Assembly: GCA_045837725.1 (NCBI GenBank)
Contig: JBEWZL010000011.1
Span: 558,001-622,000, forward strand
Source of the DNA: Vermamoeba vermiformis
Lineage: Eukaryota
Length of the DNA: 64,000 nucleotides
Direction of reading: 5' to 3'
Made by a program: the position numbers and the translations under genes. Positions within the stretch are counted from its first letter, which is position 1, and every line of letters starts with the position of its first letter. The notes under the pieces were generated by a model. The model saw only the letters and a program-made list of their open reading frames with translations, was not told the origin of the DNA and did not search any database. Of the stretch, positions 1 to 64,000 are shown piece after piece.

Positions 1-632
1 TCTAGTTGCCCGACGGTCGTGTGATCAAGGTTGGTCGTGAGCGATATGTTGCTCCTGAAGCTTTGTTCCACCCTGGTTTCATTGACGTCGACGCCCCGGG
101 CATGGCTGACTCATTGTTCAACACCATTCAATCCGCTGACATTGATACTCGTCCTGAGTTCTACAAGCACATCGTCTTGTCTGGTGGATCTACTATGTAC
201 CCTGGTCTCCCCACTCGTCTCGAAAAGGAGGTTCGTCAACTCTACTTCGACAAGGTCGCCAAGGGCAACAAGGCTCAACTCGACGTAAGTACCAGTCTAT
301 TGTTATTTATTCGTCTTAATTGCTGCGATCTGCGCGCTCAGAAAATAGAAAATCTTTTTTTTCTTTTTTAAAATTTATAGAGTTAGGAGTTAATTATCCA
401 GCCCTTAATGCCATGCTTACAGTATTCGAGCATTTACTTATAATTATTTCCTCTACAGAAATTCGTTTGCAAGATCGAAGATCCTCCTCGCCGTAAACAC
501 ATGGTCTTCTTGGGAGGTGCTGTCTTGGCTCAAATTATGAAGGATCGTGATGAATTCTGGGTTAGCCGTCAAGATTGGTTGGAGAAGGGCCCCGCTTACT
601 GCATGAAGAAATTGGAAGGAGGCATCTCTTAA
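1..632 (+). CDS. ARP2: Actin-related protein 2 (Arp2/3 complex), 3' part; one intron ~286-458
   Basis: [42 protein letters not shown], then after a GT-AG intron [20 protein letters not shown], which is typical of Arp2; TAA at 630-632. Confidence 0.93.
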
Positions 633-1181
633 GTTCAGCCGTTAGAGCTCGAACACGCGAGTCTTTTTTTCGAAGAAACGACATCGCAAACCCCTCGAAT
701 GCTTACTCGTTACTTGCTTATTAGAATGTGAGCCTTCACAACGATTATGTTATTTTTTAATTACCGGATCCTTACGAATTATTTTGTTATACTAGAGAAG
801 GACATATTCAATGGGCAAGTGGCGGGTGGTGTTTTAGTATTATTAAAATAAAGCAAATGTATTAAATACCAAACACGGTTTTTAGGTTCTCTCGCCAAAA
901 AATCAAGGTGTCGCAAAGAACCACAACAAGGCGGTTTTAACTTGGACAATTTAATATGAAGTACTGCAGTAAAACTAATTAATGGCGTCGTTGGTAAGCA
1001 ACAGCCACTTTTGGTATGCGGCGCTGATGAAAAGCTATCGAGATTTTATCTCCTAATTTCCTGTAATAATTACCGCGCATAAATTATGGCAATTTTGCTC
1101 GATTAGTTACGTATTGCATCGCACAAAACTTCAGAGATACGATTTATTTGAATTTTTGTTAATTTAAATTTCAGATCTGCA

Positions 1182-4100
1182 ATGGACTGGTCGCCAAAGA
1201 AGCGTAAGAGGGATGAAGTCGATGTAAACGAGCTATCGCCTCAAGCGAAAAGAGGGAGAACAGATTCGAGCTCAGAGGACTCGTATTATAGCCGAAGCAG
1301 CGGATCTCCAGTGTCAGGCGAGGAATTGTACTACTCTAAGCCTTTTTTTATTGACGACAAAACATGCGTTCAAATGCGCGATGAGGTTTATCGCGTTGGA
1401 GACTGTGTGTGGCTTAATAGAGACCAGAGTTACACCTCTATAGTTCAACGAGGTGTGTACGAGACATTTATCGCTGCCTAGCACAGTATAATGACATGTT
1501 ATAATAGACGCTCCTGATACATATAAATATAATTGGATGGCAAGAATTGTGGGCTTTGAGTCGGTAAGTACAAGCAGATCCGCGGATAAGGACTTGGTAC
1601 TCATTTCGGGTAATATTACCAGGACAAAAATGACCCCGATGTGCCTATGATGCGAGTATCGTGGTTTTGGCAAGTTAAAGAAACTATATTGGGCAATGGA
1701 CGAGGTTGGAGCAATCGGTACGTGCAGTGAGTTAATCGAGATGCTTTTGACTGATGTGCATTGCTTCAGTGAGGTGTTTATGTCTACCAATGAAGTAGTG
1801 CAAGATGCGGAGTGTATTAAGGGACGATGCACGGTCTTGTACAAGGAACATTTTGACGATGATTATGCTGACTCATTGCCGCCTGACACTTACCTCTATC
1901 GATACTGTTACGACCCAAGTATGTAGCCGATATAATACTCCCCAGAGGGTAGCGATTTGTTATGCAGAGCTATGCTTATAGTTTATTTCAGAGACGAATG
2001 ACTTTTTGGATCCACCCTTCGTAGAGAAACATCCACAACCAAAGGTAACCATATGATTATTATTTTATTGGCTAATATATTGAAGGAGCCTGAGGGAGAG
2101 CGTTTAAGAGCATTAGATATATTTTCAGGCTGCGGTAAGTCAAGTGCATCAGCAAATGACACGTGTCTAACCTCACAATTAGGAGGATTCAGTTTTGGCA
2201 TGTCAAATGCAGGCATTGATATCAATTGGGCTGTTGATAAGGAGAAGGTACTTGTTGTAAATATAAATGGTGTGCTTGCTAATACCTTATGTAGGACATG
2301 ATCAGGACCTTTCGCAAGATGCACCCAGACACGCACGCGTACGTTGCAGACATCAAGGACTTTTTTTCACTGGCGCTCTTCGTCAATGAAGGGATATTAC
2401 CCGGCAGCAAAGAAGAATACAAGTTCTTCAAATCGATTGAAGAAGTGCGCAGTGAGGTGTGGTCACAGTACGACCTTGTGTTGTCATCGGATGTCTATCT
2501 CGTTGAAGATATTCGAGATTGTCGATGGTCCCGAAAGAGGAAACGAATCGAGTTTCGCATAAAATGGGAAGGGTACGTGAAGCACAACAGTTGAATGGAT
2601 GCGTCTGATAGTTTGTATTGAGCAGATGGCCAGAGGAAGAAAACTCTTGGGAGCCGATTGAAAATATTAACAACATGTCATCTATCAAGAGATTCCTCAA
2701 GAATAACCGCGAAAAATACTTTGCTGTAGAGCAACGAAGGCTGGTACGTAGGATCTATATTAATAGTAAATACCTAACTACTATGTCAGGTGGAACTTGT
2801 TGTAATTAAATCACCTGAAGATATGCCAATGAAAGAGCCCTTCATTCAAATTGATGCCTCGGAGTTATCAGCTGAGGCACACAAACAGCTGAAAAAGATC
2901 AAAAAGCTAACGCGACGAGGTCTACTTTACGACAAGAACTACGTGGAGAGGAAGAAAGAACGGAACGATGATTTGAGCGATGACAGCGACAGCGAAGAGA
3001 ACGGTCTGATCGTGCAATCGCAGAGCCAGGCTGCCGCACAGGGCATGCGATCGGATTCGTTCGATGACGAGTTCTTTGACGAGGACTTTGTCGAGGCAGA
3101 TGAAGCAGATAACATTGATGTGCGGCCTGTCAAAACAATCGAAAAGATTCTTGACATGCGATACGTTGAAGGCAAGGCACAGTACTTCGTCAAGTGGCAA
3201 TATCAGCCTGACTGTGCTGGCGAGTGGTGCTATTTGAAAGGCAAAGACCCCGCGGTGAAAAAGTACCAAGCATTATCTGCTGCTAAGAAACAAGTAAGCC
3301 TTGAGCACAGTCTGCAATCATACGCTAACGACCACTAGGAGCTGAAAAAGCGAAGGAAACAGATCAACGAGTCAATCGACAGCATTACAGATATTCGTGC
3401 GAAGAAAGTTGAAATGGCTAATGGAAAGAAAAAGGTACTGTAGAGTCTGGTTATATATGCAGTGCTAACATGAGGTCAGCGAGTAATCGAGTTCAAAGTG
3501 CACTTCAGCAAGTGGCCTGACGTCGAGAAGTGGATGCGACGGGAAGAATTGTATAACGTGCAGCATCTTTTGGAAGAGTTTGTTGCCAATAAGAAACGAG
3601 ACGGATCACTGCCCACGATCGATACGTGTGACGTCATCGTTGGAGGTACTTGACACGTGCTTGTTGTGTGCCCTTGATCTTAACTGTGACTTGTGCAGGT
3701 CCCCCGTGCCAAGGATTCAGCGTCATGAACAACATGCGGTACACTCTCAGTCAGAACGACGTTTTCAAAGACAAGCGCAATAGGCTCATCAAAGTACGTT
3801 ATCTTGTGCATTCTAATCCTTTGCTTAATGTGTGCTTTAGGTCTGGGCGCGTTATGTGTTATATTTTAAACCGCGATTTGCTGTGCTCGAAAACGTCAGC
3901 GGATTGTTGTCGTTCTTTGAAGGCGCGGCAATGAAGTCCCTAATCAAAGTGCTCTTGCGACATGGCTATCAGACACGTGTCAGGATGATCAACACGGCTC
4001 AGTATGGTCTCCCTCAGTCACGCTGGCGAGTGTTCTTATTTGCAGCCAGACAGGGCGAGTGGATGCCAAGGTAAGTTTGAAACGCACGTTTTAACGTGGA

Positions 4101-5017
4101 CCGGCTGACACATGTCATCCATTAGACTACCCAAGCCAACGCACTTTGTCGAGTCCAAAGTACACAATGATGTAGAAGTACCTCCGCCACCTTTAAGCGA
4201 TGGTAAGTGAAGCAGTAATAATGCACTCTTCAGGGTCTAATTCGCTTGTGTAGCTTGGAAAGGTATCGCCAATTTGGCAGCGTGTCATGCGCGAAATGAC
4301 AACATTTATCACGTGCGTGACTTTGATGATTACGACAAGTGCAAGCCAGAGTTTGAAAAGGTGTGCCCGGAGCGTGAGTGTCCTACAATAGAAGACGCGA
4401 TCGGTGATTTGCCTGACGAGGCTGTGGACAAATATCATGATGACCAAGACAGACCAGTGCAGTACTTGTGCGACCCATTGAATGGCTTTCAACACTGCAT
4501 GCGTTTGTTGCCACCTGAAGACGAGACTAGATTCGCAAAGAAAGATGAAGAGGGACGTGTCATGACACGTGTCACGATGCACATTGCACAACCATTCGCT
4601 GAACGAGAGCGAAGATATGGCTGGGACGACATCTTTGGCACACTAACGGTAAGTGCACGCCCACACCATTGCATCATCTGACGTTATGTAGACGCGTGGC
4701 TATGTGAATCACCCCTCGGGCAACAGATCCATCAGTCTGCGTGAGGCAGCACGTGCACAAGGGTTCCCGGACTGGATTGAATTCGAAGGGTCGTTCAGCT
4801 CACGGATAACTCAAATAGGCAATGCAGGTAAGTAGCACTGATTGCAGCACAACATGTACTAACATGTGCCACAGTGCCCGTGTTTGTGGCGGATCAGATC
4901 GGTCAAGCCATCGTCAGTGCCGCGGAGACAGGCACACGCATACAACCAACACCCTTTGCAATGTTCTTGCAATCTGATTACACTGATCCAATTGCTAATC
5001 TGCCTGTGTATAATTAA
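1182..5017 (+). CDS. Chromomethylase-like C5 cytosine DNA methyltransferase (BAH domain + three chromodomains inserted in the catalytic domain), multi-exon
   Basis: N-terminal NLS (PKKRKR); BAH (YRVGDCVWL...WMARIV...YLYRYCYDP); motif I LRALDIFSGCGG; chromodomains at ~2495-2700, ~3130-3270 and ~3370-3580; motif IV DVIVGG|PPCQGFS; VI ENV; VIII QSRWRVF; IX SLREAARAQGFPD; X QIGNA|VP; TAA at 5015-5017. Confidence 0.9.
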
Positions 5018-5066
5018 TGTAAATAAGGTATGTGAGTGAACTTCATGACATTTATTCTCGTTGTAA

Positions 5067-6428
5067 TTACAACATCTCAAGCAAGTCCCAATTAGATCCG
5101 CTTAATGCTTGAAGGACGTCGTTGTGACTGTTGACCTCTGGGTCACTAAAATATTGCTCCCACTCCTTGTCCGTGATCTCGTATAACGTCCTAAGAACAA
5201 CATCTCCTTGTTCAATCGTAAATGGATCCAAATCGAATCGCTCTTTAACGTCGAATACCTCTGATTTTCCTGTGCTGTTATCGCCCTGACAGAATTGTTA
5301 TTAAAAGTCTTCACGAACGATGCTACGTACTTTAACGCATAACAGCCGTGTGTATGAATCGTGTTCGTGACTATTGTAGATGTAGAACATTGCTAGCCAG
5401 CGATCAGGCGACAAGAATGTGAGCCACGAGTAATAATTCGTGATGTGATAATTGTCTGCAAACTTCATTGACGATGAGGCCTCGATGCTAGACAACACAA
5501 AGTTGTTGGCGCTGAGTCTTTTGATCGGGTCTCCAAACAGCTCCAAGAGTTGTGTTTTGATCGGCGGACTGGATTTTGATTAGCGATTGATAATAGAGCA
5601 AATCAAGAGATGTCTTACATTCGTAGTCCAACCTTCGTGATTGCGCCGGTGGGCGACTTAACAGTGATTGGCTCTGGACTTATTCGAGCCTCTTGCAACA
5701 GCTGATCACGTGACTTGAAGAGGTGTTTGACGCCGGGCCACACGTCCATTACCCAACTGGGCCGCATTGTGGTCATGAATGAAGTGAGGGCCAGTAACAC
5801 CGCGAACTGTTTCGTCGTGATGTAATTGTCGCGACAATACGATTCTGTATATATTTGTGTGTCAGTATAATGTCATGACAGTGATTGGTCCTTACGATAA
5901 TCGCTCATGTTGACGTCCGTGTACATTTGTATAAATGGACGTGGGTCCCCTTCCGGTGCAGAGATGGTTACATTAGCATTTAATTCCTCGATCAGTTGTG
6001 CTCGCCATGCATTCACATCGGCAGGAATATGAGAGAGTTTGCGCTTCTTTTTGCTTTCATTCAAATAATTTTGTTTCTCTGTCAACCAATGCATTTGAAC
6101 ATTGATTTCTGCTTCTAGTAAAGGTGAAATGTAATAGAACAGTTCTTCGTAGTCGAGAAAGTCTTTAATTGATGTTATTACTGGAATTGCAAGCGGATGA
6201 GGGTGCCAAACTCTTGGATCTCGGACACTTCGATTCCACCTGGAAATCCAACGTTGAATTAATTCCATTTTTTAGCATTTAGTAATTAATATTAGTAATA
6301 TAGCCGTAGTCTTACTTTTTATTCGCAAATAGGATTGATCCAACTGCCGAAGGGGAGTTTGTAATTACATGACGAAACATAGTTAGTAAAACGTCCTCTA
6401 GATATAAAGGGCTTGTGTTGTGCTCCAT
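5067..6428 (-). CDS. Uncharacterized protein with F-box-like N-terminus, paralog A of a tandem pair
   Basis: Spliced ORF MEHNTSPLYLEDVLLTMF...PSAVGSILFANK; shares WPGVKHLFKSRDQL, SWLTFLS and LYEITDKEW blocks with the neighbour. Confidence 0.65.
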
Positions 6429-6469
6429 GTTTGATTTAATTTTTATTTTGGCAGCGAAAAGACTTGAAA

Positions 6470-7854
6470 TCAGGGATGAAGGAAATCTCGCTTCAGACCA
6501 CTCAATACGCTCAACACGTGATAGTACTTGGGCTCAGGCACCTTACTCCACTCTTCATCGCTAAATTCATACAGCTGCTTGATAGCTTCATTCGCTTTAT
6601 TCGAGCTGAATTCCTCTTCCCTCAACTTGAATCGTTCTCGCAAATCAAACATTTCAATCTCTGGTGATGTGGTTGAGCCCTGATTATCATTAGTACTATT
6701 GCACTATTACGGAGCGATGAATATGAATATACCTTAACAACTATGAGTGGTTTGACATCAGTCTGCTGGTTGGCTTCAAATAACAAAAACAATGCAATCC
6801 AGTGCTCGTCAGACAAGAAAGTGAGCCACGAGGCACTGATAAATACATGAAAGCTGTCTATCACATTCAGACTCGAATAACTCTCGGAACAGCCGAGCAG
6901 GTACGAGTTGTCATACAACCGTTTGAATGATAACCGCTCCTCTTCGTCGAATGTGTCAAATATCTTAATCCTATATACCAAAGATGAGATTATTTCCTTT
7001 TTAGGCAAGATTAAGTCAAGTCAACCTCTTCAAACCTTGAGCCGAGATCGTACTCGAAGTAGCGACTTTCATTTTGAGCTGACCAGTCGGTCCTAATACA
7101 TCCAATATTTCTTCTAATTGCTGTCGTGTTTTGAACAAGTGGTTGACACCTGTCCACTTGTCAAATTGAACAGACGGCAGCACATCTGGCCAGTAAGTGC
7201 TTAAGACGAGCATCACCGCCATTTGTCGATATGTTAAACCACAGACTTGTCGAAGTGCGTCTATAACTATATTATTAAGATATTCAAATGACTGTATGAC
7301 TTGCCATATTTAATCCAGCCTGATTGTTCTTTAATAAGCTCGTACAAAAACGGTGTCAAGCCTTTGATATTCTGCAATTCACTCTTCATTATAGTCTTTA
7401 ACTCGCCAACGTCTGTTTTTAAACAGCGATTTGTAATCAGAGCGCGTCTGCGCAATTCTGCAGTCTTTTTTTTTCTTAATGCACGCTTGATCTCAGCACT
7501 GTGCTCCAATATTTTTAATTCAAGGATGTATTCTTCCAATTTGGAATAGCTAACAAGATCTTCTGTATTTTCGTGAGCAATATGCGACAATAAAGGGTTT
7601 TTTATCCACAGTATTCTTTTTCGAATATTTTTGTGCCATCTAGCGGTGTAAATAATTAAGCAAACTGGCCACAATATTAATATAGCAATATTATTTGTGC
7701 AATCAATATTTCGCACTTACTTCTTGCTCACGAGTAAGGTAGATCCGACTGCCGAAGGACAGACTTCAATCACCGCAGCAAATATACGTGTCAGGATATC
7801 ATCAAGTTCTAAAATATTACTAACTATTGAGGGATCGTTGGTGTGCTTCTCCAT
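6470..7854 (-). CDS. Uncharacterized protein with F-box-like N-terminus, paralog B of a tandem pair
   Basis: MEKHTNDPSIVVSNILELDDILTRIF...CPSAVGSTLLVSK; WTGVNHLFKTRQQL, SWLTFLSDEHW, LYEFSDEEW; intron positions similar to paralog A. Confidence 0.65.
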
Positions 7855-7996
7855 TAATATAAATCAGAACTAGTTGGCCCGTGACACGCCCCAAAAAATG
7901 CGCGTATCAAATTTAAATTAACTCATGTGCTTGGATGGAATAGACTATAAAACAGTATTATTATTTCTAAGATACAATAGACAAAGCATGAACCCC

Positions 7997-9092
7997 TTAT
8001 TTCTTGGCGGCCACATACAGAGGCATGACAGGGTTGATCTGCGCAGTGACGCTGACCAACACCTTGGCGTAGAACTCTAAGAACTCGTCGAGGCTCATCA
8101 CGCCGTCGTTGTTCTTGTCACCCTGCAGCGAATGAAGACGTCAATCAACGTGTCACTTTAACGCACCAACAGCGCGTCCGTACCAACTGGAACTGAGCGT
8201 CCAAGAGACGATCGACCATCTTCTCGGTGGCCTTGGGCATCTTCTCCTTCAACACTGCGCGCAGCTCTTCTTTGTCGAGCGTGCCTGACTGGTCCTTGTC
8301 GTGCTCTTCGAACTTCTTGATGGCGTTGGTACGCTCTTCGTCGGACAGTTTGAACAACTTGAAGACGTAGATTAGACATTGCGCGTATATCATATGATAG
8401 TGCATGTCGGCTACTTACTCCCTTTTGGATCTTAGGTGCGTTCTCGCCTGTCTCGAGCGGTGCCTTCTTGTTCGGATGGGGCTTGATGTTTACCGGTAAC
8501 TCGGGATCCAAATAGAGCTTGATGTACAAGGCCATAAATTCGTCGAAATCTTGTTATGTGCGTCGTTAATAATCTACACTGGAGCAATTGATGGCAAGCT
8601 TACCAATGGATCCGTTGCCGTCCTTGTCATGCTTTTCAAACTCGGCGTTTACATATCTAATAAGGATGACGCGTTAGAACACTATCCTTTTTATGGAATA
8701 TATTGTTTTAAAGCTTACCTGTTCATCAGACCCTCGCTCATGGGTTTGGCCATCGAATCTTGCAACACCTTTCGCAGTTCGACTTTGCAAATTGAATTGC
8801 TCTTATCAGCGTCGTACTATAATCAATTATATTAATTAATTATACATTTTAAATACCAATATTCCCGGCCGTTACAAAACTCCAAATTTAAATTGCAGTT
8901 AAGCTGCTTGATCATTGCTAATAATTGATATATGTTAAATACCTTTTCGAAGAGGTCGTAAATTCTTTTCTTTTCTTCTTCGTTGATCGAAAACGCGGCC
9001 TGACATTGCAATGTCAGTTTAAACGTTACGCTTGTTGCAAGCCCAATAATCTTGCGTGCAGATGATTATTATCTATTATTAATTCTTACCAT
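7997..9092 (-). CDS. Multi-EF-hand calcium-binding protein
   Basis: EF loops DKDQSGTLDKEE, DKNNDGVMSLDEF, DKDGNGS; first coding exon appears to be only the ATG (9090-9092) followed by GTAAG. Confidence 0.8.
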
Positions 9093-9321
9093 CGTTGTTG
9101 TTCTTGTTCTGTAGGTAAAGAGAATAAAAATAAATCATACAACGCGGAGAACTTGCCGCCAATCACAATTAACACCTGTCACGCAGTTACGCTTGTTTAG
9201 CTGTATGATTGTTTTTAACTTTAAGATATGCTGTTCGTCAGACGTTTCATATTAATTGGAGGCATAATCGAGACCGATCTGATTAGAAGTTATTTATTCA
9301 AGGTTTGCACATTATCCGAAT

Positions 9322-10055
9322 TTATTGTTGTTCTTGGCTGTCGTCTTCAATGGTAACCTCAACTTGGACACCAGGTTCGATGGAGATAGAGGTAATTTGC
9401 TTGACAATATCAGAAGAGCTGTAGAGATCGATCACACGCTTGTGGATTCTCATCTCGAAGCGATCCCAGGTCTTGCTACCTAATTACATAGTATATATCA
9501 GCGACTATTCTTGTTTGTAATGGTAAATATTGACTCGATAATGTAATCGCGTGCTAGTAATTATTGTTTCTCGCGATCAGATTAATTGCATATTAAGCTA
9601 ACTCTCCCTTATCGTCTCGGCTGTTGTGAGTAGAGAAATTAATAATTTTTTTGCTTACCTTCACCGCAAGGGGACTTTCGGGTAGTAATTCTGAGGACCT
9701 TGGTAGGGATGCGAACGGGACCCTTAACCTTGACCTTGGTCTCCTTGGACTTCTTAATCAAATCGGCGCAAACTATTTACAATATCGTTAGATAGGTGCA
9801 TTACTTTCAAGATACGCGCTAAAATTATTAATAATACTCAATAAATAAATTATTTTAATAATTCGGACAGAGTTCATCCAGCATTAGTCCAATTATAATT
9901 CGTTCTCTTCGTGCATAAATTATATTGATTTAATATAATTAATTCGTACCCTTCTCGAGGTTAGTGACGTTTCTGGAGGTCAAAGTAATTCTGATCTTGT
10001 GGAAAGAGGTGGGGACAGCGGTTTGCTCAACGCCCTTCTTCAATGTGGCAGCCAT
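9322..10055 (-). CDS. RPS20: 40S ribosomal protein S20 (uS10), two introns
   Basis: [54 protein letters not shown]...[11 protein letters not shown]. Confidence 0.97.
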
Positions 10056-10548
10056 TATTTATATGGGTCTGTGTTCGCTTCGGATAGAAAGAGAAAAAGA
10101 AAAGCGCAACTTTGTCGTGAAGGAAGGGGCAACCAAAAGTGGAACGAAAAAAAAATCTAGAATAAAATTGATAAAAAAATTGACCAATGATTTTCCTTTC
10201 GACATTTTCCGTTGTACGAGTTCATCATCCTGCAGCGTACGCATAAATATGGTAGACAAGAATACTAGGGACCGGATTCGACAAGGTAGCAAATCCAAAA
10301 CAATCAAATCCGGATTGGATCAGGATCGGGAAGCCGTCAACGAAAGATTTCGGGTAGTGCTACAAAAGATCATAATTCGGCTATATTGACTTATTTAACG
10401 CGAAATAATGGTTGCAAAATTGACATGTTGTCTCGTTCCCATTTTTCAGTCGGAACTGCACTCGTAAAAGTCTGAATTACAAAAGCACAAGCACAATAAT
10501 TAGTGATTAATTTTTTGCAATTTGATTGCAAGCCTATCATATTAGTAA

Positions 10549-13059
10549 ATGGGCGACACACCACAGCCCTCAGATGGCTTAGAACTGAGCGAAGCGAGCA
10601 GCGACGAACTCAAATCACCACGTTACAATCCTTTGCTCGAGGATTCAGACGAGGCAGTTGAGCGAGGCTCTAATAGTTGGGAGGATAACCCCCGAGAGTT
10701 GAGATCTAAAAATTCGAATCAGCGTCTTCATTTATCGACGAGCCCACCAGAGAATGAGACGTGGAAAAATGCTGTTAGACCGTCGCATACTAACATCAAT
10801 AAACGAACTGGTAAGTGCATTTGTTCATTCAATTAGGTGGATCACATTGAATTTTATAATTATTTTCGTGATATTTATTTGAAGCATTCATAATGGTAAT
10901 AAATAATTGACAATTAATAATAAATTAAATAAGATTACTAACAGAATGTTCGATCTTTTCGATATTTCCATTGTGAATTATTTCCAACATCAATCACACC
11001 GTGATTCTATATTCATGCAATTAACATTATTGGCTAGGAGGACTCGGTCAAAAAAGGAACCGAGACATGCCGTCACTCGACACGACATTCGGCAACTACT
11101 CGTTCGATCCGACAAGCTCGTTGCCATCACCAACAACACAACCTGACGCTCCTTTCAATAAAGCTACCAATGAAAACAATACTAATGCGAGTAATAGCAA
11201 CGAGACACCAAGGGAAGGCGCAACAAAGTCGGATGTGGTGATGAACATTGAGGGTCAAGATAAAGCGAAACAAAACCCCGCAATAACCCCTGGCATGGCT
11301 GCTGCGGGCATTACATCCGTCGGCAGCAAGAAGAGGAGGACATTGAATGATATTTCGAGCGAGGAATTGCGCTTATTGAAAGACAATGCAGTGTCTGAAA
11401 CTGAGAAGATGATGATCGTGTTGAATAACGCTAAATTGCGCGGTCATTTCAGAGCTTATTTGCAGGAGACACTCTCAGTAGAAAACTTGGATGTAAGTCG
11501 TCGTTAACCATATTTACTTACGAAAGAAAAATGTGACTTGACACGTGTCATTAACTGGTTGGTATTTTACAGTTCTGGCTCACAGTCGAGGAATACAAAT
11601 TATTGCCTTCAGATGCACCCGAGAAGGCACATCGAGCACAAGATATTTATCAACGATTTTTCACGCCTCAATCGCGGTCTGAAGTCAACATTACCGCCAA
11701 AATGCGCGATCAAATTGCCGATCGTGTCGTGTTCCATAGCGACAATCTGTTCGACGAGCCTCAAAAAGAAGTACGCGTCATTGCATTAATACTGGTGCAT
11801 AATAATTAAGCCTCATTCTAATTAGGTGTTTGCGTTGATGTTGCAAAATTCACTGAAGAGCTTTTTGAATTCACCATTTTTCAAAGATTTCTCAGGTAAT
11901 ATCGACACTAACTGCATAATATGACGACGTGGTTGTTAATAATTTCCATATATAGCTATTTCAGAGAAACTTCGACAGACTGAAGACTCGATGCGACAAG
12001 AGGCCCGCGAGATGAAGGAATTGAAGCGCAAGTACATGGAGTCACAGAGTCGGTGGCGCGATTTGAATGTGCAGCGCCAAGTGTATTTAGATCTGATTAG
12101 AGATCTCAATGTCGAGGCTGAAGGTGTCAAATACATCTTGTCGGTCACTGTACTGGAGGGCGATAGTATTTGTCCGCGTCAAGGTACATCAACTATAGCA
12201 CTGCCATCTGATAAATATTTACTAACGATATCTATAATATCAGAATCGCGATACACTTATTGCTATTTCGAGCTAGGTAAGTTCCGTTGCGATGAACTGC
12301 TGGATCCAAAAGACTAACCTTTCTCTAGGTGATCAGGTATTCGTCACTAAGCCTGCTGAACATCACGGAAAACCTGTTTGGCGAGAGTATTTCATATTGT
12401 AAGTAATTATTAAGTTGTTGAACCACGACTGATCCAACCTGCTTTGTAGCGACGTCGAAGATGAACACTATTTGTATATAGAACTCAGAAACCGAAACAT
12501 CATCACTGCAGACGACTATTTGGGCGAATGCATTCTTAATTGCATGGATTTGACTGGCTTAGCACCGACTGATTTGTGGGTGGATGTAAAGGACAAAGGC
12601 AGAAACTCAACTGGTGGCAAAGTGCGCTTAAGAATATTCTGCAGACACGTAAGTGCACGATTAACAATACCTATGCTATATGATTACTAATATCTATCTA
12701 GAAAATGGATGCGCTGAGCGAAATTGAAGATATGATCATGCGCTTAGAAGCACTGCTAGAAGAAGAGAAGAGACACCATGAAATGCTAAAGAACTACTTG
12801 TTAACGCACTCTACAACAGTCGAGGAGGTCGTTGAAGTCGACTACAAGGTAAACAAGCTGATCTTACAAAACGATCCGTTCTTACCCTTGCATTTAGTCA
12901 ACGCGTAATAGACAGAAGGCGTTGGAGTCACGATTGAAAGAAGTCAAGAAGCAGCGAGATGAAATGGAGGCCAAGTCAATGGCTACATTCACTAACACGC
13001 TCACTCGTTCAGGACCGAACAAATCCGTCTCGTCTAGATCTATCTTCAAAAGAAAGTAG
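10549..13059 (+). CDS. RGS domain + C2 domain protein with coiled coils
   Basis: RGS: LRGHFRAYLQETLSVENLD|FWLTVEEY...IYQRFF...EVNIT; C2: LSVTVLEG...PVWREYF...DDYLGECIL...DLWVDV; low-complexity N-terminus. Confidence 0.8.
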
Positions 13060-13197
13060 GGCACTGGTCTCATAGTTCATTGTAGCATAATCAAAGTCTT
13101 ATTTATCATGTTGTACATAATAAACTGCTCGGATAGGGAGTTTTTCGAAAACAAACAGTTCGACGGATGGATCCGCCATTATTTTTTATTCAACTAA

Positions 13198-16100
13198 ATG
13201 GAGTCAACAAGGCAGTTACAAAATGTCAACTAGATTAGAGCGAGAATATTTAGAGGCTAATAGTATCGAGGAGCTGAATCATGCTTTGCTAGTCAGTGCC
13301 GCTACACAGGGTGACATGCACTCAGTTAGAGAATTGGTTGAAGTGAAGCAAACTGACGTAAATTATATTAACGAGGTATGCTGGGAATATACTCGCGGCT
13401 AGTTCTTTCGCAGTAATCGAAATTGAAAATTTTTTAATTTAATTATTAAAAATTAGAATAATAGAGGCTAGTGTTTGACGGTTTCAAACCTTTATGGCCC
13501 GACCATTTTCGTTGTTAATAATTTAAAATAATAATGTTAATTGCATATTCAGGCTACACGCAAGTTCTACGCCCGTCAAGCAGGCACAGTACTCCTCGCA
13601 GCCTGTGAATCTAATCGCACTGAAGTTGCATTGTATTTGCTAAATAAGGAAGCCGATCCATCGATTAGTGGCCGATTGCCTTATACAGGAATGACAGCTT
13701 TGCACTTCATTGCCTTTTATGGAAATGTAGCTGTACTGCACGAAGTCGTTAAGAGCCTCAGAGCCAAGCACGGAAATGAAACTTTGCGCGAATGTTTGAC
13801 AGCACGTGACAGAGGTGGATTGTGGCCCATTCATTGGGCTGCGTGGTCGTGGCAGGTCGAGGTATGACACGTGTCAAACTGAGACCTTTGTTAACCAGTT
13901 ACAGGTCCTTGAAGAATTACTTAATTTGGGCATTGAGATCGGCGAGAATTGGACTAATGTGGCAAGTGTCCTCAAGAGCAGTTACCAAGGAGTACGCGGT
14001 TTGACACCTGTCCACATGTCATTCATGTGCCAACGCGCCAAGTCTCTATTAGACAATCTGTCCGCTGATTACAAGCACTTCTTGACAGACCAGGTGTCAA
14101 ACACTGACCTCGACGAGCATCGATTGGCTAAGGTCACTGCGCTATTTTTAGATCGCGGCGGTGATTTCATGAAGCGCGATGGTCGATTGATCACGCCACT
14201 GCATTATTTAGCGCTCGGTACGTGACTCATCTCGGCTTTGAGCGATCAGCACAGCAGTGCTAATTTCCTAATATAGAAGGTGAAGTGTGGATGATCGATA
14301 CAGTGCTGAACACTTACCTAAAATGGAAAGGCGTTGCATTCGACGACGCAGAGCAGTTGAAAGAGGTCTGCGAAGAGCTGTGGCAGTCACGTGACATTTA
14401 CACGCAGAACATCTTTGACATCAGCTACGAGCGAGGAAATTTCGAGGAAAGTCACGTGATTCAACGGCTAGTCAAGGCGTGGATGGGCCTGTCACTCACT
14501 GACACTTTGAAGCGTGTCAAATTCGATGCTTTTGCGCGACTGAGGAGTGAAAATAGCACGGTGCAGCAAGGTAAGTCAATCTTTACTAAAAAAGGAAAGC
14601 TCATTAGATCGGAGCAACGCCTCAATCCTGTTTTCGGTGAGAAATTTCATTCTGTGACGTGTTGATTTTTCTGTACACGTGTCATTTGAAGATTTTGTTT
14701 GCCTCTGTCTCTTTAAATATTTATTTATATTAATACCACCATAACACCACGGAGATCAGACTATTTTACCTAATTTGGTAAATGCTGAAGTTAGTTTTAT
14801 CGTCGATTATTCTTTTTTTAATAATCGCTGTTGATCACACGGTTGCTACCGAAGTAAGAAAATAACAATTAATTAATTATGGCATAAATATTGAGGTTAA
14901 TTTCCAAAATAAGACCAAAAGACCAGCTCTTCACGACGCGATTGCGAAAGAAGACTTGGATCTGCTTCGCCAACTCCTGTCAGCACCCGATGTCGATGTT
15001 AATATTAGAGACCATCAAAAGGCTTCTCCACTGCACTTTGCCGCGCTAACAGGCCTCAAATACGTGCAATTACTGCTGGATCAGCCGTCAATCGACGTCA
15101 ACGCCAGAGACAAGCACAATTTGAGGCCGCTGCATTACGCCATGCTTAAAAAAAAGCCTTTTGCCAAGAAAGTAGTCACCGCACTGCTGGACCACGGAGC
15201 AGATATTGAGGCTGTTGGATCCGATCAAAAAGTCACTCCGCTGCATCTGGCTGTGATGGAAGGCAATATGCCACTCGTTCAAATACTATTGGACAGAGAC
15301 GCAAATGTCAATGCTCCGAGTGTGTCGGGCAAGACTGCGCTCCACTCTGCGGTGACGTCAAAGAACCCGGATCTAGTGCACGCATTGCTCAAGTCAAACT
15401 CGTTCAAATTTGCCGATTATCCGCAGCACCACGACTTGCTGGCCAATGCACTGCCCATGCCCGCGGTGTTGCGCACTCTACTGCACTTCGGATTTGACGC
15501 CAAAGCACGTGACACCGAATTCAATTCGACACTGCTGCACTTAGCTGCCACGCTTGGCTCACTCGAAGTACGTTCATGAGCAGTATTAGTGTATATAGGG
15601 AGACATACTAAACTGCGCAGAGTGTCAAAGTGTTGTTGGAGTTCAATGCGGACATCAATGCGCGCGATGGGTGGCTCAAAACACCGCTGCACTTTGCCGT
15701 GTACAACAAACACAATCACATTGCGCGGTACTTGTTGGACCACGGCGCCGAGCCTCAGCTGCCAGATGACGCGGGCATCACTCCTTATCACGAGGCTGTG
15801 CAGGCAGACAACAAGGAGATGATTGAATTGTTGCAATCATTGAGCAGTGATGATGATGAGAAGATTGAGTTGTGAACACGTGACACGATTAGGGACTGGC
15901 TCCAATAAATACTATTTTTGGCATCACTTATTCACAGACAAAATAGGCACTCAGACTAATATATTTGCTTGCAGAACGGCTTGAAGAGTTGACGAAGAAC
16001 TGTGCCTGTGCCCTGACCGAGTGTGCTGACTGTCACGCGACTATTAAGAGCTGTGTCAAGGAGGCAAGCGGAATTATTCTCTAATGCGTAAGTGCCGCAC

Positions 16101-16486
16101 TGACATTTCCTAATTAGGACCATCACGACGTGTGTTTGAAGAGCACGTGCTTTGCGTGTCCCAGTCGCGCTTATGGCTGCAAAGAAGTGTTCAAGACTGT
16201 CACTGACATTGCAACACATCTGCAAACGAGTTGTCAGGCCTCACGTGTCACGTGCATGTGTCAGCGTGACATGTTTGCACACGAGTACAGCGCACACTAT
16301 TTCACTGAACACGTGCAGCCCAAGTCACGAATGAGCGTGATGCACGCGATGACAGATGTCACGTCACTAGCGGACTATGACATGTTGTGCCCGGCCTGTC
16401 GCATGATCATTCCTGTCAGCAAACGCGAGCAGCACGTGTGTGCCGTGACAGCAGTGGTGGCGATAGATCCCATCGATATTGTGTGA
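13198..16486 (+). CDS. Ankyrin-repeat protein with C-terminal TRAF-type/C2H2-like zinc fingers; proposed ~1.4 kb intron 14571-15974
   Basis: Ankyrin repeats (GMTALHFIA, GLWPIHWAA, LITPLHYLA); a phase-1 donor at 14571 matches a phase-1 acceptor ending at 15974, giving VQQ-E-RLEELTKNCAC...CADC..., then CPSRAYGC...HLQTSC. Confidence 0.65.
14782..15875 (+). CDS. Signal-peptide ankyrin-repeat protein ending in KIEL (putative ER-luminal), nested in an intron of the previous gene
   Basis: MLKLVLSSIILFLIIAVDHTVATE from ATG 14782; about 8 ankyrin repeats (SPLHFAA, TPLHLAV, TALHSAV, TPLHFAV); C-terminus DDDEKIEL*; AATAAA at ~15904. Confidence 0.75.
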
Positions 16487-16597
16487 ATAGGAGTCATATT
16501 TAATATCTGTATTGTAAATAGCTGTGTACAGTGTAAAATCAGATCAGAGTTACAACAAAGATGTGTTTGAGCTTTATTATTCACATGAATGAGCACC

Positions 16598-19500
16598 TTA
16601 CAAGGGCTTGATCTTGCGCGTAATAGGCGCAATAACAACACCAGCCTTCGTCTTGACTTTGGGCTCGACCATCTTCTTGAAGGTCTCTTGCGGGTTCCAT
16701 TCTTTGCCGATCGGATGTCGCATGGCCTTCTCGTAGACATCACGTGACTGGTACGGGAAGGGTTGTTGCGCCACTTGGTACTTGACTGTCTTCTTGTCTT
16801 GACGGCCACTGATGATCACGTGCTTCAAGTTCTTGTCCACGCGCTGATCACGTGCTTTTTCTTCTTCAGCATCACGTGTCGCGAGCAAGTTCTTTTGACG
16901 GCGCGTCATCTTCTTCTTCGACTCGTCAATGCCAGCACCAGACCAGCTGCCCCAGCCCGGCATGAATTCTATTTTTAGACTCTCGTCCTTGACGTGGTCG
17001 GGCAGTTCTTCCCTAATTTGGGCTTCTTTCTCCTTGTAGAACTCTGTTTCAACATCGTCGGTCTCAAAGGCGCGCGAAATTAATTCTTGTTGGCGCTTGT
17101 CACGTGACGCGAGCAAGTTCTCGGGCTCGTTGTTCTCGTCGAATGAATTGGTCTCGGCCTCTTCGTCGCTGTCCAGGGCTATTTTAGTCATCTTTTTCTT
17201 GTTTGGTTTCTTCTTTTTCTTCTTGGTCTCGCCCTCCACTGCCTCAGTGCCCGCGACAGCATTGATCGCTTCACTGATTTGCAGCTTGTTCTCTTTCTTG
17301 CTGCTATTTTTAGACTTGACAGGCGTGTCATCGTCGTTCTTCTGACTGATCCAAGGGTTTGACACGTCTGAGGTGCGCTTGGTGTTTTTGGACTTGGTGG
17401 CACTGCCTGATTTGGCATTGCTGTTCAGTGAAATTATTCCGTCGTCCTCATCCATGGCTGCAAATGGTTCAGCCTCTTCATCGCCATCGAGCACTGGTGC
17501 CACGCCCTTGCTGAGCTTGTCGGCATTGACTTTGACGCGCACTGATCGCTCGTCCACTGGCTCGGATTGGACGGTGCTATTTTTAGCCTCAGTCTTGTTC
17601 TTGCCTGATTTGGCAGGTGCTGGCAGTGGTGACTTGGAGTTGACATTGAACAAGTGCTCGCGCTTCTTGTCCTTGGCCGAGGAGCTATTTTTAGACGGAT
17701 CAAACTCCGAAGTGAAAGCACTGCCGAGCATGACGTCGTGTGTTTGATGCGAGTCACCGATCAAATCGACCTCGGCACCCTCAACGTGATCACGTGACTG
17801 ATCGGCACCGCGTGGTCGAGTGAAGCCTCGTCGTCCTTGAATGGCACTCTCATTGACCTCTGACTCGGAGTCATCGGAGTCCTCCGCAACTCTATTTTTA
17901 GGCACGTCTTCATCGCTGTCTGCTGGCAACTCGTCATCCTCGCCGTGCAGTTCACGTGCCTTGGCGTCTAATTTCCTTTTATGGGTGCGTTCTTCATCGC
18001 GAATCTGTCGGATCAAGTCACGTGCCTCGTCAGCCTGACGCTCAGCACCGCGCTGCATGAATCGCATGGCCATCAGACCAGTGGGCGCGGTCTTGTTGTG
18101 CTGGGCAATCTCCTGTTCAATCTGCGCCACCTCCTCGTCACTCGCGTCACCCTGCTCGAAGCTGTCGCCGGCACTGCTGCCATCACTGTCACTGCCCTGC
18201 TCGCCACGGATCTTCTTTTTGAGCTCTTGGCCCAGTCTGTAGTGCTCTTCGAGGTCCTTTTTCATGAGTGGATTTTGACTGTGACGCGCGTGTTGGGCCC
18301 ATTTGCTGGCCTGTTTGTGCTTCAGTGTCACGCGTTCCAGGGCGCGTTGTCGATCGAGCTTCTCTTCCTCTTCAGCCGCTGCTTCGGGGTCTAACTCGCG
18401 CATCTCTTCGAGTGTCATTTGTTTGCGCTCTTTGGCCTTCTTCAAAATCTTGCGGTACTTCTTGCTCTTAATGCGCGCCAATCGCTTCAGTTTCTTTTCT
18501 TGGAAAAACATGGCCGATCGCATCTTGGCGAGCTCAGCTTGACGTGCTTTGATCTGCTCGAGGTCCACTGGGCGGTGGTGCAAGTCGTTGTCGCTGTCTT
18601 CGTCCGAGCCAATCATTGCATCTCCCGCCATCTCGCTGGGCTCGCGCAAACTCTCAGCCATGATGGCACGCACCTCTTCTTCGAGATCGATCGATCCAGT
18701 ATCGTCTTTGTTGCCTTTTTTGGCATCTTCAGTCATCACACGCTTGGCGGTGGCGAGTGCGGAGTTGTTGACGAGGGCAGTCAAGTTGTGCGAGTGGCGG
18801 TGCAGGATGGCTTTTGACACGCCCACGCCGTCGAATGTGCCGTCACTCTTGGTGAAGTCCAAGCTCGGGGCACGGCGCAGCGACTGCACGGTGCTGGTCC
18901 ACTCGTCCAACTGGCCCTTCACCACGTCAAAGGCCACTTCGCGCTGCACTCGACTGCGCGCCACGTTGTTTGCAGGTGGGGCAGTGACACGTGTCACTTG
19001 CGAGGTGTCAGCGCGTTGCAGTTGTTGCGACACTTCACGCATGCGCGCATACACGCCACCAGCACCTTTGGGCTCGAGTGCGCGGACCAGGTGACTGAGC
19101 GACAGCTGATCACGTGACTGGTTGTCGGAGATCTCCGCGCCCTGGAGATTGAACTCGCCCTCGCTGCGTGCAGAGGTCTGTTCATGAACCACACGACGCT
19201 TCTTCTTGGAGGGTTCGGATGTGCCTGTCACCGCTTTGAGCAGCGAGGCGTGTTTGACGTCATCTACATCCTCGTCCATATCATCATCCTCATCATCGTC
19301 ATCATCTTCATTCTCGTCGTCTTCGTCTTCGTCGTCATTAAATAATTCATCAATTTTTCGCTTTTTAGATGCGCTCTGTTGTTTGTTATTGCTCGGTGCA
19401 GGTTCGTCGTGGTTCATATCGAGCATATCGGAAAGGTTAATATAGCCTTCACCATCATCATCTTCGTCGTCAAAGTCTTCTTCCTCGTCATAATTTTCCT

Positions 19501-19934
19501 CATCAGATTCGGATTGTGCGATCTGCCATAAAATAACGATCGTTAAGCGTTGCGATTAATTGCATAAATATTTATCTTTTCAAAACAATACAATGATGCT
19601 TTAAAATTTGAAATCCGATCGGATCGCGTTAAGAAAAAGAGATTTGTAACTGAAAATTATGCAATCGTAAATATCGAGCTTATAATGCTTTGTTTGAATA
19701 TTTAATAGAGTATAACCTCAACAATAAATTGCTTACCTGAGCAGATTTCTTCTTTTTGTCAAACAGATCGCCGTACTTCTTGTAATCCTCTTCATTGAAT
19801 GCCTCGTCAGAATCAATTTCTTCGTCGTCATCTGCAGCTTCATATTTAGTTTGGCGCTTAGGCACCCACTTCTTGTCTTGACGTTGAGGGATTTGCTTCC
19901 CTTTCTTGGATCCACCCGATCGTCGATTCATCAT
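16598..19934 (-). CDS. UTP14: U3 snoRNA-associated protein 14
   Basis: EEIDSDEAF, KRLARIKSKKYRKI, ERVTLKHKQASKWA, MPGWGSWSGAG, PFPYQSRDVYEKAMRHPIGKEWN; one intron ~19524-19736. Confidence 0.95.
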
Positions 19935-20201
19935 TATACTTTTGATGAAGCGATCTTGTGTATGATACAAATAATATGATAAAAAAATATTGTTGAAAAA
20001 TTGTTCGTTTATTTTCACGTGGAAAATTTGGATCGCGATCTGACGTTCAGTATTGGCACTGAGTGGTGAGATATTGGCGAGGTTTATTGACAACAATATA
20101 ACGGTACATAATATACAATCATATTGGATATTTACAGGTGAAGTAGTGACACATTATCTACAAGAGGAGCGACATCCAGATTCAGCTTTCCGTTCACTGA
20201 A

Positions 20202-21971
20202 CTAGGACTTGAACAGCGTGACCGAGGCAATGTAATCATTCTCCATCACTTCAAATATAATGTCCTTATATGGATAGTACTTGAGCGTGCCGTACGGACT
20301 GCCTTCAGTTTCAATGAAAATCAGGGGCTGTTCTGGTGCGGGACCGAAGAACTGTTTCACTTCAGACCTGCAAATATTTCCTAATTTAGTAATTGTATCG
20401 AGACAGGGGCGTAAATAGATCGTACCACTTCATGTCCGGATTGAGTGTGTTGACAGACTTCTCGAGATCCAGCTCCTCTTCTTGCTGATTGGCGGGTTCT
20501 TGTTCAGGATCACGTGCCTCTTTTTCTCCGAGATAATTCTCCGGCACAATCACACGGTAATTGCACCGCGCGTACTGATTGAAGTGCGGGTCAGTCGGAT
20601 AATTCGTGTGCAGCACAAACTTCTTGATCACGTGCTCCTCGCCGTCAAACAGAATGTCAAAGCCGAGCCTGAAGTAGTTGTAGAAATAATCGTCGTTCAA
20701 CAGTCGCTCTTCAATCACGCGACCGCGGCCTGGCACGGGCACTGCCACTGGACGGTGAATGCGCATGGGGTCGTGCAGCTTGTAGAAGATCTGATCGGGC
20801 GGACCGAGTGCCACCAACACGTCTTGCGGTGACGAGCCGAATGTCAGCGTGCGCGCGGGGACAGCTCCGAGCGAGTTATTTTTAGAGTCGCTGTCACTGC
20901 TGTCCTCGGACCCTCCTCCGAGACTGTTGCCGAGGCCACCAGCGCGCTGCAGCCACATGCCCTGGGAGGGAATGACCCACACTTCCCAGAGCGAGAGCAC
21001 GCTAGTGACAGGTGCCAATTCTTTTGACATTTGCAACTCTTTTTTCTCGTCGTCCTCTTTGCGCTGTTGAAAACTGCTCACGTACACGGCACCGACCTTG
21101 ACGTCGTCGAACACGGGCATTTCTGATTGGTGCAATTAGTTCACTGAAACAGAGTTATTGTTCACTGAACGCGAGACTTACTGCCGTTTTTGACCTCTTC
21201 AGACTGACGTCGTGCCTCGGGGATTGGGAATGTGAAACAAATGCCCTGGTAGAGCGTCAGTGACTAATTAGGCAATCAGAAGCACGTGATCACACTTACA
21301 GGGAACGAGAGCTTGAAGAGTGTCTGCTGCTGGTCATAAGTGCCGGGGATCGAGGGACCGAACACCTTGCTGATCTGATAGACTGACGGCTGGGCCCACG
21401 CACTGTGCTGGATGTGAGTGCTGTCATAGGGCTAGAATGAATAGGACTCACCTGCTCAGTGTTTGACCGCTGTACCAGAGCTCCACGCGCTTCAAGTCGT
21501 ATAGTCGTACGATCTCTAGTCTCTGACTGCGCGCATCAAAGCGTAATTCAATGCCATTCGTGACCAGATCGATGATCAGGCCTGTAGCTAGCGGATCCTG
21601 CCTGGGTATTAGAAATGCGAGGGATAATTTATTCATGCAATATGCAATTATATTACGTAATTAGTCTTGAATTATATCGAATTACTCATTTTTTACAGCC
21701 AAATTTCCAGCTTACCTTTTCGTTGTATTTAAAATCAGCTTTTAAAAATATGTGACTATTTTCTCTGATTTGTGCGATCACTTCTGATATTGATGAGCCT
21801 ATAATAGTGCATAATTAAGGAATATTGTCAATTTAGAAATAATAATTATTTTGTAATTTGCAAATAAAGACTCTTGTTATAATAACGATAATTACCTATA
21901 ATAAATGGTCCTACAATTCCATATAGTGGTTTAATCTCTAATCGAAGTGGCTGTCCTTTGTTGCGATCCAT
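20202..21971 (-). CDS. PHAF1: UPF0183 / phagosome assembly factor 1 (C16orf70) family protein
   Basis: GIELRFDARSQRL, FGSSPQDVLVALGPP, DYFYNYFRLGFDILFD...KKFVLHTNYP. Confidence 0.88.
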
Positions 21972-22137
21972 CTTCGTAGATGACTAGTTTGTACTCGATA
22001 TCGAATTATTAAATAGCGTGCACAGAGATCTAATTGCGTGTATGCACTGTCACTAGTTGTGTTGTTATATACAAAATTAAGTTAGATTCCGCTGTCTCAG
22101 AATTGTCAACAAAACAGCTAGCCCTGGAATAGTTGGT

Positions 22138-23248
22138 TTATTGCTTGCCAAACACTTCCAATTCAGTCACTTGGAAGTTATAATCTCCAGCAAAGAGGGT
22201 TTTTCCCTTTCCGGTAGTGTCTGTGTAGCTGTGTGGAAAGTTTGAAGAGGAGTTGCTATTGGTGTTGGCGTTGCTAGCAATATGCAAATCATGTCCGCCT
22301 CCGAAAGTAGGTCCATATGCTTGGCTGCAACACGCAGCACTATTGTGATCCGAAACGTCGAATTTAGTCGGACCAATGCCGTGCTGATTGACCAGTGTGA
22401 ACAGCGAGGCCTTAGTGCAGTGAAAGTAGTTCTCACTCCCGGGAGGCCACGACGTTCCTATATGTCCCCCAAAGATGTTGTTGCCTGACTTGACTACAGT
22501 CACTGTCTCTCCCTTGTTGTCGCACTTTGCGTGGAAGTCACTGCCTCGCCAGCCATCACGTGATGCTTTGTACAACAGCTTCCAACCAGGGCCGTACCAC
22601 TGGGTGAGCTGAGTGATTTGCTGCGCGTTCAATATCGAGCCTCCTTCGAAATTTTTAGGTCTAGTGTTGACACCCTCTTTCTTCAGCGCAGCTAACGTGG
22701 CATTGATCTCATCGACACGCGGTTGCAGCTCCGCCAAGCGCGACTTCTCGCTCAATGTTTTGGATTCGAGCTCGCCGAGTCCAGTTTGAATGACCTCGAA
22801 GTTGTGGAGGTATTTGGCCAACTCACTCTTAGCCTTGGCGTTGTTCTTATCCAAGAGCTCGAATTTATCTGTTATGGCTTGCAATTCGTTATTCAGACGC
22901 TTCAGATCGGCCCAAGTTGTACACTTCCAGTTTGGCTTGTCGTTGAAGACGTCCCATACATCTGTACGTAGAGTGCCTTTGATTTCGAACTCTTGAATGA
23001 GACTTTCCACTGTTAAATATGAAAGAATTAAATTTATTCCTCGGATTCAATTTAGTTTAATGCTTTAATTCCTGGTACTTACCTTTGACCGTCCTACATA
23101 CTTCCTCCAATACAAAGTCATCATCTACGGCCTGTTTTGGCTTGTAAAAGTACTCGTACAGGAGCACTTCGGAGAGGCTTTCAACACGAGCAATAATTTC
23201 TTCGTTAGTTACGTGAATGGCACGTATCTTTAGCAATAAATCCTCCAT
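22138..23248 (-). CDS. TLDc-domain protein with N-terminal coiled coil
   Basis: WKLLYKASRDG...FHAKCDNKGETVTVV...IFGG...YGPTFGGGHDL...ELEVF. Confidence 0.88.
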
Positions 23249-23640
23249 CGTGAATAGTTTGTTAAGTGTTAACTGGCTGAACTTCTGTCAGATCAATTTG
23301 ACGTCCCAATTTTATTAAATTTAGCAAGGCCAAAAATTTCGGAAAGTGTTAATGTATCTGTTATTATTATCAACAGTTACCATTGTCCAATAAGAAATTA
23401 TCCAGTATATCGGCGTTCTGGGGTGTTAATGCGTTAGCATCCGTTGAAAGGTAGGCAAAAAAAATGCTTAAAAATTCCAAATAATTTATTTTGGAAGTAT
23501 CTACATACAATAATATTTTTAGTGTTATTTTGATCGTTTTTCATGCACGAGATTTTTGTCACTTTTGGTTTTAAGCATCCACTAATATTTATACTAGTCG
23601 ACGGGCATTATCACTCAAGAATTAAAAACAAATATAAACC

Positions 23641-25489
23641 ATGGAAACGAAATTAACCAAAAAGGATATCGATGCAATTTTGAAAAGAAATCAGATCGAA
23701 GACAATTTATTGCCGGTGGTGCATCAGTATTGCTCACCGCAGCTCAATATAGCCGAATATGATTTTTTAAAATCACACACCGAATTATTGGTAAGTCCTT
23801 ATTAATTTTGAGGGAACTCTTCCATCCGTCATTTGGCGCCAATTGTTTAATCAAACTGAATGCTATATTCAGCCATTAATACGCGTACACTACTGACCTA
23901 TTCCACAGATCCCTGCGCTGATCGAAGCGCTAATTATAGTCGCCATCACAGCGAACAATCGCGGTGACGAGACAATGGCCTATTTTTATCACCGCAAGGC
24001 GGAATTACTCCGTCACGTGACGTGGTGGGGCCAGAAGAATCCCGAACAGTTCTTCGACATCTTGCACCGCACGCGCAGTCCAGCAGCGGTGTACAACACT
24101 GCGCACGTGTCCGCTGCCGCACGCCACGGTGCCGATCACGTGCTGGAACAAGACGACACGGTGATGATTGACAGCGAGATTGTGCCCGACGAACTCACAC
24201 CCGAGCACGTGACCGATCCCATTCTCCGCCCAGTCCTGCAGTCACGTGATGCCAGTTACCGCGACTACTACGACGCAGTGATGGGTCAGCGCGGCGAGGA
24301 CGAGGAGAGCGAGGCCCGTGAGAGCTTCTTTGTCAGCGTGGGACCCCCGCCCCAGTGCGACGAGGACTACTTCGACAGACTGGCGCAGCAGTACTTTGAG
24401 GGCGACAATTTGTTCCGCAACATTCTGCTGCAGTCACGTGTCAAAAGCGAGGCTAAAAATAGCGCGGGCAGTGCTGTCATCAGCGAGGAAGAGAAGGTCA
24501 AAGCGCAGATGAAAGCGGAGTGGCTATTCCTAATTAGGAAATACTTCGACAAGGACGAGATCGAAGTCGTTGGTGGCACAGTGACACTGCGCGATGACGA
24601 GCACGTGACTGAACACGAAGAACGCGAGCGACAGCAGAAACGACGCGTGTCAATCGTGTCACAACAAGCGCACAACAGACGTCAACTGATCGAAGACTTT
24701 GTGCACAATCGACACGAGGGCATGAAGCTGTTCTTGAACTGGCTCGAGTCCATGACACCTGTCACGCGTCACGAACTGTTCGAGCACGTGCGCGACGAGG
24801 TGTTGAATACCATATTTGGCAATATCCCCGAGAGTCTCAATCTGCACTTCGATTATTATCTGCACCGCGACGAGATCGTGCACTGCTGTCCCGAGCTGTT
24901 GGACCTTGCCAAATTAGGCAATGACGACTGCGCGGTGCTGTTCGACACGATGATCAAGATCAGTCTCGGCAAAGAGAACTTGTTTTCGTCGACCTTCGAG
25001 CAAGAGACGCTCAAAGTCACGCAGCGGCACTACGCCAAGCTGATGCACGAGGTGTTCAATGCTGTCACCGCGCGTGCGGCTATTAATAGCTCTGCTGTCA
25101 ACAACAACGTCAATCAGAACAACGGCGAGAACGGCGCGGAGACACCTGTCAATTGGGCACTCACACCGCAAGACGATGTACAAATATGGAATTGGCTCGA
25201 AAAGGCTAAAAATAGATCGTTCCCGTCGATCAGCGCGCACATCTACCTCTCATGGGAACGAGACACTTTCCTAATTAGGAAATTCGCTAGTGAAGACCCG
25301 CGACTGCTCCAAGCCATTGCACAACGTCGCGGAACATTGCAAGACTATGAACTGCCGTATTTGTTGTTCAGATCTCGCGCGCTACAATTACTGGTGCTGC
25401 AGCTGATCCACATCTGTCTCAACGAGTGTTTGAATCATCGCGACACTCTCAATGGCAAGAAAAGGAAGCGAAAGGTCGCTAGTTCATAA
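23641..25489 (+). CDS. Uncharacterized protein with C-terminal basic NLS-like tail
   Basis: ATG at 23641, intron ~23791-23909, 504-codon ORF, ends KKRKRKVASS*; no family recognised. Confidence 0.7.
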
Positions 25490-25752
25490 CAATGACTGAA
25501 CAGCGCTCAAAAAAACAAGTTTGTAACGGCAAGCAGATCTGATGCCAGTACAACTAGTCCTTGTGTTGTGCACGGAGCAGCTTGTTGCATGTAAAATAGT
25601 AAATAATGTTTAAAAGTCATTCGATGCTATTCTGCCGCAAGACTAACTGAGCACATCTTGCTTGACGGCGAATTTTCATCGGCTAGGTAAAAGGTGACAT
25701 CCCAAAGTTTTGATAAATTAATTGTAATTATTGTAGATAAGACCACACTAGC

Positions 25753-27127
25753 ATGTACTCATTGCAGTCAAGCCTAGTGTCTAGCAGCACTATAGACGAG
25801 ATTGAAGACTTGTTTCTCGTGCACAGATTCACCGAAGCACTTGCCAGATGCGAAGAAGAGCTTGCACAGTGTTTTAATTTCAAATTTAATTCATTAGATA
25901 ATACACCCGTCACAGACAAGCACTTGGTTGATGGCAGCATAAGACTCGTATCGTTGGTGATCCAAATCCTCTACGAATTGAAGAGGGCCAATGAAATTAT
26001 GCCTTTTGTTATTAATTTTTACGGTGGACTAGAACACGTGCCTTTTGGAATAATATACATGTGGTAAGCATCAGAAATAAGAAATAATTTTTAAATTTTG
26101 AAATTATTATTTTATTTTCAATTTGGCTAATCGAGCCATCTTTTCAATTAGCGCTAATAATATCATATATATACTACAAATATTTTATCGTACTATCAAA
26201 TCACTATCGCGTTGGCCTGTGATTAACGATCGCCACTCATTGCCTAATTTAGCATCAATCTGCAAGTGACACTGAACAATCTCGCGGAGGCTAAAAATAT
26301 CATTTTCCATTCACTGAACCGATTCACGCCCGTCGAGGTCTGGAGCAGCGAATTGGATTCCGATCACGTGCCGCAAGACGATTACGCGCAGCTCGTCGAG
26401 CTCTATTTGTTCCACGTGCTCGATCTCGACACCGCGCATCGGGTCATCTCCGGTGAAATCTCCGCGCAACGAATTCAACTCCCCGAGCACTCGCGCACTG
26501 AATTCGCGCAAAGAATACTGCAAGCCAAACAACGACAAGCGGAACAATTGACTGACAGTGCCACCGACATTCAAGCACCCGTTCATGAACCGAGCACCAC
26601 CAGTCACGTGGACAACAGTGCCACCACCACGGAGATCGTCAAGCCCAGCCGTTCAGGGAACGAGCCCAAAAAGGCAATTAATCGGTGGCACGCGACACGT
26701 GAGCGCGTGATTGACTATTTGGTCGACTTTGGACACTTCCGCGACCGCGACAGAGTACGTGACAGCAATTGCCTTATTTGGACATGTGTGCGGTGTACTG
26801 ATCGATCTATTTTTAGCTGTCGCACGTGCTGTCCAATCACAATCTCGTGATGAGTCTCGTGTCTCTGGCCGTGGCGGTCTTGTTGCTCTCACGCCGATCA
26901 CGTGCGCGCATCATTGGCCTCGTTCGGTACGTATTACTATATTTGGCAATCACCGTGCTGACATTCCCTAATTTAGGAAATTCTTCGCGTTCATCATGAG
27001 TCACGTGCACGAGCTGTGGTCCATGCTGACACTCGTCAACGGCCAGGCACCCCCGCCCCCACGTGCTGTCACTGCGAACCCCAGTTTGACACGTCCATTG
27101 ACACGTCGACTGCCCAACACGCGCTAA
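25753..27127 (+). CDS. Pex26/APEM9-like tail-anchored peroxin
   Basis: EDLFLVHRFTEALARCEE, LVIQILYEL...FVINFYG...VP and YAQLVELYLFHVL resemble Pex26 N-terminal blocks; hydrophobic segment plus basic residues near the C-terminus. Confidence 0.6.
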
Positions 27128-27377
27128 TTATAGCACTGTACATATTTGGTCATCACTCGCTGTAAATAAAACTGCTCTTTCTCGGTCAATATTCACTTGA
27201 TACACTAGGGACACTATATGGGCACTATATCACCTAGTATGGCTATTAATTGTTGCCATGTAACGCGACAGATCCGCTGCGCACTCAAAATTGTTACGAT
27301 AATGCACAAAATCAGCGGAGCTAAGCATTAATGAATGTTTTATTCGTCCTCGAGCACGCAACACGTCTCAATTAAAT

Positions 27378-29349
27378 ATGAAGTGCTTATATAGAGCCGT
27401 TCTAGTGTTATTGACACTCGCATTGCTCAGTTCCACACTGGCAGCGCGCACCACATCCATAACGGACTGCCAAGTGGTCATTGCAGGAGGCAGCACCGCG
27501 GCATTTGCAGCAGCGTTGTCTTCGAGCACATTCGTCAAGACCTGTCTTGTAAGTCTTAATTAGAGCTCTAAGATTGCGATCCGACTTTAAATGTCAAATG
27601 TGTAATTATTATTAAATAATATTGATATAGTAATAATAATGCCTATAATAATTATTACCTACGATGCAGCTCGAGCCCACAGATTGGGTCGGGGGACAGT
27701 TCACCAGTTCGGGACTCCCCGCCCCCGACTTTGCCTGGCACACCGTCAAAAATCCCGCTACGAATGCGACGGAGAATGTGGCGGAGATCGACAGAACAAA
27801 AGCAAACATTACGCCCAATTTGTATCACGTGCTGCAATCGATCGGTGACCCTGGTGCGTGTTGGGTGTCACCGTACTGCGCCACTTCTTTGCAGTATTTG
27901 CAGAAATTTCAAGAACTGATCGACGAAGCTGGTCCCAATCTGCAAATATTCTACAACACGGTCGTGAAAAATGTCACGACACGTCAATTGACAGGTCGCG
28001 AAGTGATCGTGTCACTGAGTGTCATTCAGCGCACTGCACGCAACGAGACAAAGTGCGGCGGTTACGACCAGTTTTTGAGCGCGGACTTGCCTGATTGGTA
28101 CAAGTGAGTGATCGATTGCCTTATTTGGAAATGTTATTTAACTAAATTCTCGGCAGTGTCAACGACTCACCGCGCTACACCAAGCACGTGCTCGAGTTCA
28201 AGGCACGTGACAGCACACCACTCATCTTCATGGACGCCACTGAATGGGGTGAATTGGTACGTACCTCGATTTGACACGTGTCACTCGCTGACCTCCACAG
28301 CTCGCAGTGAGTGACGCGCCCTATCTGCAAGGCATCGCGGAGAAATTCGACGGTGACACGAGTGGCCAGGGCAATGACACGTGCGGTCAATCATCAACCT
28401 TTGCAGTCTCGGCCAAGTTATTTCCTAATTTGGTTACTGAGCCCGCAAATCCCTACCCCGACCACTGGTCTGCAAATTACTTCTCGCTGACCGGCCACTC
28501 GTGGGACAGTGTGTGGACCTATCGGCGCATGACAGCTGCAAATAACGACTGGCAACATGCCAGCACGCATGATGTCACGCTGCAGAATTGGAATCCCGGC
28601 AATGACAATGCATTTGCGTACCTGTTGTTGACACGCAATGTCACGCGTCAACAGCGGAGTGACTGGCAGGGCGGTGTCAGCGTGCAATCTTTGCAGACAG
28701 CCGAGCACATGGCCTACGCGTGGCACTACTGGTTCAAGGCGCAAGCACCGAGCGACAAATTAGGCAAAATCAAGATGATGCGCGATCAGTTCGGCACCTG
28801 TCACGGCCTCAGCAAAGTGCCGTACATGAGGTACTGCGGTGCATGCATGGGCCTCGTATTGTACTGACCTCGCCTCGCAGAGACACGCGCCGATCGATCG
28901 GATTGGACCATTTCGTCATGAAAATCACTGAAATTTCGGGACTGCCCGAACAACGCGTCGGACACCAATACCGCGACAGGCTGGCCCTGGGCGCGTATCC
29001 AGTCGATGTGCACGGCCTGGCAGGGTGCCACTACCCCGCGTACATGAACCCCGGTCTGTATCAAGTGTTGCCGTTCTACATTCCACTGCGCGCACTGACC
29101 AATCAGCGCTATGCCAATCTGCTCGTGGCTGGCAAGACCATGGCCACTTCCTTTTTAGTAAATGCTGGTGCGCGGCTGCACCCCATCGAGTGGAGCTCGG
29201 GCACAGCTGCGGGGGTCAGTGCGGCGATGATGGCGCAGCTAAATTTAGACTCAACAACAGTGCTGCTCACTGCACACTTGGACAAGCTGCAACAGGTCAG
29301 CGCGCAGTACACCCCGCAGTGCTGGACTATCCAGGGCCAGTGCTACTGA
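27378..29349 (+). CDS. Secreted FAD-dependent oxidoreductase (FAD_oxidored-like family)
   Basis: Signal peptide; VVIAGGSTAAFAAA...LEPTDWVGGQ; DATEWGEL; PYMRDTRRSIG; PFYIPLRAL...NLLVAGK...RLHPIEWSSGTAAG. Confidence 0.85.
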
Positions 29350-29405
29350 CCCGTGCAATGGCTGCTGAGTGGCACTGTGAATAAATGCTTTATATTGCCA
29401 CCACA

Positions 29406-31465
29406 CTACGCGCACTTGGCTCTGACGCGCTGTCGGTACACGACGAGCAGCACGGCACTGAGCAGCACTGCCGCTCCGAGCACTGCACCCACCACTGCGC
29501 CGGCGATAGCTCCGTCTGTGAGTGCTGCATGGGAGGGGTTAGTAACGGCTGTAACGGCTGACTGCACCGTACCACTCGAGGGACTGTTGCTGGCACTGCT
29601 CTCCGCACTCAGCGGCGCACTCACAGTAGCCGCACACACTGCCGCGAGTGCGAGGGGATCACCGCGATAGAACAGTGTCGCATTGCCAGTGAGCCAGTCC
29701 GTCTTGTTCGTGTCGTACTGGTTCATGTTGCTGATCAGCCACGTGCTCGGTGCCACGGCAGTCGGGTATTGAAAGGTGCCTGCGAGCTGTGCGGGCCAAA
29801 ACACGGCGCTGACTGCCGCACAGCCGAGTCTGTCTTTGAGCTGCTGCATGTAGAGACTGGTCGGCAACACTGGCTGCTGCGTGCGCACATCACTGCAGTG
29901 CCAAGGGGGGTGAGTACGCTATATAGTATTTAGTATAACATATCGACTACGCACTTCCAGTACGAGCTGTTGTCCTTGCTGTTGCCCACGCACACGTTCT
30001 GACCAATCAGCGTGGGTCCCGCGCACTTGTACAGCCCTGGTGAGCCGTCCTCATACGCCACGTAGTTGTTCCACTGCACCGAGGTGACTGCGTAGTAGCC
30101 ACTGAAGGCGGCATTCCAACTCCAGTCCGTGCCCATCTCGCTGTACGTGGCCTCGAGCAGCTGGCCCGGGTACATGGCGCCGAATGCGTAGTACATCGGT
30201 CGCCAGGGCCGGATGTCCGTGCAGTGCGAGATAACCACGGCACTCGCGCTGAGCACGCTGTTGCTGGTGACAAAGTCGCGCGAGTACTGCGCTGCGACAC
30301 GGTGAATGAACAGCTGCGAGAGGTGATAAAGTCTGAAAGTCTGACGGATGTCGGGCTCGATCGATGCGATGGGATTGAACAGCGCCACGCAGTCCTCGAA
30401 GGTCCAGCGGCGCGAGTGCAGTCCCGAGCCCTGCAACAGCGTGCCAAAGTACTCGCTGACCACGTCCTTCACGAACACGTCCTGCACCAGTCCGTGCGCA
30501 TCGAACACCACGCCCAGATTGGGAGTGCCGCTCGGTCTGATGGCGCGCAGGTGTGCAAAGCCAATGTGATGCACGTAGACTGCACTGGCCTTGGACACGG
30601 TGCCCTGGTAGATCGGATAGTACAGCGGGGCCTCGAGTTCAATGTACTGCGCGGTGACAGCAGTGACGTGGCGCAAGACAGCGTGCCACCACACCGAGCC
30701 GTTGTACTGCACGTCACTGGCCCACTGCGCGGTGACGGTCAGATTGATGTGCACGTGATCGGACACTGCAAAGGCCGCGGTGCTGGCGAGGTAGATGCGA
30801 TACGCACCAGTGGGCACGTGCTGCGTGATGGCAGTGGCGTTGCTGAGTGTCACTTGGCGCCCATTCAGAAAGAAGCACGTGTCGTTGCACAGCAGCGTGG
30901 TGCCACCGAGACCGGAGCCAGCCCCGCGCAGGATGTAGCCCATTCTGTCCGCCAACTGCACCGCACCACTCGCCGTGCGCAGGTCATATGTCCCGGCCTC
31001 GAGTTGTATCACTGCCTTCCACCCTGCTGCATTGGTGGGCAGCGACAAGACAGATCCGATCGTCGCGATGAGATTGGCTGCATCAGTGCCATTGCCACTC
31101 GGAGCCAAGTGTATAATAGGCGCACCACCGCCATCCGTTGGCAATGCAGTGCCACCGCCTTCGAATCCAGCGTGCGAGAAGTCGGGAATGTTGTTGCCTA
31201 GAGCATCAGCGACGTAATGTAATTGGACATCAGCATTGCTGGAGCCAGTAGTGTATATATAGGGCACTGTTTGTACATTCAGCGTGGCTTGCCAGTCACT
31301 CTGCAGCAGGGCGGAGGCACGAGCAAGGCGCGCTTCAAAATCAGCTGCTTTGGACGGTGCAGCAGGACTCCACGGCTGATTGTAGCGCGGCTTGACCCAC
31401 GCATTGCCGTGCATTGCTAGGGCACACAGCACTATCAGCACTGTTGACGCGCGGATGGGTGTCAT
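29406..31465 (-). CDS. Secreted, membrane-anchored pectate-lyase-like beta-helix protein
   Basis: Signal peptide; GNNIPDFSHAGFEGGG, LEAGTY, LRGAG, PTSLYMQQLKDRLG; Ser/Ala stalk and C-terminal TM (GAIAGAVVGAVLGAAVLL); one intron near 29893-29953. Confidence 0.7.
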
Positions 31466-31849
31466 TGTTTAATTTGACAGGTTCTGAATCAATATAGTGG
31501 TGAAGATAGTGCAGTCCTGTTGTATGTTCGACAAGCAATATAATGTTATTAATTAACACACACTCCCGAGATTCCCGTATGACAGGCATCAACTGCCCTA
31601 TTATCCTGAGTCCTAGTTGCGTAAGCATTAGAAATCAGGGCATGGTACTGACATATAATGCCATGCAGGAAGTTAATCAGCCCTACCTAGTACCCTGAGG
31701 GATCTGACGATTCGCCAAGATTTCTTGACTTTGCTGGATCGAAGATGCTGCGTGATTCTGCGCGGGGTTGATTGCGTCTAGGAAAGCAGTTCATTTGTCA
31801 TAGATAATAGTATTAATAAAACGTACTCTTAATTTATTCGCATTCGTCT

Positions 31850-34800
31850 TTACAACTCGTCTTTGTTGTCTTCCTGTTCAGCTTGTTGCTGATTGGTCTG
31901 CTCAGCTTGTTCCTGATTGGTCGGCTGTTCTCCAGTCTCGCTCTCCTGTGCCGTGCTGTCCTCACTCATGCTATTATTAGCCTCAGTGGCACTCTCCGTC
32001 TCTTTCTTCACCACGCGCTTGGGTCGCATGATGAGTGCGCGCGTGCGACTCTGCACCAGGGCACATTTCTCCGCAATCTCCGCACTCGAGATGACAGGTG
32101 TCAAGTACTCGCCGTGCTCGCTCAGCCACGTGCTGCTGTCACTGCCCTGCATCAGCTGCGAGTGCAACGCTGCCACCAACTCGTCGCGTGCAGACTGCTC
32201 TTTGACACGTGTCTCGAGCCACTGTGTGGTCTCATCAACCAGGGCAAATAATTCCGCCACTTCGTCTTCAGTGACATTGCGCACCGCTGTCAGATTGCCA
32301 GTGACGACAGCACGTGTCAAATTGAGCACGTTGTAGCACTGTGTCACGTGCTCGCTGCGACGATCGACTTGCAGGACACGGTCTTTGACAGGTGTCACGA
32401 GGTCTTGAATGGACTTGATGCGCGCTTTGAGGTCTGCTTTTGACACTTTGTCACCCATGACGTCATCCATCCACGTGCTCACGCTGTCCAACACCTCGTT
32501 CAGGGCTGTTCGCTCGTGCGCGTAGCTGAACTTGACTAATTTGGTAGTGGCATCGTTGATCTGATCACGTGTCTCGTACAGCAATGACTCGATTTGGTTG
32601 CGCAGCGAATCGATTTCTTCGCGCTCTTTTTGCGCCGCTTGCAAAGCCTTCAGTTTGGCACTCGCTGCAGTCGCTTGTTTGACACTTCGGATGATCGGAC
32701 CCGTCGCTGTCACCTTCAGATTGACACGCACGACACGTGTCTTGAGGTTCTTCTGCGGCTGTTCGCTGCTATTTTGGGCAGTCTCTTCGGCAGTGTTCTC
32801 GGACTCGTGGCTATTATTAGCCTCCGTGTCCTCGCTGTTGCTATTATTAGCTTCAGCGTTCTCGGCGCTGTTCTCGGCCTCGGTGCTGTTATTGGCCTCG
32901 GTCTCCTTCTTCTCCTCGTCGCTATTTTTAGGCTCTTCAGTGACAGGTGTCTCGTAAGTCACGCTGTACTCGGCGTCGGCGCTGTCAAGTGTCACAATGC
33001 CACTCGGTGACACTTTGAAGGCCACGTGCACTTTGGGCCTGATTGGCTCGCCGTTCTGATCTTTCAGCGGAATTTCACTGATGCGATACATAGCCAAATT
33101 AGGCGACACACCGACTGGCAGCTTGCGATCTCCCGTGAGATTGTACGACAGCTGAATGTCAAACGCGTCACTCGAGGTCAAAAATGACACTGTCTTCTTG
33201 GAGCCCAGACGATGGTGTTCACTGAACAGATACATCTCTTTGCCATTTATGGCATCGTCAGCGAGTGCAGTGCTAATCTTAGCTTGTACGGGATAGCTGT
33301 TGAGATCTTTGACGACAATCTTGCGGCTGAGACGGTGTTGCGTGGACAGACTGGCGGCACTCATCGCGGCACCGAGCACTGCAGCTTCATCACCGTTCAA
33401 GTGCTTGTCGAGCGTGTCGCGCTGCAAGTGACGCTTCAGCAGCTCTTGGAACACGGGCACGCGCGTGCTGCCACCAATCAGCTCCACCGCGTAGAGTTGT
33501 TCCGCGGTGAGATCTGCGGCTTGGAGCACGCGATCGATGGCTGCAGTCACGTGACTGTACAGCGCTGCGGTCACTTGTTCGAATTCTTCGCGTGTCACGA
33601 CACCTGTCAAATCGCGACCTTCACCGTGCATGTTCTCCACCTGTTATTCCGCATTAATCACCATATTAGGCAATGCTGTCACGTGACACTCACCGTGAAG
33701 TGCGCCTCTTTGTTGGCTGTCAACACCTCTTTGACACGTTTGACTTGTTTGCGGGCCAGGGCCAGCGTGCGCGGTCTGTCTTCGAGACCCTTCACACCAT
33801 ATTTGGCAATCACGTGATTGAGAATGGCGTTGTCGAGATCACGTCCTCCGACCTCGACCCACTCGATCGATTTGACCGTGGCTTGACTGAAGTGCGTGGC
33901 CTTGTTGCTATTTTTGGTGTCTTTGTTGAAGGTCACCACACCGAACTGCGCGTGAGTCTCGCCCTGGTCGACGAACAGCACGTGCGCGGCACTGTCTTCG
34001 GTCTCCGCGCGACGATTCAACGCGTAGTGCACGGAGATTGCTCCGAGATCACTCTGCAGCGACAGGACTTTGAGACCAGCGGCCTCGGCAGCGAGTGTGA
34101 GTTCAGCCCTGGTCGACTGATCGAGCCAGTGCGGCACTGCAATCACGCAATCGATCACGTGACTGCCCACGAATCGATCGGTGAGTTGACTGATGCGACC
34201 GAACAGAATCGCCAACAGCTCCGTGCTGGTGTAGTTGGTGGGCAGCGCACTCTCAGTGACACCTGTCATTTGCAGATCTTTGAGAGTGACTGTCACGCGA
34301 CCCTCCTCGTCCAGTGTCAGTCGGTCTCTAAAAATAGCAACGCTGTTAGTACTGCATCGCGAGGATGGCTTTGGTTACGCACTTGTACGGCAGAACAGGG
34401 CCCCAGTGTTGCAGTACATCGCCCAGGGCGCGCTCTCGACCGGAGATTTCTTTCAAGAATGGAAATGTCAGGGACGGATTCCGCGAGCTCTGTTGGAAAA
34501 GTAGATCAGCCAATCATTCATATTTATTCAATAAATATTGGTATTATTATGTTTATATGGTCCTGGTGTCAATTATTGCATATTTATTGAATAAAAATTA
34601 GTTGTAGATCTGGTGACGTAATCAATTTCCAACGGATCGATTTAAATATAGCGTACCACTTGAGCTGCAGGGTCGCCAACAAACACTTCATCGAGCTCTC
34701 TAAATGCCACAATGAGAGGTGTTTTGCGGCCTGACTTCTCGTTCTCCACGATCTCGACACCGCCTGGCCGCACTACCGCGAGTTTGAAGTAGTGACTGCC

Positions 34801-34890
34801 CAGGTCAATGCCCAACACGAGCGATGTGACTTGGACGATAGGCACAAATAGGAATAGCGCTGCTAAGAGCCACAAGGAATTGAACCGCAT
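31850..34890 (-). CDS. HYOU1: Hypoxia up-regulated 1 / GRP170 (ER Hsp70-family)
   Basis: Signal peptide, VLGIDLGSHYFK, ELIGGSTRVP, HLNGDEAAVLGA, C-terminal KDEL. Confidence 0.92.
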
Positions 34891-35143
34891 CTGATATTTT
34901 CGATAAAATTAACGGCCTGTAATGAACGACAATGAGCTTGCGAGGGCTAGTGCAGTGTAATATGGCACTGAATATCAGCTCTTGAGGTATCAACAAGTCG
35001 ATCTTTAAAACAGTTTGGCTGCGTGAAAATTTTTGGTTTTGTAGTCTGACCACGTCACCGAATTGTCGCTTTGAAATTCTTATTTGAAGTGTGCAACACT
35101 CCGCACTGACACAACTAGGCGCGTAGTATATACACATATCAAT

Positions 35144-35634
35144 ATGAGCAGCAAGAAGGCACCAGCAGCTACGCCAGCCCTTGGATGGGGCAGATATTTT
35201 GTGCGCGGTAACAGCGAACTGAACAGCGAGGACGACAAAGAGCGACTGCAACTAGTGGTGCATTGGATCAGACAAGTGCTCGCGCTGTTGTGTGGCGTGA
35301 TCTGGGGCCTCTCACCGCTCTCTGGCTTCATTGGTCTCGCAAGGTACACTGCCGAGTCGTAAATAATATTAATACGCTTATTAATACGATCATTCGATAG
35401 CTTTATGGTCATCAACCTTGGTGCTATTTATTTTTATTACAACAAATATTTAATGCTGGATGAGACCGAGTTCGAAACAAAAGATCTGTTACAAGAGGGT
35501 CTAATGCCTTCATTCGCGAGCTTTTTGGTGCGTAATAATTAATTACACTAATAGCCCTCTTATTATCGAAAAATTGACACTCTCTTGTGCAGGTGACGTG
35601 GATCACGATCTACAATCTCAAACTCAACATGTAA
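35144..35634 (+). CDS. RAB5IF: RAB5-interacting factor / OPTI (C20orf24) family membrane protein
   Basis: VVHWIRQVLALLCGVIWG...GFIG, EGLMPSFASFL|VTWITIYN. Confidence 0.88.
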
Positions 35635-35807
35635 CATTACCTCTTAATAGCCACCAATATCAGCGCATTAAACACGTTCATAAAGTGTACATATTAACAA
35701 TAGCGATTATCATGTATAATGAGGCCTAACAGTGACAATCAATTTTTTTATTTACAAGTCAGATGCAGCTATGTTACAAGAGAAGTGCTGTAACGGCAAG
35801 GCCTATC

Positions 35808-36574
35808 TTAGCCCCTAGTGATGCGCAATATATATTAGAGTGGTTGCGTGCAGACAGTGACGTCAGATCTACTTACCACGCGGCAGTGTTGGCGTAATTG
35901 ATGACGAGCTTGCCATTGTTGTGAAAGCACTGCAATATATATTATACATTAATACGCGCACATGTGACTAGTGACATTGGCTCGAGGCACCAAGCCGTCA
36001 ACTACAACAAGCACTGCACGTACCTTGAACAGATCTGACACCGTCTCGTCGGGACTCGGCTGAAAACTCGCGTTGATGAACAGATACTGCACGAGGGATG
36101 AGTACACGTGTGCATATGAAACATATATAGCGTGCACGTACCAGGGGGTCTGTAGCGCTGAATTTGAGTTGTTTGCGCAAGAAGTCGATCACCGTTTGAA
36201 AAGTGGTCGTGGCGGTCAATTTGAACTTCTTCTGCTTCAATTCAGGGGCATTGCCTGTGTGCTTGAAGAATATCACCACTGTATGGCATAGTGAGCACGG
36301 TCAGTTGAGCACATTGGAATAACAGTTCGTGTAAGCAATTTGAAAAATATTAACCCAAAATGAATTCTAATTAATTCTGATTATTTAGCTGCATACCTTT
36401 ACCATCGGCCATGTATTCTGCAATAATAACAATGCATTTTAAAATTAGTAACGCGTCGTTAAGCGATATTACAAGTCACTCACCTTCAGCGGACTTGGGT
36501 TTTTTGTTCTCATCTTGCTGATCGAGTGTGGACTCTTGCAATGTCGATGTATCGAGCGCAGGATTGTCAGCCAT
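35808..36574 (-). CDS. ATG12: Ubiquitin-like autophagy protein ATG12 (includes micro-exons)
   Basis: GNAPELKQKKFK, YLFINASFQPSPDE, LVINYANTAAW|G*. Confidence 0.93.
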
Positions 36575-36784
36575 GTCTATTGCTCTGTCTCAGTGCTCAA
36601 AGGTGCAGTTGTGCTGCGTGCATTTCGTTTTTTCACTGTCTCGCGCAGTCCTCAGGCGATATCACCGCGCCAATACAAGTCTCGCCGCACTGACGAAGCT
36701 GCGCTCGCAGCGGCAATGTATTTCTTGTAGTCACCTGCCAACTTGCAAACCACCGATCATCTGTATTAAACGCACTCTAATCCA

Positions 36785-38619
36785 ATGGCGATGATTTGCT
36801 CCAGTAAGTCAAACAGATCTGGCCTCGTTGCTCTTTTGCTTTCGCTAAGAAAATTATCACGGCTGTGAAGGCCAATTATTACTCGATTAAAAATTAACAA
36901 TAATTATTGTTAGTCTCTGGCGAAGTTGCTGAGGACCCAGTCGTCACTAGAAACGGAGATGTATTTGAAAGGAGATTAGTTGAAAAATATATTGCCGCCA
37001 ACGGCGTAGATCCAATTACAAAAACTCCATTGACCAAAGAAGAATTGATTGCTATTAAAGGTAAATGGCCACAAAAATTATCGATTACGCACTCAGAACA
37101 GAAATGAAAAATTTATCGCATCCAAGAATAATTACCGAACGTTACAATAACACTGCTCGATATAATTATGTGCAAATCCATGTGAATATATTAATATATG
37201 CATAAAAATGCTCAATAACAACTGTATCGCGTTCGCCTACTGACAGATGTGTCTCGTTCAGTGAAACAAGGCGCTACAAGTGCCCCGCGCAGCACCACCA
37301 ACGGCACGTCCATTCCACAACTGCTGACGACCTTTCAGAACGAGTGGGACGCGCTAGTGCTGAGCGTGTTCAGTCTCAAACAGCAGCTGCTCACCACGCG
37401 TCAAGAGCTCTCGCAGGCACTCTACCAACACGACGCTGCGCTGCGTGTCATTGCGCGTCTGACACGTGAACGCGATGAAGCACTTGACCAAATTAAGAAG
37501 TTGTCAGCTTCAGGTCACGTGATCAGCGCTCAAGCCAGCCAATCACGCGGCGGCGATCAGATGGAGGTCGAGCCCGTGTCGCAGTACCCTGGACTGTCGA
37601 GCGAGGCCAAGACCAAGTTCACCAAGCGCTCGCAAGAGCTCTCAGCTGAGCGCAAGAGCCGCAAGGCCCCCAGCACACTGGCCCCCGTCGAGTACATCAA
37701 GTCCATCAAGTCTGTCGCGCACATTCCCCCGCACAAGACCTCCGTGCCGGGAGTGACGTGCCTCGATGTGCACGGCGATCACGTGGTCACAGGTGGTGCG
37801 GACAACACAGTGGTGCTGCTCAGCAATCAAATGCAGCGCACTGGTGAGCGCATCAGCGGTGTGGTGAGCAAGAAGGACGCTGTGTTGAGCGGACACAGCA
37901 AGCGCGTGAACAAAGTGAAATTTCATCCCGAGTGGAGTGCCGCACAAGATGTCATTGTCAGCTGCAGTCAAGACAGCACAGTGCGTGTTTGGCGCGAACA
38001 GAAGGAGGCCCACGTGATCAGTGCGCACCAGGGCTCAGTGACCGACATTGACATTCACTGCGTGGGCGATCACGTGCTCGCGACGAGCAAAGACGGTCAC
38101 TGGTCGCTGTCAGATCTGCACACGGGCCAGACCCTCGTGCTGACAGCTGGTCAGAGCGGATTCAGCGGCTGTTCCTTCCACCCCGACGGTCTCATCTTCG
38201 CCACGGGTGGTGACGACGGAGTGGTGCGCGTGTGGGACGTGAAGAGCAACAAGAACGTCGCCAACTTCGAGGGCCACAAGGGCTACGTGACGGCACTGAC
38301 CTTCAACGAGAACGGCTACTTCATGGCCACAGCGGCAGAAGAAGATCAGGTGATCAAGCTGTGGGACTTGCGCAAGCCCAAGAACTTGACCACGCTCAAA
38401 CTCGACGCCCCTGCCACGGCACTCAGCTACGATTGGTCCGGCGTCTACCTCGCAGTGGCCACTGGTCACGAGCTGCGCGTGTTCACGGGCAAGAACTTTG
38501 AGCACGTGCACACCATGGACGAGCACACCTCGCTGGTGACAGGTGTCAAGTGGTTGTCACGTGATGCCACTGCCCTTGCCTCGACTTCGATGGACAGAAA
38601 TCTTCGATTCTGGGCTTAG
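36785..38619 (+). CDS. PRP19: Pre-mRNA processing factor 19 (U-box + WD40)
   Basis: MICS|ISGEVAEDPVV...FERRLVEKYI...DPIT; SIPQLLTTFQNEWDA...RQELSQALYQHDAALRVIARL; WD40 repeats. Confidence 0.96.
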
Positions 38620-39460
38620 TTTTTGTAATAACAATGCTCGAATGCGAGTATAATGTGAAAGAAAAATAATAAAACTTTTGAAAACAGCGAACAACGGATG
38701 TGGGTCTTAAAGTCCCTTTCCTTCCGCAACACGTCAGCAATGTAACTCCGAACGATTAGTCGGTTGAGTTGCAAATACCCGAACGTTGTACACTTTCGTT
38801 ATTGAACGAGAGGAGGTTGCAAAATCACACAAAATTAGAGAATTTCTCTGCATTTTGGAAATTATTCGCTAATTTACGCGCAATGATACAACACACAACA
38901 CCGGTATATTAGAATACCGAAATAACTCACTCCCGTCACGTTAGTGAGTATGCCTCATGAATTAGATACGGTCGTTCAAGACATGTAGCGGAGTATCAAG
39001 CGGATCTGCCCAGACACAAGGTACAAACTAAATTTTATTACTTGCAAGATTTGTGCGCTGCTAAATTAACCTTGCGCGCGATATCAGTTTTGATACAAGA
39101 TTTTGTTAGTATCTTAATTAGTAAATCGGTTATAATGATTTACAAAATATTTTGTCTTTAATTTGAACTAATCTGGCAAAACGCGGGTCCTTTGACCAGC
39201 TAGATTTCAAAGCCCTGGCTTGGCGCGGTGTAATTAACGCGAAATTGCCCGCCTAACCGCCACTTGCATTTACAATGTTAATTAAAATAGTTCAACGTTC
39301 ACAAACGCAGCACGTGCTCTTGCCTAATTGAGCCAAATTGCAGCGAGTGACCTTAAAATTCGCTAAAAATTGGCAATATCTTTCCTTAACAGGCGCGAAA
39401 GGAACAAATCATTTTGATCTTTTGAATTTGCTAACCGCTTGCCTCCCTAACCGATCATCG

Positions 39461-39535
39461 CCAAATTAGGCAAATGAGCCACGTGACTGTTCTACACGAT
39501 AAATAGCGACTGACTGCCAGTGTTCATCATTCATT
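39461..39535 (+). promoter_or_regulatory. Putative promoter cluster (CArG box, E-box, TATA-like, Inr-like) upstream of the G8 gene
   Basis: CCAAATTAGG 39461-39470, CACGTGAC ~39480, ATAAATA ~39499, TCATTC ~39526, followed by a likely 5' UTR. Confidence 0.35.
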
Positions 39536-39737
39536 CCTCAACAACAACACTAGTGACTAGCCACTACTACGCGGTCAGTCGTCTATTCATTCATTGTTGT
39601 TACAAGAAGGCACATCTGTTGTTCGTACTCAATCTGCTGACTCCTCTTCTGTTTTGAGCTGTTGGCCTATTAGCTACGAACAACGATACCCCTAGCTGTA
39701 ATTAGTGTATATATCATACTCAGACTCAAGCTTCATC

Positions 39738-42700
39738 ATGGTCCGAATCATCTCTTTGCTCGCCATCTGCTGCCTCTTCGGTTGCATACTCGCACAAAGC
39801 TGCACTCCTACCACGCAGCAATTGACGCGCTGGAGCACCTTGTACGGTAGTCAAGGGGGCGACATTTCAATCACAGCTAACGTTCTGCTCGACATGAACG
39901 TGGACGTCACCTCGATCACCATCCAAGTAAGCTTAATTCCGTTTTCTGCTTTGAAAATTCGCGTCAATTTTAAATATGCAACTTGACGGGGCAATGCACT
40001 AACAGTATTTCCACTCAGCGTGGTGCGTCACTTCATTTCGATTGGACCAAGGATCTGAATGTAACAACACAGTACATCCTCAACTACGGTACTTTCAACA
40101 TTGGCTCGGAATCGTGCCCCTACTCGCGCAATGCCGTCATTTACTTGAAGGCAGGCAGCGATACTTATCCCAAGAGTAAGTTTCGCGAATTGATTGGATC
40201 TCCGTTTCAATTCAACTAACGCGCAATTATTACTCAGCAATCACCGGAGATGGTACTTATTCGCTCCACGGTGCTAAGGGATTGGGCAAGAGTTGGACTA
40301 AGCTCTCCGCCACCGCCTCCAAGGGTGCTACTACGATTTCAGTCGTCGATGAAGTGTTCACGTGAGTATTTTGCGGATGAAATTTCGGCTCAATTTGGAA
40401 ATTTAAATCGGTTTCTGAGCATTACAATAAACCGAAGCAAATTCACTAACCGTTCTATTCTAGCACCGACAGCTCAGGATGGAAAGTAGGCGATGAGATC
40501 GTGTTGGCGACCACTGACTACAGTCCCTATTTGAACGATCGCGTGACTATCGCTGAAGTGATTGACTCGCGCACTGTGCGTCTCTCACGTGCGCTCTCTT
40601 GGACCCACTTCGGTCAGATCGCGCAAGGTGTCGACATGCGCGGTGAAGTCGGTCTCTTATCGCGCAGCATCACTGTGATTGGTGCCCCTGACGGTCAACC
40701 ACAAGGCAAGGGCACTGGTGCCATCATCACCTTCGCTGCTGGCGACAATCTGCGCGTCACCGTGGAGGGTGTCAGCGTGGTCAACGGCGGTCAAAACGAG
40801 ATTGGCAAGTATCCGTTCCACTTCCATCTGGACGGCGTGATGCCGGACGGTACCTACTTGCGCGACTGCTCTGTGGTCGACAGCCACTTCCGCTGCGTGA
40901 CCATCCACGGCACTCACAACGTGGTGGTGCAGGGCAATGTGGCGTACAACAACATTGGTCACTGCTTCTTCATCGAGGACAGCGTCGAACAAAACAACAC
41001 CTTCGCGCACAATCTCGCCATACTCACCAAGGCCAAGACCTTCGCTCCTCGTCTCGGCAGCGATGAACTCGCCCTCTCCTCGTTCTGGATCACCAACACT
41101 TACAACGACTTCCAAGGCAACGTCGCAGTCGGCTGCGAGAACACTGGCTACTGGATCCAAGCACGTCAGTACGTCACTGGCCCCAGCTGGACTTCGGGTC
41201 AATGGCGCAACTACCGCCCCGTCAATCAGCCCCTCAAGAGCTTCAAGAACAACGTTGCGCACTCCTGCATGCACGGCTTGCAAGCTGACGGTCACGGCGG
41301 TGATCCTTACGACAGCCCCCCTGTCATCAACGTCGCTGGCACTGCCAACAACCCTGGTGGCTGGGCCCCTTCGATCCCTCCATTGATCGACAGCTACACT
41401 GCGTACAAGATTGGCTGGCGCGGTGTCTGGATGCGCACCTTCAACTTGACTCTCGACAACTGCCGCTTCTCCAACTGCTACGAAGGCCTGCAACTCGCCG
41501 CTGAAGGCACGCACCCCTTGCCCTCAGTGCAAGTCATTAGCAACAGCATTCTGGTTGGTTACTCTGACAACAAGGGCAACAACTACGAGGACGCCTTCCA
41601 ATTCTGGCTCGGCGGAGATTTCGGTACCTACAGCAAGGGCGAGGGTGGCTGGATGCCAGTGACTGGTCTCAAGCTCTACGACGGTCCTATTGTGCTCAAG
41701 AACAACATCTATCGCAACTATGCTGGTGTGCGTGTCGGCGGAGGTCCTCACGCAGCAGTCGGTGTGCGCTACTACAACCCCTTCATTATGATGGCCACCA
41801 ACGGTCTCACCGGCAGTCGCACGGACAACGTCGACACGATCAGCACGGTGATCGACAAGACTGGTGATGGTGGCAGAACCTTCAACATGCGCGATCTCGA
41901 TGGCAGCATCACTGGTCGCGTCATGTCCACCATGTTGGTCGACTATCCCTACTACCGCACACCCACTTGCATCACTGACTCCACGACCACGCGCGTGCCG
42001 CTCTTGTGTCCTCAACGCTACGTCAACTTGGCCGTGTTGGACTGGACCACTGACGGTGCCACCACCAACAAGATGTACATCACGCGCACGCAGCTCAGCG
42101 CAGATCAGTCCCCCAGCGATATGACACTGCCCTTCAACGGTCTCAACGGTGTCACTGGCAAGTGGCGCTGGCAACCCATCGTGAGCCCTGGCAGCGCGTA
42201 CTTGATCAACTTCGACAAGGCCTCTTCCTCGCTCGTGTTTGAGCTCGACAACGCCGAGATTGGCGACACTGTCACGCTCGCTGTCTGCTACCCGCGCGGT
42301 TCATCCGTCACTTCCGTGCAGCGCGGCAACACGATGATGGGCTACATCACCAACAACGACATCAATCGTGCCTCCACCACTACCACTAGCCGTCAAACTG
42401 TCACCGACAACAGCTACTACTACGACACGTCACGTGACATTTTGTTCTTCCGCATCAGTCAACGCTACGAGCGCACGCAGTACGGCAACTTGTGTCCCTC
42501 GACTGGTGGCTGCGACTTTGTCTGGGTCAATGCCAACATCCCCGCTGGTGCTGCACAGCGCACTGACTGCATCACCTCTGCCTTCTCTGGCGACTCTGTG
42601 CGCGACGGCTCTGCGACTTGGTTGACACGCCCCTTTGGCAATACCGTGCCCATCGGTACCGTCACTAACTCGCCTGTCACGCCTCCTGTCACTCCCCCTG

Positions 42701-43065
42701 TCGGTGCGCCTGTCAAGCCCCCCACTGCGCCTGTCACGCCTCCTGTCACCCCGCCTGTCGCTGCTCCTGTCAAGCCCAGCGCACCAGTCAGTGCCCCTGT
42801 CAAGCCTCAAGCTCCTGTCGCTGCACCCGTCAGCGCCCCTGTTGCAACCCCCGTGGAGACACCTGTCAACCCACCTGTCACCACTGAGACCCCTGTTGCT
42901 GACCCCACTGTGACACCTGTCAATCCACCTGTCACCACCGCTACACCCATCAGCAAGCCCACCGTCCCCGAACAACAATACCAAGCCGCACGTGACAGCA
43001 GTGCAGCTCAGACCAGCTCCGTCTTGATTGCCTTATTTGGCATGGTCCTCGCGCTCTTGTTCTAA
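39738..43065 (+). CDS. G8-domain, CEMIP/TMEM2-like beta-helix surface protein with Pro/Thr stalk and probable GPI signal
   Basis: Signal peptide; IGSESCPY; WTKL; WKVGDEIVLATTDY; GVDMRGEVGLLSRSI; GKYPFHFH; FRCVTIHGT; GHCFFIED; PVTPPV repeats; hydrophobic C-terminus. Confidence 0.88.
42670..42960 (+). repeat. Coding low-complexity repeat (PVTPPV/APVKP), rich in CCTGTCA
   Basis: Repeated gcctgtcacgcctcctgtcac and cctgtcaagcc units. Confidence 0.8.
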
Positions 43066-43258
43066 GAACAGCGCTGTACAAATCTGTATAGTTCTCGTTA
43101 GACTAGTGTAAATCTTTGTGCATATTGTAATCCCCTGTATAGTCCCTAGAAGTAAACTACTCATTACTATTATATGAACTCGTTTTCGTTCTGCGATTAG
43201 TGTTCCTTTTTGTTGCTCGAACAACTAACACGCATCAGCTTCACACATCGATCTAAAT

Positions 43259-46200
43259 ATGAAGCGAACTGCGAGCGAAGTCAACGGCTCAGATCCACAA
43301 GCCAACAAGGTACGTTGAGATTGTACGGGTTATTTGATCTTGGATCTGATCTCATCTACGGTTTAGAAACGAAAGATAGATGACACTAATAAAAAGAAAG
43401 TCACATTTAATGTTGCTGAAGATACACAAGAAGAACAACCACGATCCAAATCCAAATCCAAATCCCGAGTTAACGAGGAATTAAGTTTAGAACAAATTTT
43501 ACGCAAGTTGAACGCCAAAGAAAATGAAGATATTATAAGAGGTACGAACATTCGGTATTTAAAATATTATTTGAATTTTTGCCCCGCGATCGCGGGATAA
43601 ATGGATCTCAGAAGTCACTAAATGGTTGTTTACAGCACTGGGAGCACTACGATCGCCCATGATCACATTCTTACAAAAGTACAAGACGCCCTTTCTGCGC
43701 GGGCGACACACACCCAATCCAGCAGCAGCAGATGAGCCCGCGACGGTGGCCGATCAGTACGTGACAGCCTCGCCCGAGTGCAACGAACTGTTCTGGCTGT
43801 TGGAGGAACACTTCAAGGTCAATCGCTCGGACCCAGTCTGCGTGGAGGTCGTGCGCGTGTTGGAGACGCTGTTGGCGTACAGTCAAGCGCGGCCTCAACT
43901 GCGCGGGCTGGATCTGGTGCTGAGTCGCAAAGTGCTGCACTCGAGCTACAGTCTCAAGGCCCTCTATCACCACCTCAGCGGCGAGGACTACTTGGCAGTC
44001 AATGTCACGCTGCGGTTCATGTGCCAGCTGATTCAGATCTCACCGCTGATGGCGCGTCAACTGTTTGACAGCATCGACCTGTCATTCAAAGCCTTCGATC
44101 GCTTGGCTGACAAGCGTCAAAATCGCGCCGTCAAGCACCACGTCAACTTTGAACGCGATGCGCGCACGTGGTATGTGCGTCTGGGCCTGAGCGTGCTGTC
44201 ACTCGATGACATGTCGCTGACACGCGAGGCCTTGAGTGCTGTCACCGTGTCATCGGCTGTCACTCCGAGCACGGGACAGGACAGTCACGTGGCAGTCTCG
44301 TCCGATCGATCGCTCGCTGCGGTGTTGCGTCCGATCTATCAGAACACATTTGCCAAAATTGGCGAAGACTGTCCCGAGCTGATCGAAGAGATTTTGACAG
44401 TATTTCACGATCACGTGCTGTGCCACAAGACACTGAACAAAAAAGTCAAAACGCTGTTCTTCAACTCGTTCATTCTCGAACAGCTCGCCAAGCTGTACAA
44501 TCACGTGACTGTCGAGGGCCAGGACGAGGGCAAGTTAGTCGAGCACGTGGACAGATTCATGAACGCGCTGTGCTGTCACTCCGACACTGGCATCATCTAT
44601 CCCATCAACATGTAGGTCACGTGATTGATTTGAAGTGCCGTGTACTAATTAGGCAATAACTAGGTGGCAGGCAATGCAGCAAGAAGAGAGTCTGTTGCGC
44701 GAACACTACGCTAAAAATAGCAGCGACACGCGTCAAATGTCAAACGGCGACTCCAACGAAGAAGATGCAATGACAGCCATGTCACGTGACGTGTCCAGCG
44801 GAGGTCGCTCCGTGAGTTTGAAGAACGTGATGGTGCTCAAATTATTCCGCCACTTGAAGCCACAGCTGAGTGCACGCCAGCAACGCCTGATCTGTCACGT
44901 GCTCGTCACGTGCTGGGACATCAGACGCGCGTACTTGACGCAGCTCGGTACGATGAGTGCCACCACGGGCTCGCAGACCAGCATGGCCCTCGATCCGCGT
45001 CCGAGCTATATTTGGCTGCTGAATCTCAACTTCATCACGCACCTCATCCACGACACCATTGCCTATTTAGGAAGTGCTGACAATCTCGTCGCGAACAGAC
45101 CACGTGACTTGCGCGCAGTCGATCACGTGCTCAGTCAAGTGTTCGGCATGCTCGTGCCCCACGTGATCACGCGTCGCTTGTTGACACACGGCGTGTTGCA
45201 CCAGCACCGATTGGTCAGCTATCACGTGCTGCAGTTGCTCCGACACATTCACCGCCTTTATTCCGCACTTGCTGCGGCACTCATCGATCTCGGACACGGA
45301 GATGAATCGGCGGAACAATTGCGCCTCACTGTCACGCAACGACTCGCCGCTGATCTTAAAAAGAGATTTCCCGATCTGCAAACGATCTTTGCACTCAAAG
45401 CACGACTGACCCTGGGCGAGACCCCTGAAGGTGCCAGCAATCAATTGCCTTATATGGAATTCTTGGCTGTGTTGCGCGCGTACTTGACGTCGTTCCCAGA
45501 AGAATTCTTAGCGAACAAAATTGACCTCGGAAAAACTCTGTTGACCAGCCTTGACCGCGCACACGATCACGTGCTCGGCTTGCAACTCAGACTGCTGCTC
45601 AGCGCGGCGAATCTAAAATTAGACGCAGCGGGCCAACACTCGCTCCTAAAATGGAATGCCCCCATCACCGACGAGACGCAGACCTCTGACCACGGTGGTC
45701 AGACCCAATTGAGTGCCCTGCTGCAGCTCATGAGCGAAATTTCATCCGAATCCAGCAACGGAGGAGTGCTGCTCAATCTCGTGCAGCAGATTATGCTGAG
45801 CAGCGAGCTGTTCGACTTTGATCACCGCGTGTCACGTGACGAGCAGTGTTTGGAAGTGATCACGTGGCTGCACCAGTTCGGCACTGCGCCCTGGTCACGT
45901 GTCCTGCAGCACGCACTGAGCCTCACGCACGCACAGCCGTATCATCTCGCGGACAGATTGCGCCAGATCAGTCACGTGACACGCTGCTGTCAGCTGTCAC
46001 TCGTGTCATTCGGTGCCCTGGCCCATCACGTCACTCTCGCGCAACACTCGCCGTCACGTGACGAATTCTACGAGCGATTGGTGCGCGTGCTCGCGTGGCA
46101 GACTCGGCGCCCTGGTGGAGTACTCGCGACAGCACTGGCCCTGCACGTGACGCATCAACTGCCGCAACTGCCTGCCCAATTTAGACTTGAGGTCGATCAC

Positions 46201-49200
46201 GTGCTCGCAGCGAGTAAAGCAGAGCTGTCAGCACTGGACAGCGCACACGAGCACGTGCCCGACCAGTTCGCATCATTGTTACTATATTTGGCAATGGCAC
46301 TCGCACTGTCACGAGGCGATGCGGTGTCCGATGCACTGAGTCACGCGATGGATCAAGAACAGCGAAATTTCGAGCAGAAATGGTCACGTGTCTGGACGTC
46401 AAAAGTGTCAAACAGCGTGCTGCAGCAATTCTTGGCGACACTCGGCACTAAATTTAGCTTCTCCGTGCTGCAGACTGGCCTGGTCAATTCCCCGAAACTC
46501 AGTCACGTGCTGGAACACCCCGAGTTGACACTTGACACGCTGCTGGCACATTATTTGCACCCTCGTCTCGTGCTCAATCTCGCTGCGGAGATTTCAGTGC
46601 CGCAACACTTGACGGTGCAAAGTGCCATTTATGGTAAAGTGCTGTCAGAGCTCGATCAGGGCGATGATCACGTGCTCATGTCTCTCACGCACCACGTGAC
46701 ACATCACGTGACACTGTTGCTGGCCATGTATCGCCAGGGCCTGGTTCCCAGTGACAGGTGTCAAACACTGCTCCACATGTTGACATTCAGCTTCGAATTG
46801 CTTGATTTGGTAGTGCTGCGCTGTCCTGAGCACGCTTTGACACGTGTCATCGCAGACAGAGTGTTTGGAGCTGACGAGTTGACGCGTCTATTTTTAGCCG
46901 AGGACTCTGTTGTCGGTCTGCGACTCACGCACCGTAAGTATTGCAGCAATTATTTTGACACCTGTCATTTGCTGACATGCGCGCAGATCTCGCCGCGCTG
47001 CTCGAGTCCTTCGTTCAGCGAACAACCAGTGCCAGTCAGTCACGTGACGCGCTGCTGCATCAAATCTCCGCAGCGGTGCTGACAGGCAGTCACGTGATGC
47101 AAGTGACAGCACTGCGCTTGTTGATCGTGTTTCATGAACACGTCACTGCCACTGACCTGTCACGCGCTGTCAATCACGTGCTTGCCGTGCCAGTCAGTCA
47201 GCGCCACGTGTCAGTGATCGATCTCGTGCTCCAGATTATCAATCTCACGCTGGACAGTGCGGCGGAATTATTGGTCCTGGACTCGCTGTCAATTCGCCAC
47301 TTGCTTGAATGGCACGTGACAGCACTCGACAGCAGTCACAGCCACGTGATTGCGCGACTCATTCTCCATTCACTGAACGGCACTTCACAACACGCGCAGC
47401 TCGTACTGGCTCACACAGCAAAAATAGTCGCAAATACCTATTTTAAGCATCTGTCACGTGACCGCAGTGCAGTGCTGAGTGCCCTGTTGACAGCTGATTT
47501 GACACTTTTGACATGCTACGAACAGTTCTTGCTTGACACGCGCTGTCCTGTGCCCAAATATGGTCAAGTCACTTTGGATCACGTGTTAACGAATCATCTC
47601 CCGCGCGAGATTGCAACGAGATCGACTAGGGCTGACAGTACTCTGCGGTGGTTCTTTGCAGTCACCAGGGCCTACTGTCACGTGATCGATCGCTTGGCCC
47701 CGACCGCGAGCACTCAGCGCGTGATTGATTCACTGAACGAGCATTACCGTCACGTGCTGCTGTACTGGGCACTGACTGAGGACTGCGAGGACGTGCAGCA
47801 CGTGTTGCATTTCCTAATTAAGAAACATCCACTCCAACAGGCGCAGCTTGCTAAGCTGGTGAATGCAGTGGCACTGAACGGAGCTAAATTTAGCACCAGA
47901 CTGCTGTTGGAGCTCGTGAATGACACGCATGACACGCACGTCAAACTCGATGTCATTCGCCATTCACTGAACCACATCGCCGACACACGCGCGTCTGACT
48001 GGTGTCAAATCAAGACACGTGTCACTTGGCTGCCTGCAAACGATGACGCAGTTCAGCTATTGACGCGTGTCACCAAGGCACTCTTGTCGCACGATCTTCA
48101 CCGCGACGCGCTGGCCCTGATCGAGACAGCTGTCAACGCTCAAAATAGCCTCGCACTGTCACGTGATGTCCTCCAACAGCTGTCACTTCATTTGCAGTTT
48201 GCAGCTTCACTCACCAACGACCTGGCCCCACACGTGCTGGCAGTAATATTGCAATGCTTCAAAGCTATTAATAGCAGCGACGCCGCTCTGGACGAAGAAC
48301 TGCAACGCTTGCTGACAGCAGTGACACGTGTCATCTTGTTGACATATGATGGCACGCTTACTCAGACTGGAGTGCTGCGACGATTGATTTTCACTGAATA
48401 CGACCGCACATGCCACCAATTGACACGTCGCGTCACACACCTCAGTTTGACACCGCTGATGACCCTGGTAGAGCGCGGCTATTGGGGCGATGACAAGTAT
48501 CGCGACCAAATTTGGCAACAACTGTTAACTGAACACGAAGGTCGCCCCAATGAGCTTCTGTTCACTTTCCTAAATAGGAAAACAGAGGCGAGTCACCTGA
48601 CGAGCTGTCAAACCCTGCTCTTCGAGGGCAAATTACTCGATTTGGACAAAATGAAGTTCACCGTGAAGAATTTCCCGTGCGGCTATCAGTCGAGTGCAGA
48701 CAATGACACTTTGACACGTGTCACTGAATACGACAGCGCGCAGTGTTATGACCCGCTGATGACACTTGTCATTTGTCGACATCTGATGGATCAGTTTGTG
48801 ACACGTGTCAAAACCAATCAAGCACTCAAGACCGCAACCGATCACGTGACCGACACTGACAGCCTCGTGTTGACACTGATTGACGTGCACAAGTTGATCG
48901 ATTCAGGAGTTATTCCGCTCGCTGCTGTCGCAATGAGCTCCGAAGACACGACCGTGCGGCAACTGGCCTATCACGTGATTGCTTCGTTCCAAATCATCGT
49001 CCAGGTATGACCTAATTAGGCAATGAACGAACCGAGCTAATATTTCCTAATTAAGCACTCGCCATCGATCAAAGAAGGGCCGCAATTGTTGCAATTACTC
49101 AAAGTGCTGAACAACACTGTCACATTGCCTAATATGGTATTGCCCAATGCTCTCACGCAGTTCTTGGCCCAAGCCTTTGCAGTTCTTTTGCGCCCCTCGC

Positions 49201-50579
49201 ACCCGCACTACGGTCACGTGTGTGGCACGCTGCTGTCACGGCCCATTCTCCGCGATGACACTTTGCCACTCTGGCGCGCACTGTGGACCTCTGTCGATCG
49301 ATCGGCAGCCATCTCGCAGCTGACGCGGTCAACGAAAAGTCAAAGTGACGTTCGCTTGCTTTCACTGAAGCGCGTGACGAGCAAGGTGCTGGCATGGTGC
49401 CACTCGTTTGCAGTCGGTGCTGGCACGCTTGCAGGACAGCAATGCGATGCTGTCGTCAAGGTATTTACCTAATTAGGCAATCGCGCAGTGTACTGATCTA
49501 TTTTTAGCTGCTCGAACACACCGTGACACTCTGGCGCACTCATAGACCAATCGCGGACGACGAAGCTGAAATTTCGCTCTCGTACTGGCTGCAGGACGAA
49601 GGACTCATCACGTGGCTCGATCACGTGATTTCATCGCTCGTGCAACCGCGTTCAGTGAACGACAAGTTGACAGCAGGCGCGTGGCTGGCACCTGATGACC
49701 GTCGTCGGCTGTTGGAGAGCTGTCTAAATTTGGTGCTGACAATCATTGCAGTTCTGCACCAACAGCCGCAGCTCAAGTTGACAGCACTGTCCGCGGCACT
49801 GCAGGTACGCGCTGAGTGGTGAAATGTGCCACCTTCCTAATTTGTCTATTCAGGCCCTGAGCGACAATCTCGTGCACGTGATCACCGTGCTGCACCAATC
49901 ACGTGACTGCACGCCGCAACTGCTGAACACCGCGGTGACTGTCATGCACCACGTCACGTGTCACGTGTCAAAGCGAGTGCCGTACAAGATGTCATTCCGC
50001 ACCGAGCAAATCATTGCATTAATTTCCGTTCATGAAGAGCTCCACGTGACTGATCAAGCCCTGGTGGAGAAATTGATCGGAATAATTGTGCACAACCACT
50101 ATGGCCATCAACTTGCGAGTCAATCAATGACACGTGTCATTCAGTGGACTGCGCAACAGTTGTTCCGCTTGACTTCGCTGGAGCATCTCTTATTGCCTTA
50201 TTTGGAATGGCTGAACGCGCTCTTTGACCACGCCGCTCTGCACGTGACACTGACTGGCCTCACTGAGCACGTGATGCGCCTCTATTACCAAATCGGGACA
50301 TTGCCACCAGCACTGACACACGCGACACTTCGCGCAATCAACCGTTTGACACTTCAACTCGTATTGCGACTGCGTGTGGTACCCAAGTTGACAGATGTCA
50401 ATCAGCGACTTCTGTCTGAGCTGTTGACACGTGTCCCTGACCGCGGAGATATCACGGAGATTAACGAACAAGTGCATCACGAACTGACTGCCATATTTGT
50501 ACAAAAGTGGTGGAAGTCTGCGCTAATCCAATCCGCGCCTGAGTTCGATGAGATTGCACGGAGATTGCGCCAAAAATAG
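43259..50579 (+). CDS. URB1: Nucleolar pre-ribosomal-associated protein 1 (Npa1/URB1)
   Basis: Very long helical protein; RTWYVRLGLS, LDPRPSYIWL, YDPLM, LAAVAMSSEDTTVRQLAY, LLRPSHPHY blocks as in Npa1/URB1. Confidence 0.8.
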
Positions 50580-50763
50580 ACTTTTTTGTAAATAAAAATC
50601 AACGTCATTTGTCACGCAATTTGTTGTGAAAAAATTGTTCATTAGCGCCGTGAACGAGCACGCCTTGTCAGCACTGCACTACAGGCCAGTCCTATATTGC
50701 TGGATACTTATTATTGTCTATTGTAGTGCATATATTATATACTATAGATAATATATCATCGAT

Positions 50764-52347
50764 ATGACCACGCAATCGAGCGATAAAATTGCCTTGCCAC
50801 AGCCTGGCTCTGGATTTGCTTTTGTTCACTCCAAAGAACTCGCTGAATTGAGCGAACAGCACCCGAAGATGAAACACAAGGTACTGTAGTGTTCATTGCC
50901 ACTCATTGCATGCGTCGATTTAGATCAGGCAATTTTAAAATAAATTAGCCGATCAAATCCACTACTCAAGTGCTGCAATTTGTCTCTCTTATGAATGCTA
51001 AACAGTGCTAATATAGGCCAAATTAATACACTATTTTGGAGCGCTATCGGGCCTATGGAATCGCATTCCTATGATCTCACCGCCACTCGCAGATCGCGAC
51101 GAGTTATTGGCCTATCACTCCGAGGAGTATTTGAAGTAAGTCACGTGATGCGTACAAATGTAACTTCGTACTCAATGTTGGCGCAGTACTCTGTCCGAGG
51201 TGTCCAAAGCACGAGCAGGCGAGGACTCAGATTCTGAATCAGATTCGGAAGACCTCCGCGCGCGCGTGGTCGAAGCAGGACTGACTGGCGAGTGCGCAGC
51301 GTGGCCTGGACTCTGGAAGTGGTGTCGCGCACTCGCTGGCGGAATATTAGCCTCGGTCGAATTGTTGCAAACACCCGCGCGTCAGTTACACACTTGCCTA
51401 TTTTGGCTCGGTGGCAGACACCACGCCAAAAAAGACGAAGCGAGTGGCTTCTGTTACATCAACGATACCGTATTAGGCAAGTTCTATTTTTAGATGTCAG
51501 TCAGCGCTGACCACGTGACAGGTGTGCTCAAACTGCTCGAAGAGACGGAGCTGCGCATACTATATTTGGACATTGACATCCACCACGGTGACGCCGTGCA
51601 AGACGCGTTTTATTATACGGACAAAGTGCTATTTTTAGACTTTCATCGCTTTGACTCGGGATTCTTCCCAGGCACCGGAGCCGTCTCCGAAATTGGGGCT
51701 GGCACTGGAAAATATTACAGTAAGTTATTTTAGATCCTTGTTCACAGCCCCTATTTGACACGTGTCATCCAGCTGTCAATGTGCCACTCCACGAAGGAGT
51801 GTCCGACAAGCAGTACGTCCACGTGTTCAAAACGATCACTGAGGCTGCATTCAAACGATTTAATCCGCAATTCATTTTCTTTAATTGGTAAGTGCCTTCT
51901 TTTGACTGGCCTATTCACTGAAATGCCTGTAGTGGCGCTGATTGTCTCGTTGGCGATCCCCTTGGAGGATTCAATGTGACACTTGCTGGCATTCAAGAAA
52001 TTGTCCGCTTTGTTGATGACCTGCGTACGCGTGTTGTTGACAGCCACGTACACAAAACACCCATGGTTGTGCTTGGCGGTGGTGGCTATGACTTGCGCAA
52101 CGTTATTAACATGAGCATGGTTGTTTCTCACACACTTTTGCACAATTGTGATGAAGAGTTTGCAACAAAGCACCCAGAAACCAAAAACAGAACTGATTTT
52201 GTGGAGAGTTACATCACTGAGGTCAGCAGCAAAATCAAGCGTAGCACTGTGGGCTCAAGTCCAAATACGAATAAGCAAACATACATTGACAGCTTGCTTG
52301 CCCAAGTGCTTGCAAACATTCTCCATCTCCCCAATAATAGTGAATAA
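50764..52347 (+). CDS. HDAC8: Class I histone deacetylase, HDAC8-like
   Basis: WLGGRHHAKKDEASGFCYINDTVLG, ILYLDIDIHHGDAV, GFFPGTG, GADCLVGDPLG, LGGGGY. Confidence 0.88.
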
Positions 52348-52349
52348 AT

Positions 52350-53960
52350 GTATCATAGCTGAAAACAGTTTGTGGTAATCAGTATCAAATTACCCATCTT
52401 TCGAATGCAATCAGGAGTTCTTTGTAGAACTCTGAAACTTAACAATCCTTTGATATACATACTTGCATTATCTTTGTTGGAGGTCGTCTTGATCAATTTC
52501 ATGATTTCCAGGGCTTCCAACCCAGACAGGGCGTCCGCCGTCACTAGGTTCTCATGGAATAAAAGGCTAATAGCACCTAATTGTCGTGGATACCTATATT
52601 TAGGATGAGTTTGATGGTTTCCTTGCTGGCCAAGCTCTAGGGATTGAGCTGAGGATAGTTCCTCAGTTTTTGAAATCAAGCTCCAAATGGCTCAAGTAAC
52701 AAAGATTTTAATAGCTACGGCTTGGCATGACATACGGAATTGTTTGCAACGTGGACATGTCAGAGTTCAATAGAAGGAATCAACATTTGCACTTTGTTAT
52801 GAGAAACTTCTCATTCACAACAATCCATTTCTGCACAGCTCTATGCAGAACTACATATCTATAGGATGATAGCTCAAATAGCACACAATTTTTGGATAGG
52901 ATGTTAAACTGTTCTTTGTGCCCCAAACATGTCCTGGTTGCAAAAATACGTTATTTTCTTGATAAAGACGCTGAAATTACATCCATTAGCCAAAATATCC
53001 AACTTTCCAATGTATGGTGATTACAATTCTTTCTCTATCTCCAGTGGCTGGAAGCTGATGTGGATGGAAAGTTCATACCTAGTAGTATCCTATATATGCT
53101 CTACCTACTGCAGCAAACAGAATTGAATTTCGTTAATTACTAACTTCAGCGGACGCCCTGTCCGGATCCGGACACCTTGTCCCTGGACGGACACCCTGTC
53201 CACGGACGGACGCCATGTCCCTGGAGGGACACCCTGTCCATGGACTGACGCCATGTCCCTGGACGTACACTGTCTATGGAGGGACATTCCGTCTAATTTG
53301 GGCAGGACAACCCATTGCTTTTTTGCTTCGCCTAGTAGGTTGAAATTGCAGGAATAATGGTTCCTCAGGCTTATGGCACCCAACACAAGAGTTCTTGCAA
53401 ACCCTCCATATACTATCTGGAAGTTTTTCTTGTCCGGGGCATGCAACTTGTCCAGGCAGATAACTAAGCCAGGCTGGACATCTCACCCTGGCTGGCTATG
53501 TCATCCACACTGGATTGGCCAGCCTTGTCCACAGGATGACCTCCAAAGAGTGAAACTCCTTTTCTTGTCCAGTGTAACAATTGGCGTGGGTTCCATCTAT
53601 CAATGGTCTATGTGCGAATAAGGGAAAGGCCTATCCTCAGCTGCCTTCTTTCCTCTTCAGTGGAAGTTAAAATGTGCAGGAAAGTCCTTTAAATTTGTAA
53701 TAGTTCTACAAAGAACTTTCACTTACCAAGCAATTATGCAAAGCAAACTGACTGTGACAGAAGAGGAACTATAGCAAAAATTGGAGATAACGTACCCAAC
53801 AGAAACTTTTTGATTGATGAGGTAGGACTATGTAGTCGTTTTGGCTGGCTTGGCATGCAAAATGACAATAAATCTGAATTACTATTCTGTGCAGCACACA
53901 TGGCTTCTGTGTAGAACAATATCATTATTCAAAGCAACTATTTACAGTTTATCTACATTA
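52350..53960. other. CpG-depleted non-genic island, possibly a decayed mobile element
   Basis: 1.6 kb between convergent genes where other convergent gaps are mostly around 100 bp or less; few CpG; no intact ORF recognised. Confidence 0.45.
53151..53294. repeat. 19-bp tandem repeat, ~7.5 copies, GGAC-N5-GTCC-N2-GGA(C/G)
   Basis: Units start at 53151, 53170, 53189, 53208, 53227, 53246, 53265 (shortened) and 53282. Confidence 0.9.
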
Positions 53961-53970
53961 TTTGTTAATA

Positions 53971-55958
53971 TTACACGAGTTGGGTAATTCGTGATGAGTA
54001 ATACTGGTTGAAGTCCAGATTTTGGAGCAGCTTTGTTAGGTACGGTGCTTGGCGATACATTCCACTAAGCAGAGTGAACAGTAGGCGTATACGCTGTTGG
54101 AAATCGCTGAACAATTGCTCAAACAGCTGCTCGTCCTCCCTGTTGATCATATCGCAGAACGCCAGACACACCTGTCGTACACCATCAATAGCGCGCAGTA
54201 AAGCAGGCGCAGCGAAGAAGCTCTGTTGCATCACCGTCACCAAGTAGTCCTGATGCAGGCGCACCACTTGATCAAAGTCGGCGTTGGGATCTTTCATCTT
54301 TTCAATGGCCTGCGCAAACTGTTCCTCCACCACATCCACCTGCAAATATGACAGCAGACTGTCCAACACGTAGCCCATCTGTGAGCGCAGCAAATTCACG
54401 CGGCGTTGTGCAGGGCTCGTCACACCACGTTTTTCCGCTGGTCGCACCACGCGCCTGTCACTCCAAATTTGGTCAAGACGCAACTGCACTGCCTTCAAGT
54501 TCCAGTAAAATGTGAAGATTTTGCCATATTTGTCTAAAATGTTGCTGTTGAGCAGCAGATTGATGGGCCAGGGTGCGGAATAATTCAGTTTGAGCTCGCC
54601 CTCCGCTCCGACACTGACGCGCAATGCTTGCACCACGCGCTCGTCGTGCTGCGTGATCAATTTCTGCGACAAATCTTGAAACACGAGATTGAGATCTAAA
54701 AATAGCGTCAGATCACGTGAGAGCACTACATGCCACCGTACCGTTCTCGTGGTGCGGGGTCAGTGGTCCGGACAGCAGTTTCTGCGCGCCGTTCATGAAT
54801 CCCAAGTAGAACTCGCCGTTGGTGAGCATGAAGAATTCTTTCAGCGTCCAAAAATAGCCCTGCAGGTTGTAGTCCTTAAATAGCATTGCAATCATTTTTG
54901 TGGCCAGCTCGTGGCGCAGTTGATCTATTTTTAGCTCCAGATCGATCGATTGCCACGCTGTCGTGCTGAACACGTGCTCGAGTCGCGTCGCCAAAGTCAC
55001 GTGATCGCGCGCTGTCACTTTGCCAGTCAGTTGCAGCACTTTGCTCGCTTTGCCCATAAATAGAACTGTCTCGGCCAGACGCGGGGAAAACATTTCGGGC
55101 ACGCGCTCTTTGACAATCACGTACCGGTCCCTGTTTGACACGCGTCAATTGCAGTACGGCGCAATGTTACCTCTTACCAAATTCGGTGGTTGACATCTTT
55201 GACGTGTGCTTGGGAATCAACGACGAAGAAATCAAACGCCATGCCCAAATTAGGAAGTGTCGCGTAACTCATCCAGAATACCAATTGCCTTAAATAGAGC
55301 GATTGCCATTTTTGGACTACGATTCGTGCCCTGAGCAACAGTTAATCATCAATAAATTACCAAATAAGGCAATTACCAGTCCGTGGGAGCCAATGTCAAC
55401 AACTGCCAGGCACGTGACACCAGTGCTGCGACGGAGCGACTAATTTGGAAGTCCTGTCAATGCGCGGTCAGTAACAGGTCTGCACATGACACGTGTCACT
55501 TGGAAACTCACGTGATGCTGTCGTGCAGAGCGGTCAATCTCGAGCAGGAGATCGAAGAGAGATTTCAGTGCTGTCAACTGATCGAGTGCCACCAACAGTC
55601 CTGCCGTCGTCCGTTCACTGAACGTCACTTCTTCACTGAACGCGCGATAAATCTGTGCAATCACGTACGAGGACAAGGCACGCGCGACAGCTTTTGACAG
55701 CGGAGATACACCGGAGATTGCACCGGTCTCGCTCACCGACCACGTGTCGAGCACGCGCAGCACGAGTGAGGCTTGGTGGCACAGTGCCGCGAGCTGTGTG
55801 AGGCGTGCGTGCTCCACGTGATCGAGCAGGGCAGTGAGTTCAGCGGGCACTAATAATAGCAGCGCATTGGCGTCACTCGGCTGCGTACTGGATGTGGGCG
55901 CGTACTCGAACAAATAGCGCCACTGACCTAGCGCAGCGTGCAATAATTCGTGCTCCAT
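53971..55958 (-). CDS. TUBGCP4: Gamma-tubulin complex component, GCP4-like
   Basis: MEHELLHAALG start; LAETVLFMGKA; LKEFFMLTNGE; LNYSAPWPINLL; SYLQVDVVEEQF; LTKLLQNLDFNQYY. Confidence 0.82.
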
Positions 55959-56612
55959 GTAAGTGAACTGTTGTATTGTCTAGAACTCTGCGTTATTTTA
56001 ATTACTAATATTAGCATTATTTAATAAATTTTCATTTTTATTTTGGATCCAAAATACTGACCTGGTATCTAACAGTGTTGTAAATCAATTAGTCTCATAC
56101 CACGGCTGCTAATGTAGCGCTATAGAGCAGTTCGATGTTACAGCACTCCTCCAACACTAACTAGTTACAAATAATACAACTACTTTTGCGCGCCAACAAA
56201 TTGCTCGGTCAATGATTGGTCAAAATATCGCACCTGTCAACGGGCATGTCACAACGAAACGGGGTTGGTTGTGGCTGAAATGTTCTGCGCATTCAATGCA
56301 ATGGTCCACATTTGATCAATCCAATTAAATATTAATAATTTATTGCTCGATCTGAACAGATTCACATAGAATTCAGTTGTGATTGACAAAATACCAACTA
56401 ATAGAACCCGTTCACAATAGGTATGCAATGCAGTGTCGTAATTAATTAATTGTCCCTCCGTTATTTTAATTTAATTAAATTTAACTCCAAAGTTCGATCT
56501 AATTAATAATCATTAAATAACGCCTCGTTACCGATATTATACAACTCGATCAATGTCGCATTATTATATCTGCTCTTCTAATCTCCTGCCCATTAACCGC
56601 GTCAGCAGATCG

Positions 56613-58642
56613 ATGGACCAAGTAGAGTGGCAGAACTTGGACTCGACGGACATTGAAGACAAGCCCACCTTCAAAGTGGTGCTGCTCGGTGCGCAGAGTC
56701 AGGCCGAAGAGGTGCTCTACACCTTCAAGCACAACGTGTTCCCCGAGCAGGGTGTCTACTGGGGCACGAGCAAGGCCGCGGAGAGCTTTGGCTGGTGGAC
56801 CTTCCACTACCTGTCCGAGGGTACGTCACTTGCCTAATTTGGGCACTCACTCACCCCTCCCCCCCCTACCAGATAAGGCAGTGCCCTACACCGTCACCTA
56901 CGTGCTGCAGAAGCCCGGTAAGTGTCACGTGTCGTTGCGGTACGAGTGCGCGATTGACACGTGTCAACAGAGGACCAGTACCAGAAGCTGCGCTACGTCA
57001 ACTACCCGTCCAATGTGCAAGTGCTGTGCTACGCGGTGGACGAGCAGGCCTCGTACGACAAGCTGCACTACTACCACGCCGAGTTGCAGCAGGCAGATCC
57101 GTGCGCCCTCACCGTGCTCTGTGCGCTGCGCATTGACTCGCGCGAGGGGGACCCGGCTGCGGCACTCAAACAGCGCGGAATAACTCCCATCAGCACTGAG
57201 CAGGGTCAAGCACGTGCCCGCGAGCTAAAAATAGCGCACTACTTTGAGATTTCAGCGCGCACGCGGCAAGGACTCAAAGAATTCTTCGAATTTTTTCAAC
57301 AAATTGCCGATCCGACGGGCACCAAGCGCATTGACAGCAAAGGCGAGCTGTGGACAGTGTTGGACAAGATGCCACCAGTGCCACCAGCCCCTGCCGTGCG
57401 TGTGGATGCCTCGAATATTTGCAACGAATTGCGGCAAAGTTTGAATTCTCCGCTGGTGGCAGATGTGGTGTTCACGCTCAAAGGTACGTTAGTGGCACGT
57501 GATTGGACAAATCACTGACGTGCTAAAAATAGATCGCGTGATCTACGCGCACAAAGTGATGCTGTCACTCGCGGCCTCGGTGTTCAAAGAATTGTCGCTG
57601 CTGGCACCTGACAGCAACGATCACGTGGTCAACAGAATTTATGCAAACACCCTCTTCACCAAGGTCTCCGAACACGCATTTGCAGGCAGTCGGAACAATC
57701 GCGTGTCAGCCATGGTGCGCGACGACATTGACCACGAGACCTTCATGACTTTGCTGGAATTTATTTACTCCGGCACGTGCAATATCTCCTCGCTGGAGAT
57801 TGCGAACACGATTCAGCACATCATTGCTGGCTCGAGCTTGTTTCATTTGCAGCACATCTGCAAAAATGTCGCTGCAGGCAACCCCCAAGCCAATGCAGCT
57901 ATTTTTAGAGTCACGCAGCAGCACGTGATGCAACACCTCGCGACACTGCACAGCAAGACGCGCAAAGTCTACAGTGACGTCACGCTGGTGCTGGACAACA
58001 AGCACGTGACTGCGCACCGTGTCATCCTCGCCGCCAGATCGGGATATTTCCGCGATCTGTTCATGAAAAACCCTGAACAATCACGTGTCGAACTGAACGA
58101 CATGTCACCTGCCGCGTTCAATGCTTTGCTGGAATTTATTTATACTGGCAAGTGCAGTTCACTGAACGCCACCCTTGCAAGCGAGCTGTTGACAGCAGCG
58201 CAGTTGTTCCGCACTGAACACGTGCTCGTGCAGCTGTGCGAATCAGCCCTGGTGAAGAGTGAACTCCGTCCAGGTCAGCAAATGACACTTTTTGATGGTG
58301 ACGCGTAACTGACAGGTGTCAAACACAGGTCTCGGCAACATTGACAACTCCAGTACACGTGCTGCTGCAGTGTTGCAATGTATTCGCACTGCGCAGAACT
58401 GCAAAGCGGAACAATTGCTCGAATACTGCGCGTGGTACGTCCGATCGACGGAACAATATATTAATTACATCAACTAACAGTGCGACAGGTACGTGGGCAC
58501 GCACTCGGACGATTTCAGTGAAGAGCAGCTGCTAAATTTAGCGCAGAGTGCCGAGTTCAAGACGCGACTGGAGCGCCATCAATTCCCGCCAAAAAACACG
58601 CTCGTCAAGGGCGTGAAGGGCCGATACTGCGTCATCTCGTAA
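56613..58642 (+). CDS. RhoBTB-like protein (degenerate Rho-like domain, two BTB domains, CaaX)
   Basis: YQKLRYVNYP, YFEISARTRQGLKEFF, PPVPPAP linker, ADVVF...AHKVML, YSDVTL...AHRVILAARSGYF, ends CVIS*. Confidence 0.82.
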
Positions 58643-59032
58643 CGCAGTTATTTCCTTTTTTGTACAGTCTGCCACCAGTGCTGGCAGTGTAATTTAATGT
58701 TGTAAATTCTCGCTTCAGATTTAGATGTCGCTGACTGCTGATGAGGGACTATGCGTAGTTACTAATATCTGCAACACTATCACCCGCACCACCAGTCCCC
58801 ACCACCGAGCACGTGATCAATCATCATGTGCCCCACACCTATCACTCCCCCCATGTGACCGTTGCCGTGAAATCTCCCAGGACCAGTTTTAACGCAGCTC
58901 TGCGTCATTTTTGTTATTGTTCTCTGCCGAGTTGAAGTCACTCGCTCTATATATTATTGTTCTCTAAATAATAATCCTTTCATTATTATTTAATCATCAG
59001 ATCAAACTTGTCGATCCAAAAAACAGATCGTG

Positions 59033-62000
59033 ATGAGTGACTTGGCCCAACAACTGCGCAAGAGAAAAGATCAGACTGTAGGCACTACACAGCGTTCTAT
59101 TCACGTTAAGCCTAGTCTTTTGTTCGATGGACGTGAAGCTGCGCGCATCGAGACAACTGCCATCCATCTGTTGGCTCTGGGTGGCTTGGAACAGCTCAAA
59201 AAATTAGAACCTCGCCTCAAATCATTTGAAGCCACTTTGGTAATATTTATAAGCCATTTAAGTTTAATAATTGAATTATTATTTGCTCGGGATTTGGATT
59301 CGGATCACGATCGCGATCTTGTTTTGTTAATTAATGATGGTCCTCGCAAATACAACTACTTACCTCTTCCTTACAGTTCGCGAGTCCGAGCAACACGGAG
59401 CTGAACCGCGAGAGTCAGACCAAAGAAGCGAACCGTCGACTCGATGAGGCCATCGAGAGCTTTTTGTCGTTGGTGTCGCCGTTCTTCTTATTGAAGGCCT
59501 CGCACAAGTGCTTGGAGTATCTGATTCGTCGCTACAGCATCCACGAGCACAACAAAGACGCGCTCGTCAAGTGCATGCTGCCCTATCACGCGAGCAACGT
59601 GTTCGTGCGCGTGGTGCAGCTGATGGCACTCAAACACACGCCCTGGGAGTTCTTGGAGGCCTGCAAGAAGAACGGCGTGCCACTCGATCGCAAGGTGCTC
59701 GTCGAACACGCGGCTAAAAATAGGAGCATTCTCACCTTCGTGGCCGAGACCGTCAAAGAATTCATCGCCAACAAAGCGCAGTGCAAATCTCTCATTGCCT
59801 TTTTTGTCGCGCTCGTGCTCGAGACTGTCGGTACGCACCTCACTTTGACACCTGTCACTTGCCCGCACTAACGCGCTACATTTAGCTCGCAGCGGAGATA
59901 TAGATTCGGAGCTCGTCTCCGCGCTGTTGCCTTATTTGTTGCACGGCTTCAAGTCTAAAAATAGCGACTATCAGCTGAGCAGCATGATGATCACGTGCGC
60001 GCTGTGCAGTACACCGCAGAAGTCACGTGGTCTCGATCGCGCGCTGCTGTCCTCGCTGTTGACAGCTGTCATTGCACACGCGCAGCCGCACCACCATCAC
60101 CACGCACTGCTCGCGGCCCTGGTCGTGCTGTCCGACGAGCGGTTAGTGAACGATGACACCTGTCAACTGCCCGAGGCGACCTTTGACACGCTCACGCAGT
60201 GGCGAGATTTCACGACCTTGCTCAAAGAGGTGGTGGCACAGGGATACGCCATCGACAATTTGGTTCGGCCATTTTTCCGCTCATTGACCCGCGCAGTGTA
60301 CGTGATTGCCTTATTTGGTCATGGATTAGCTTACTAACTAGCTGTATTTAGTATCGCACGTCCCGAGTTGATGGAGACCCTCACTTGCCTTATTAAGGAA
60401 GTGCCCGTCGGCGATCAGATCTCAGCCCTGGTCGGTGAACTGCTGGCACTGTTTGAAGCTAATTATAGCGCGCTCAAGAACAACGCGGCATTCTGCCAGC
60501 AACTGAAAGAAGTGTTGCACGTGATCGATCGGAAATATCCGAATGAGCTCGACCAGGGCATCGAGACCAAACTCCGCGGTGTCACGCCCCGCACTCAGCC
60601 CACGTGGATGACGCTATTTATAGACACGCGCCACCACCCCCTCGCCCTGACCGAGCGGAACAACTCCGACTACACGACCGTGGCCTCTGGTCTCAAGGCC
60701 CTGACACGCCCCCGCGCACGTGTGTTGGCCCTGGATCACTTGCTGGCACTGTCACGTGACGAACTGGCACCACTGATCAGCGGAACATTGATGCAACACC
60801 TCGGAGATAGCAATCTCGAGCTCGTACTGCACGCACTGCAAGTACCCGATTTGGTCAAGCGCGTGGAGGCACCTGCCTTATTTGGCATGCTGTCCTCGCT
60901 GCTGCGCCAGTCACGTGTGCAGCAGAACAAGCACGTGCTCAGTCAAGCACTCCACGTGATGACGCAGCCGTTCATTGAATCGCACCCGCTGTACGCAGAA
61001 CAAGCATTGCCTTATTTGGTCAATCACGTGCTCTTCCTGACCGACACCCTCGAAGTCAACAGACAGGCGCTAAAAATAGCTCTGTCGTACCCGCACGAAC
61101 TGTTCTACGCCTTCAAAGCTGATCGCGTGTTGACAGGTGACGTGTCAAAAGTGTCAAACACCGACCTCAACGTGCGTGTCATTGAAGCACTCGCACGCGC
61201 CATTGCCACTCGACCAGGGCTGCAACAAGTGGTGACGCGCTTGGTGGCATCGAGTCACGTGCCTGTCCACGTGCCTGGCACCGCACAGCTGGCACTCATT
61301 CGCGCCCTGCATTTGACAGCTGATGACACGCGCCTGTCACTCGCCAACCTCGCTCTCGAGATCTGCGCACGTGACTGGCAGTCCGAGCACGTGACACACA
61401 TCGCCCCCTCGATCGATCAGCACGAAGGACTTCCTAATTGGGATACTGTCGCATTCGAAGAGTTCGTCGCGCGTCGTCCCGCACGTGTCTCGGAATTTCA
61501 GTTCTACGCCCTGCGTCACGTGCTCAAATCTGTGACTAAAAATGGCATCACGGAGTCGTACAGCTTCGTGAACAGCGGACTGCACGGACTGTTGGCCAAG
61601 CTATTTATAGTCATGACCTCGAGTGGGCCAGATATGACCAGCTTCGACCAGCACTTGAAACTGCTCTTTACCTTTTTGGGCAATCAGCTCACCAACTTCT
61701 TGGCCTATTTTTGGACCGAGCCGGAGATATCTCCGCTCATCTCCGTGCGCAGTCTCCGCGTGCTGAACACGTGGCTGCGAACAGCGACAGCCAATCACGT
61801 GACTGCTGCCCTGCCCGCCCTGCTCGCGGCCCTGGCTCACAATTCTCCGCACGTGCGCGCTGCAGCCCTGGCATGTGTCACCACCCTCGCGAGCAGCACT
61901 GCAATCTCGCCGCTATCTCCGCTGCTGTCACGTGTCATTGCCCAGGCCGCAGAGTTCGTCGCGTCACCGAAGCACTTGAGCACGTGGACACGTGCCGTGT

Positions 62001-64000
62001 GGGGTGTCAACAGCACACCTGTCAGACTCGGTGACACGGAGCGTGCGGAACAATTCCTCGCATTGACAGATGTCACGCTGGCCTCTCCGCTCACGTGGGT
62101 GCGTGTCAAACTGCTGTCCGCGTTCAGTGCGGTGGATGACACGGGACTGCGCGTCAAACTGATCTCGCGCACATCTCCGCACTTGACAGCACTCTTGACA
62201 CGTCTGCAAGTGACAGGTGCCACCGTGACACTCGCCGAGGCACGTCTGATCGAGACTTTGCTGCGCTATTATTCCGTCGCCCTGCCGCACCACACCGTGG
62301 AGGAAGTGCAGCCCTGGTTGACGGCCATGACATTGCAGTTCGAGAAGTATTTCCGCTCGCTGACACACGACAGCGCGGACGATATTACCATATTTGGCGC
62401 TGAGGACCCTACGATCGATCAGAGCGCATTTCCTTATTTGTTCAATCCCGCGCGTCTGGCCCTGGAATGCATTCATGAACCAGTGTACAAGACAGCGTCA
62501 CGTGACATTCAAGCCGCGCTGTTCACCACCGTGCTGTCGCTCATGCTGTCAAAACACGCCAAGATTCGCGCCCTGGCACAGAGTGTCATGCGACGGAAAA
62601 TTCCGGCCGTGGATCACGCGCTCATCTCGCACGAACTGGCCACGTGCCACCGCGAGATCTTGGCGGTGATTGAACGTCATTCACCGAACAAACGCAAACG
62701 TCAAAAGAGGTACAGTACGCCGAATGACACGTGTCACTGTAACTGACATGTTTGACAGCTCTGCCAATGACACGCCGAGCAGCGCCTTGACACCCGAGAT
62801 GGAACAAGATCTGGACAGCCATTTGACACGTGTCACTGCCCTGCTCGAGACATTCCAGTACCGACCGCAGTTCTTGTCGCGCGAGCACGTGCCACTGTTG
62901 TTTGCCCTGGTAGATCTCATCATCGACCAGCAGCACAGTGTTGGCAAGCGTAAGTCCCTCGCATGTCCAAATAAGGCAATATCTCACGCAGTATCTCCGC
63001 GCAGATCCCTCGATCGAGTACATCACGCAGCAGGTGCTCGGCAGTTTGACACTTGTCACGCAGGCCCTGGTCGATCACGCGCTCACGCAGCAGCAGTTGA
63101 CGGCACTCGGCGCGGAATTTCACGTGGACAGCATCGTGCAGGTGATTCGCGTCAGTCAGGATCCCTCCGTGCAGAAGAACGCGTTGCTATTTTTAGCCGC
63201 AGCAGCACGTGTGTTCCCCGCGCGCGTACTGGAGCACATCATGCCGATATTTACTTATATGGGTGCCAGCAGCGTGCGCTTCGACGACAATTATACATTT
63301 TTGGTCATTCAAAAGACCATCGAGGCCGTGGTGCCAGCACTCGTGCAGTCACGTGACACTTTGGCACCGCTGACGCTGTTCGCCGCATTCGTGCAACACA
63401 TCGGAGAGATCCCCGCGCATCGGAGATTGCTGCTGTTCTCGATGCTGCTAAAAATACTCAGCGCGCAGTACCTCTCCGTGCTGCTGGCACTGCTCTTCTT
63501 CAAGCACGTGCACCTCACCGCCACGGCCACTGCCAAATCGGGCACTGACAGCATCGTAGATTTCTGCAAAGACTTGTGCCTCAAGTTCGAGCCCCACGAA
63601 GTGTTGCAAAGCTTCAATCTATTTTTAGCCAAGTGCAACGACGCCGCCACCTACTTCCAAAAGAAGCGACGCGGAGAATCTGTCGCGGATCTCGAGCGAG
63701 ATTTGGCGGCACATGGCATCGACAAGCACGTGACTGAACACAGCGTGGTGCACGTGACCGGAGATTTCGTGAGATTTGTGGCGAGTTACGTGAGCAGCAA
63801 AGAATTCGTGCAACAAATGATCGATCTCGAAGGCGAGGCCGAAGAACGCACGCAAAGCTTGAGTTTGACACTTTTGGAAACCGCCCTGGTGCATGTCAAA
63901 CAGCTGTCCGCACAACAAGCTGCAAATGACAGCAGTCTGCGCGACGAATTGAAGCGACAAGTGGACGACAGCTACGAACTGATCGATCGCTGCAACGAAT
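59033..64000 (+). CDS. UTP10: HEAT-repeat protein UTP10/HEATR1 (5' part, runs off the window)
   Basis: MSDLAQQL, SLLFDGREAA, SPFFLLKASHKCLEYLIRRYSIH...LPYH, HIMPIFTYMGASSVRFDDNY, IPAHRRL. Confidence 0.93.

Follow-up and report, generated by a model that had tools for sequence, protein, structure and literature searches.

A candidate chromatin-guided DNA methyltransferase of chromomethylase design with three chromodomain-like blocks in a non-plant protist

Plant CMT2, CMT3 and ZMET2 are defined by a single chromodomain combined with a BAH domain; they read H3K9me and methylate non-CG cytosines, and the aromatic cage of the CMT BAH domain binds H3K9me2. In the available text of PMC9256654, R804 and H808 of ZMET2 are the residues of the target-recognition domain (TRD) loop that read CHG and template-strand 5mC. 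The accessible part of PMC11315935 describes DIM-2 of Neurospora, which itself has no chromodomain, as reading H3K9me3 via RFTS, BAH1 and HP1. Current surveys, in the sections available, describe the chromodomain of CMTs as something that plants added to a paralogue of DNMT1, and they link non-CG methylation coupled to H3K9me with the green lineage (PMC12344493, PMC10538959, PMC9998398). An earlier sequence-only reading of the DNA analysed here likewise regarded CMTs as green-lineage enzymes. A restriction of CMT-like enzymes to this lineage is not supported: CMT-like DNMTs have already been published for haptophytes (PMC9998398, PMC12344493, available text) and four protist database proteins (P0012, P0014, P0021 and P0076) carry a chromodomain embedded at the insertion site found in our gene. 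According to the available text of PMC9998398, the haptophyte enzymes consist of an RFD, with or without a BAH, and a DNMT domain, and the chromodomain of diatom DNMT4 is N-terminal, not embedded. P0012 has the EukProt identifier m51a1_g1083, with a prefix used for Mastigamoeba balamuthi genes in PMC8136499. In the open-access literature searched, DNMTs with an embedded chromodomain were not described from amoebozoans or any other heterotrophic protist; the per-species DNMT tables of PMC12344493 and PMC9998398 may list some.

The gene lies in a 64,000-nucleotide stretch of Vermamoeba vermiformis DNA (hereafter the window) and was modelled as follows.

1182..5017, + strand: whole gene, from ATG at 1182 to TAA ending at 5017; 18 exons, product of 991 aa
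1182-1452, 1508-1563, 1623-1717, 1770-1918, 1992-2044, 2086-2134, + strand: exons 1-6
2183-2247, 2295-2572, 2626-2743, 2790-3293, 3339-3434, 3480-3645, + strand: exons 7-12
3699-3793, 3841-4070, 4126-4202, 4254-4648, 4692-4827, 4875-5017, + strand: exons 13-18

All 17 introns are GT..AG and 41–73 nt long, and splicing yields a CDS of 2976 nt that encodes 991 aa and whose sole stop is the terminal one. Every peptide string quoted in the sequence-only reading was found in this model. The model was confirmed independently by two sources. P0001, a 991-aa ortholog encoded on a 4377-nt Logan contig, is identical to the window protein at 861 of 988 aligned positions (87%) and runs uninterrupted over all 17 junctions. 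Contigs of run X10, which derives from a relative and is presumed to be RNA, have nine of the 17 introns spliced out; eight of these skips are GT..AG at the predicted sites, and the remaining one deviates by 2 nt and is listed as AA..TT. The gene is intact and conserved, and it is transcribed in a relative; its architecture, including the insert described below, is kept in at least two relatives.

The short introns of the window carry CTAAC-like branch sites. Among the listed sequencing runs that match the stretch, none is recorded as RNA. Three RNA raw-read runs bearing the species label of the best DNA match (X17-X19) gave 2, 0 and 1 reads at 95–99% likeness, counts that would bear on expression only if the organism is present in these runs. 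Water, aquifer, groundwater and freshwater metagenome runs contained 0.05–0.36 of the sampled words of the stretch.

A non-plant host, as proposed from the letters alone, was corroborated by a Prp19 ORF in the window. The named matches among its best 120 were all from Arcella and animals (40–44% identity), with no plant, alga or fungus among them, and two unnamed matches reached 93–94%. A fungal origin, which the short introns and their branch sites might suggest, thus found no support in these matches. The neighbours of the methyltransferase gene are ordinary nuclear genes. A transposon-borne DNMT was ruled out, as Pfam found no transposon family in 24 neighbouring ORFs. The CpG observed/expected ratio of the window is 1.09, and there is therefore no deamination footprint in it.

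The features of the predicted protein are listed below in order along the gene.

1392..2020, + strand: BAH domain (Pfam), aa 71-200, across introns 1-4
2113..2193, + strand: motif I (LDIFSGCGGFS), across intron 6, matching the DNMT1 and ZMET2 motif I in alignment
exons 7-8, to about 2370, + strand: motifs II-III
2493..2704, + strand: chromo block 1, aa 313-365, a canonical chromodomain interrupted by intron 8
2705..3128, + strand: charged linker, aa 366-491, helices with acidic and serine-rich stretches
3129..3290, + strand: chromo-like block 2, aa 492-545, chromodomain-like in its N-terminal half
3375..3590, + strand: chromo-like block 3, aa 559-615, interrupted by intron 11, degenerate and running into motif IV
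3642..3721, + strand: motif IV with the catalytic cysteine (GGPPCQGFS), across intron 12
3880..4038, + strand: motifs VI (ENV) to VIII (QSRWR); Pfam DNA_methylase on exon 14, 55.1 bits
4066..4700, + strand: target-recognition domain, aa 741-902, divergent
4734..4882, + strand: motifs IX (SLREAARAQGFPD) and X (QIGNAVPV), the latter across intron 17; Pfam DNA_methylase on exon 17, 33.7 bits

A chromomethylase layout, in which a BAH domain precedes a C5-MTase with a chromodomain embedded ahead of motif IV, is supported for the predicted protein. The full Pfam list for P0001 (E up to 1) comprised DNA_methylase (166 bits), Chromo (65.9 bits for the protein, in two stretches, the best at 313-363), BAH in one stretch (residues 66-198, E 2.5e-12, 47.2 bits against a cutoff of 30.8) and a weak Methyltransf_15; RFTS/RFD, CXXC and a second BAH were absent at this threshold. 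The exon-4 piece by itself gave 27.7 bits for BAH. The WFY motif conserved in CMT BAH domains is WFW in the window protein, and BAH columns 117/118, aromatic in 20–23 of 24 CMT rows, are M/M.

The single BAH and catalytic motifs I-X claimed earlier are both present. In a 70-row alignment P0001 retained 21/21 invariant columns, and none of motifs I, IV, VI, VIII, IX and X is missing. The invariant residues include G224 in motif I (D218, G222 and C223 being nearly so), G634, P635, P636, C637 and Q638 in motif IV, E682, N683 and V684 in motif VI, R726 and R728 in motif VIII, and R916, E917, R920, Q922 and D926 in motif IX; G942/N943/A944/V945 of motif X are nearly invariant (90% or more) and kept in P0001. 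The C-terminal catalytic part is 88% identical between the window protein and P0001. The catalytic loop after motif IV has a 3-residue insertion. In the alignments, the TRD is without the 7–9-residue loop that bears H808 in ZMET2 and the 'NPEPMGK' segment in DNMT1; a conserved counterpart of ZMET2 R804, in TRD loop II, is present. TRD loop I aligned only with low confidence. Residues 859-884 of the TRD have an AF2 pLDDT below 50.

Between motifs III and IV, at the site of the plant CMT/ZMET2 chromodomain, lies an insert of 313 aa (313/314 aa here). Motif I, the chromodomain and motif IV follow one another collinearly in the alignment with ZMET2. In 25 of 29 CMT-architecture rows the insert measures 83–119 aa (the other four have 30, 149, 157 and 158 aa), and 21 of 22 DNMT1-architecture rows have 3–26 aa at this site. 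Every segment of the insert is 81–92% identical to P0001, which points to purifying selection on it. The three chromo-like blocks described here by the sequence-only reading were recovered with a CMT-chromodomain HMM trained solely on the embedded chromodomains of other proteins: it found exactly three domains in the window insert (44.6, 7.8 and 17.5 bits for blocks 1, 2 and 3) and scored 44.4, 6.1 and 11.2 bits on the same blocks of P0001. Among 2000 shuffles of the remainder of the window insert, 7.8 bits was reached by three and 17.5 bits by none; none of 2000 P0001 shuffles reached 6.1 bits. Pfam detects Chromo in block 1, in half of block 2 and not in block 3, so that the HMM scan suggested earlier succeeded for BAH, DNA_methylase and block 1, partially for block 2, and failed for block 3.

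Block 1 aligns residue by residue with the ZMET2 chromodomain, and residues 307-368 match HP1, LHP1 and CBX chromodomain chains. Its aromatic cage, said to be intact in the sequence-only reading, is Y/W/W in both the window protein and P0001, the ZMET2 cage being F/W/Y. The linker that follows has 106 of 122 residues the same in P0001, and its conservation extends to P0004, a fragment that is about 70% identical; AF2 predicts helices at 366-379 and 405-419, with a pLDDT below 50 for the remainder. In block 2, whose core is conserved in P0004, Pfam Chromo reaches 25.7 bits on exon 10 (cutoff 25.1) over profile positions 2-28 of 53 only. Its cage positions are K/W/Q, the central W alone being retained (one of three). 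Local alignment of block 2 with block 1 scored 40; shuffles averaged 22, and 4 of 2000 reached the observed score.

Searched by itself, block 3 gave only a weak SF-assemblin match in Pfam, and residues 545-618 by themselves had no usable ESM Atlas match. MAFFT nevertheless places it on CMT chromodomains column by column, and phmmer does the same for 11 matches. It is continuous with the EFV...LP...GGPPCQG junction common to CMTs, and its alignment score against block 1 (55) was reached by 0 of 2000 shuffles. The cage positions read S/F/W in the window protein (two of three) and S/F/R in P0001 (one of three), where FSKW has become FSQR. Taken together, these sequence comparisons indicate three genuine chromo-like blocks, in which block 2 appears to be a half-recognisable relic and block 3 a degenerate positional homolog of the CMT chromodomain. 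Multivalent chromodomain reading, as had been proposed, is unsupported because blocks 2 and 3 have no cages, the three aromatics occurring together in block 1 alone.

Structure prediction had also been suggested earlier. AF2 modelled residues 581-620 as strand-strand-helix at pLDDT 92–95, a confidence in block 3 that depends on the input alignment placing CMT chromodomains on it, and block 1 reached only 37–68. The input was alignment A3, from which the window exon fragments, P0002 and P0004 were left out because MAFFT had misaligned them (14–31% identity in A1 and A2). From the P0001 sequence by itself, AlphaFold produced no usable model (pLDDT 33).

The sequence-only reading had offered two alternatives, a deep CMT relative or convergence, and both stand. 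A catalytic-domain tree was built from 54 rows and 442 columns with the insert columns removed; none of its rows was a named DIM-2 or RID, or a named CMT-like sequence from green algae or haptophytes. A branch with UFboot 98 / SH-aLRT 90 gathered on one side the query, 20 rows of the CMT side and the four protist proteins with embedded chromodomains, the query diverging below both the CMT-side clade and the protist group. The tree thus favours a basal position within a chromodomain-embedded superclade, outside plant CMTs: the phylogenetic check came out positive for the superclade and negative for the CMT clade itself, which formed (100/99) without the query.

Under convergence, a DNMT1- or DIM-2-class enzyme would have lost RFTS and one BAH and separately gained chromodomains in a permissive loop ahead of motif IV, so that its likeness to CMTs is architectural only. 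The AU test did not reject a DNMT1-side placement (delta lnL 5.4, p 0.358), and the query branch is very long (2.7 changes per column), joining other long branches in an 86-row quick tree. DNMT1 and ZMET2 also tie in phmmer (both 1.2e-43, DIM-2 following at 3.9e-19) and in VIA-align (Z 36.4 for each, with an rmsd of about 5 over 513 residues for DNMT1), and the catalytic loop CQGFSxMN is nearer to CQGFSGMN of DNMT1 than to CQGISGFN/YN of CMTs. Against this, the insertion lies in the very loop that is used in CMTs, and block 3 has the CMT-specific junction (EFV, about eight residues, LP, motif IV) column for column. The free tree, built without insert columns, still groups the query with all other chromo-embedded enzymes. 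Foldseek ranks 1–5 were ZMET2 chains (E 5e-37 to 2e-33), with DNMT1 from 2e-31 and DIM2 from 4e-22, and the best 9 of 30 matches in the Atlas language-model search were Streptophyta DNA_methylase+Chromo+BAH clusters, the top three scoring 0.95. The absence of RFTS and CXXC was also counted against convergence, which we regard as unlikely.

Improbable, in our assessment, is a lateral origin, in which a green-lineage or algal CMT was transferred into the host protist and then diverged fast. In its favour, PMC12344493, in the text available, speculates that the CMT-like DNMTs of haptophytes were left behind by gene transfer between eukaryotes, and among named proteins the strongest full-length eukaryotic matches are plant CMT2/CMT3 (9e-50 to 6e-43). 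Identity to plant CMTs is, however, just 27–37% over 17–45% of the query; the gene has 17 short introns of host type and sits among ordinary nuclear genes, and its branch lies below the 20-row CMT-side clade as well as the protist group. It is very improbable that the product has become a chromatin protein with no DNA-methylating activity, or with activity on another substrate, its methyltransferase fold serving only as a scaffold: the divergent TRD, lacking a loop with which ZMET2 and DNMT1 read DNA, and the undepleted CpG of the window would fit this, but the full set of invariant catalytic columns (catalytic Cys, ENV and RxR included), the strong conservation of the catalytic half in P0001 and the R804 counterpart argue against it.

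We favour a reading in which the gene probably specifies an enzyme of chromomethylase design, an active C5 cytosine DNA methyltransferase that works in the nucleus of a non-plant protist under guidance from chromatin. The two BAH methionines, the lack of a deamination footprint and the failure of Pfam to recognise block 3 weigh against this reading, as do the AU result, the long branch and the ties between DNMT1 and ZMET2. Block 1, with its cage intact and carried on a conserved flexible linker of roughly 125 residues, would dock on histone H3 at a methylated lysine, with H3K9me as the likeliest mark. Block 3 may have lost its cage while keeping the ancestral place of the CMT chromodomain, packed on the catalytic core beside motif IV, and block 2 could persist as a conserved relic, perhaps a spacer or protein contact; the three units may have arisen by internal duplication. 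By analogy with ZMET2, the BAH may be a second reader or an allosteric switch. The TRD-loop segment missing here is one that helps, in ZMET2 (H808) and DNMT1, to cradle the template-strand 5-methyl group. Given that this segment is absent and the catalytic loop is three residues longer, context preference and hemimethylation dependence are expected to be unlike those of CMT3. The enzyme may follow a histone-mark-driven de novo or self-reinforcing logic, CMT2- or DIM-2-like, rather than strict hemimethyl-CHG maintenance.

In evolutionary terms, the protein may be a deep, long-branched member of a DNMT1-family set with embedded chromodomains that includes plant CMTs and some protist proteins, which suggests that the chromomethylase design is not confined to plants. 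We tentatively go further, to a possibility that we hold at rather less than even chances: the embedded-chromodomain design was not invented by plants, and represents an old eukaryotic DNMT1-family branch that survives in scattered protists and was the source of plant CMTs, with the reader triplicated here, its cage-bearing outer copy tethered and its cage-less inner copy structural. The scattered protists would be the window organism, its relatives, and the P0012/P0014 group, which includes an archamoeba. The tethered reader would reach a marked nucleosome beside the DNA being methylated, and 5mC would be deposited in a histone-mark-driven manner, possibly non-CG and independent of hemimethylation. 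This raises the questions of whether the histone-to-DNA methylation feedback loop of plants is older than plants or was repeatedly invented or transferred, and of what role a tethered extra reader has in targeting.

Compared with known systems, the query resembles Neurospora DIM-2 in being a DNMT1-family enzyme, and the logic of a histone mark recruiting a DNMT, H3K9 methylation in DIM-2, is probably common to both. DIM-2 differs in having RFTS, BAH1 and BAH2 against a single BAH and no RFD in the query, and its match is far weaker than those of ZMET2 or DNMT1. The haptophyte CMT-like enzymes and diatom DNMT4, compared by their descriptions in the available text only, are similarly non-plant DNMTs that are called CMT-like or bear a chromodomain. 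With DNMT1/MET1 the query shares a catalytic domain that matches as well as that of ZMET2, a BAH adjoining the MTase and 'GFSxMN' in the catalytic loop; it differs in having no RFTS/RFD or CXXC, one BAH rather than two, 313 residues at the insertion site in place of 3–26, and no 'NPEPMGK' TRD loop.

Plant CMT3/ZMET2 and CMT2 share with the query an N-terminal BAH, a DNMT1-class C5-MTase, a chromodomain embedded just ahead of motif IV, the EFV..LP..D..I.GGPPCQG junction and, in block 1, the three-aromatic cage. They differ in having one chromodomain in about 100 aa rather than three units in 313 aa, and the query unit at the CMT position, block 3, is without an intact cage. The query also lacks the H808-bearing TRD-loop-II segment of ZMET2, has a catalytic loop 3 residues longer and DNMT1-like in sequence, is placed outside the CMT clade and comes from a non-plant host. 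It thus offers a natural experiment for ZMET2/CMT3 structure and function, in which the chromodomain in the canonical seat is cage-less and a duplicated copy bears the cage. P0012, P0014, P0021 and P0076 differ from the query in inserts of 76–158 aa with one or two units, in an identity of about 28–29%, and in forming a clade of their own (100/99) without it. They share its insertion site and its side of the tree; P0012 combines a BAH with an embedded chromo-like unit, and P0014 carries two embedded chromodomains in tandem.

The methyltransferase gene was modelled by reading window 1100–5200 and joining frames across GT..AG introns. It comprises 18 exons, from an ATG at 1182 to a TAA ending at 5017 on the forward strand, separated by 17 introns of 41–73 nt, all of them GT..AG. 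Its coding sequence of 2976 nt, with a sole stop at the end, specifies a product of 991 amino acids in which every peptide quoted in the sequence-only reading was found. When exon 16 was used as a query among longer proteins (63 candidates), a single match was obtained, P0001, a 991-aa orthologue encoded on a Logan contig of 4377 nt, for which the precomputed Pfam families are DNA_methylase, Chromo and BAH. The two proteins are identical at 861 of 988 aligned positions, and P0001 is unbroken over all 17 exon junctions of the model. A frame of 991 codons that runs without a break along such a contig must come from a spliced transcript.

Contigs of sequencing run X10, from a relative 95–99% alike and with an RNA status that is guessed, skipped introns 1–5 and 10–13. 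Eight of these nine joints were GT..AG where predicted, and the ninth, shifted by 2 nt, was listed as AA..TT; the remaining eight introns lay in zero-depth bins. The RNA-seq runs X17, X18 and X19 (2026 runs, ∼1.85 billion letters each, with a species label that is that of the best DNA match) gave 2, 0 and 1 reads against window 900–5300, all of 95–99% likeness and too few to judge expression. The label may extend to a different strain or species; otherwise, expression of the gene in the conditions of those runs would be very low.

The three domains for which a HMMER scan had been proposed were each recovered by Pfam on P0001, in which RFD and CXXC domains were absent from the same scan.

Pfam matches on P0001
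BAH, residues 66–198, 47.2 bits (cutoff 30.8)
Chromo, two stretches, best at residues 313–363, 65.9 bits
DNA_methylase, two stretches, best at residues 620–958, 166 bits

When single exons of the window were scanned, DNA_methylase was matched on exons 14 and 17, BAH on exon 4, and Chromo both on exon 9, which encodes the C-terminal half of block 1, and on exon 10, which encodes block 2 (25.7 bits, profile positions 2–28 of 53). No Pfam family was matched on exons 11 and 12, the exons of block 3. When P0001 was aligned with CMT-type, DNMT1-type and bacterial enzymes (70 rows in all), it retained every one of the 21 invariant columns, including G224, GPPCQ 634–638, ENV 682–684, R726/R728 and the motif IX residues, and likewise the GNAV of motif X, which is nearly invariant. 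The chromomethylase architecture noticed in the sequence-only reading is thus confirmed as an intact gene with a BAH domain, an embedded chromo-like insert and a full set of motifs.

The insert between motifs III and IV has 313 residues in the window protein and 314 in P0001. At the same site, 25 of 29 CMT-architecture rows carry 83–119 residues (the other four 30, 149, 157 and 158), 21 of 22 DNMT1-architecture rows carry 3–26, and bacterial rows carry 0–6; the next-longest inserts after the query are 187 (P0078) and 158 (P0014) residues. An HMM trained on 31 embedded chromodomains, none of them from the query, found exactly three domains in the insert of both orthologues. Cage positions were taken from a ZMET2 alignment together with the P0001 and MAFFT alignments.

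Chromo-like blocks of the insert: HMM score and cage residues
Block 1: window protein 44.6 bits, P0001 44.4 bits; cage Y/W/W, three of three aromatic
Block 2: window protein 7.8 bits, P0001 6.1 bits; cage K/W/Q, one aromatic
Block 3: window protein 17.5 bits, P0001 11.2 bits; cage S/F/W in the window protein, two aromatic, and S/F/R in P0001, one aromatic

Among 2000 shuffles of the insert minus block 1, three reached 7.8 bits and none 17.5 bits for the window protein, and none reached 6.1 bits for P0001. Local alignment of blocks 1 and 3 of the window protein scored 55 (shuffle mean 25), a value reached by 0 of 2000 shuffles, and the two blocks have in common DIR...(K/R)K(R)(R/V)IEF(R/K)(I/V). 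The same comparison was weaker in P0001 (37, reached by 32/2000). Blocks 1 and 2 of the window protein scored 40 (4/2000), and the alignment of its blocks 2 and 3 was not significant (366/2000). Because block 3 lies beneath the CMT chromodomains column for column in the MAFFT alignment, has the same junction as the CMTs (...EFV, ∼8 residues, LP..D.D.I.GGPPCQG), and is traversed by the motif-IV alignment running back through it in 11 phmmer matches, it is, as judged from these alignments, the positional homologue of the CMT chromodomain. The expectation that blocks 2 and 3 would score as chromodomains therefore stood with the custom HMM, which scores both, but not with the general Pfam Chromo model, which covers only part of block 2 and gave no match to block 3 even when the block was supplied whole. 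Multivalent chromodomain reading, as had been suggested, finds no support in the cages, which are complete in block 1 only and incomplete in blocks 2 and 3. Of the three units, only one is predicted to be a reader, the other two being cage-less derivatives; accordingly, block 1 is the only block expected to bind methylated histone peptides, possibly together with the BAH domain. The window protein and P0001 are 92% identical in block 1, 87% in the linker, 81% in block 2 and 87% in block 3, near the 88% of the C-terminal catalytic part. In P0004, a piece of genomic DNA from another relative with ∼70% identity, the helix of the linker and the core of block 2 are conserved; for these reasons the insert is judged to be under constraint.

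AlphaFold, run with alignment A3 (the alignment kept after misaligned fragments were dropped), gave a mean pLDDT of 69.6 and a pTM of 0.66, with the BAH domain and catalytic core confident. Block 3 (residues 581–620) was modelled as strand-strand-helix at pLDDT 92–95; this confidence leans on A3, in which CMT chromodomains are placed there, and is therefore not independent of the sequence alignment. Block 1 had the same order of secondary structure but a pLDDT of 37–68, and block 2 a single confident hairpin (491–510), with helices from 531. In Foldseek against the PDB, ZMET2 chains took ranks 1–5 (E 5e-37 to 2e-33, TM to target 0.51–0.54), followed by DNMT1 from 2e-31, MET1, and DIM2 from 4e-22. 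VIA-align placed mouse DNMT1 and ZMET2 level at Z 36.4, and the ZMET2 chain 4ft2_A at Z 35.2 (rmsd 3.1 over 428 residues). The first nine ESM Atlas matches were Streptophyta clusters with DNA_methylase, Chromo and BAH, the top three scoring 0.95.

A search of 1.84 billion library proteins returned 161 at ≤1e-30, among which the full-length eukaryotic matches bearing names were plant CMT2/CMT3 (9e-50 to 6e-43), DNMT1s and P0012. Pfam scanning of 84 of the best 150 relatives identified Chromo in 24 (11/40 in one batch and 13/44 in the other); two Chromo stretches were found in P0014 alone, and three in no relative among those scanned. P0012 (738 aa, EukProt) has a BAH domain and an embedded chromo-like unit missed by Pfam. 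P0014 (713 aa, Logan) carries a tandem pair of canonical chromodomains ahead of motif IV, likewise embedded. Both proteins, like P0021 and P0076, are protist enzymes that have the CMT insertion. P0012 bears a gene-id prefix that PMC8136499 applies to genes of Mastigamoeba balamuthi; the terms 'cytosine', 'DNA methyl' and 'chromodomain' do not occur in the main text of that paper.

Catalytic regions were compared with insert columns excluded, after four permuted or truncated sequences (P0015, P0097, P0114 and P0034) had been dropped from 90 phmmer rows. In the quick tree of the resulting 86 rows, which carried a warning that long branches met, the query fell into an unresolved group that also included the CMT clade, the P0012 group and two long-branch rows. 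Removal of 7 long-branch and 25 redundant rows left 54 rows and 442 columns for a careful tree (LG+C20 PMSF). In this tree 20 CMT-side rows formed a clade (100/99), as did P0012, P0014, P0021 and P0076 (100/99) and 25 DNMT1-side rows (96/85). Support for uniting the query with the first two clades was 98/90, with the query sister to the pair (87/47) and its branch 2.7 changes per column long; the window protein is placed by these data outside the plant CMT clade. An AU test did not reject a position with the DNMT1 side (delta lnL 5.4, p 0.358). Every CMT-side row of the 54-row tree has a same-site insert of at least 69 residues, and this common insertion is the stronger argument for common descent. 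We prefer the reading in which the chromomethylase design is common to the protist enzyme and plants by descent; the alternative is that it is convergent between them.

An origin of the contig in a plant or green alga, which had been raised as a possible objection, found no support in the Prp19 gene of the window.

Other features of the window
5067–7716, reverse strand, directly downstream: apparently two tandem paralogous multi-exon genes
37219–38619: Prp19 open reading frame

The closest Prp19 matches are 93–94% identical, and the named ones among the best 120 are from Arcella intermedia and animals only (40–44% identity), with no plant, alga or fungus. Because of this distribution, Prp19 argues for a non-plant host, perhaps of Amorphea, although it does not name the lineage. 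Other neighbouring ORFs encode actin-family, Utp14, PHAF1, TLDc, Hsp70-family, CEMIP-like, Npa1, gamma-tubulin complex, BTB and HEATR1 proteins, and a Pfam scan of 24 neighbouring ORFs found no transposon genes. The apparent genes at 5067–7716 have peptide patterns in common (for instance ...DVKERFDLDPF...LYEITDKEWEQ... and ...DLRERFKLREE...LYEFSDEEWSK...), and none of five ORF pieces scanned matched a Pfam family. Base composition and gene structure vary along the window: GC is 38–47% in window 1–14000, where the 17-intron gene lies, and 46–57% beyond 28 kb, where several uninterrupted ORFs of 500–985 codons occur (Utp14, CEMIP-like, Npa1/URB1-like and HEATR1-like).

The CpG observed/expected ratio of the window is 1.09. 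CACGTG, which includes a CpG, has 206 occurrences across the window, 14-fold the number expected from base composition, and is densest at 44000–48000 and 60000–64000; six sites lie within the methyltransferase gene. CACGTGAC is present in 93 copies as against 3.4 expected from shuffles, with more than 8 in 0 of 100 shuffles, and the most frequent 8-mers are GTCACGTG, CACGTGAC, ATCACGTG and TCACGTGA. The sites are scattered, mostly within long ORFs and in several frames, giving recurrent HVT, SRD and HVL peptides, and their palindrome arms are mostly of 3–6 nt only. The motif resembles the RTCACGTG E-box (Cbf1/CDEI).

Published accounts describe CMT as a plant DNMT1 paralogue with an acquired Chromo domain, with mention of CMT-like DNMTs in haptophytes (PMC12344493), or term it plant-specific (PMC10538959). 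In PMC9998398, DNMT1-like enzymes of haptophytes are reported close to green-algal CMT, and diatom DNMT4 is reported to have an N-terminal chromodomain. The open-access literature searched (main texts) yielded no account of a DNMT with an embedded chromodomain from a heterotrophic protist. DIM2 reads H3K9me3 via RFTS, BAH1 and HP1 (PMC11315935). In ZMET2, PMC9256654 assigns F523, N524, R525 and Y526 to the catalytic loop and R804 and H808 to TRD loop II. The R804 position is an arginine in the query too, whereas the 7–9 residues bearing H808 are missing from it, as is the NPEPMGK stretch that DNMT1 has in the same place. The query catalytic loop, CQGFSVMNNMRY(V/T)LSQND, is three residues longer than in all other alignment rows. 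With the H808-bearing segment missing and the catalytic loop longer, CHG maintenance is therefore not predicted for the window protein. Little or no preference for hemimethylated DNA would be expected of it. Most probably it works like a chromomethylase, as a predicted histone-mark-guided cytosine methyltransferase.

Follow-up and report, generated by a model that had tools for sequence, protein, structure and literature searches.

The window analysed here, i.e. the whole 64-kb stretch of DNA, is eukaryotic, with spliceosomal-type introns and genes for UTP14, URB1, PRP19 and a member of the GCP family. Pfam matches to UTP14, URB1 (Npa1/NopRA1) and UTP10 (U3snoRNP10/HEATR1) agree with the gene names given in a first-pass annotation of this DNA, and the gamma-tubulin complex C-terminal domain was found as well; the orphan gene at 23641 matched no Pfam family. 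The main coding exon of UTP14 lies at 16598..19520 on the minus strand, as judged from the Pfam Utp14 match (E=3.4e-124), the ORF lists and the alignment with two database relatives, P0002 and P0003. Position 19426 carries the first in-frame ATG, and the frame runs on without a stop as far as 19555. A sequence resembling a 3' splice site, ..ttattttatggcag, precedes the codons for I-A-Q and makes a further exon upstream likely. The nearest named matches of UTP14 are early-diverging fungi and assorted protists (27-41%); for PRP19 they are Arcella intermedia (44%), followed by animals (40-44%). The lineage is thus an isolated one and may be amoebozoan.

UTP14 contains five copies of one decamer, all CTATTTTTAG on the plus strand and hence the MEF2-type word CTAAAAATAG in the sense of the gene. 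Their positions and peptides had been listed before, and all proved correct on the minus strand: LKIE at 16969..16978 (offset 0) and, at offset 1, SKNS at 17304..17313, AKNS at 17577..17586, SKNS at 17685..17694 and PKNR at 17892..17901. In P0003, LKIE is kept, TKNS at the second site could still be encoded by the word, AKNI at the third implies loss of its last base, and SQNR and PNNR at the last two are not compatible with it. The orthologue consensus at the first site is IDNT (D in 37/56 and T in 43/56), as opposed to LKIE here.

The same exon has ten E-boxes (CACGTG), nine read as (S/A/T)-R-(D/E/V) and one as HV. They are located at 16741..16746 (SRD), 16817..16822 (HV), 16849..16854 (ARD), 16873..16878 (TRD), 17101..17106 (SRD), 17791..17796 (SRD; LRD in P0003, word not codable), 17953..17958 (ARE; ARK in P0003, word not codable), 18019..18024 (ARD), 18988 and 19111..19116. 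The last of these, closest to the 5' end of the gene, encodes SRD, and ARD in P0003 is a changed residue with the word still codable. The E-box at 18988 is the centre of a perfect 12-base palindrome resembling a TALE dimer site, TGACACGTGTCA at 18985..18996, which encodes VTRVT (LTRVT in P0003, word codable). Finally, there are three CArG words: CCTAATTTGG at 17012..17021 (AQIR on the gene strand), CCTTTTATGG at 17975..17984 (THKR) and CCTTTTTTGG at 18714..18723 (AKKG; PKTG in P0003, word not codable).

These words belong to a small symmetric vocabulary comprised of CTA(W4)TAG (MEF2-type), CC(W6)GG (CArG) with TT.CC/GG.AA flanks, [T/G]CACGTG[A/C] and TGACA-NN-TGTCA, strongly over-represented in the single 64-kb window from which all counts were taken. 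CTATTTTTAG is present in 26 exact copies with 0.08 expected, and none of 100 dinucleotide-preserving shuffles of the window reached this number; for CACGTG, the same procedure gave 26.35 expected and at most 40 sites, compared to 206 observed. The excess is about 300-fold for the decamer and about 8-fold for CACGTG, which ranks first among the 64 palindromic hexamers (the runner-up has 63 sites). Perfect decamers outnumber all 30 one-mismatch variants taken together (26 vs 22 copies). CTA(W4)TAG has 44 sites, the exact optimum accounting for 26, and CC(W6)GG has 45; TCACGTGA occurs 42 times, GTCACGTGAC 15 times and CCTAATTAGGAA five times. TGACA-NN-TGTCA was found at 33 places, with the centre CG in 15, CC/GG in 11 and GC in one (60060); the 12-base palindromes TGACACGTGTCA and TGACACCTGTCA have 15 and 11 copies, respectively.

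Each core is extended by flanks that are degenerate yet symmetric. At the E-box, flanking T and G pair up independently of each other (TT at 42, TG at 54 and GG at 16 sites), an A flank paired with itself yields the TALE-type palindrome, and a C flank is rare (15/142 half-sites in frame 0, 1/102 in frame 1 and 10/140 in non-exon DNA). The preference is alike in frames 0 and 1 and outside exon blocks. Among 83 oriented CArG rows, T occupies the two positions ahead of CC-1 in 60 and 57 rows, and A their mirror positions in 58 and 62; the result is the TT.CC(W6)GG.AA form of the CArG box. The T..A flanks of TGACA-NN-TGTCA agree with ATTGACAG..CTGTCAAT.

The words thus look like MEF2/Rlm1-type, class B E-box and CArG sites, where the family names denote resemblance only; no link to muscle-type regulation was found for them, and the window has no MADS-domain gene. 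According to published work, CTAAAAATAG is the commonest consensus for Mef2, and yeast Rlm1 binds it too (PMC3250504), TGACAGGTGTCA and TCTAAAAATAGA are the motifs of MEIS3 and MEF2D (PMC5449588), ATTGACAGCTGTCAAT is the canonical TGIF1 DNA (PMC6158717), and Cbf1 targets GGTCACGTGACC as opposed to CCCACGTGGG for Pho4 (bioRxiv 10.1101/2022.03.17.484790). Both core and flanks of the words match the optima given there for the MADS and E-box sites (CTAAAAATAG, TCTAAAAATAGA and GGTCACGTGACC) and resemble those for the TALE sites (TGACAGGTGTCA and ATTGACAGCTGTCAAT). The E-boxes, flanked 5' by T (or G), are of the Cbf1/USF/TFE type and not of the C-flanked Pho4/Myc type. For TGACAG(C/G)TGTCA, the published GG/CC centre is represented here by 11 sites and GC by one, while the commonest centre, CG (15 sites), is not among the published centres compared. 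A mobile element or a longer repeat as the carrier of the words was considered and rejected, as the flanks are unrelated past about 3 bases and the repeats in 1-14000 are short word-centred matches.

To describe the placement, we used 360 centres of E-boxes, CACCTG, MEF2-type, CArG, TALE 12-mers and GTTCA[CG]TGAAC. As many as 340 of them are in 13800..64000, with a median gap of 76 bases. The words are restricted to gene bodies: per kb, gene-body spans and the rest of the window have, respectively, 3.58 and 1.16 E-boxes, 0.79 and 0.11 MEF2-type, 0.79 and 0.21 CArG and 0.59 and 0.11 TALE 12-mer words. All MEF2-type sites except one (43/44) are within gene-body spans, counter to placement in promoters or enhancers. 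Intergenic spacers are nearly word-free, AT-rich words being scarcest in AT-rich spacers; in particular, the AT-rich URB1-HDAC spacer of about 185 bases (50580..50763) has none. The first 300-900 bases of genes are almost word-free too. Known MADS, bHLH-ZIP and TALE sites act from promoters and enhancers, mostly in degenerate form and with a few copies per target gene, whereas the words here are near-perfect, exonic or intronic, promoter-avoiding and repeated every 75-150 bases.

Predicted introns are denser in words than exons, with 18 words in 1,287 bases (14 per kb) and at least one word in 13/21. In URB1 on the plus strand, the 52-base intron 44612..44663 has TCACGTGA five bases past the donor, the 53-base intron 46934..46986 contains TGACACCTGTCA, and the 47-base intron 49461..49507 contains CCTAATTAGGCAAT and ends in CTATTTTTAG, a copy that is at the same time the 3' splice site. 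An intron of the RhoBTB-like gene (57484..57532, plus strand, 49 bases) contains CACGTG and ends in CTAAAAATAG, and one of the Hsp70-like gene (33641..33693, minus strand, 53 bases) contains TCACGTGA and a CArG word.

Among genes, word density follows a gradient of protein constraint. The densest carrier is URB1 (43259..50579, plus strand), with 5.8-15.2 words per kb of exon and the first word about 900 bases past the ATG, and UTP10/HEATR1 (58994..64000, plus strand, running off the window) has 9-13. By contrast, conserved domains (the GCP C-terminal domain, TLDc, PHAF1 and CEMIP-like) have 1-3 words per kb. For E-boxes alone, the values per kb of exon are 9.4-11.3 in URB1, 10 in UTP10, 8.6 in the RhoBTB-like gene, 5.3 in the orphan and 3.5 in UTP14. 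Density depends on more than constraint alone: the CEMIP/TMEM2-like gene and the ORF 29933-31468 are native in codon usage and high in GC3, yet reach no more than about 2 words per kb, compared to 5.7 in the highly conserved PRP19. A foreign origin of these two word-poor GC-rich genes is not supported, as their codon usage is that of the word-rich genes. Almost no words lie in the AT-rich ORF chains at 4.8-13.5 kb, whose codon usage does differ from that of the word-rich genes.

The first-pass annotation had held that, since the same decamer is read in different frames and on both strands, constraint acts on the DNA and not on the protein. We addressed this in 18 exon blocks comprising 25.8 kb of confident exons. 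CACGTG is present there 141 times, compared to 52 when the protein is fixed and synonymous codons are reshuffled and 17 when the codon order is shuffled; i.e. the synonymous reshuffle removes 63% of exon E-boxes. Under fixed protein, CTA(W4)TAG falls from 28 to 0.5, CC(W6)GG from 24 to 1.8 and TGACANNTGTCA from 18 to 0.3, so that the longer words are at 13-60 times the expectation. Codons that are seldom used elsewhere, namely CGT, CTA, TTA and ATA, cluster in words: CGT makes up 18% of arginine codons outside words and 53/59 of those inside, and CTA 2% of leucine codons outside, with 15 CTA codons inside. The share of codons lying wholly within words is 53/129 for CGT, 15/38 for CTA and 73/278 for CAC.

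The words use all stop-free frames and both orientations. Exon E-boxes are distributed over the frames as 73/53/15 and encode HV, SRD, TRV, ARD, SRV and xTW/xTC, which includes the HV, SRD and TRV listed earlier. Fourteen decamers within ORFs read CTAAAAATAG in sense (10 as xKNS/R and 4 as LKIx) and eight read CTATTTTTAG (6 LFLx and 2 AIFR); four are in predicted introns and none is intergenic. The readings given before for decamers outside UTP14 were right, namely LKIA at 57225, LFLD at 14142 and AIFR at 57899, and FLIRK and LPYL are, by eye, correct translations of the CArG words TTCCTAATTAGGAAA and TTGCCTTATTTGG. Two of the eight copies that read CTATTTTTAG, both in HDAC, belong to short ORFs and could instead mark the ends of introns. 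With respect to transcription, the two orientations are represented by 15 vs 11 decamers, and by 7 vs 4, 28 vs 20 and 7 vs 6 copies of other asymmetric words. The over-representation acts at the DNA level.

The words are natural, because independent database relatives encode the same peptides; word-encoded peptides were found in the database proteins P0002 (99%), P0003 (88-90%), P0099 (94%), P0100 (93%) and P0219 (87%). Comparison of sites between relatives was made on proteins only, with the codability of a word judged from the residues. Of 19 UTP14 sites, nine keep the peptide in P0003, four are changed but codable, and six are not codable. Word codons of UTP14 match the orthologue consensus at 0.12, compared to 0.36 elsewhere, and orthologues mostly lack the word-encoded peptides. 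In columns with orthologue agreement of at least 0.5, the consensus is kept in 14/33 word codons and 418/672 others (Fisher p=0.028); with agreement of at least 0.7, in 8/14 and 276/353 (p=0.096). Among the replacements at conserved residues that coincide with words, PRP19 shows K to R, Y to H and G to S, and the Hsp70-like protein shows R to H and A to H. Pooled over genes, identity to close relatives is no better in word codons (125/139) than in others (1660/1842); in the Hsp70-like gene alone it is 54/56 vs 459/532. Hence, there is directional pressure with turnover of sites between relatives. The earlier claim holds as regards pressure on DNA, seen in the reshuffles, rare codons, orientations and introns, and what would have spoken against it, words in one frame only with peptides shared by orthologues, was not observed. 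For single sites, however, 'constraint' says too much, given the six lost UTP14 sites and the equal pooled identity.

How could such a pattern be maintained? Classical regulation does not place high-affinity sites inside transcribed DNA, and we know of no function that requires one site per about 75-150 bases. The reading we favour, at somewhat less than an even chance, is that the words are putative sites for dimeric DNA-binding proteins and that a directional force, weak but pervasive, maintains their density in gene bodies. They would be natural signals on duplex DNA, near-perfect consensus sites of the MEF2/Rlm1-type ((G/T)CTAAAAATAG(C/A)) and SRF/Mcm1-type (TT.CC(W6)GG.AA) MADS proteins, Cbf1/USF/TFE-type E-boxes ([T/G]CACGTG[A/C]) and TALE-homeodomain palindromes (TGACA-NN-TGTCA). 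The force would hold their density across transcribed bodies, in any stop-free exon frame and both orientations, with a peak in the introns of roughly 50 bases, and would leave promoters, intergenic spacers and gene starts almost empty. Where the protein is weakly constrained, as in URB1, UTP10 and disordered parts of UTP14, it would override codon preference and alter residues; a strongly constrained protein would leave room for few words. The force is best read as either selection or a drive similar to that of the bacterial uptake signal sequences (USS). Presumably, proteins of the MADS, bHLH-ZIP and TALE families bind the words, and the force would be selection for their occupancy in gene bodies. 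Our preferred guess for the purpose, the weakest step of the argument, is that the words help to organise chromatin or to license native genes in constitutive use. A non-adaptive drive fits as well as selection on density, as single sites are not extra-conserved at the protein level and six of 19 UTP14 sites are lost. In a bolder and doubtful version, perfect MADS, E-box and TALE sites in native gene bodies would form a house vocabulary, either upheld as a self-identity or chromatin-licensing code that ancient transcription-factor families read, or spread by an uptake-like drive, and in both cases under a pressure that rewrites conserved residues; the AT-rich genes with few words would in that case be of young or foreign origin.

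Taken as an explanation in its own right, such a drive seems unlikely, if only a little more so than the house vocabulary. It supposes a recombination or repair step favouring word-bearing alleles, a eukaryotic counterpart of uptake sequences or of biased gene conversion; for example, tightly bound sites could protect their own chromosome from breaks, so that it serves as the repair template. Words would gather where they are least harmful, in introns and weakly constrained codons, and be purged near promoters as a cause of misregulation. Density inverse to constraint (14 per kb in introns, 9-15 in URB1 and UTP10, 1-3 in conserved domains), unrelated word families co-varying across the same genes, rapid turnover with no added protein-level conservation and word codons where residues are poorly conserved or specific to the lineage (14/33 vs 418/672, p=0.028) are all consistent with it, and the ratio of perfect to variant copies suggests a weak force, comparable in strength to codon bias or biased gene conversion. 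The pattern is also that of uptake sequences as reported in PMC2817400, including absence from homologue-less genes. However, no eukaryote is known to have such a mechanism for transcription-factor sites, recombination hotspots are usually expected to erase themselves, and one process would have to act on at least four different words; besides, the word-poor CEMIP/TMEM2-like gene, the ORF 29933-31468 and the AT-rich, unconstrained ORF chains at 4.8-13.5 kb are left unexplained. Ordinary cis-regulation we consider improbable. Spacers of about 200 bases might push the enhancers of a gene or its neighbour into coding DNA, as between URB1 and HDAC (about 185 bases), and E-boxes might define a growth or ribosome-biogenesis regulon, as they are densest in URB1 (9.4-11.3 per kb) and UTP10 (10 per kb); codon-constraining exonic transcription-factor sites have been described in other eukaryotes. 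Yet UTP14, also a ribosome-biogenesis gene, has 3.5 per kb and is surpassed by the RhoBTB-like gene with 8.6 and by the orphan with 5.3, and the word families co-occur in the same genes with no sorting by function. Moreover, hundreds of perfect sites with neither spacing nor clustering are far beyond regulatory need, and the promoter-proximal 5' ends are the emptiest parts of genes.

Signals in RNA, such as sites of RNA-binding proteins, splicing enhancers or pre-mRNA hairpins, would account for words limited to transcribed DNA, exons and introns alike, and for the decamer forming the 3' splice site in four predicted introns. Asymmetric words are nevertheless used in both orientations (15 vs 11, 7 vs 4, 28 vs 20 and 7 vs 6), their flanks have the two-fold symmetry expected of dimers on duplex DNA, the palindromes seem too short for stable hairpins, and no Rfam family matched in the window, so that this possibility is very slim. 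Slightly slimmer still is the possibility that the words merely follow from composition, codon bias, selection on peptides or context-dependent mutation, or that they are an artefact, be it planted or synthetic sequence or misassembly. Word density does track the GC content per kb (r=0.60), and peptides such as HV and SRD are themselves enriched about three-fold (52 in the protein-fixed vs 17 in the codon-order shuffle). Still, dinucleotide-preserving shuffles come nowhere near the counts, the AT-rich words are enriched in GC-rich genes and missing from AT-rich DNA, word-poor GC-rich genes with equal codon usage exist, the protein-fixed reshuffle removes most words, and words are present in introns; no longer repeat surrounds the words, and independent database relatives have the same peptides.

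A search of the literature found no description of this phenomenon or of such a eukaryotic system. Duons and the periodic A/T clusters of the C. elegans germline are in-gene DNA signals that constrain codons or mark genes as permitted for expression. They are degenerate or compositional and modestly enriched, and are not known to reshape proteins by exact words of 10-12 bases. Among the closest likenesses are USS and DUS of Pasteurellaceae and Neisseriaceae, which, according to PMC2817400, are short exact words in hundreds-fold excess, coding in several frames, with the encoded peptides raised, and scarce in homologue-less genes. Similar to USS, the words here favour poorly conserved residues. 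Unlike the words here, USS and DUS are bacterial, have a known cause in biased DNA uptake with recombination, and number one word per species as opposed to four or more; the words here are eukaryotic, symmetric and of transcription-factor type, denser (median gap 76 bases) and excluded from intergenic DNA. HIP1 of cyanobacteria (GCGATCGC) is likewise a palindrome in 15- to 300-fold excess, at more than one per gene and within ORFs, and its function is still unexplained after decades of study; it differs in being one prokaryotic octamer, found within and between ORFs and, reportedly, conserved between genomes and periodic at 10-90 kb (PMC5861425). By comparison, there are several words here, almost none between genes, with turnover between close relatives and no periodicity within 200 bases, the 64 kb being too short for longer scales. 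The host is a eukaryote, so neither a competent prokaryote, as for USS, nor a cyanobacterium, as for HIP1.

Eukaryotic coding sequence is normally seen as shaped by the protein, codon usage and weak overlapping signals. Here, a handful of exact words of 6-12 bases accounts for a large share of some codons and coincides with residues that are conserved elsewhere but replaced in this lineage. Should the words be bound, the genome would be a natural experiment on dense transcription-factor occupancy in transcribed DNA; should they be driven, bacterial uptake sequences would have their first counterpart in a eukaryote, and the genome could serve to test how far drive at the DNA level forces protein evolution. 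In practice, the words are a strong compositional signature of native vs foreign DNA in this lineage, and they will mislead motif-based promoter prediction and codon-model tests of selection.

Word centres showed no regular spacing, be it helical, nucleosomal or in codon phase: the gaps look exponential, and the pairwise distances modulo 3 are distributed as 227/195/215. By eye, an E-box-like word lies no more than 20 bases to one side of 6-7 of the 26 decamers, which is not clearly above what the local density yields. A CpG methylation footprint as the cause of the words found no support: the observed-to-expected CpG ratio stays at 0.8-1.5 in 62 of 64 one-kb bins, and those of the word-poor first 13 kb are among them; CpG depletion is confined to 52001-54000.

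The first-pass annotation held that one DNA decamer, a MEF2-type word of the CTA(W4)TAG family, is read in different frames and on both strands, so that constraint would act on DNA rather than on protein. For UTP14 (main coding exon 16598..19520, minus strand), the positions and readings of all five decamers were correct: LKIE (16969) is read at offset 0, and SKNS (17304), AKNS (17577), SKNS (17685) and PKNR (17892) at offset 1. A frame and strand table of 26 decamers bore out the use of several frames and both strands. Within ORFs, CTAAAAATAG lies in sense 14 times (10 xKNS/R and 4 LKIx) and CTATTTTTAG 8 times (6 LFLx and 2 AIFR); two HDAC copies of the latter kind, in short ORFs, may be intron ends. 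Four of the 26 fall in predicted introns, and none is intergenic, all exact copies in the window having been classified. The sole frame without decamer use is the one in which the decamer contains TAA and TAG.

Dinucleotide-preserving shuffles predict 0.08 copies of CTATTTTTAG/CTAAAAATAG in the window, where 26 exact ones are present, a count not attained in any of 100 shuffles; the E-box CACGTG has 206 sites versus 26.35 expected (largest shuffle value, 40). An unbiased k-mer count placed both in a small set of symmetric words, and yielded 15 copies of TGACACGTGTCA, 11 of TGACACCTGTCA and 15 of GTCACGTGAC. Across the window, CTA(W4)TAG occurs at 44 sites, the CArG word CC(W6)GG at 45, and the TALE 12-mer TGACA-NN-TGTCA in 33 places. 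A rarer symmetric word, GTTCA[C/G]TGAAC, is also over-represented window-wide (e.g., at 17425, 21160, and 49650), with the forms TTCACTGAA (n=20) and GTTCAGTGAA (n=14) and orientations of 7 vs 6; its TTC-N3-GAA core is similar to STAT-type sites. In aligned contexts, the flanks of the words are two-fold symmetric though degenerate: (G/T)CTAAAAATAG(C/A), aTT(g/t)CC-W6-GG(c/a)AAt, and tTGACA..TGTCAa. Outside these flanks the surroundings share nothing, and therefore mobile-element copies were rejected as the source of the words. The E-box is flanked by T, G or A and seldom by C. Its T and G flanks pair up independently of each other (TT 42, TG 54, GG 16 sites), whereas the A flank pairs with itself, as the TGACA palindrome. 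The rule is identical in frames 0 and 1 and beyond exon blocks. Perfect words predominate over near-variants, with 26 perfect decamers against 22 copies of all 30 one-mismatch variants together, and 15 perfect copies of GTCACGTGAC against 0-2 for each core mismatch.

In 18 confident exon blocks (25,779 bases; the gene models are our approximations), we compared word counts with two shuffles, one permuting synonymous codons per gene with the protein fixed and the other permuting codon order. CACGTG was observed 141 times, compared to 52.2 (maximum 65) and 17.4, respectively, and therefore both codon choice and the amino-acid sequence are biased toward it. The same series was 28, 0.5, and 0.1 for CTA(W4)TAG, 24, 1.8, and 0.6 for CC(W6)GG, and 18, 0.3, and 0.1 for TGACANNTGTCA. 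The words are spelled with codons that the genes otherwise avoid, namely CGT, CTA, TTA, and ATA. CGT makes up 18% of arginine codons outside words but 53 of the 59 inside them; outside words, CTA provides 2% of leucine codons (23 codons), and another 15 lie within words; TTA and ATA account for 3% and 7% outside, with 11 and 8 codons inside, respectively.

The words concentrate in genes. In the approximate gene spans (54.5 kb), densities per kb are 3.58 for the E-box, 0.79 for MEF2-type words, 0.79 for CArG words and 0.59 for the TALE 12-mer, compared to 1.16, 0.11, 0.21, and 0.11 in the remaining 9.5 kb. The AT-rich spacers have nearly no words, although chance would favor AT-rich words there. 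Introns are very short, at ∼50 bases (∼45-60). Their donor sites are GTA and their acceptors YAG, and they contain a branch-like CTRAY box. Under an objective prediction rule, 13 of 21 introns contain at least one word, and the 18 words in 1,287 bases (14 per kb) equal or exceed the density of nearly all exon blocks (1-15 per kb). In four predicted introns (26755-26816, 49461-49507, 54696-54741, and 57484-57532) it is the decamer that makes up the 3' splice site, its TAG serving as the acceptor. Two introns of URB1, 49005-49055 and 49461-49507, carry ACCTAATTAGGCAAT right behind the donor site, which could be chance reuse of a CArG word or a related intron origin.

The 5' ends of genes are AT-rich and word-free, the distance from ATG to the first word being ∼900 bases in URB1, ∼290 in the orphan gene at 23641 and ∼380 in the HDAC gene; in UTP14, the first word is ∼400 bases into the main exon. 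Density also varies among genes, from 9-15 words per kb in URB1 and UTP10 and ∼10 in the orphan, Hsp70-like and RhoBTB-like genes, to 6.4 in UTP14, 5.7 in PRP19, and 1-3 in PHAF1, TLDc, the GCP C-terminal domain, the CEMIP/TMEM2-like gene and ORF 29933-31468. GC content alone is insufficient to explain these differences or the scarcity of words in the first 13.5 kb, since the word-poor CEMIP-like gene and the ORF at 29.9 kb match word-rich genes in GC3 and codon usage.

We aligned UTP14, PRP19, and the Hsp70-like protein, each with 56-70 distant homologs. UTP14 equals the ortholog consensus at a frequency of 0.12 for word codons versus 0.36 elsewhere. In Hsp70-like protein columns conserved at ≥0.5, agreement was 3/12 for word codons and 92/140 for others. 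Pooled over the three proteins, it was 14/33 vs. 418/672 at 0.5 (Fisher p=0.028) and 8/14 vs. 276/353 at 0.7 (p=0.096). Individual replacements at words are suggestive: in PRP19, IKE to TRE (K in 60 of 70 homologs), YL to HV (Y in 59 of 70) and GRD to SRD (G in 68 of 70), and in the Hsp70-like protein, RV to HV and AV to HV (54 of 70 homologs carry R at the one site, and 54 of 70 carry A at the other). Against proteins of the closest relatives, word codons show no extra conservation, with identity at 125/139 vs. 1660/1842 elsewhere, the Hsp70-like gene alone showing the opposite trend (54/56 vs. 459/532). Among 19 UTP14 sites compared with the database protein P0003, 9 keep the peptide, 4 are altered with the word still codable (e.g., SRD to ARD), and 6 can no longer encode it. 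Hence, sites turn over while density persists.

The CArG word was compared with the flank rule for CArG boxes and with the palindrome of Mcm1. For the other words, published sources describe CTAAAAATAG as the commonest Mef2 consensus, bound by yeast Rlm1 as well (PMC3250504), TGACAGGTGTCA and TCTAAAAATAGA as MEIS3 and MEF2D motifs (PMC5449588), ATTGACAGCTGTCAAT as canonical TGIF1 DNA (PMC6158717), and GGTCACGTGACC and CCCACGTGGG as Cbf1 and Pho4 sites (10.1101/2022.03.17.484790). By sequence likeness, core and flanks match the sites of four ancient families of eukaryotic proteins that bind DNA as dimers, and it is chiefly this match that suggests a reading of the words by proteins. In the full-text literature searched, we found no description of such a word vocabulary in a eukaryote.

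The analysis shows a weak, pervasive, directional DNA-level force that acts in the transcribed bodies of genes and is counteracted by protein constraint. All results, and the ranking of the explanations, come from one 64-kb window. The leading one, which we hold tentatively, is that proteins would occupy gene bodies and selection would maintain the words. A non-adaptive drive spreading the words, uptake-sequence-like or gene-conversion-like, is possible but clearly less probable. It fits the constraint gradient and site turnover especially well, but some native, apparently unconstrained genes are word-poor, and we know of no such mechanism for eukaryotic transcription-factor sites. Drive also has a parallel in bacterial uptake sequences, mirroring what PMC2817400 reports for them; the other close parallel is HIP1 of cyanobacteria (PMC5861425), for which selection on individual sites is reported.

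Compared with maintenance by occupancy or with drive, ordinary regulation squeezed into coding DNA is an unlikely account. Signals at the RNA level are highly improbable, as asymmetric words use both orientations relative to transcription (decamer 15 vs. 11, TGACACCTGTCA 7 vs. 4, CACCTG 28 vs. 20), which argues that duplex DNA, and not RNA, is what the reader of the words recognizes. Composition or artefact ranks last, at a slightly lower probability still. The same word-encoded peptides recur in independent database proteins (P0002, 99%; P0003, 88-90%; P0099, 94%; P0100, 93%; P0219, 87%), and the words therefore were not planted in the window; these proteins indicate that they are natural in origin.

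AT-rich chains of ORFs lie in the initial 13.5 kb of the window, together with a DNA-methyltransferase-like gene, and words are almost absent there. The window opens within an actin-family gene, in its 3' part (6-368, plus strand; Pfam Actin positions 264-357, E=3e-19), where the word scan found no words. Short plus-strand exons carry three domains, BAH (1651-1923), chromodomain (2778-3335) and C-5 cytosine DNA methylase (3841-4071), and taken together 1651-4071 resembles a 5mC methyltransferase gene of the chromomethylase or DNMT1 kind. The chains of short ORFs at 4862-9065 (minus strand) and 9943-13400 (plus strand) have GC3 of 0.36-0.49, codon usage differing from that of other genes, almost no words and no Pfam family; young, foreign, silenced or mis-framed genes are possible readings of them. 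The only CpG-depleted part of the window, 52001-54000 (observed/expected 0.51 and 0.42, vs. 0.8-1.5 elsewhere), is nearly word-free, with one word, and could represent a block of methylated DNA between the HDAC and GCP genes or in the 3' part of the GCP gene.

The open frame of the UTP14 main exon continues upstream of it (19495-19560, minus strand) with no fitting ATG, and ..ttattttatggcag ahead of I-A-Q resembles a 3' splice site; therefore, the N-termini of P0002 and P0003 (MWQIAQ.., MGNDLIVIGQIAQ..) probably read through an intron. One long exon at 40450-43062 (plus strand) encodes a homolog of the cell-surface hyaluronidase TMEM2/CEMIP (PDB 8c6i_A, E=4e-64, and the Pfam CEMIP beta-helix) and carries 3 E-boxes, no MEF2-type words and 15 single TGACAG/CTGTCA half-sites. 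At 56958-58305 (plus strand), a BTB domain comes after a Ras-family GTPase domain, a RhoBTB-like architecture; together with the CEMIP-like gene, we take it as a hint of an amoebozoan or opisthokont-related lineage. Among named organisms, Arcella has the nearest PRP19, at 44%, followed by animals at 40-44%, which marks the organism as an isolated lineage.
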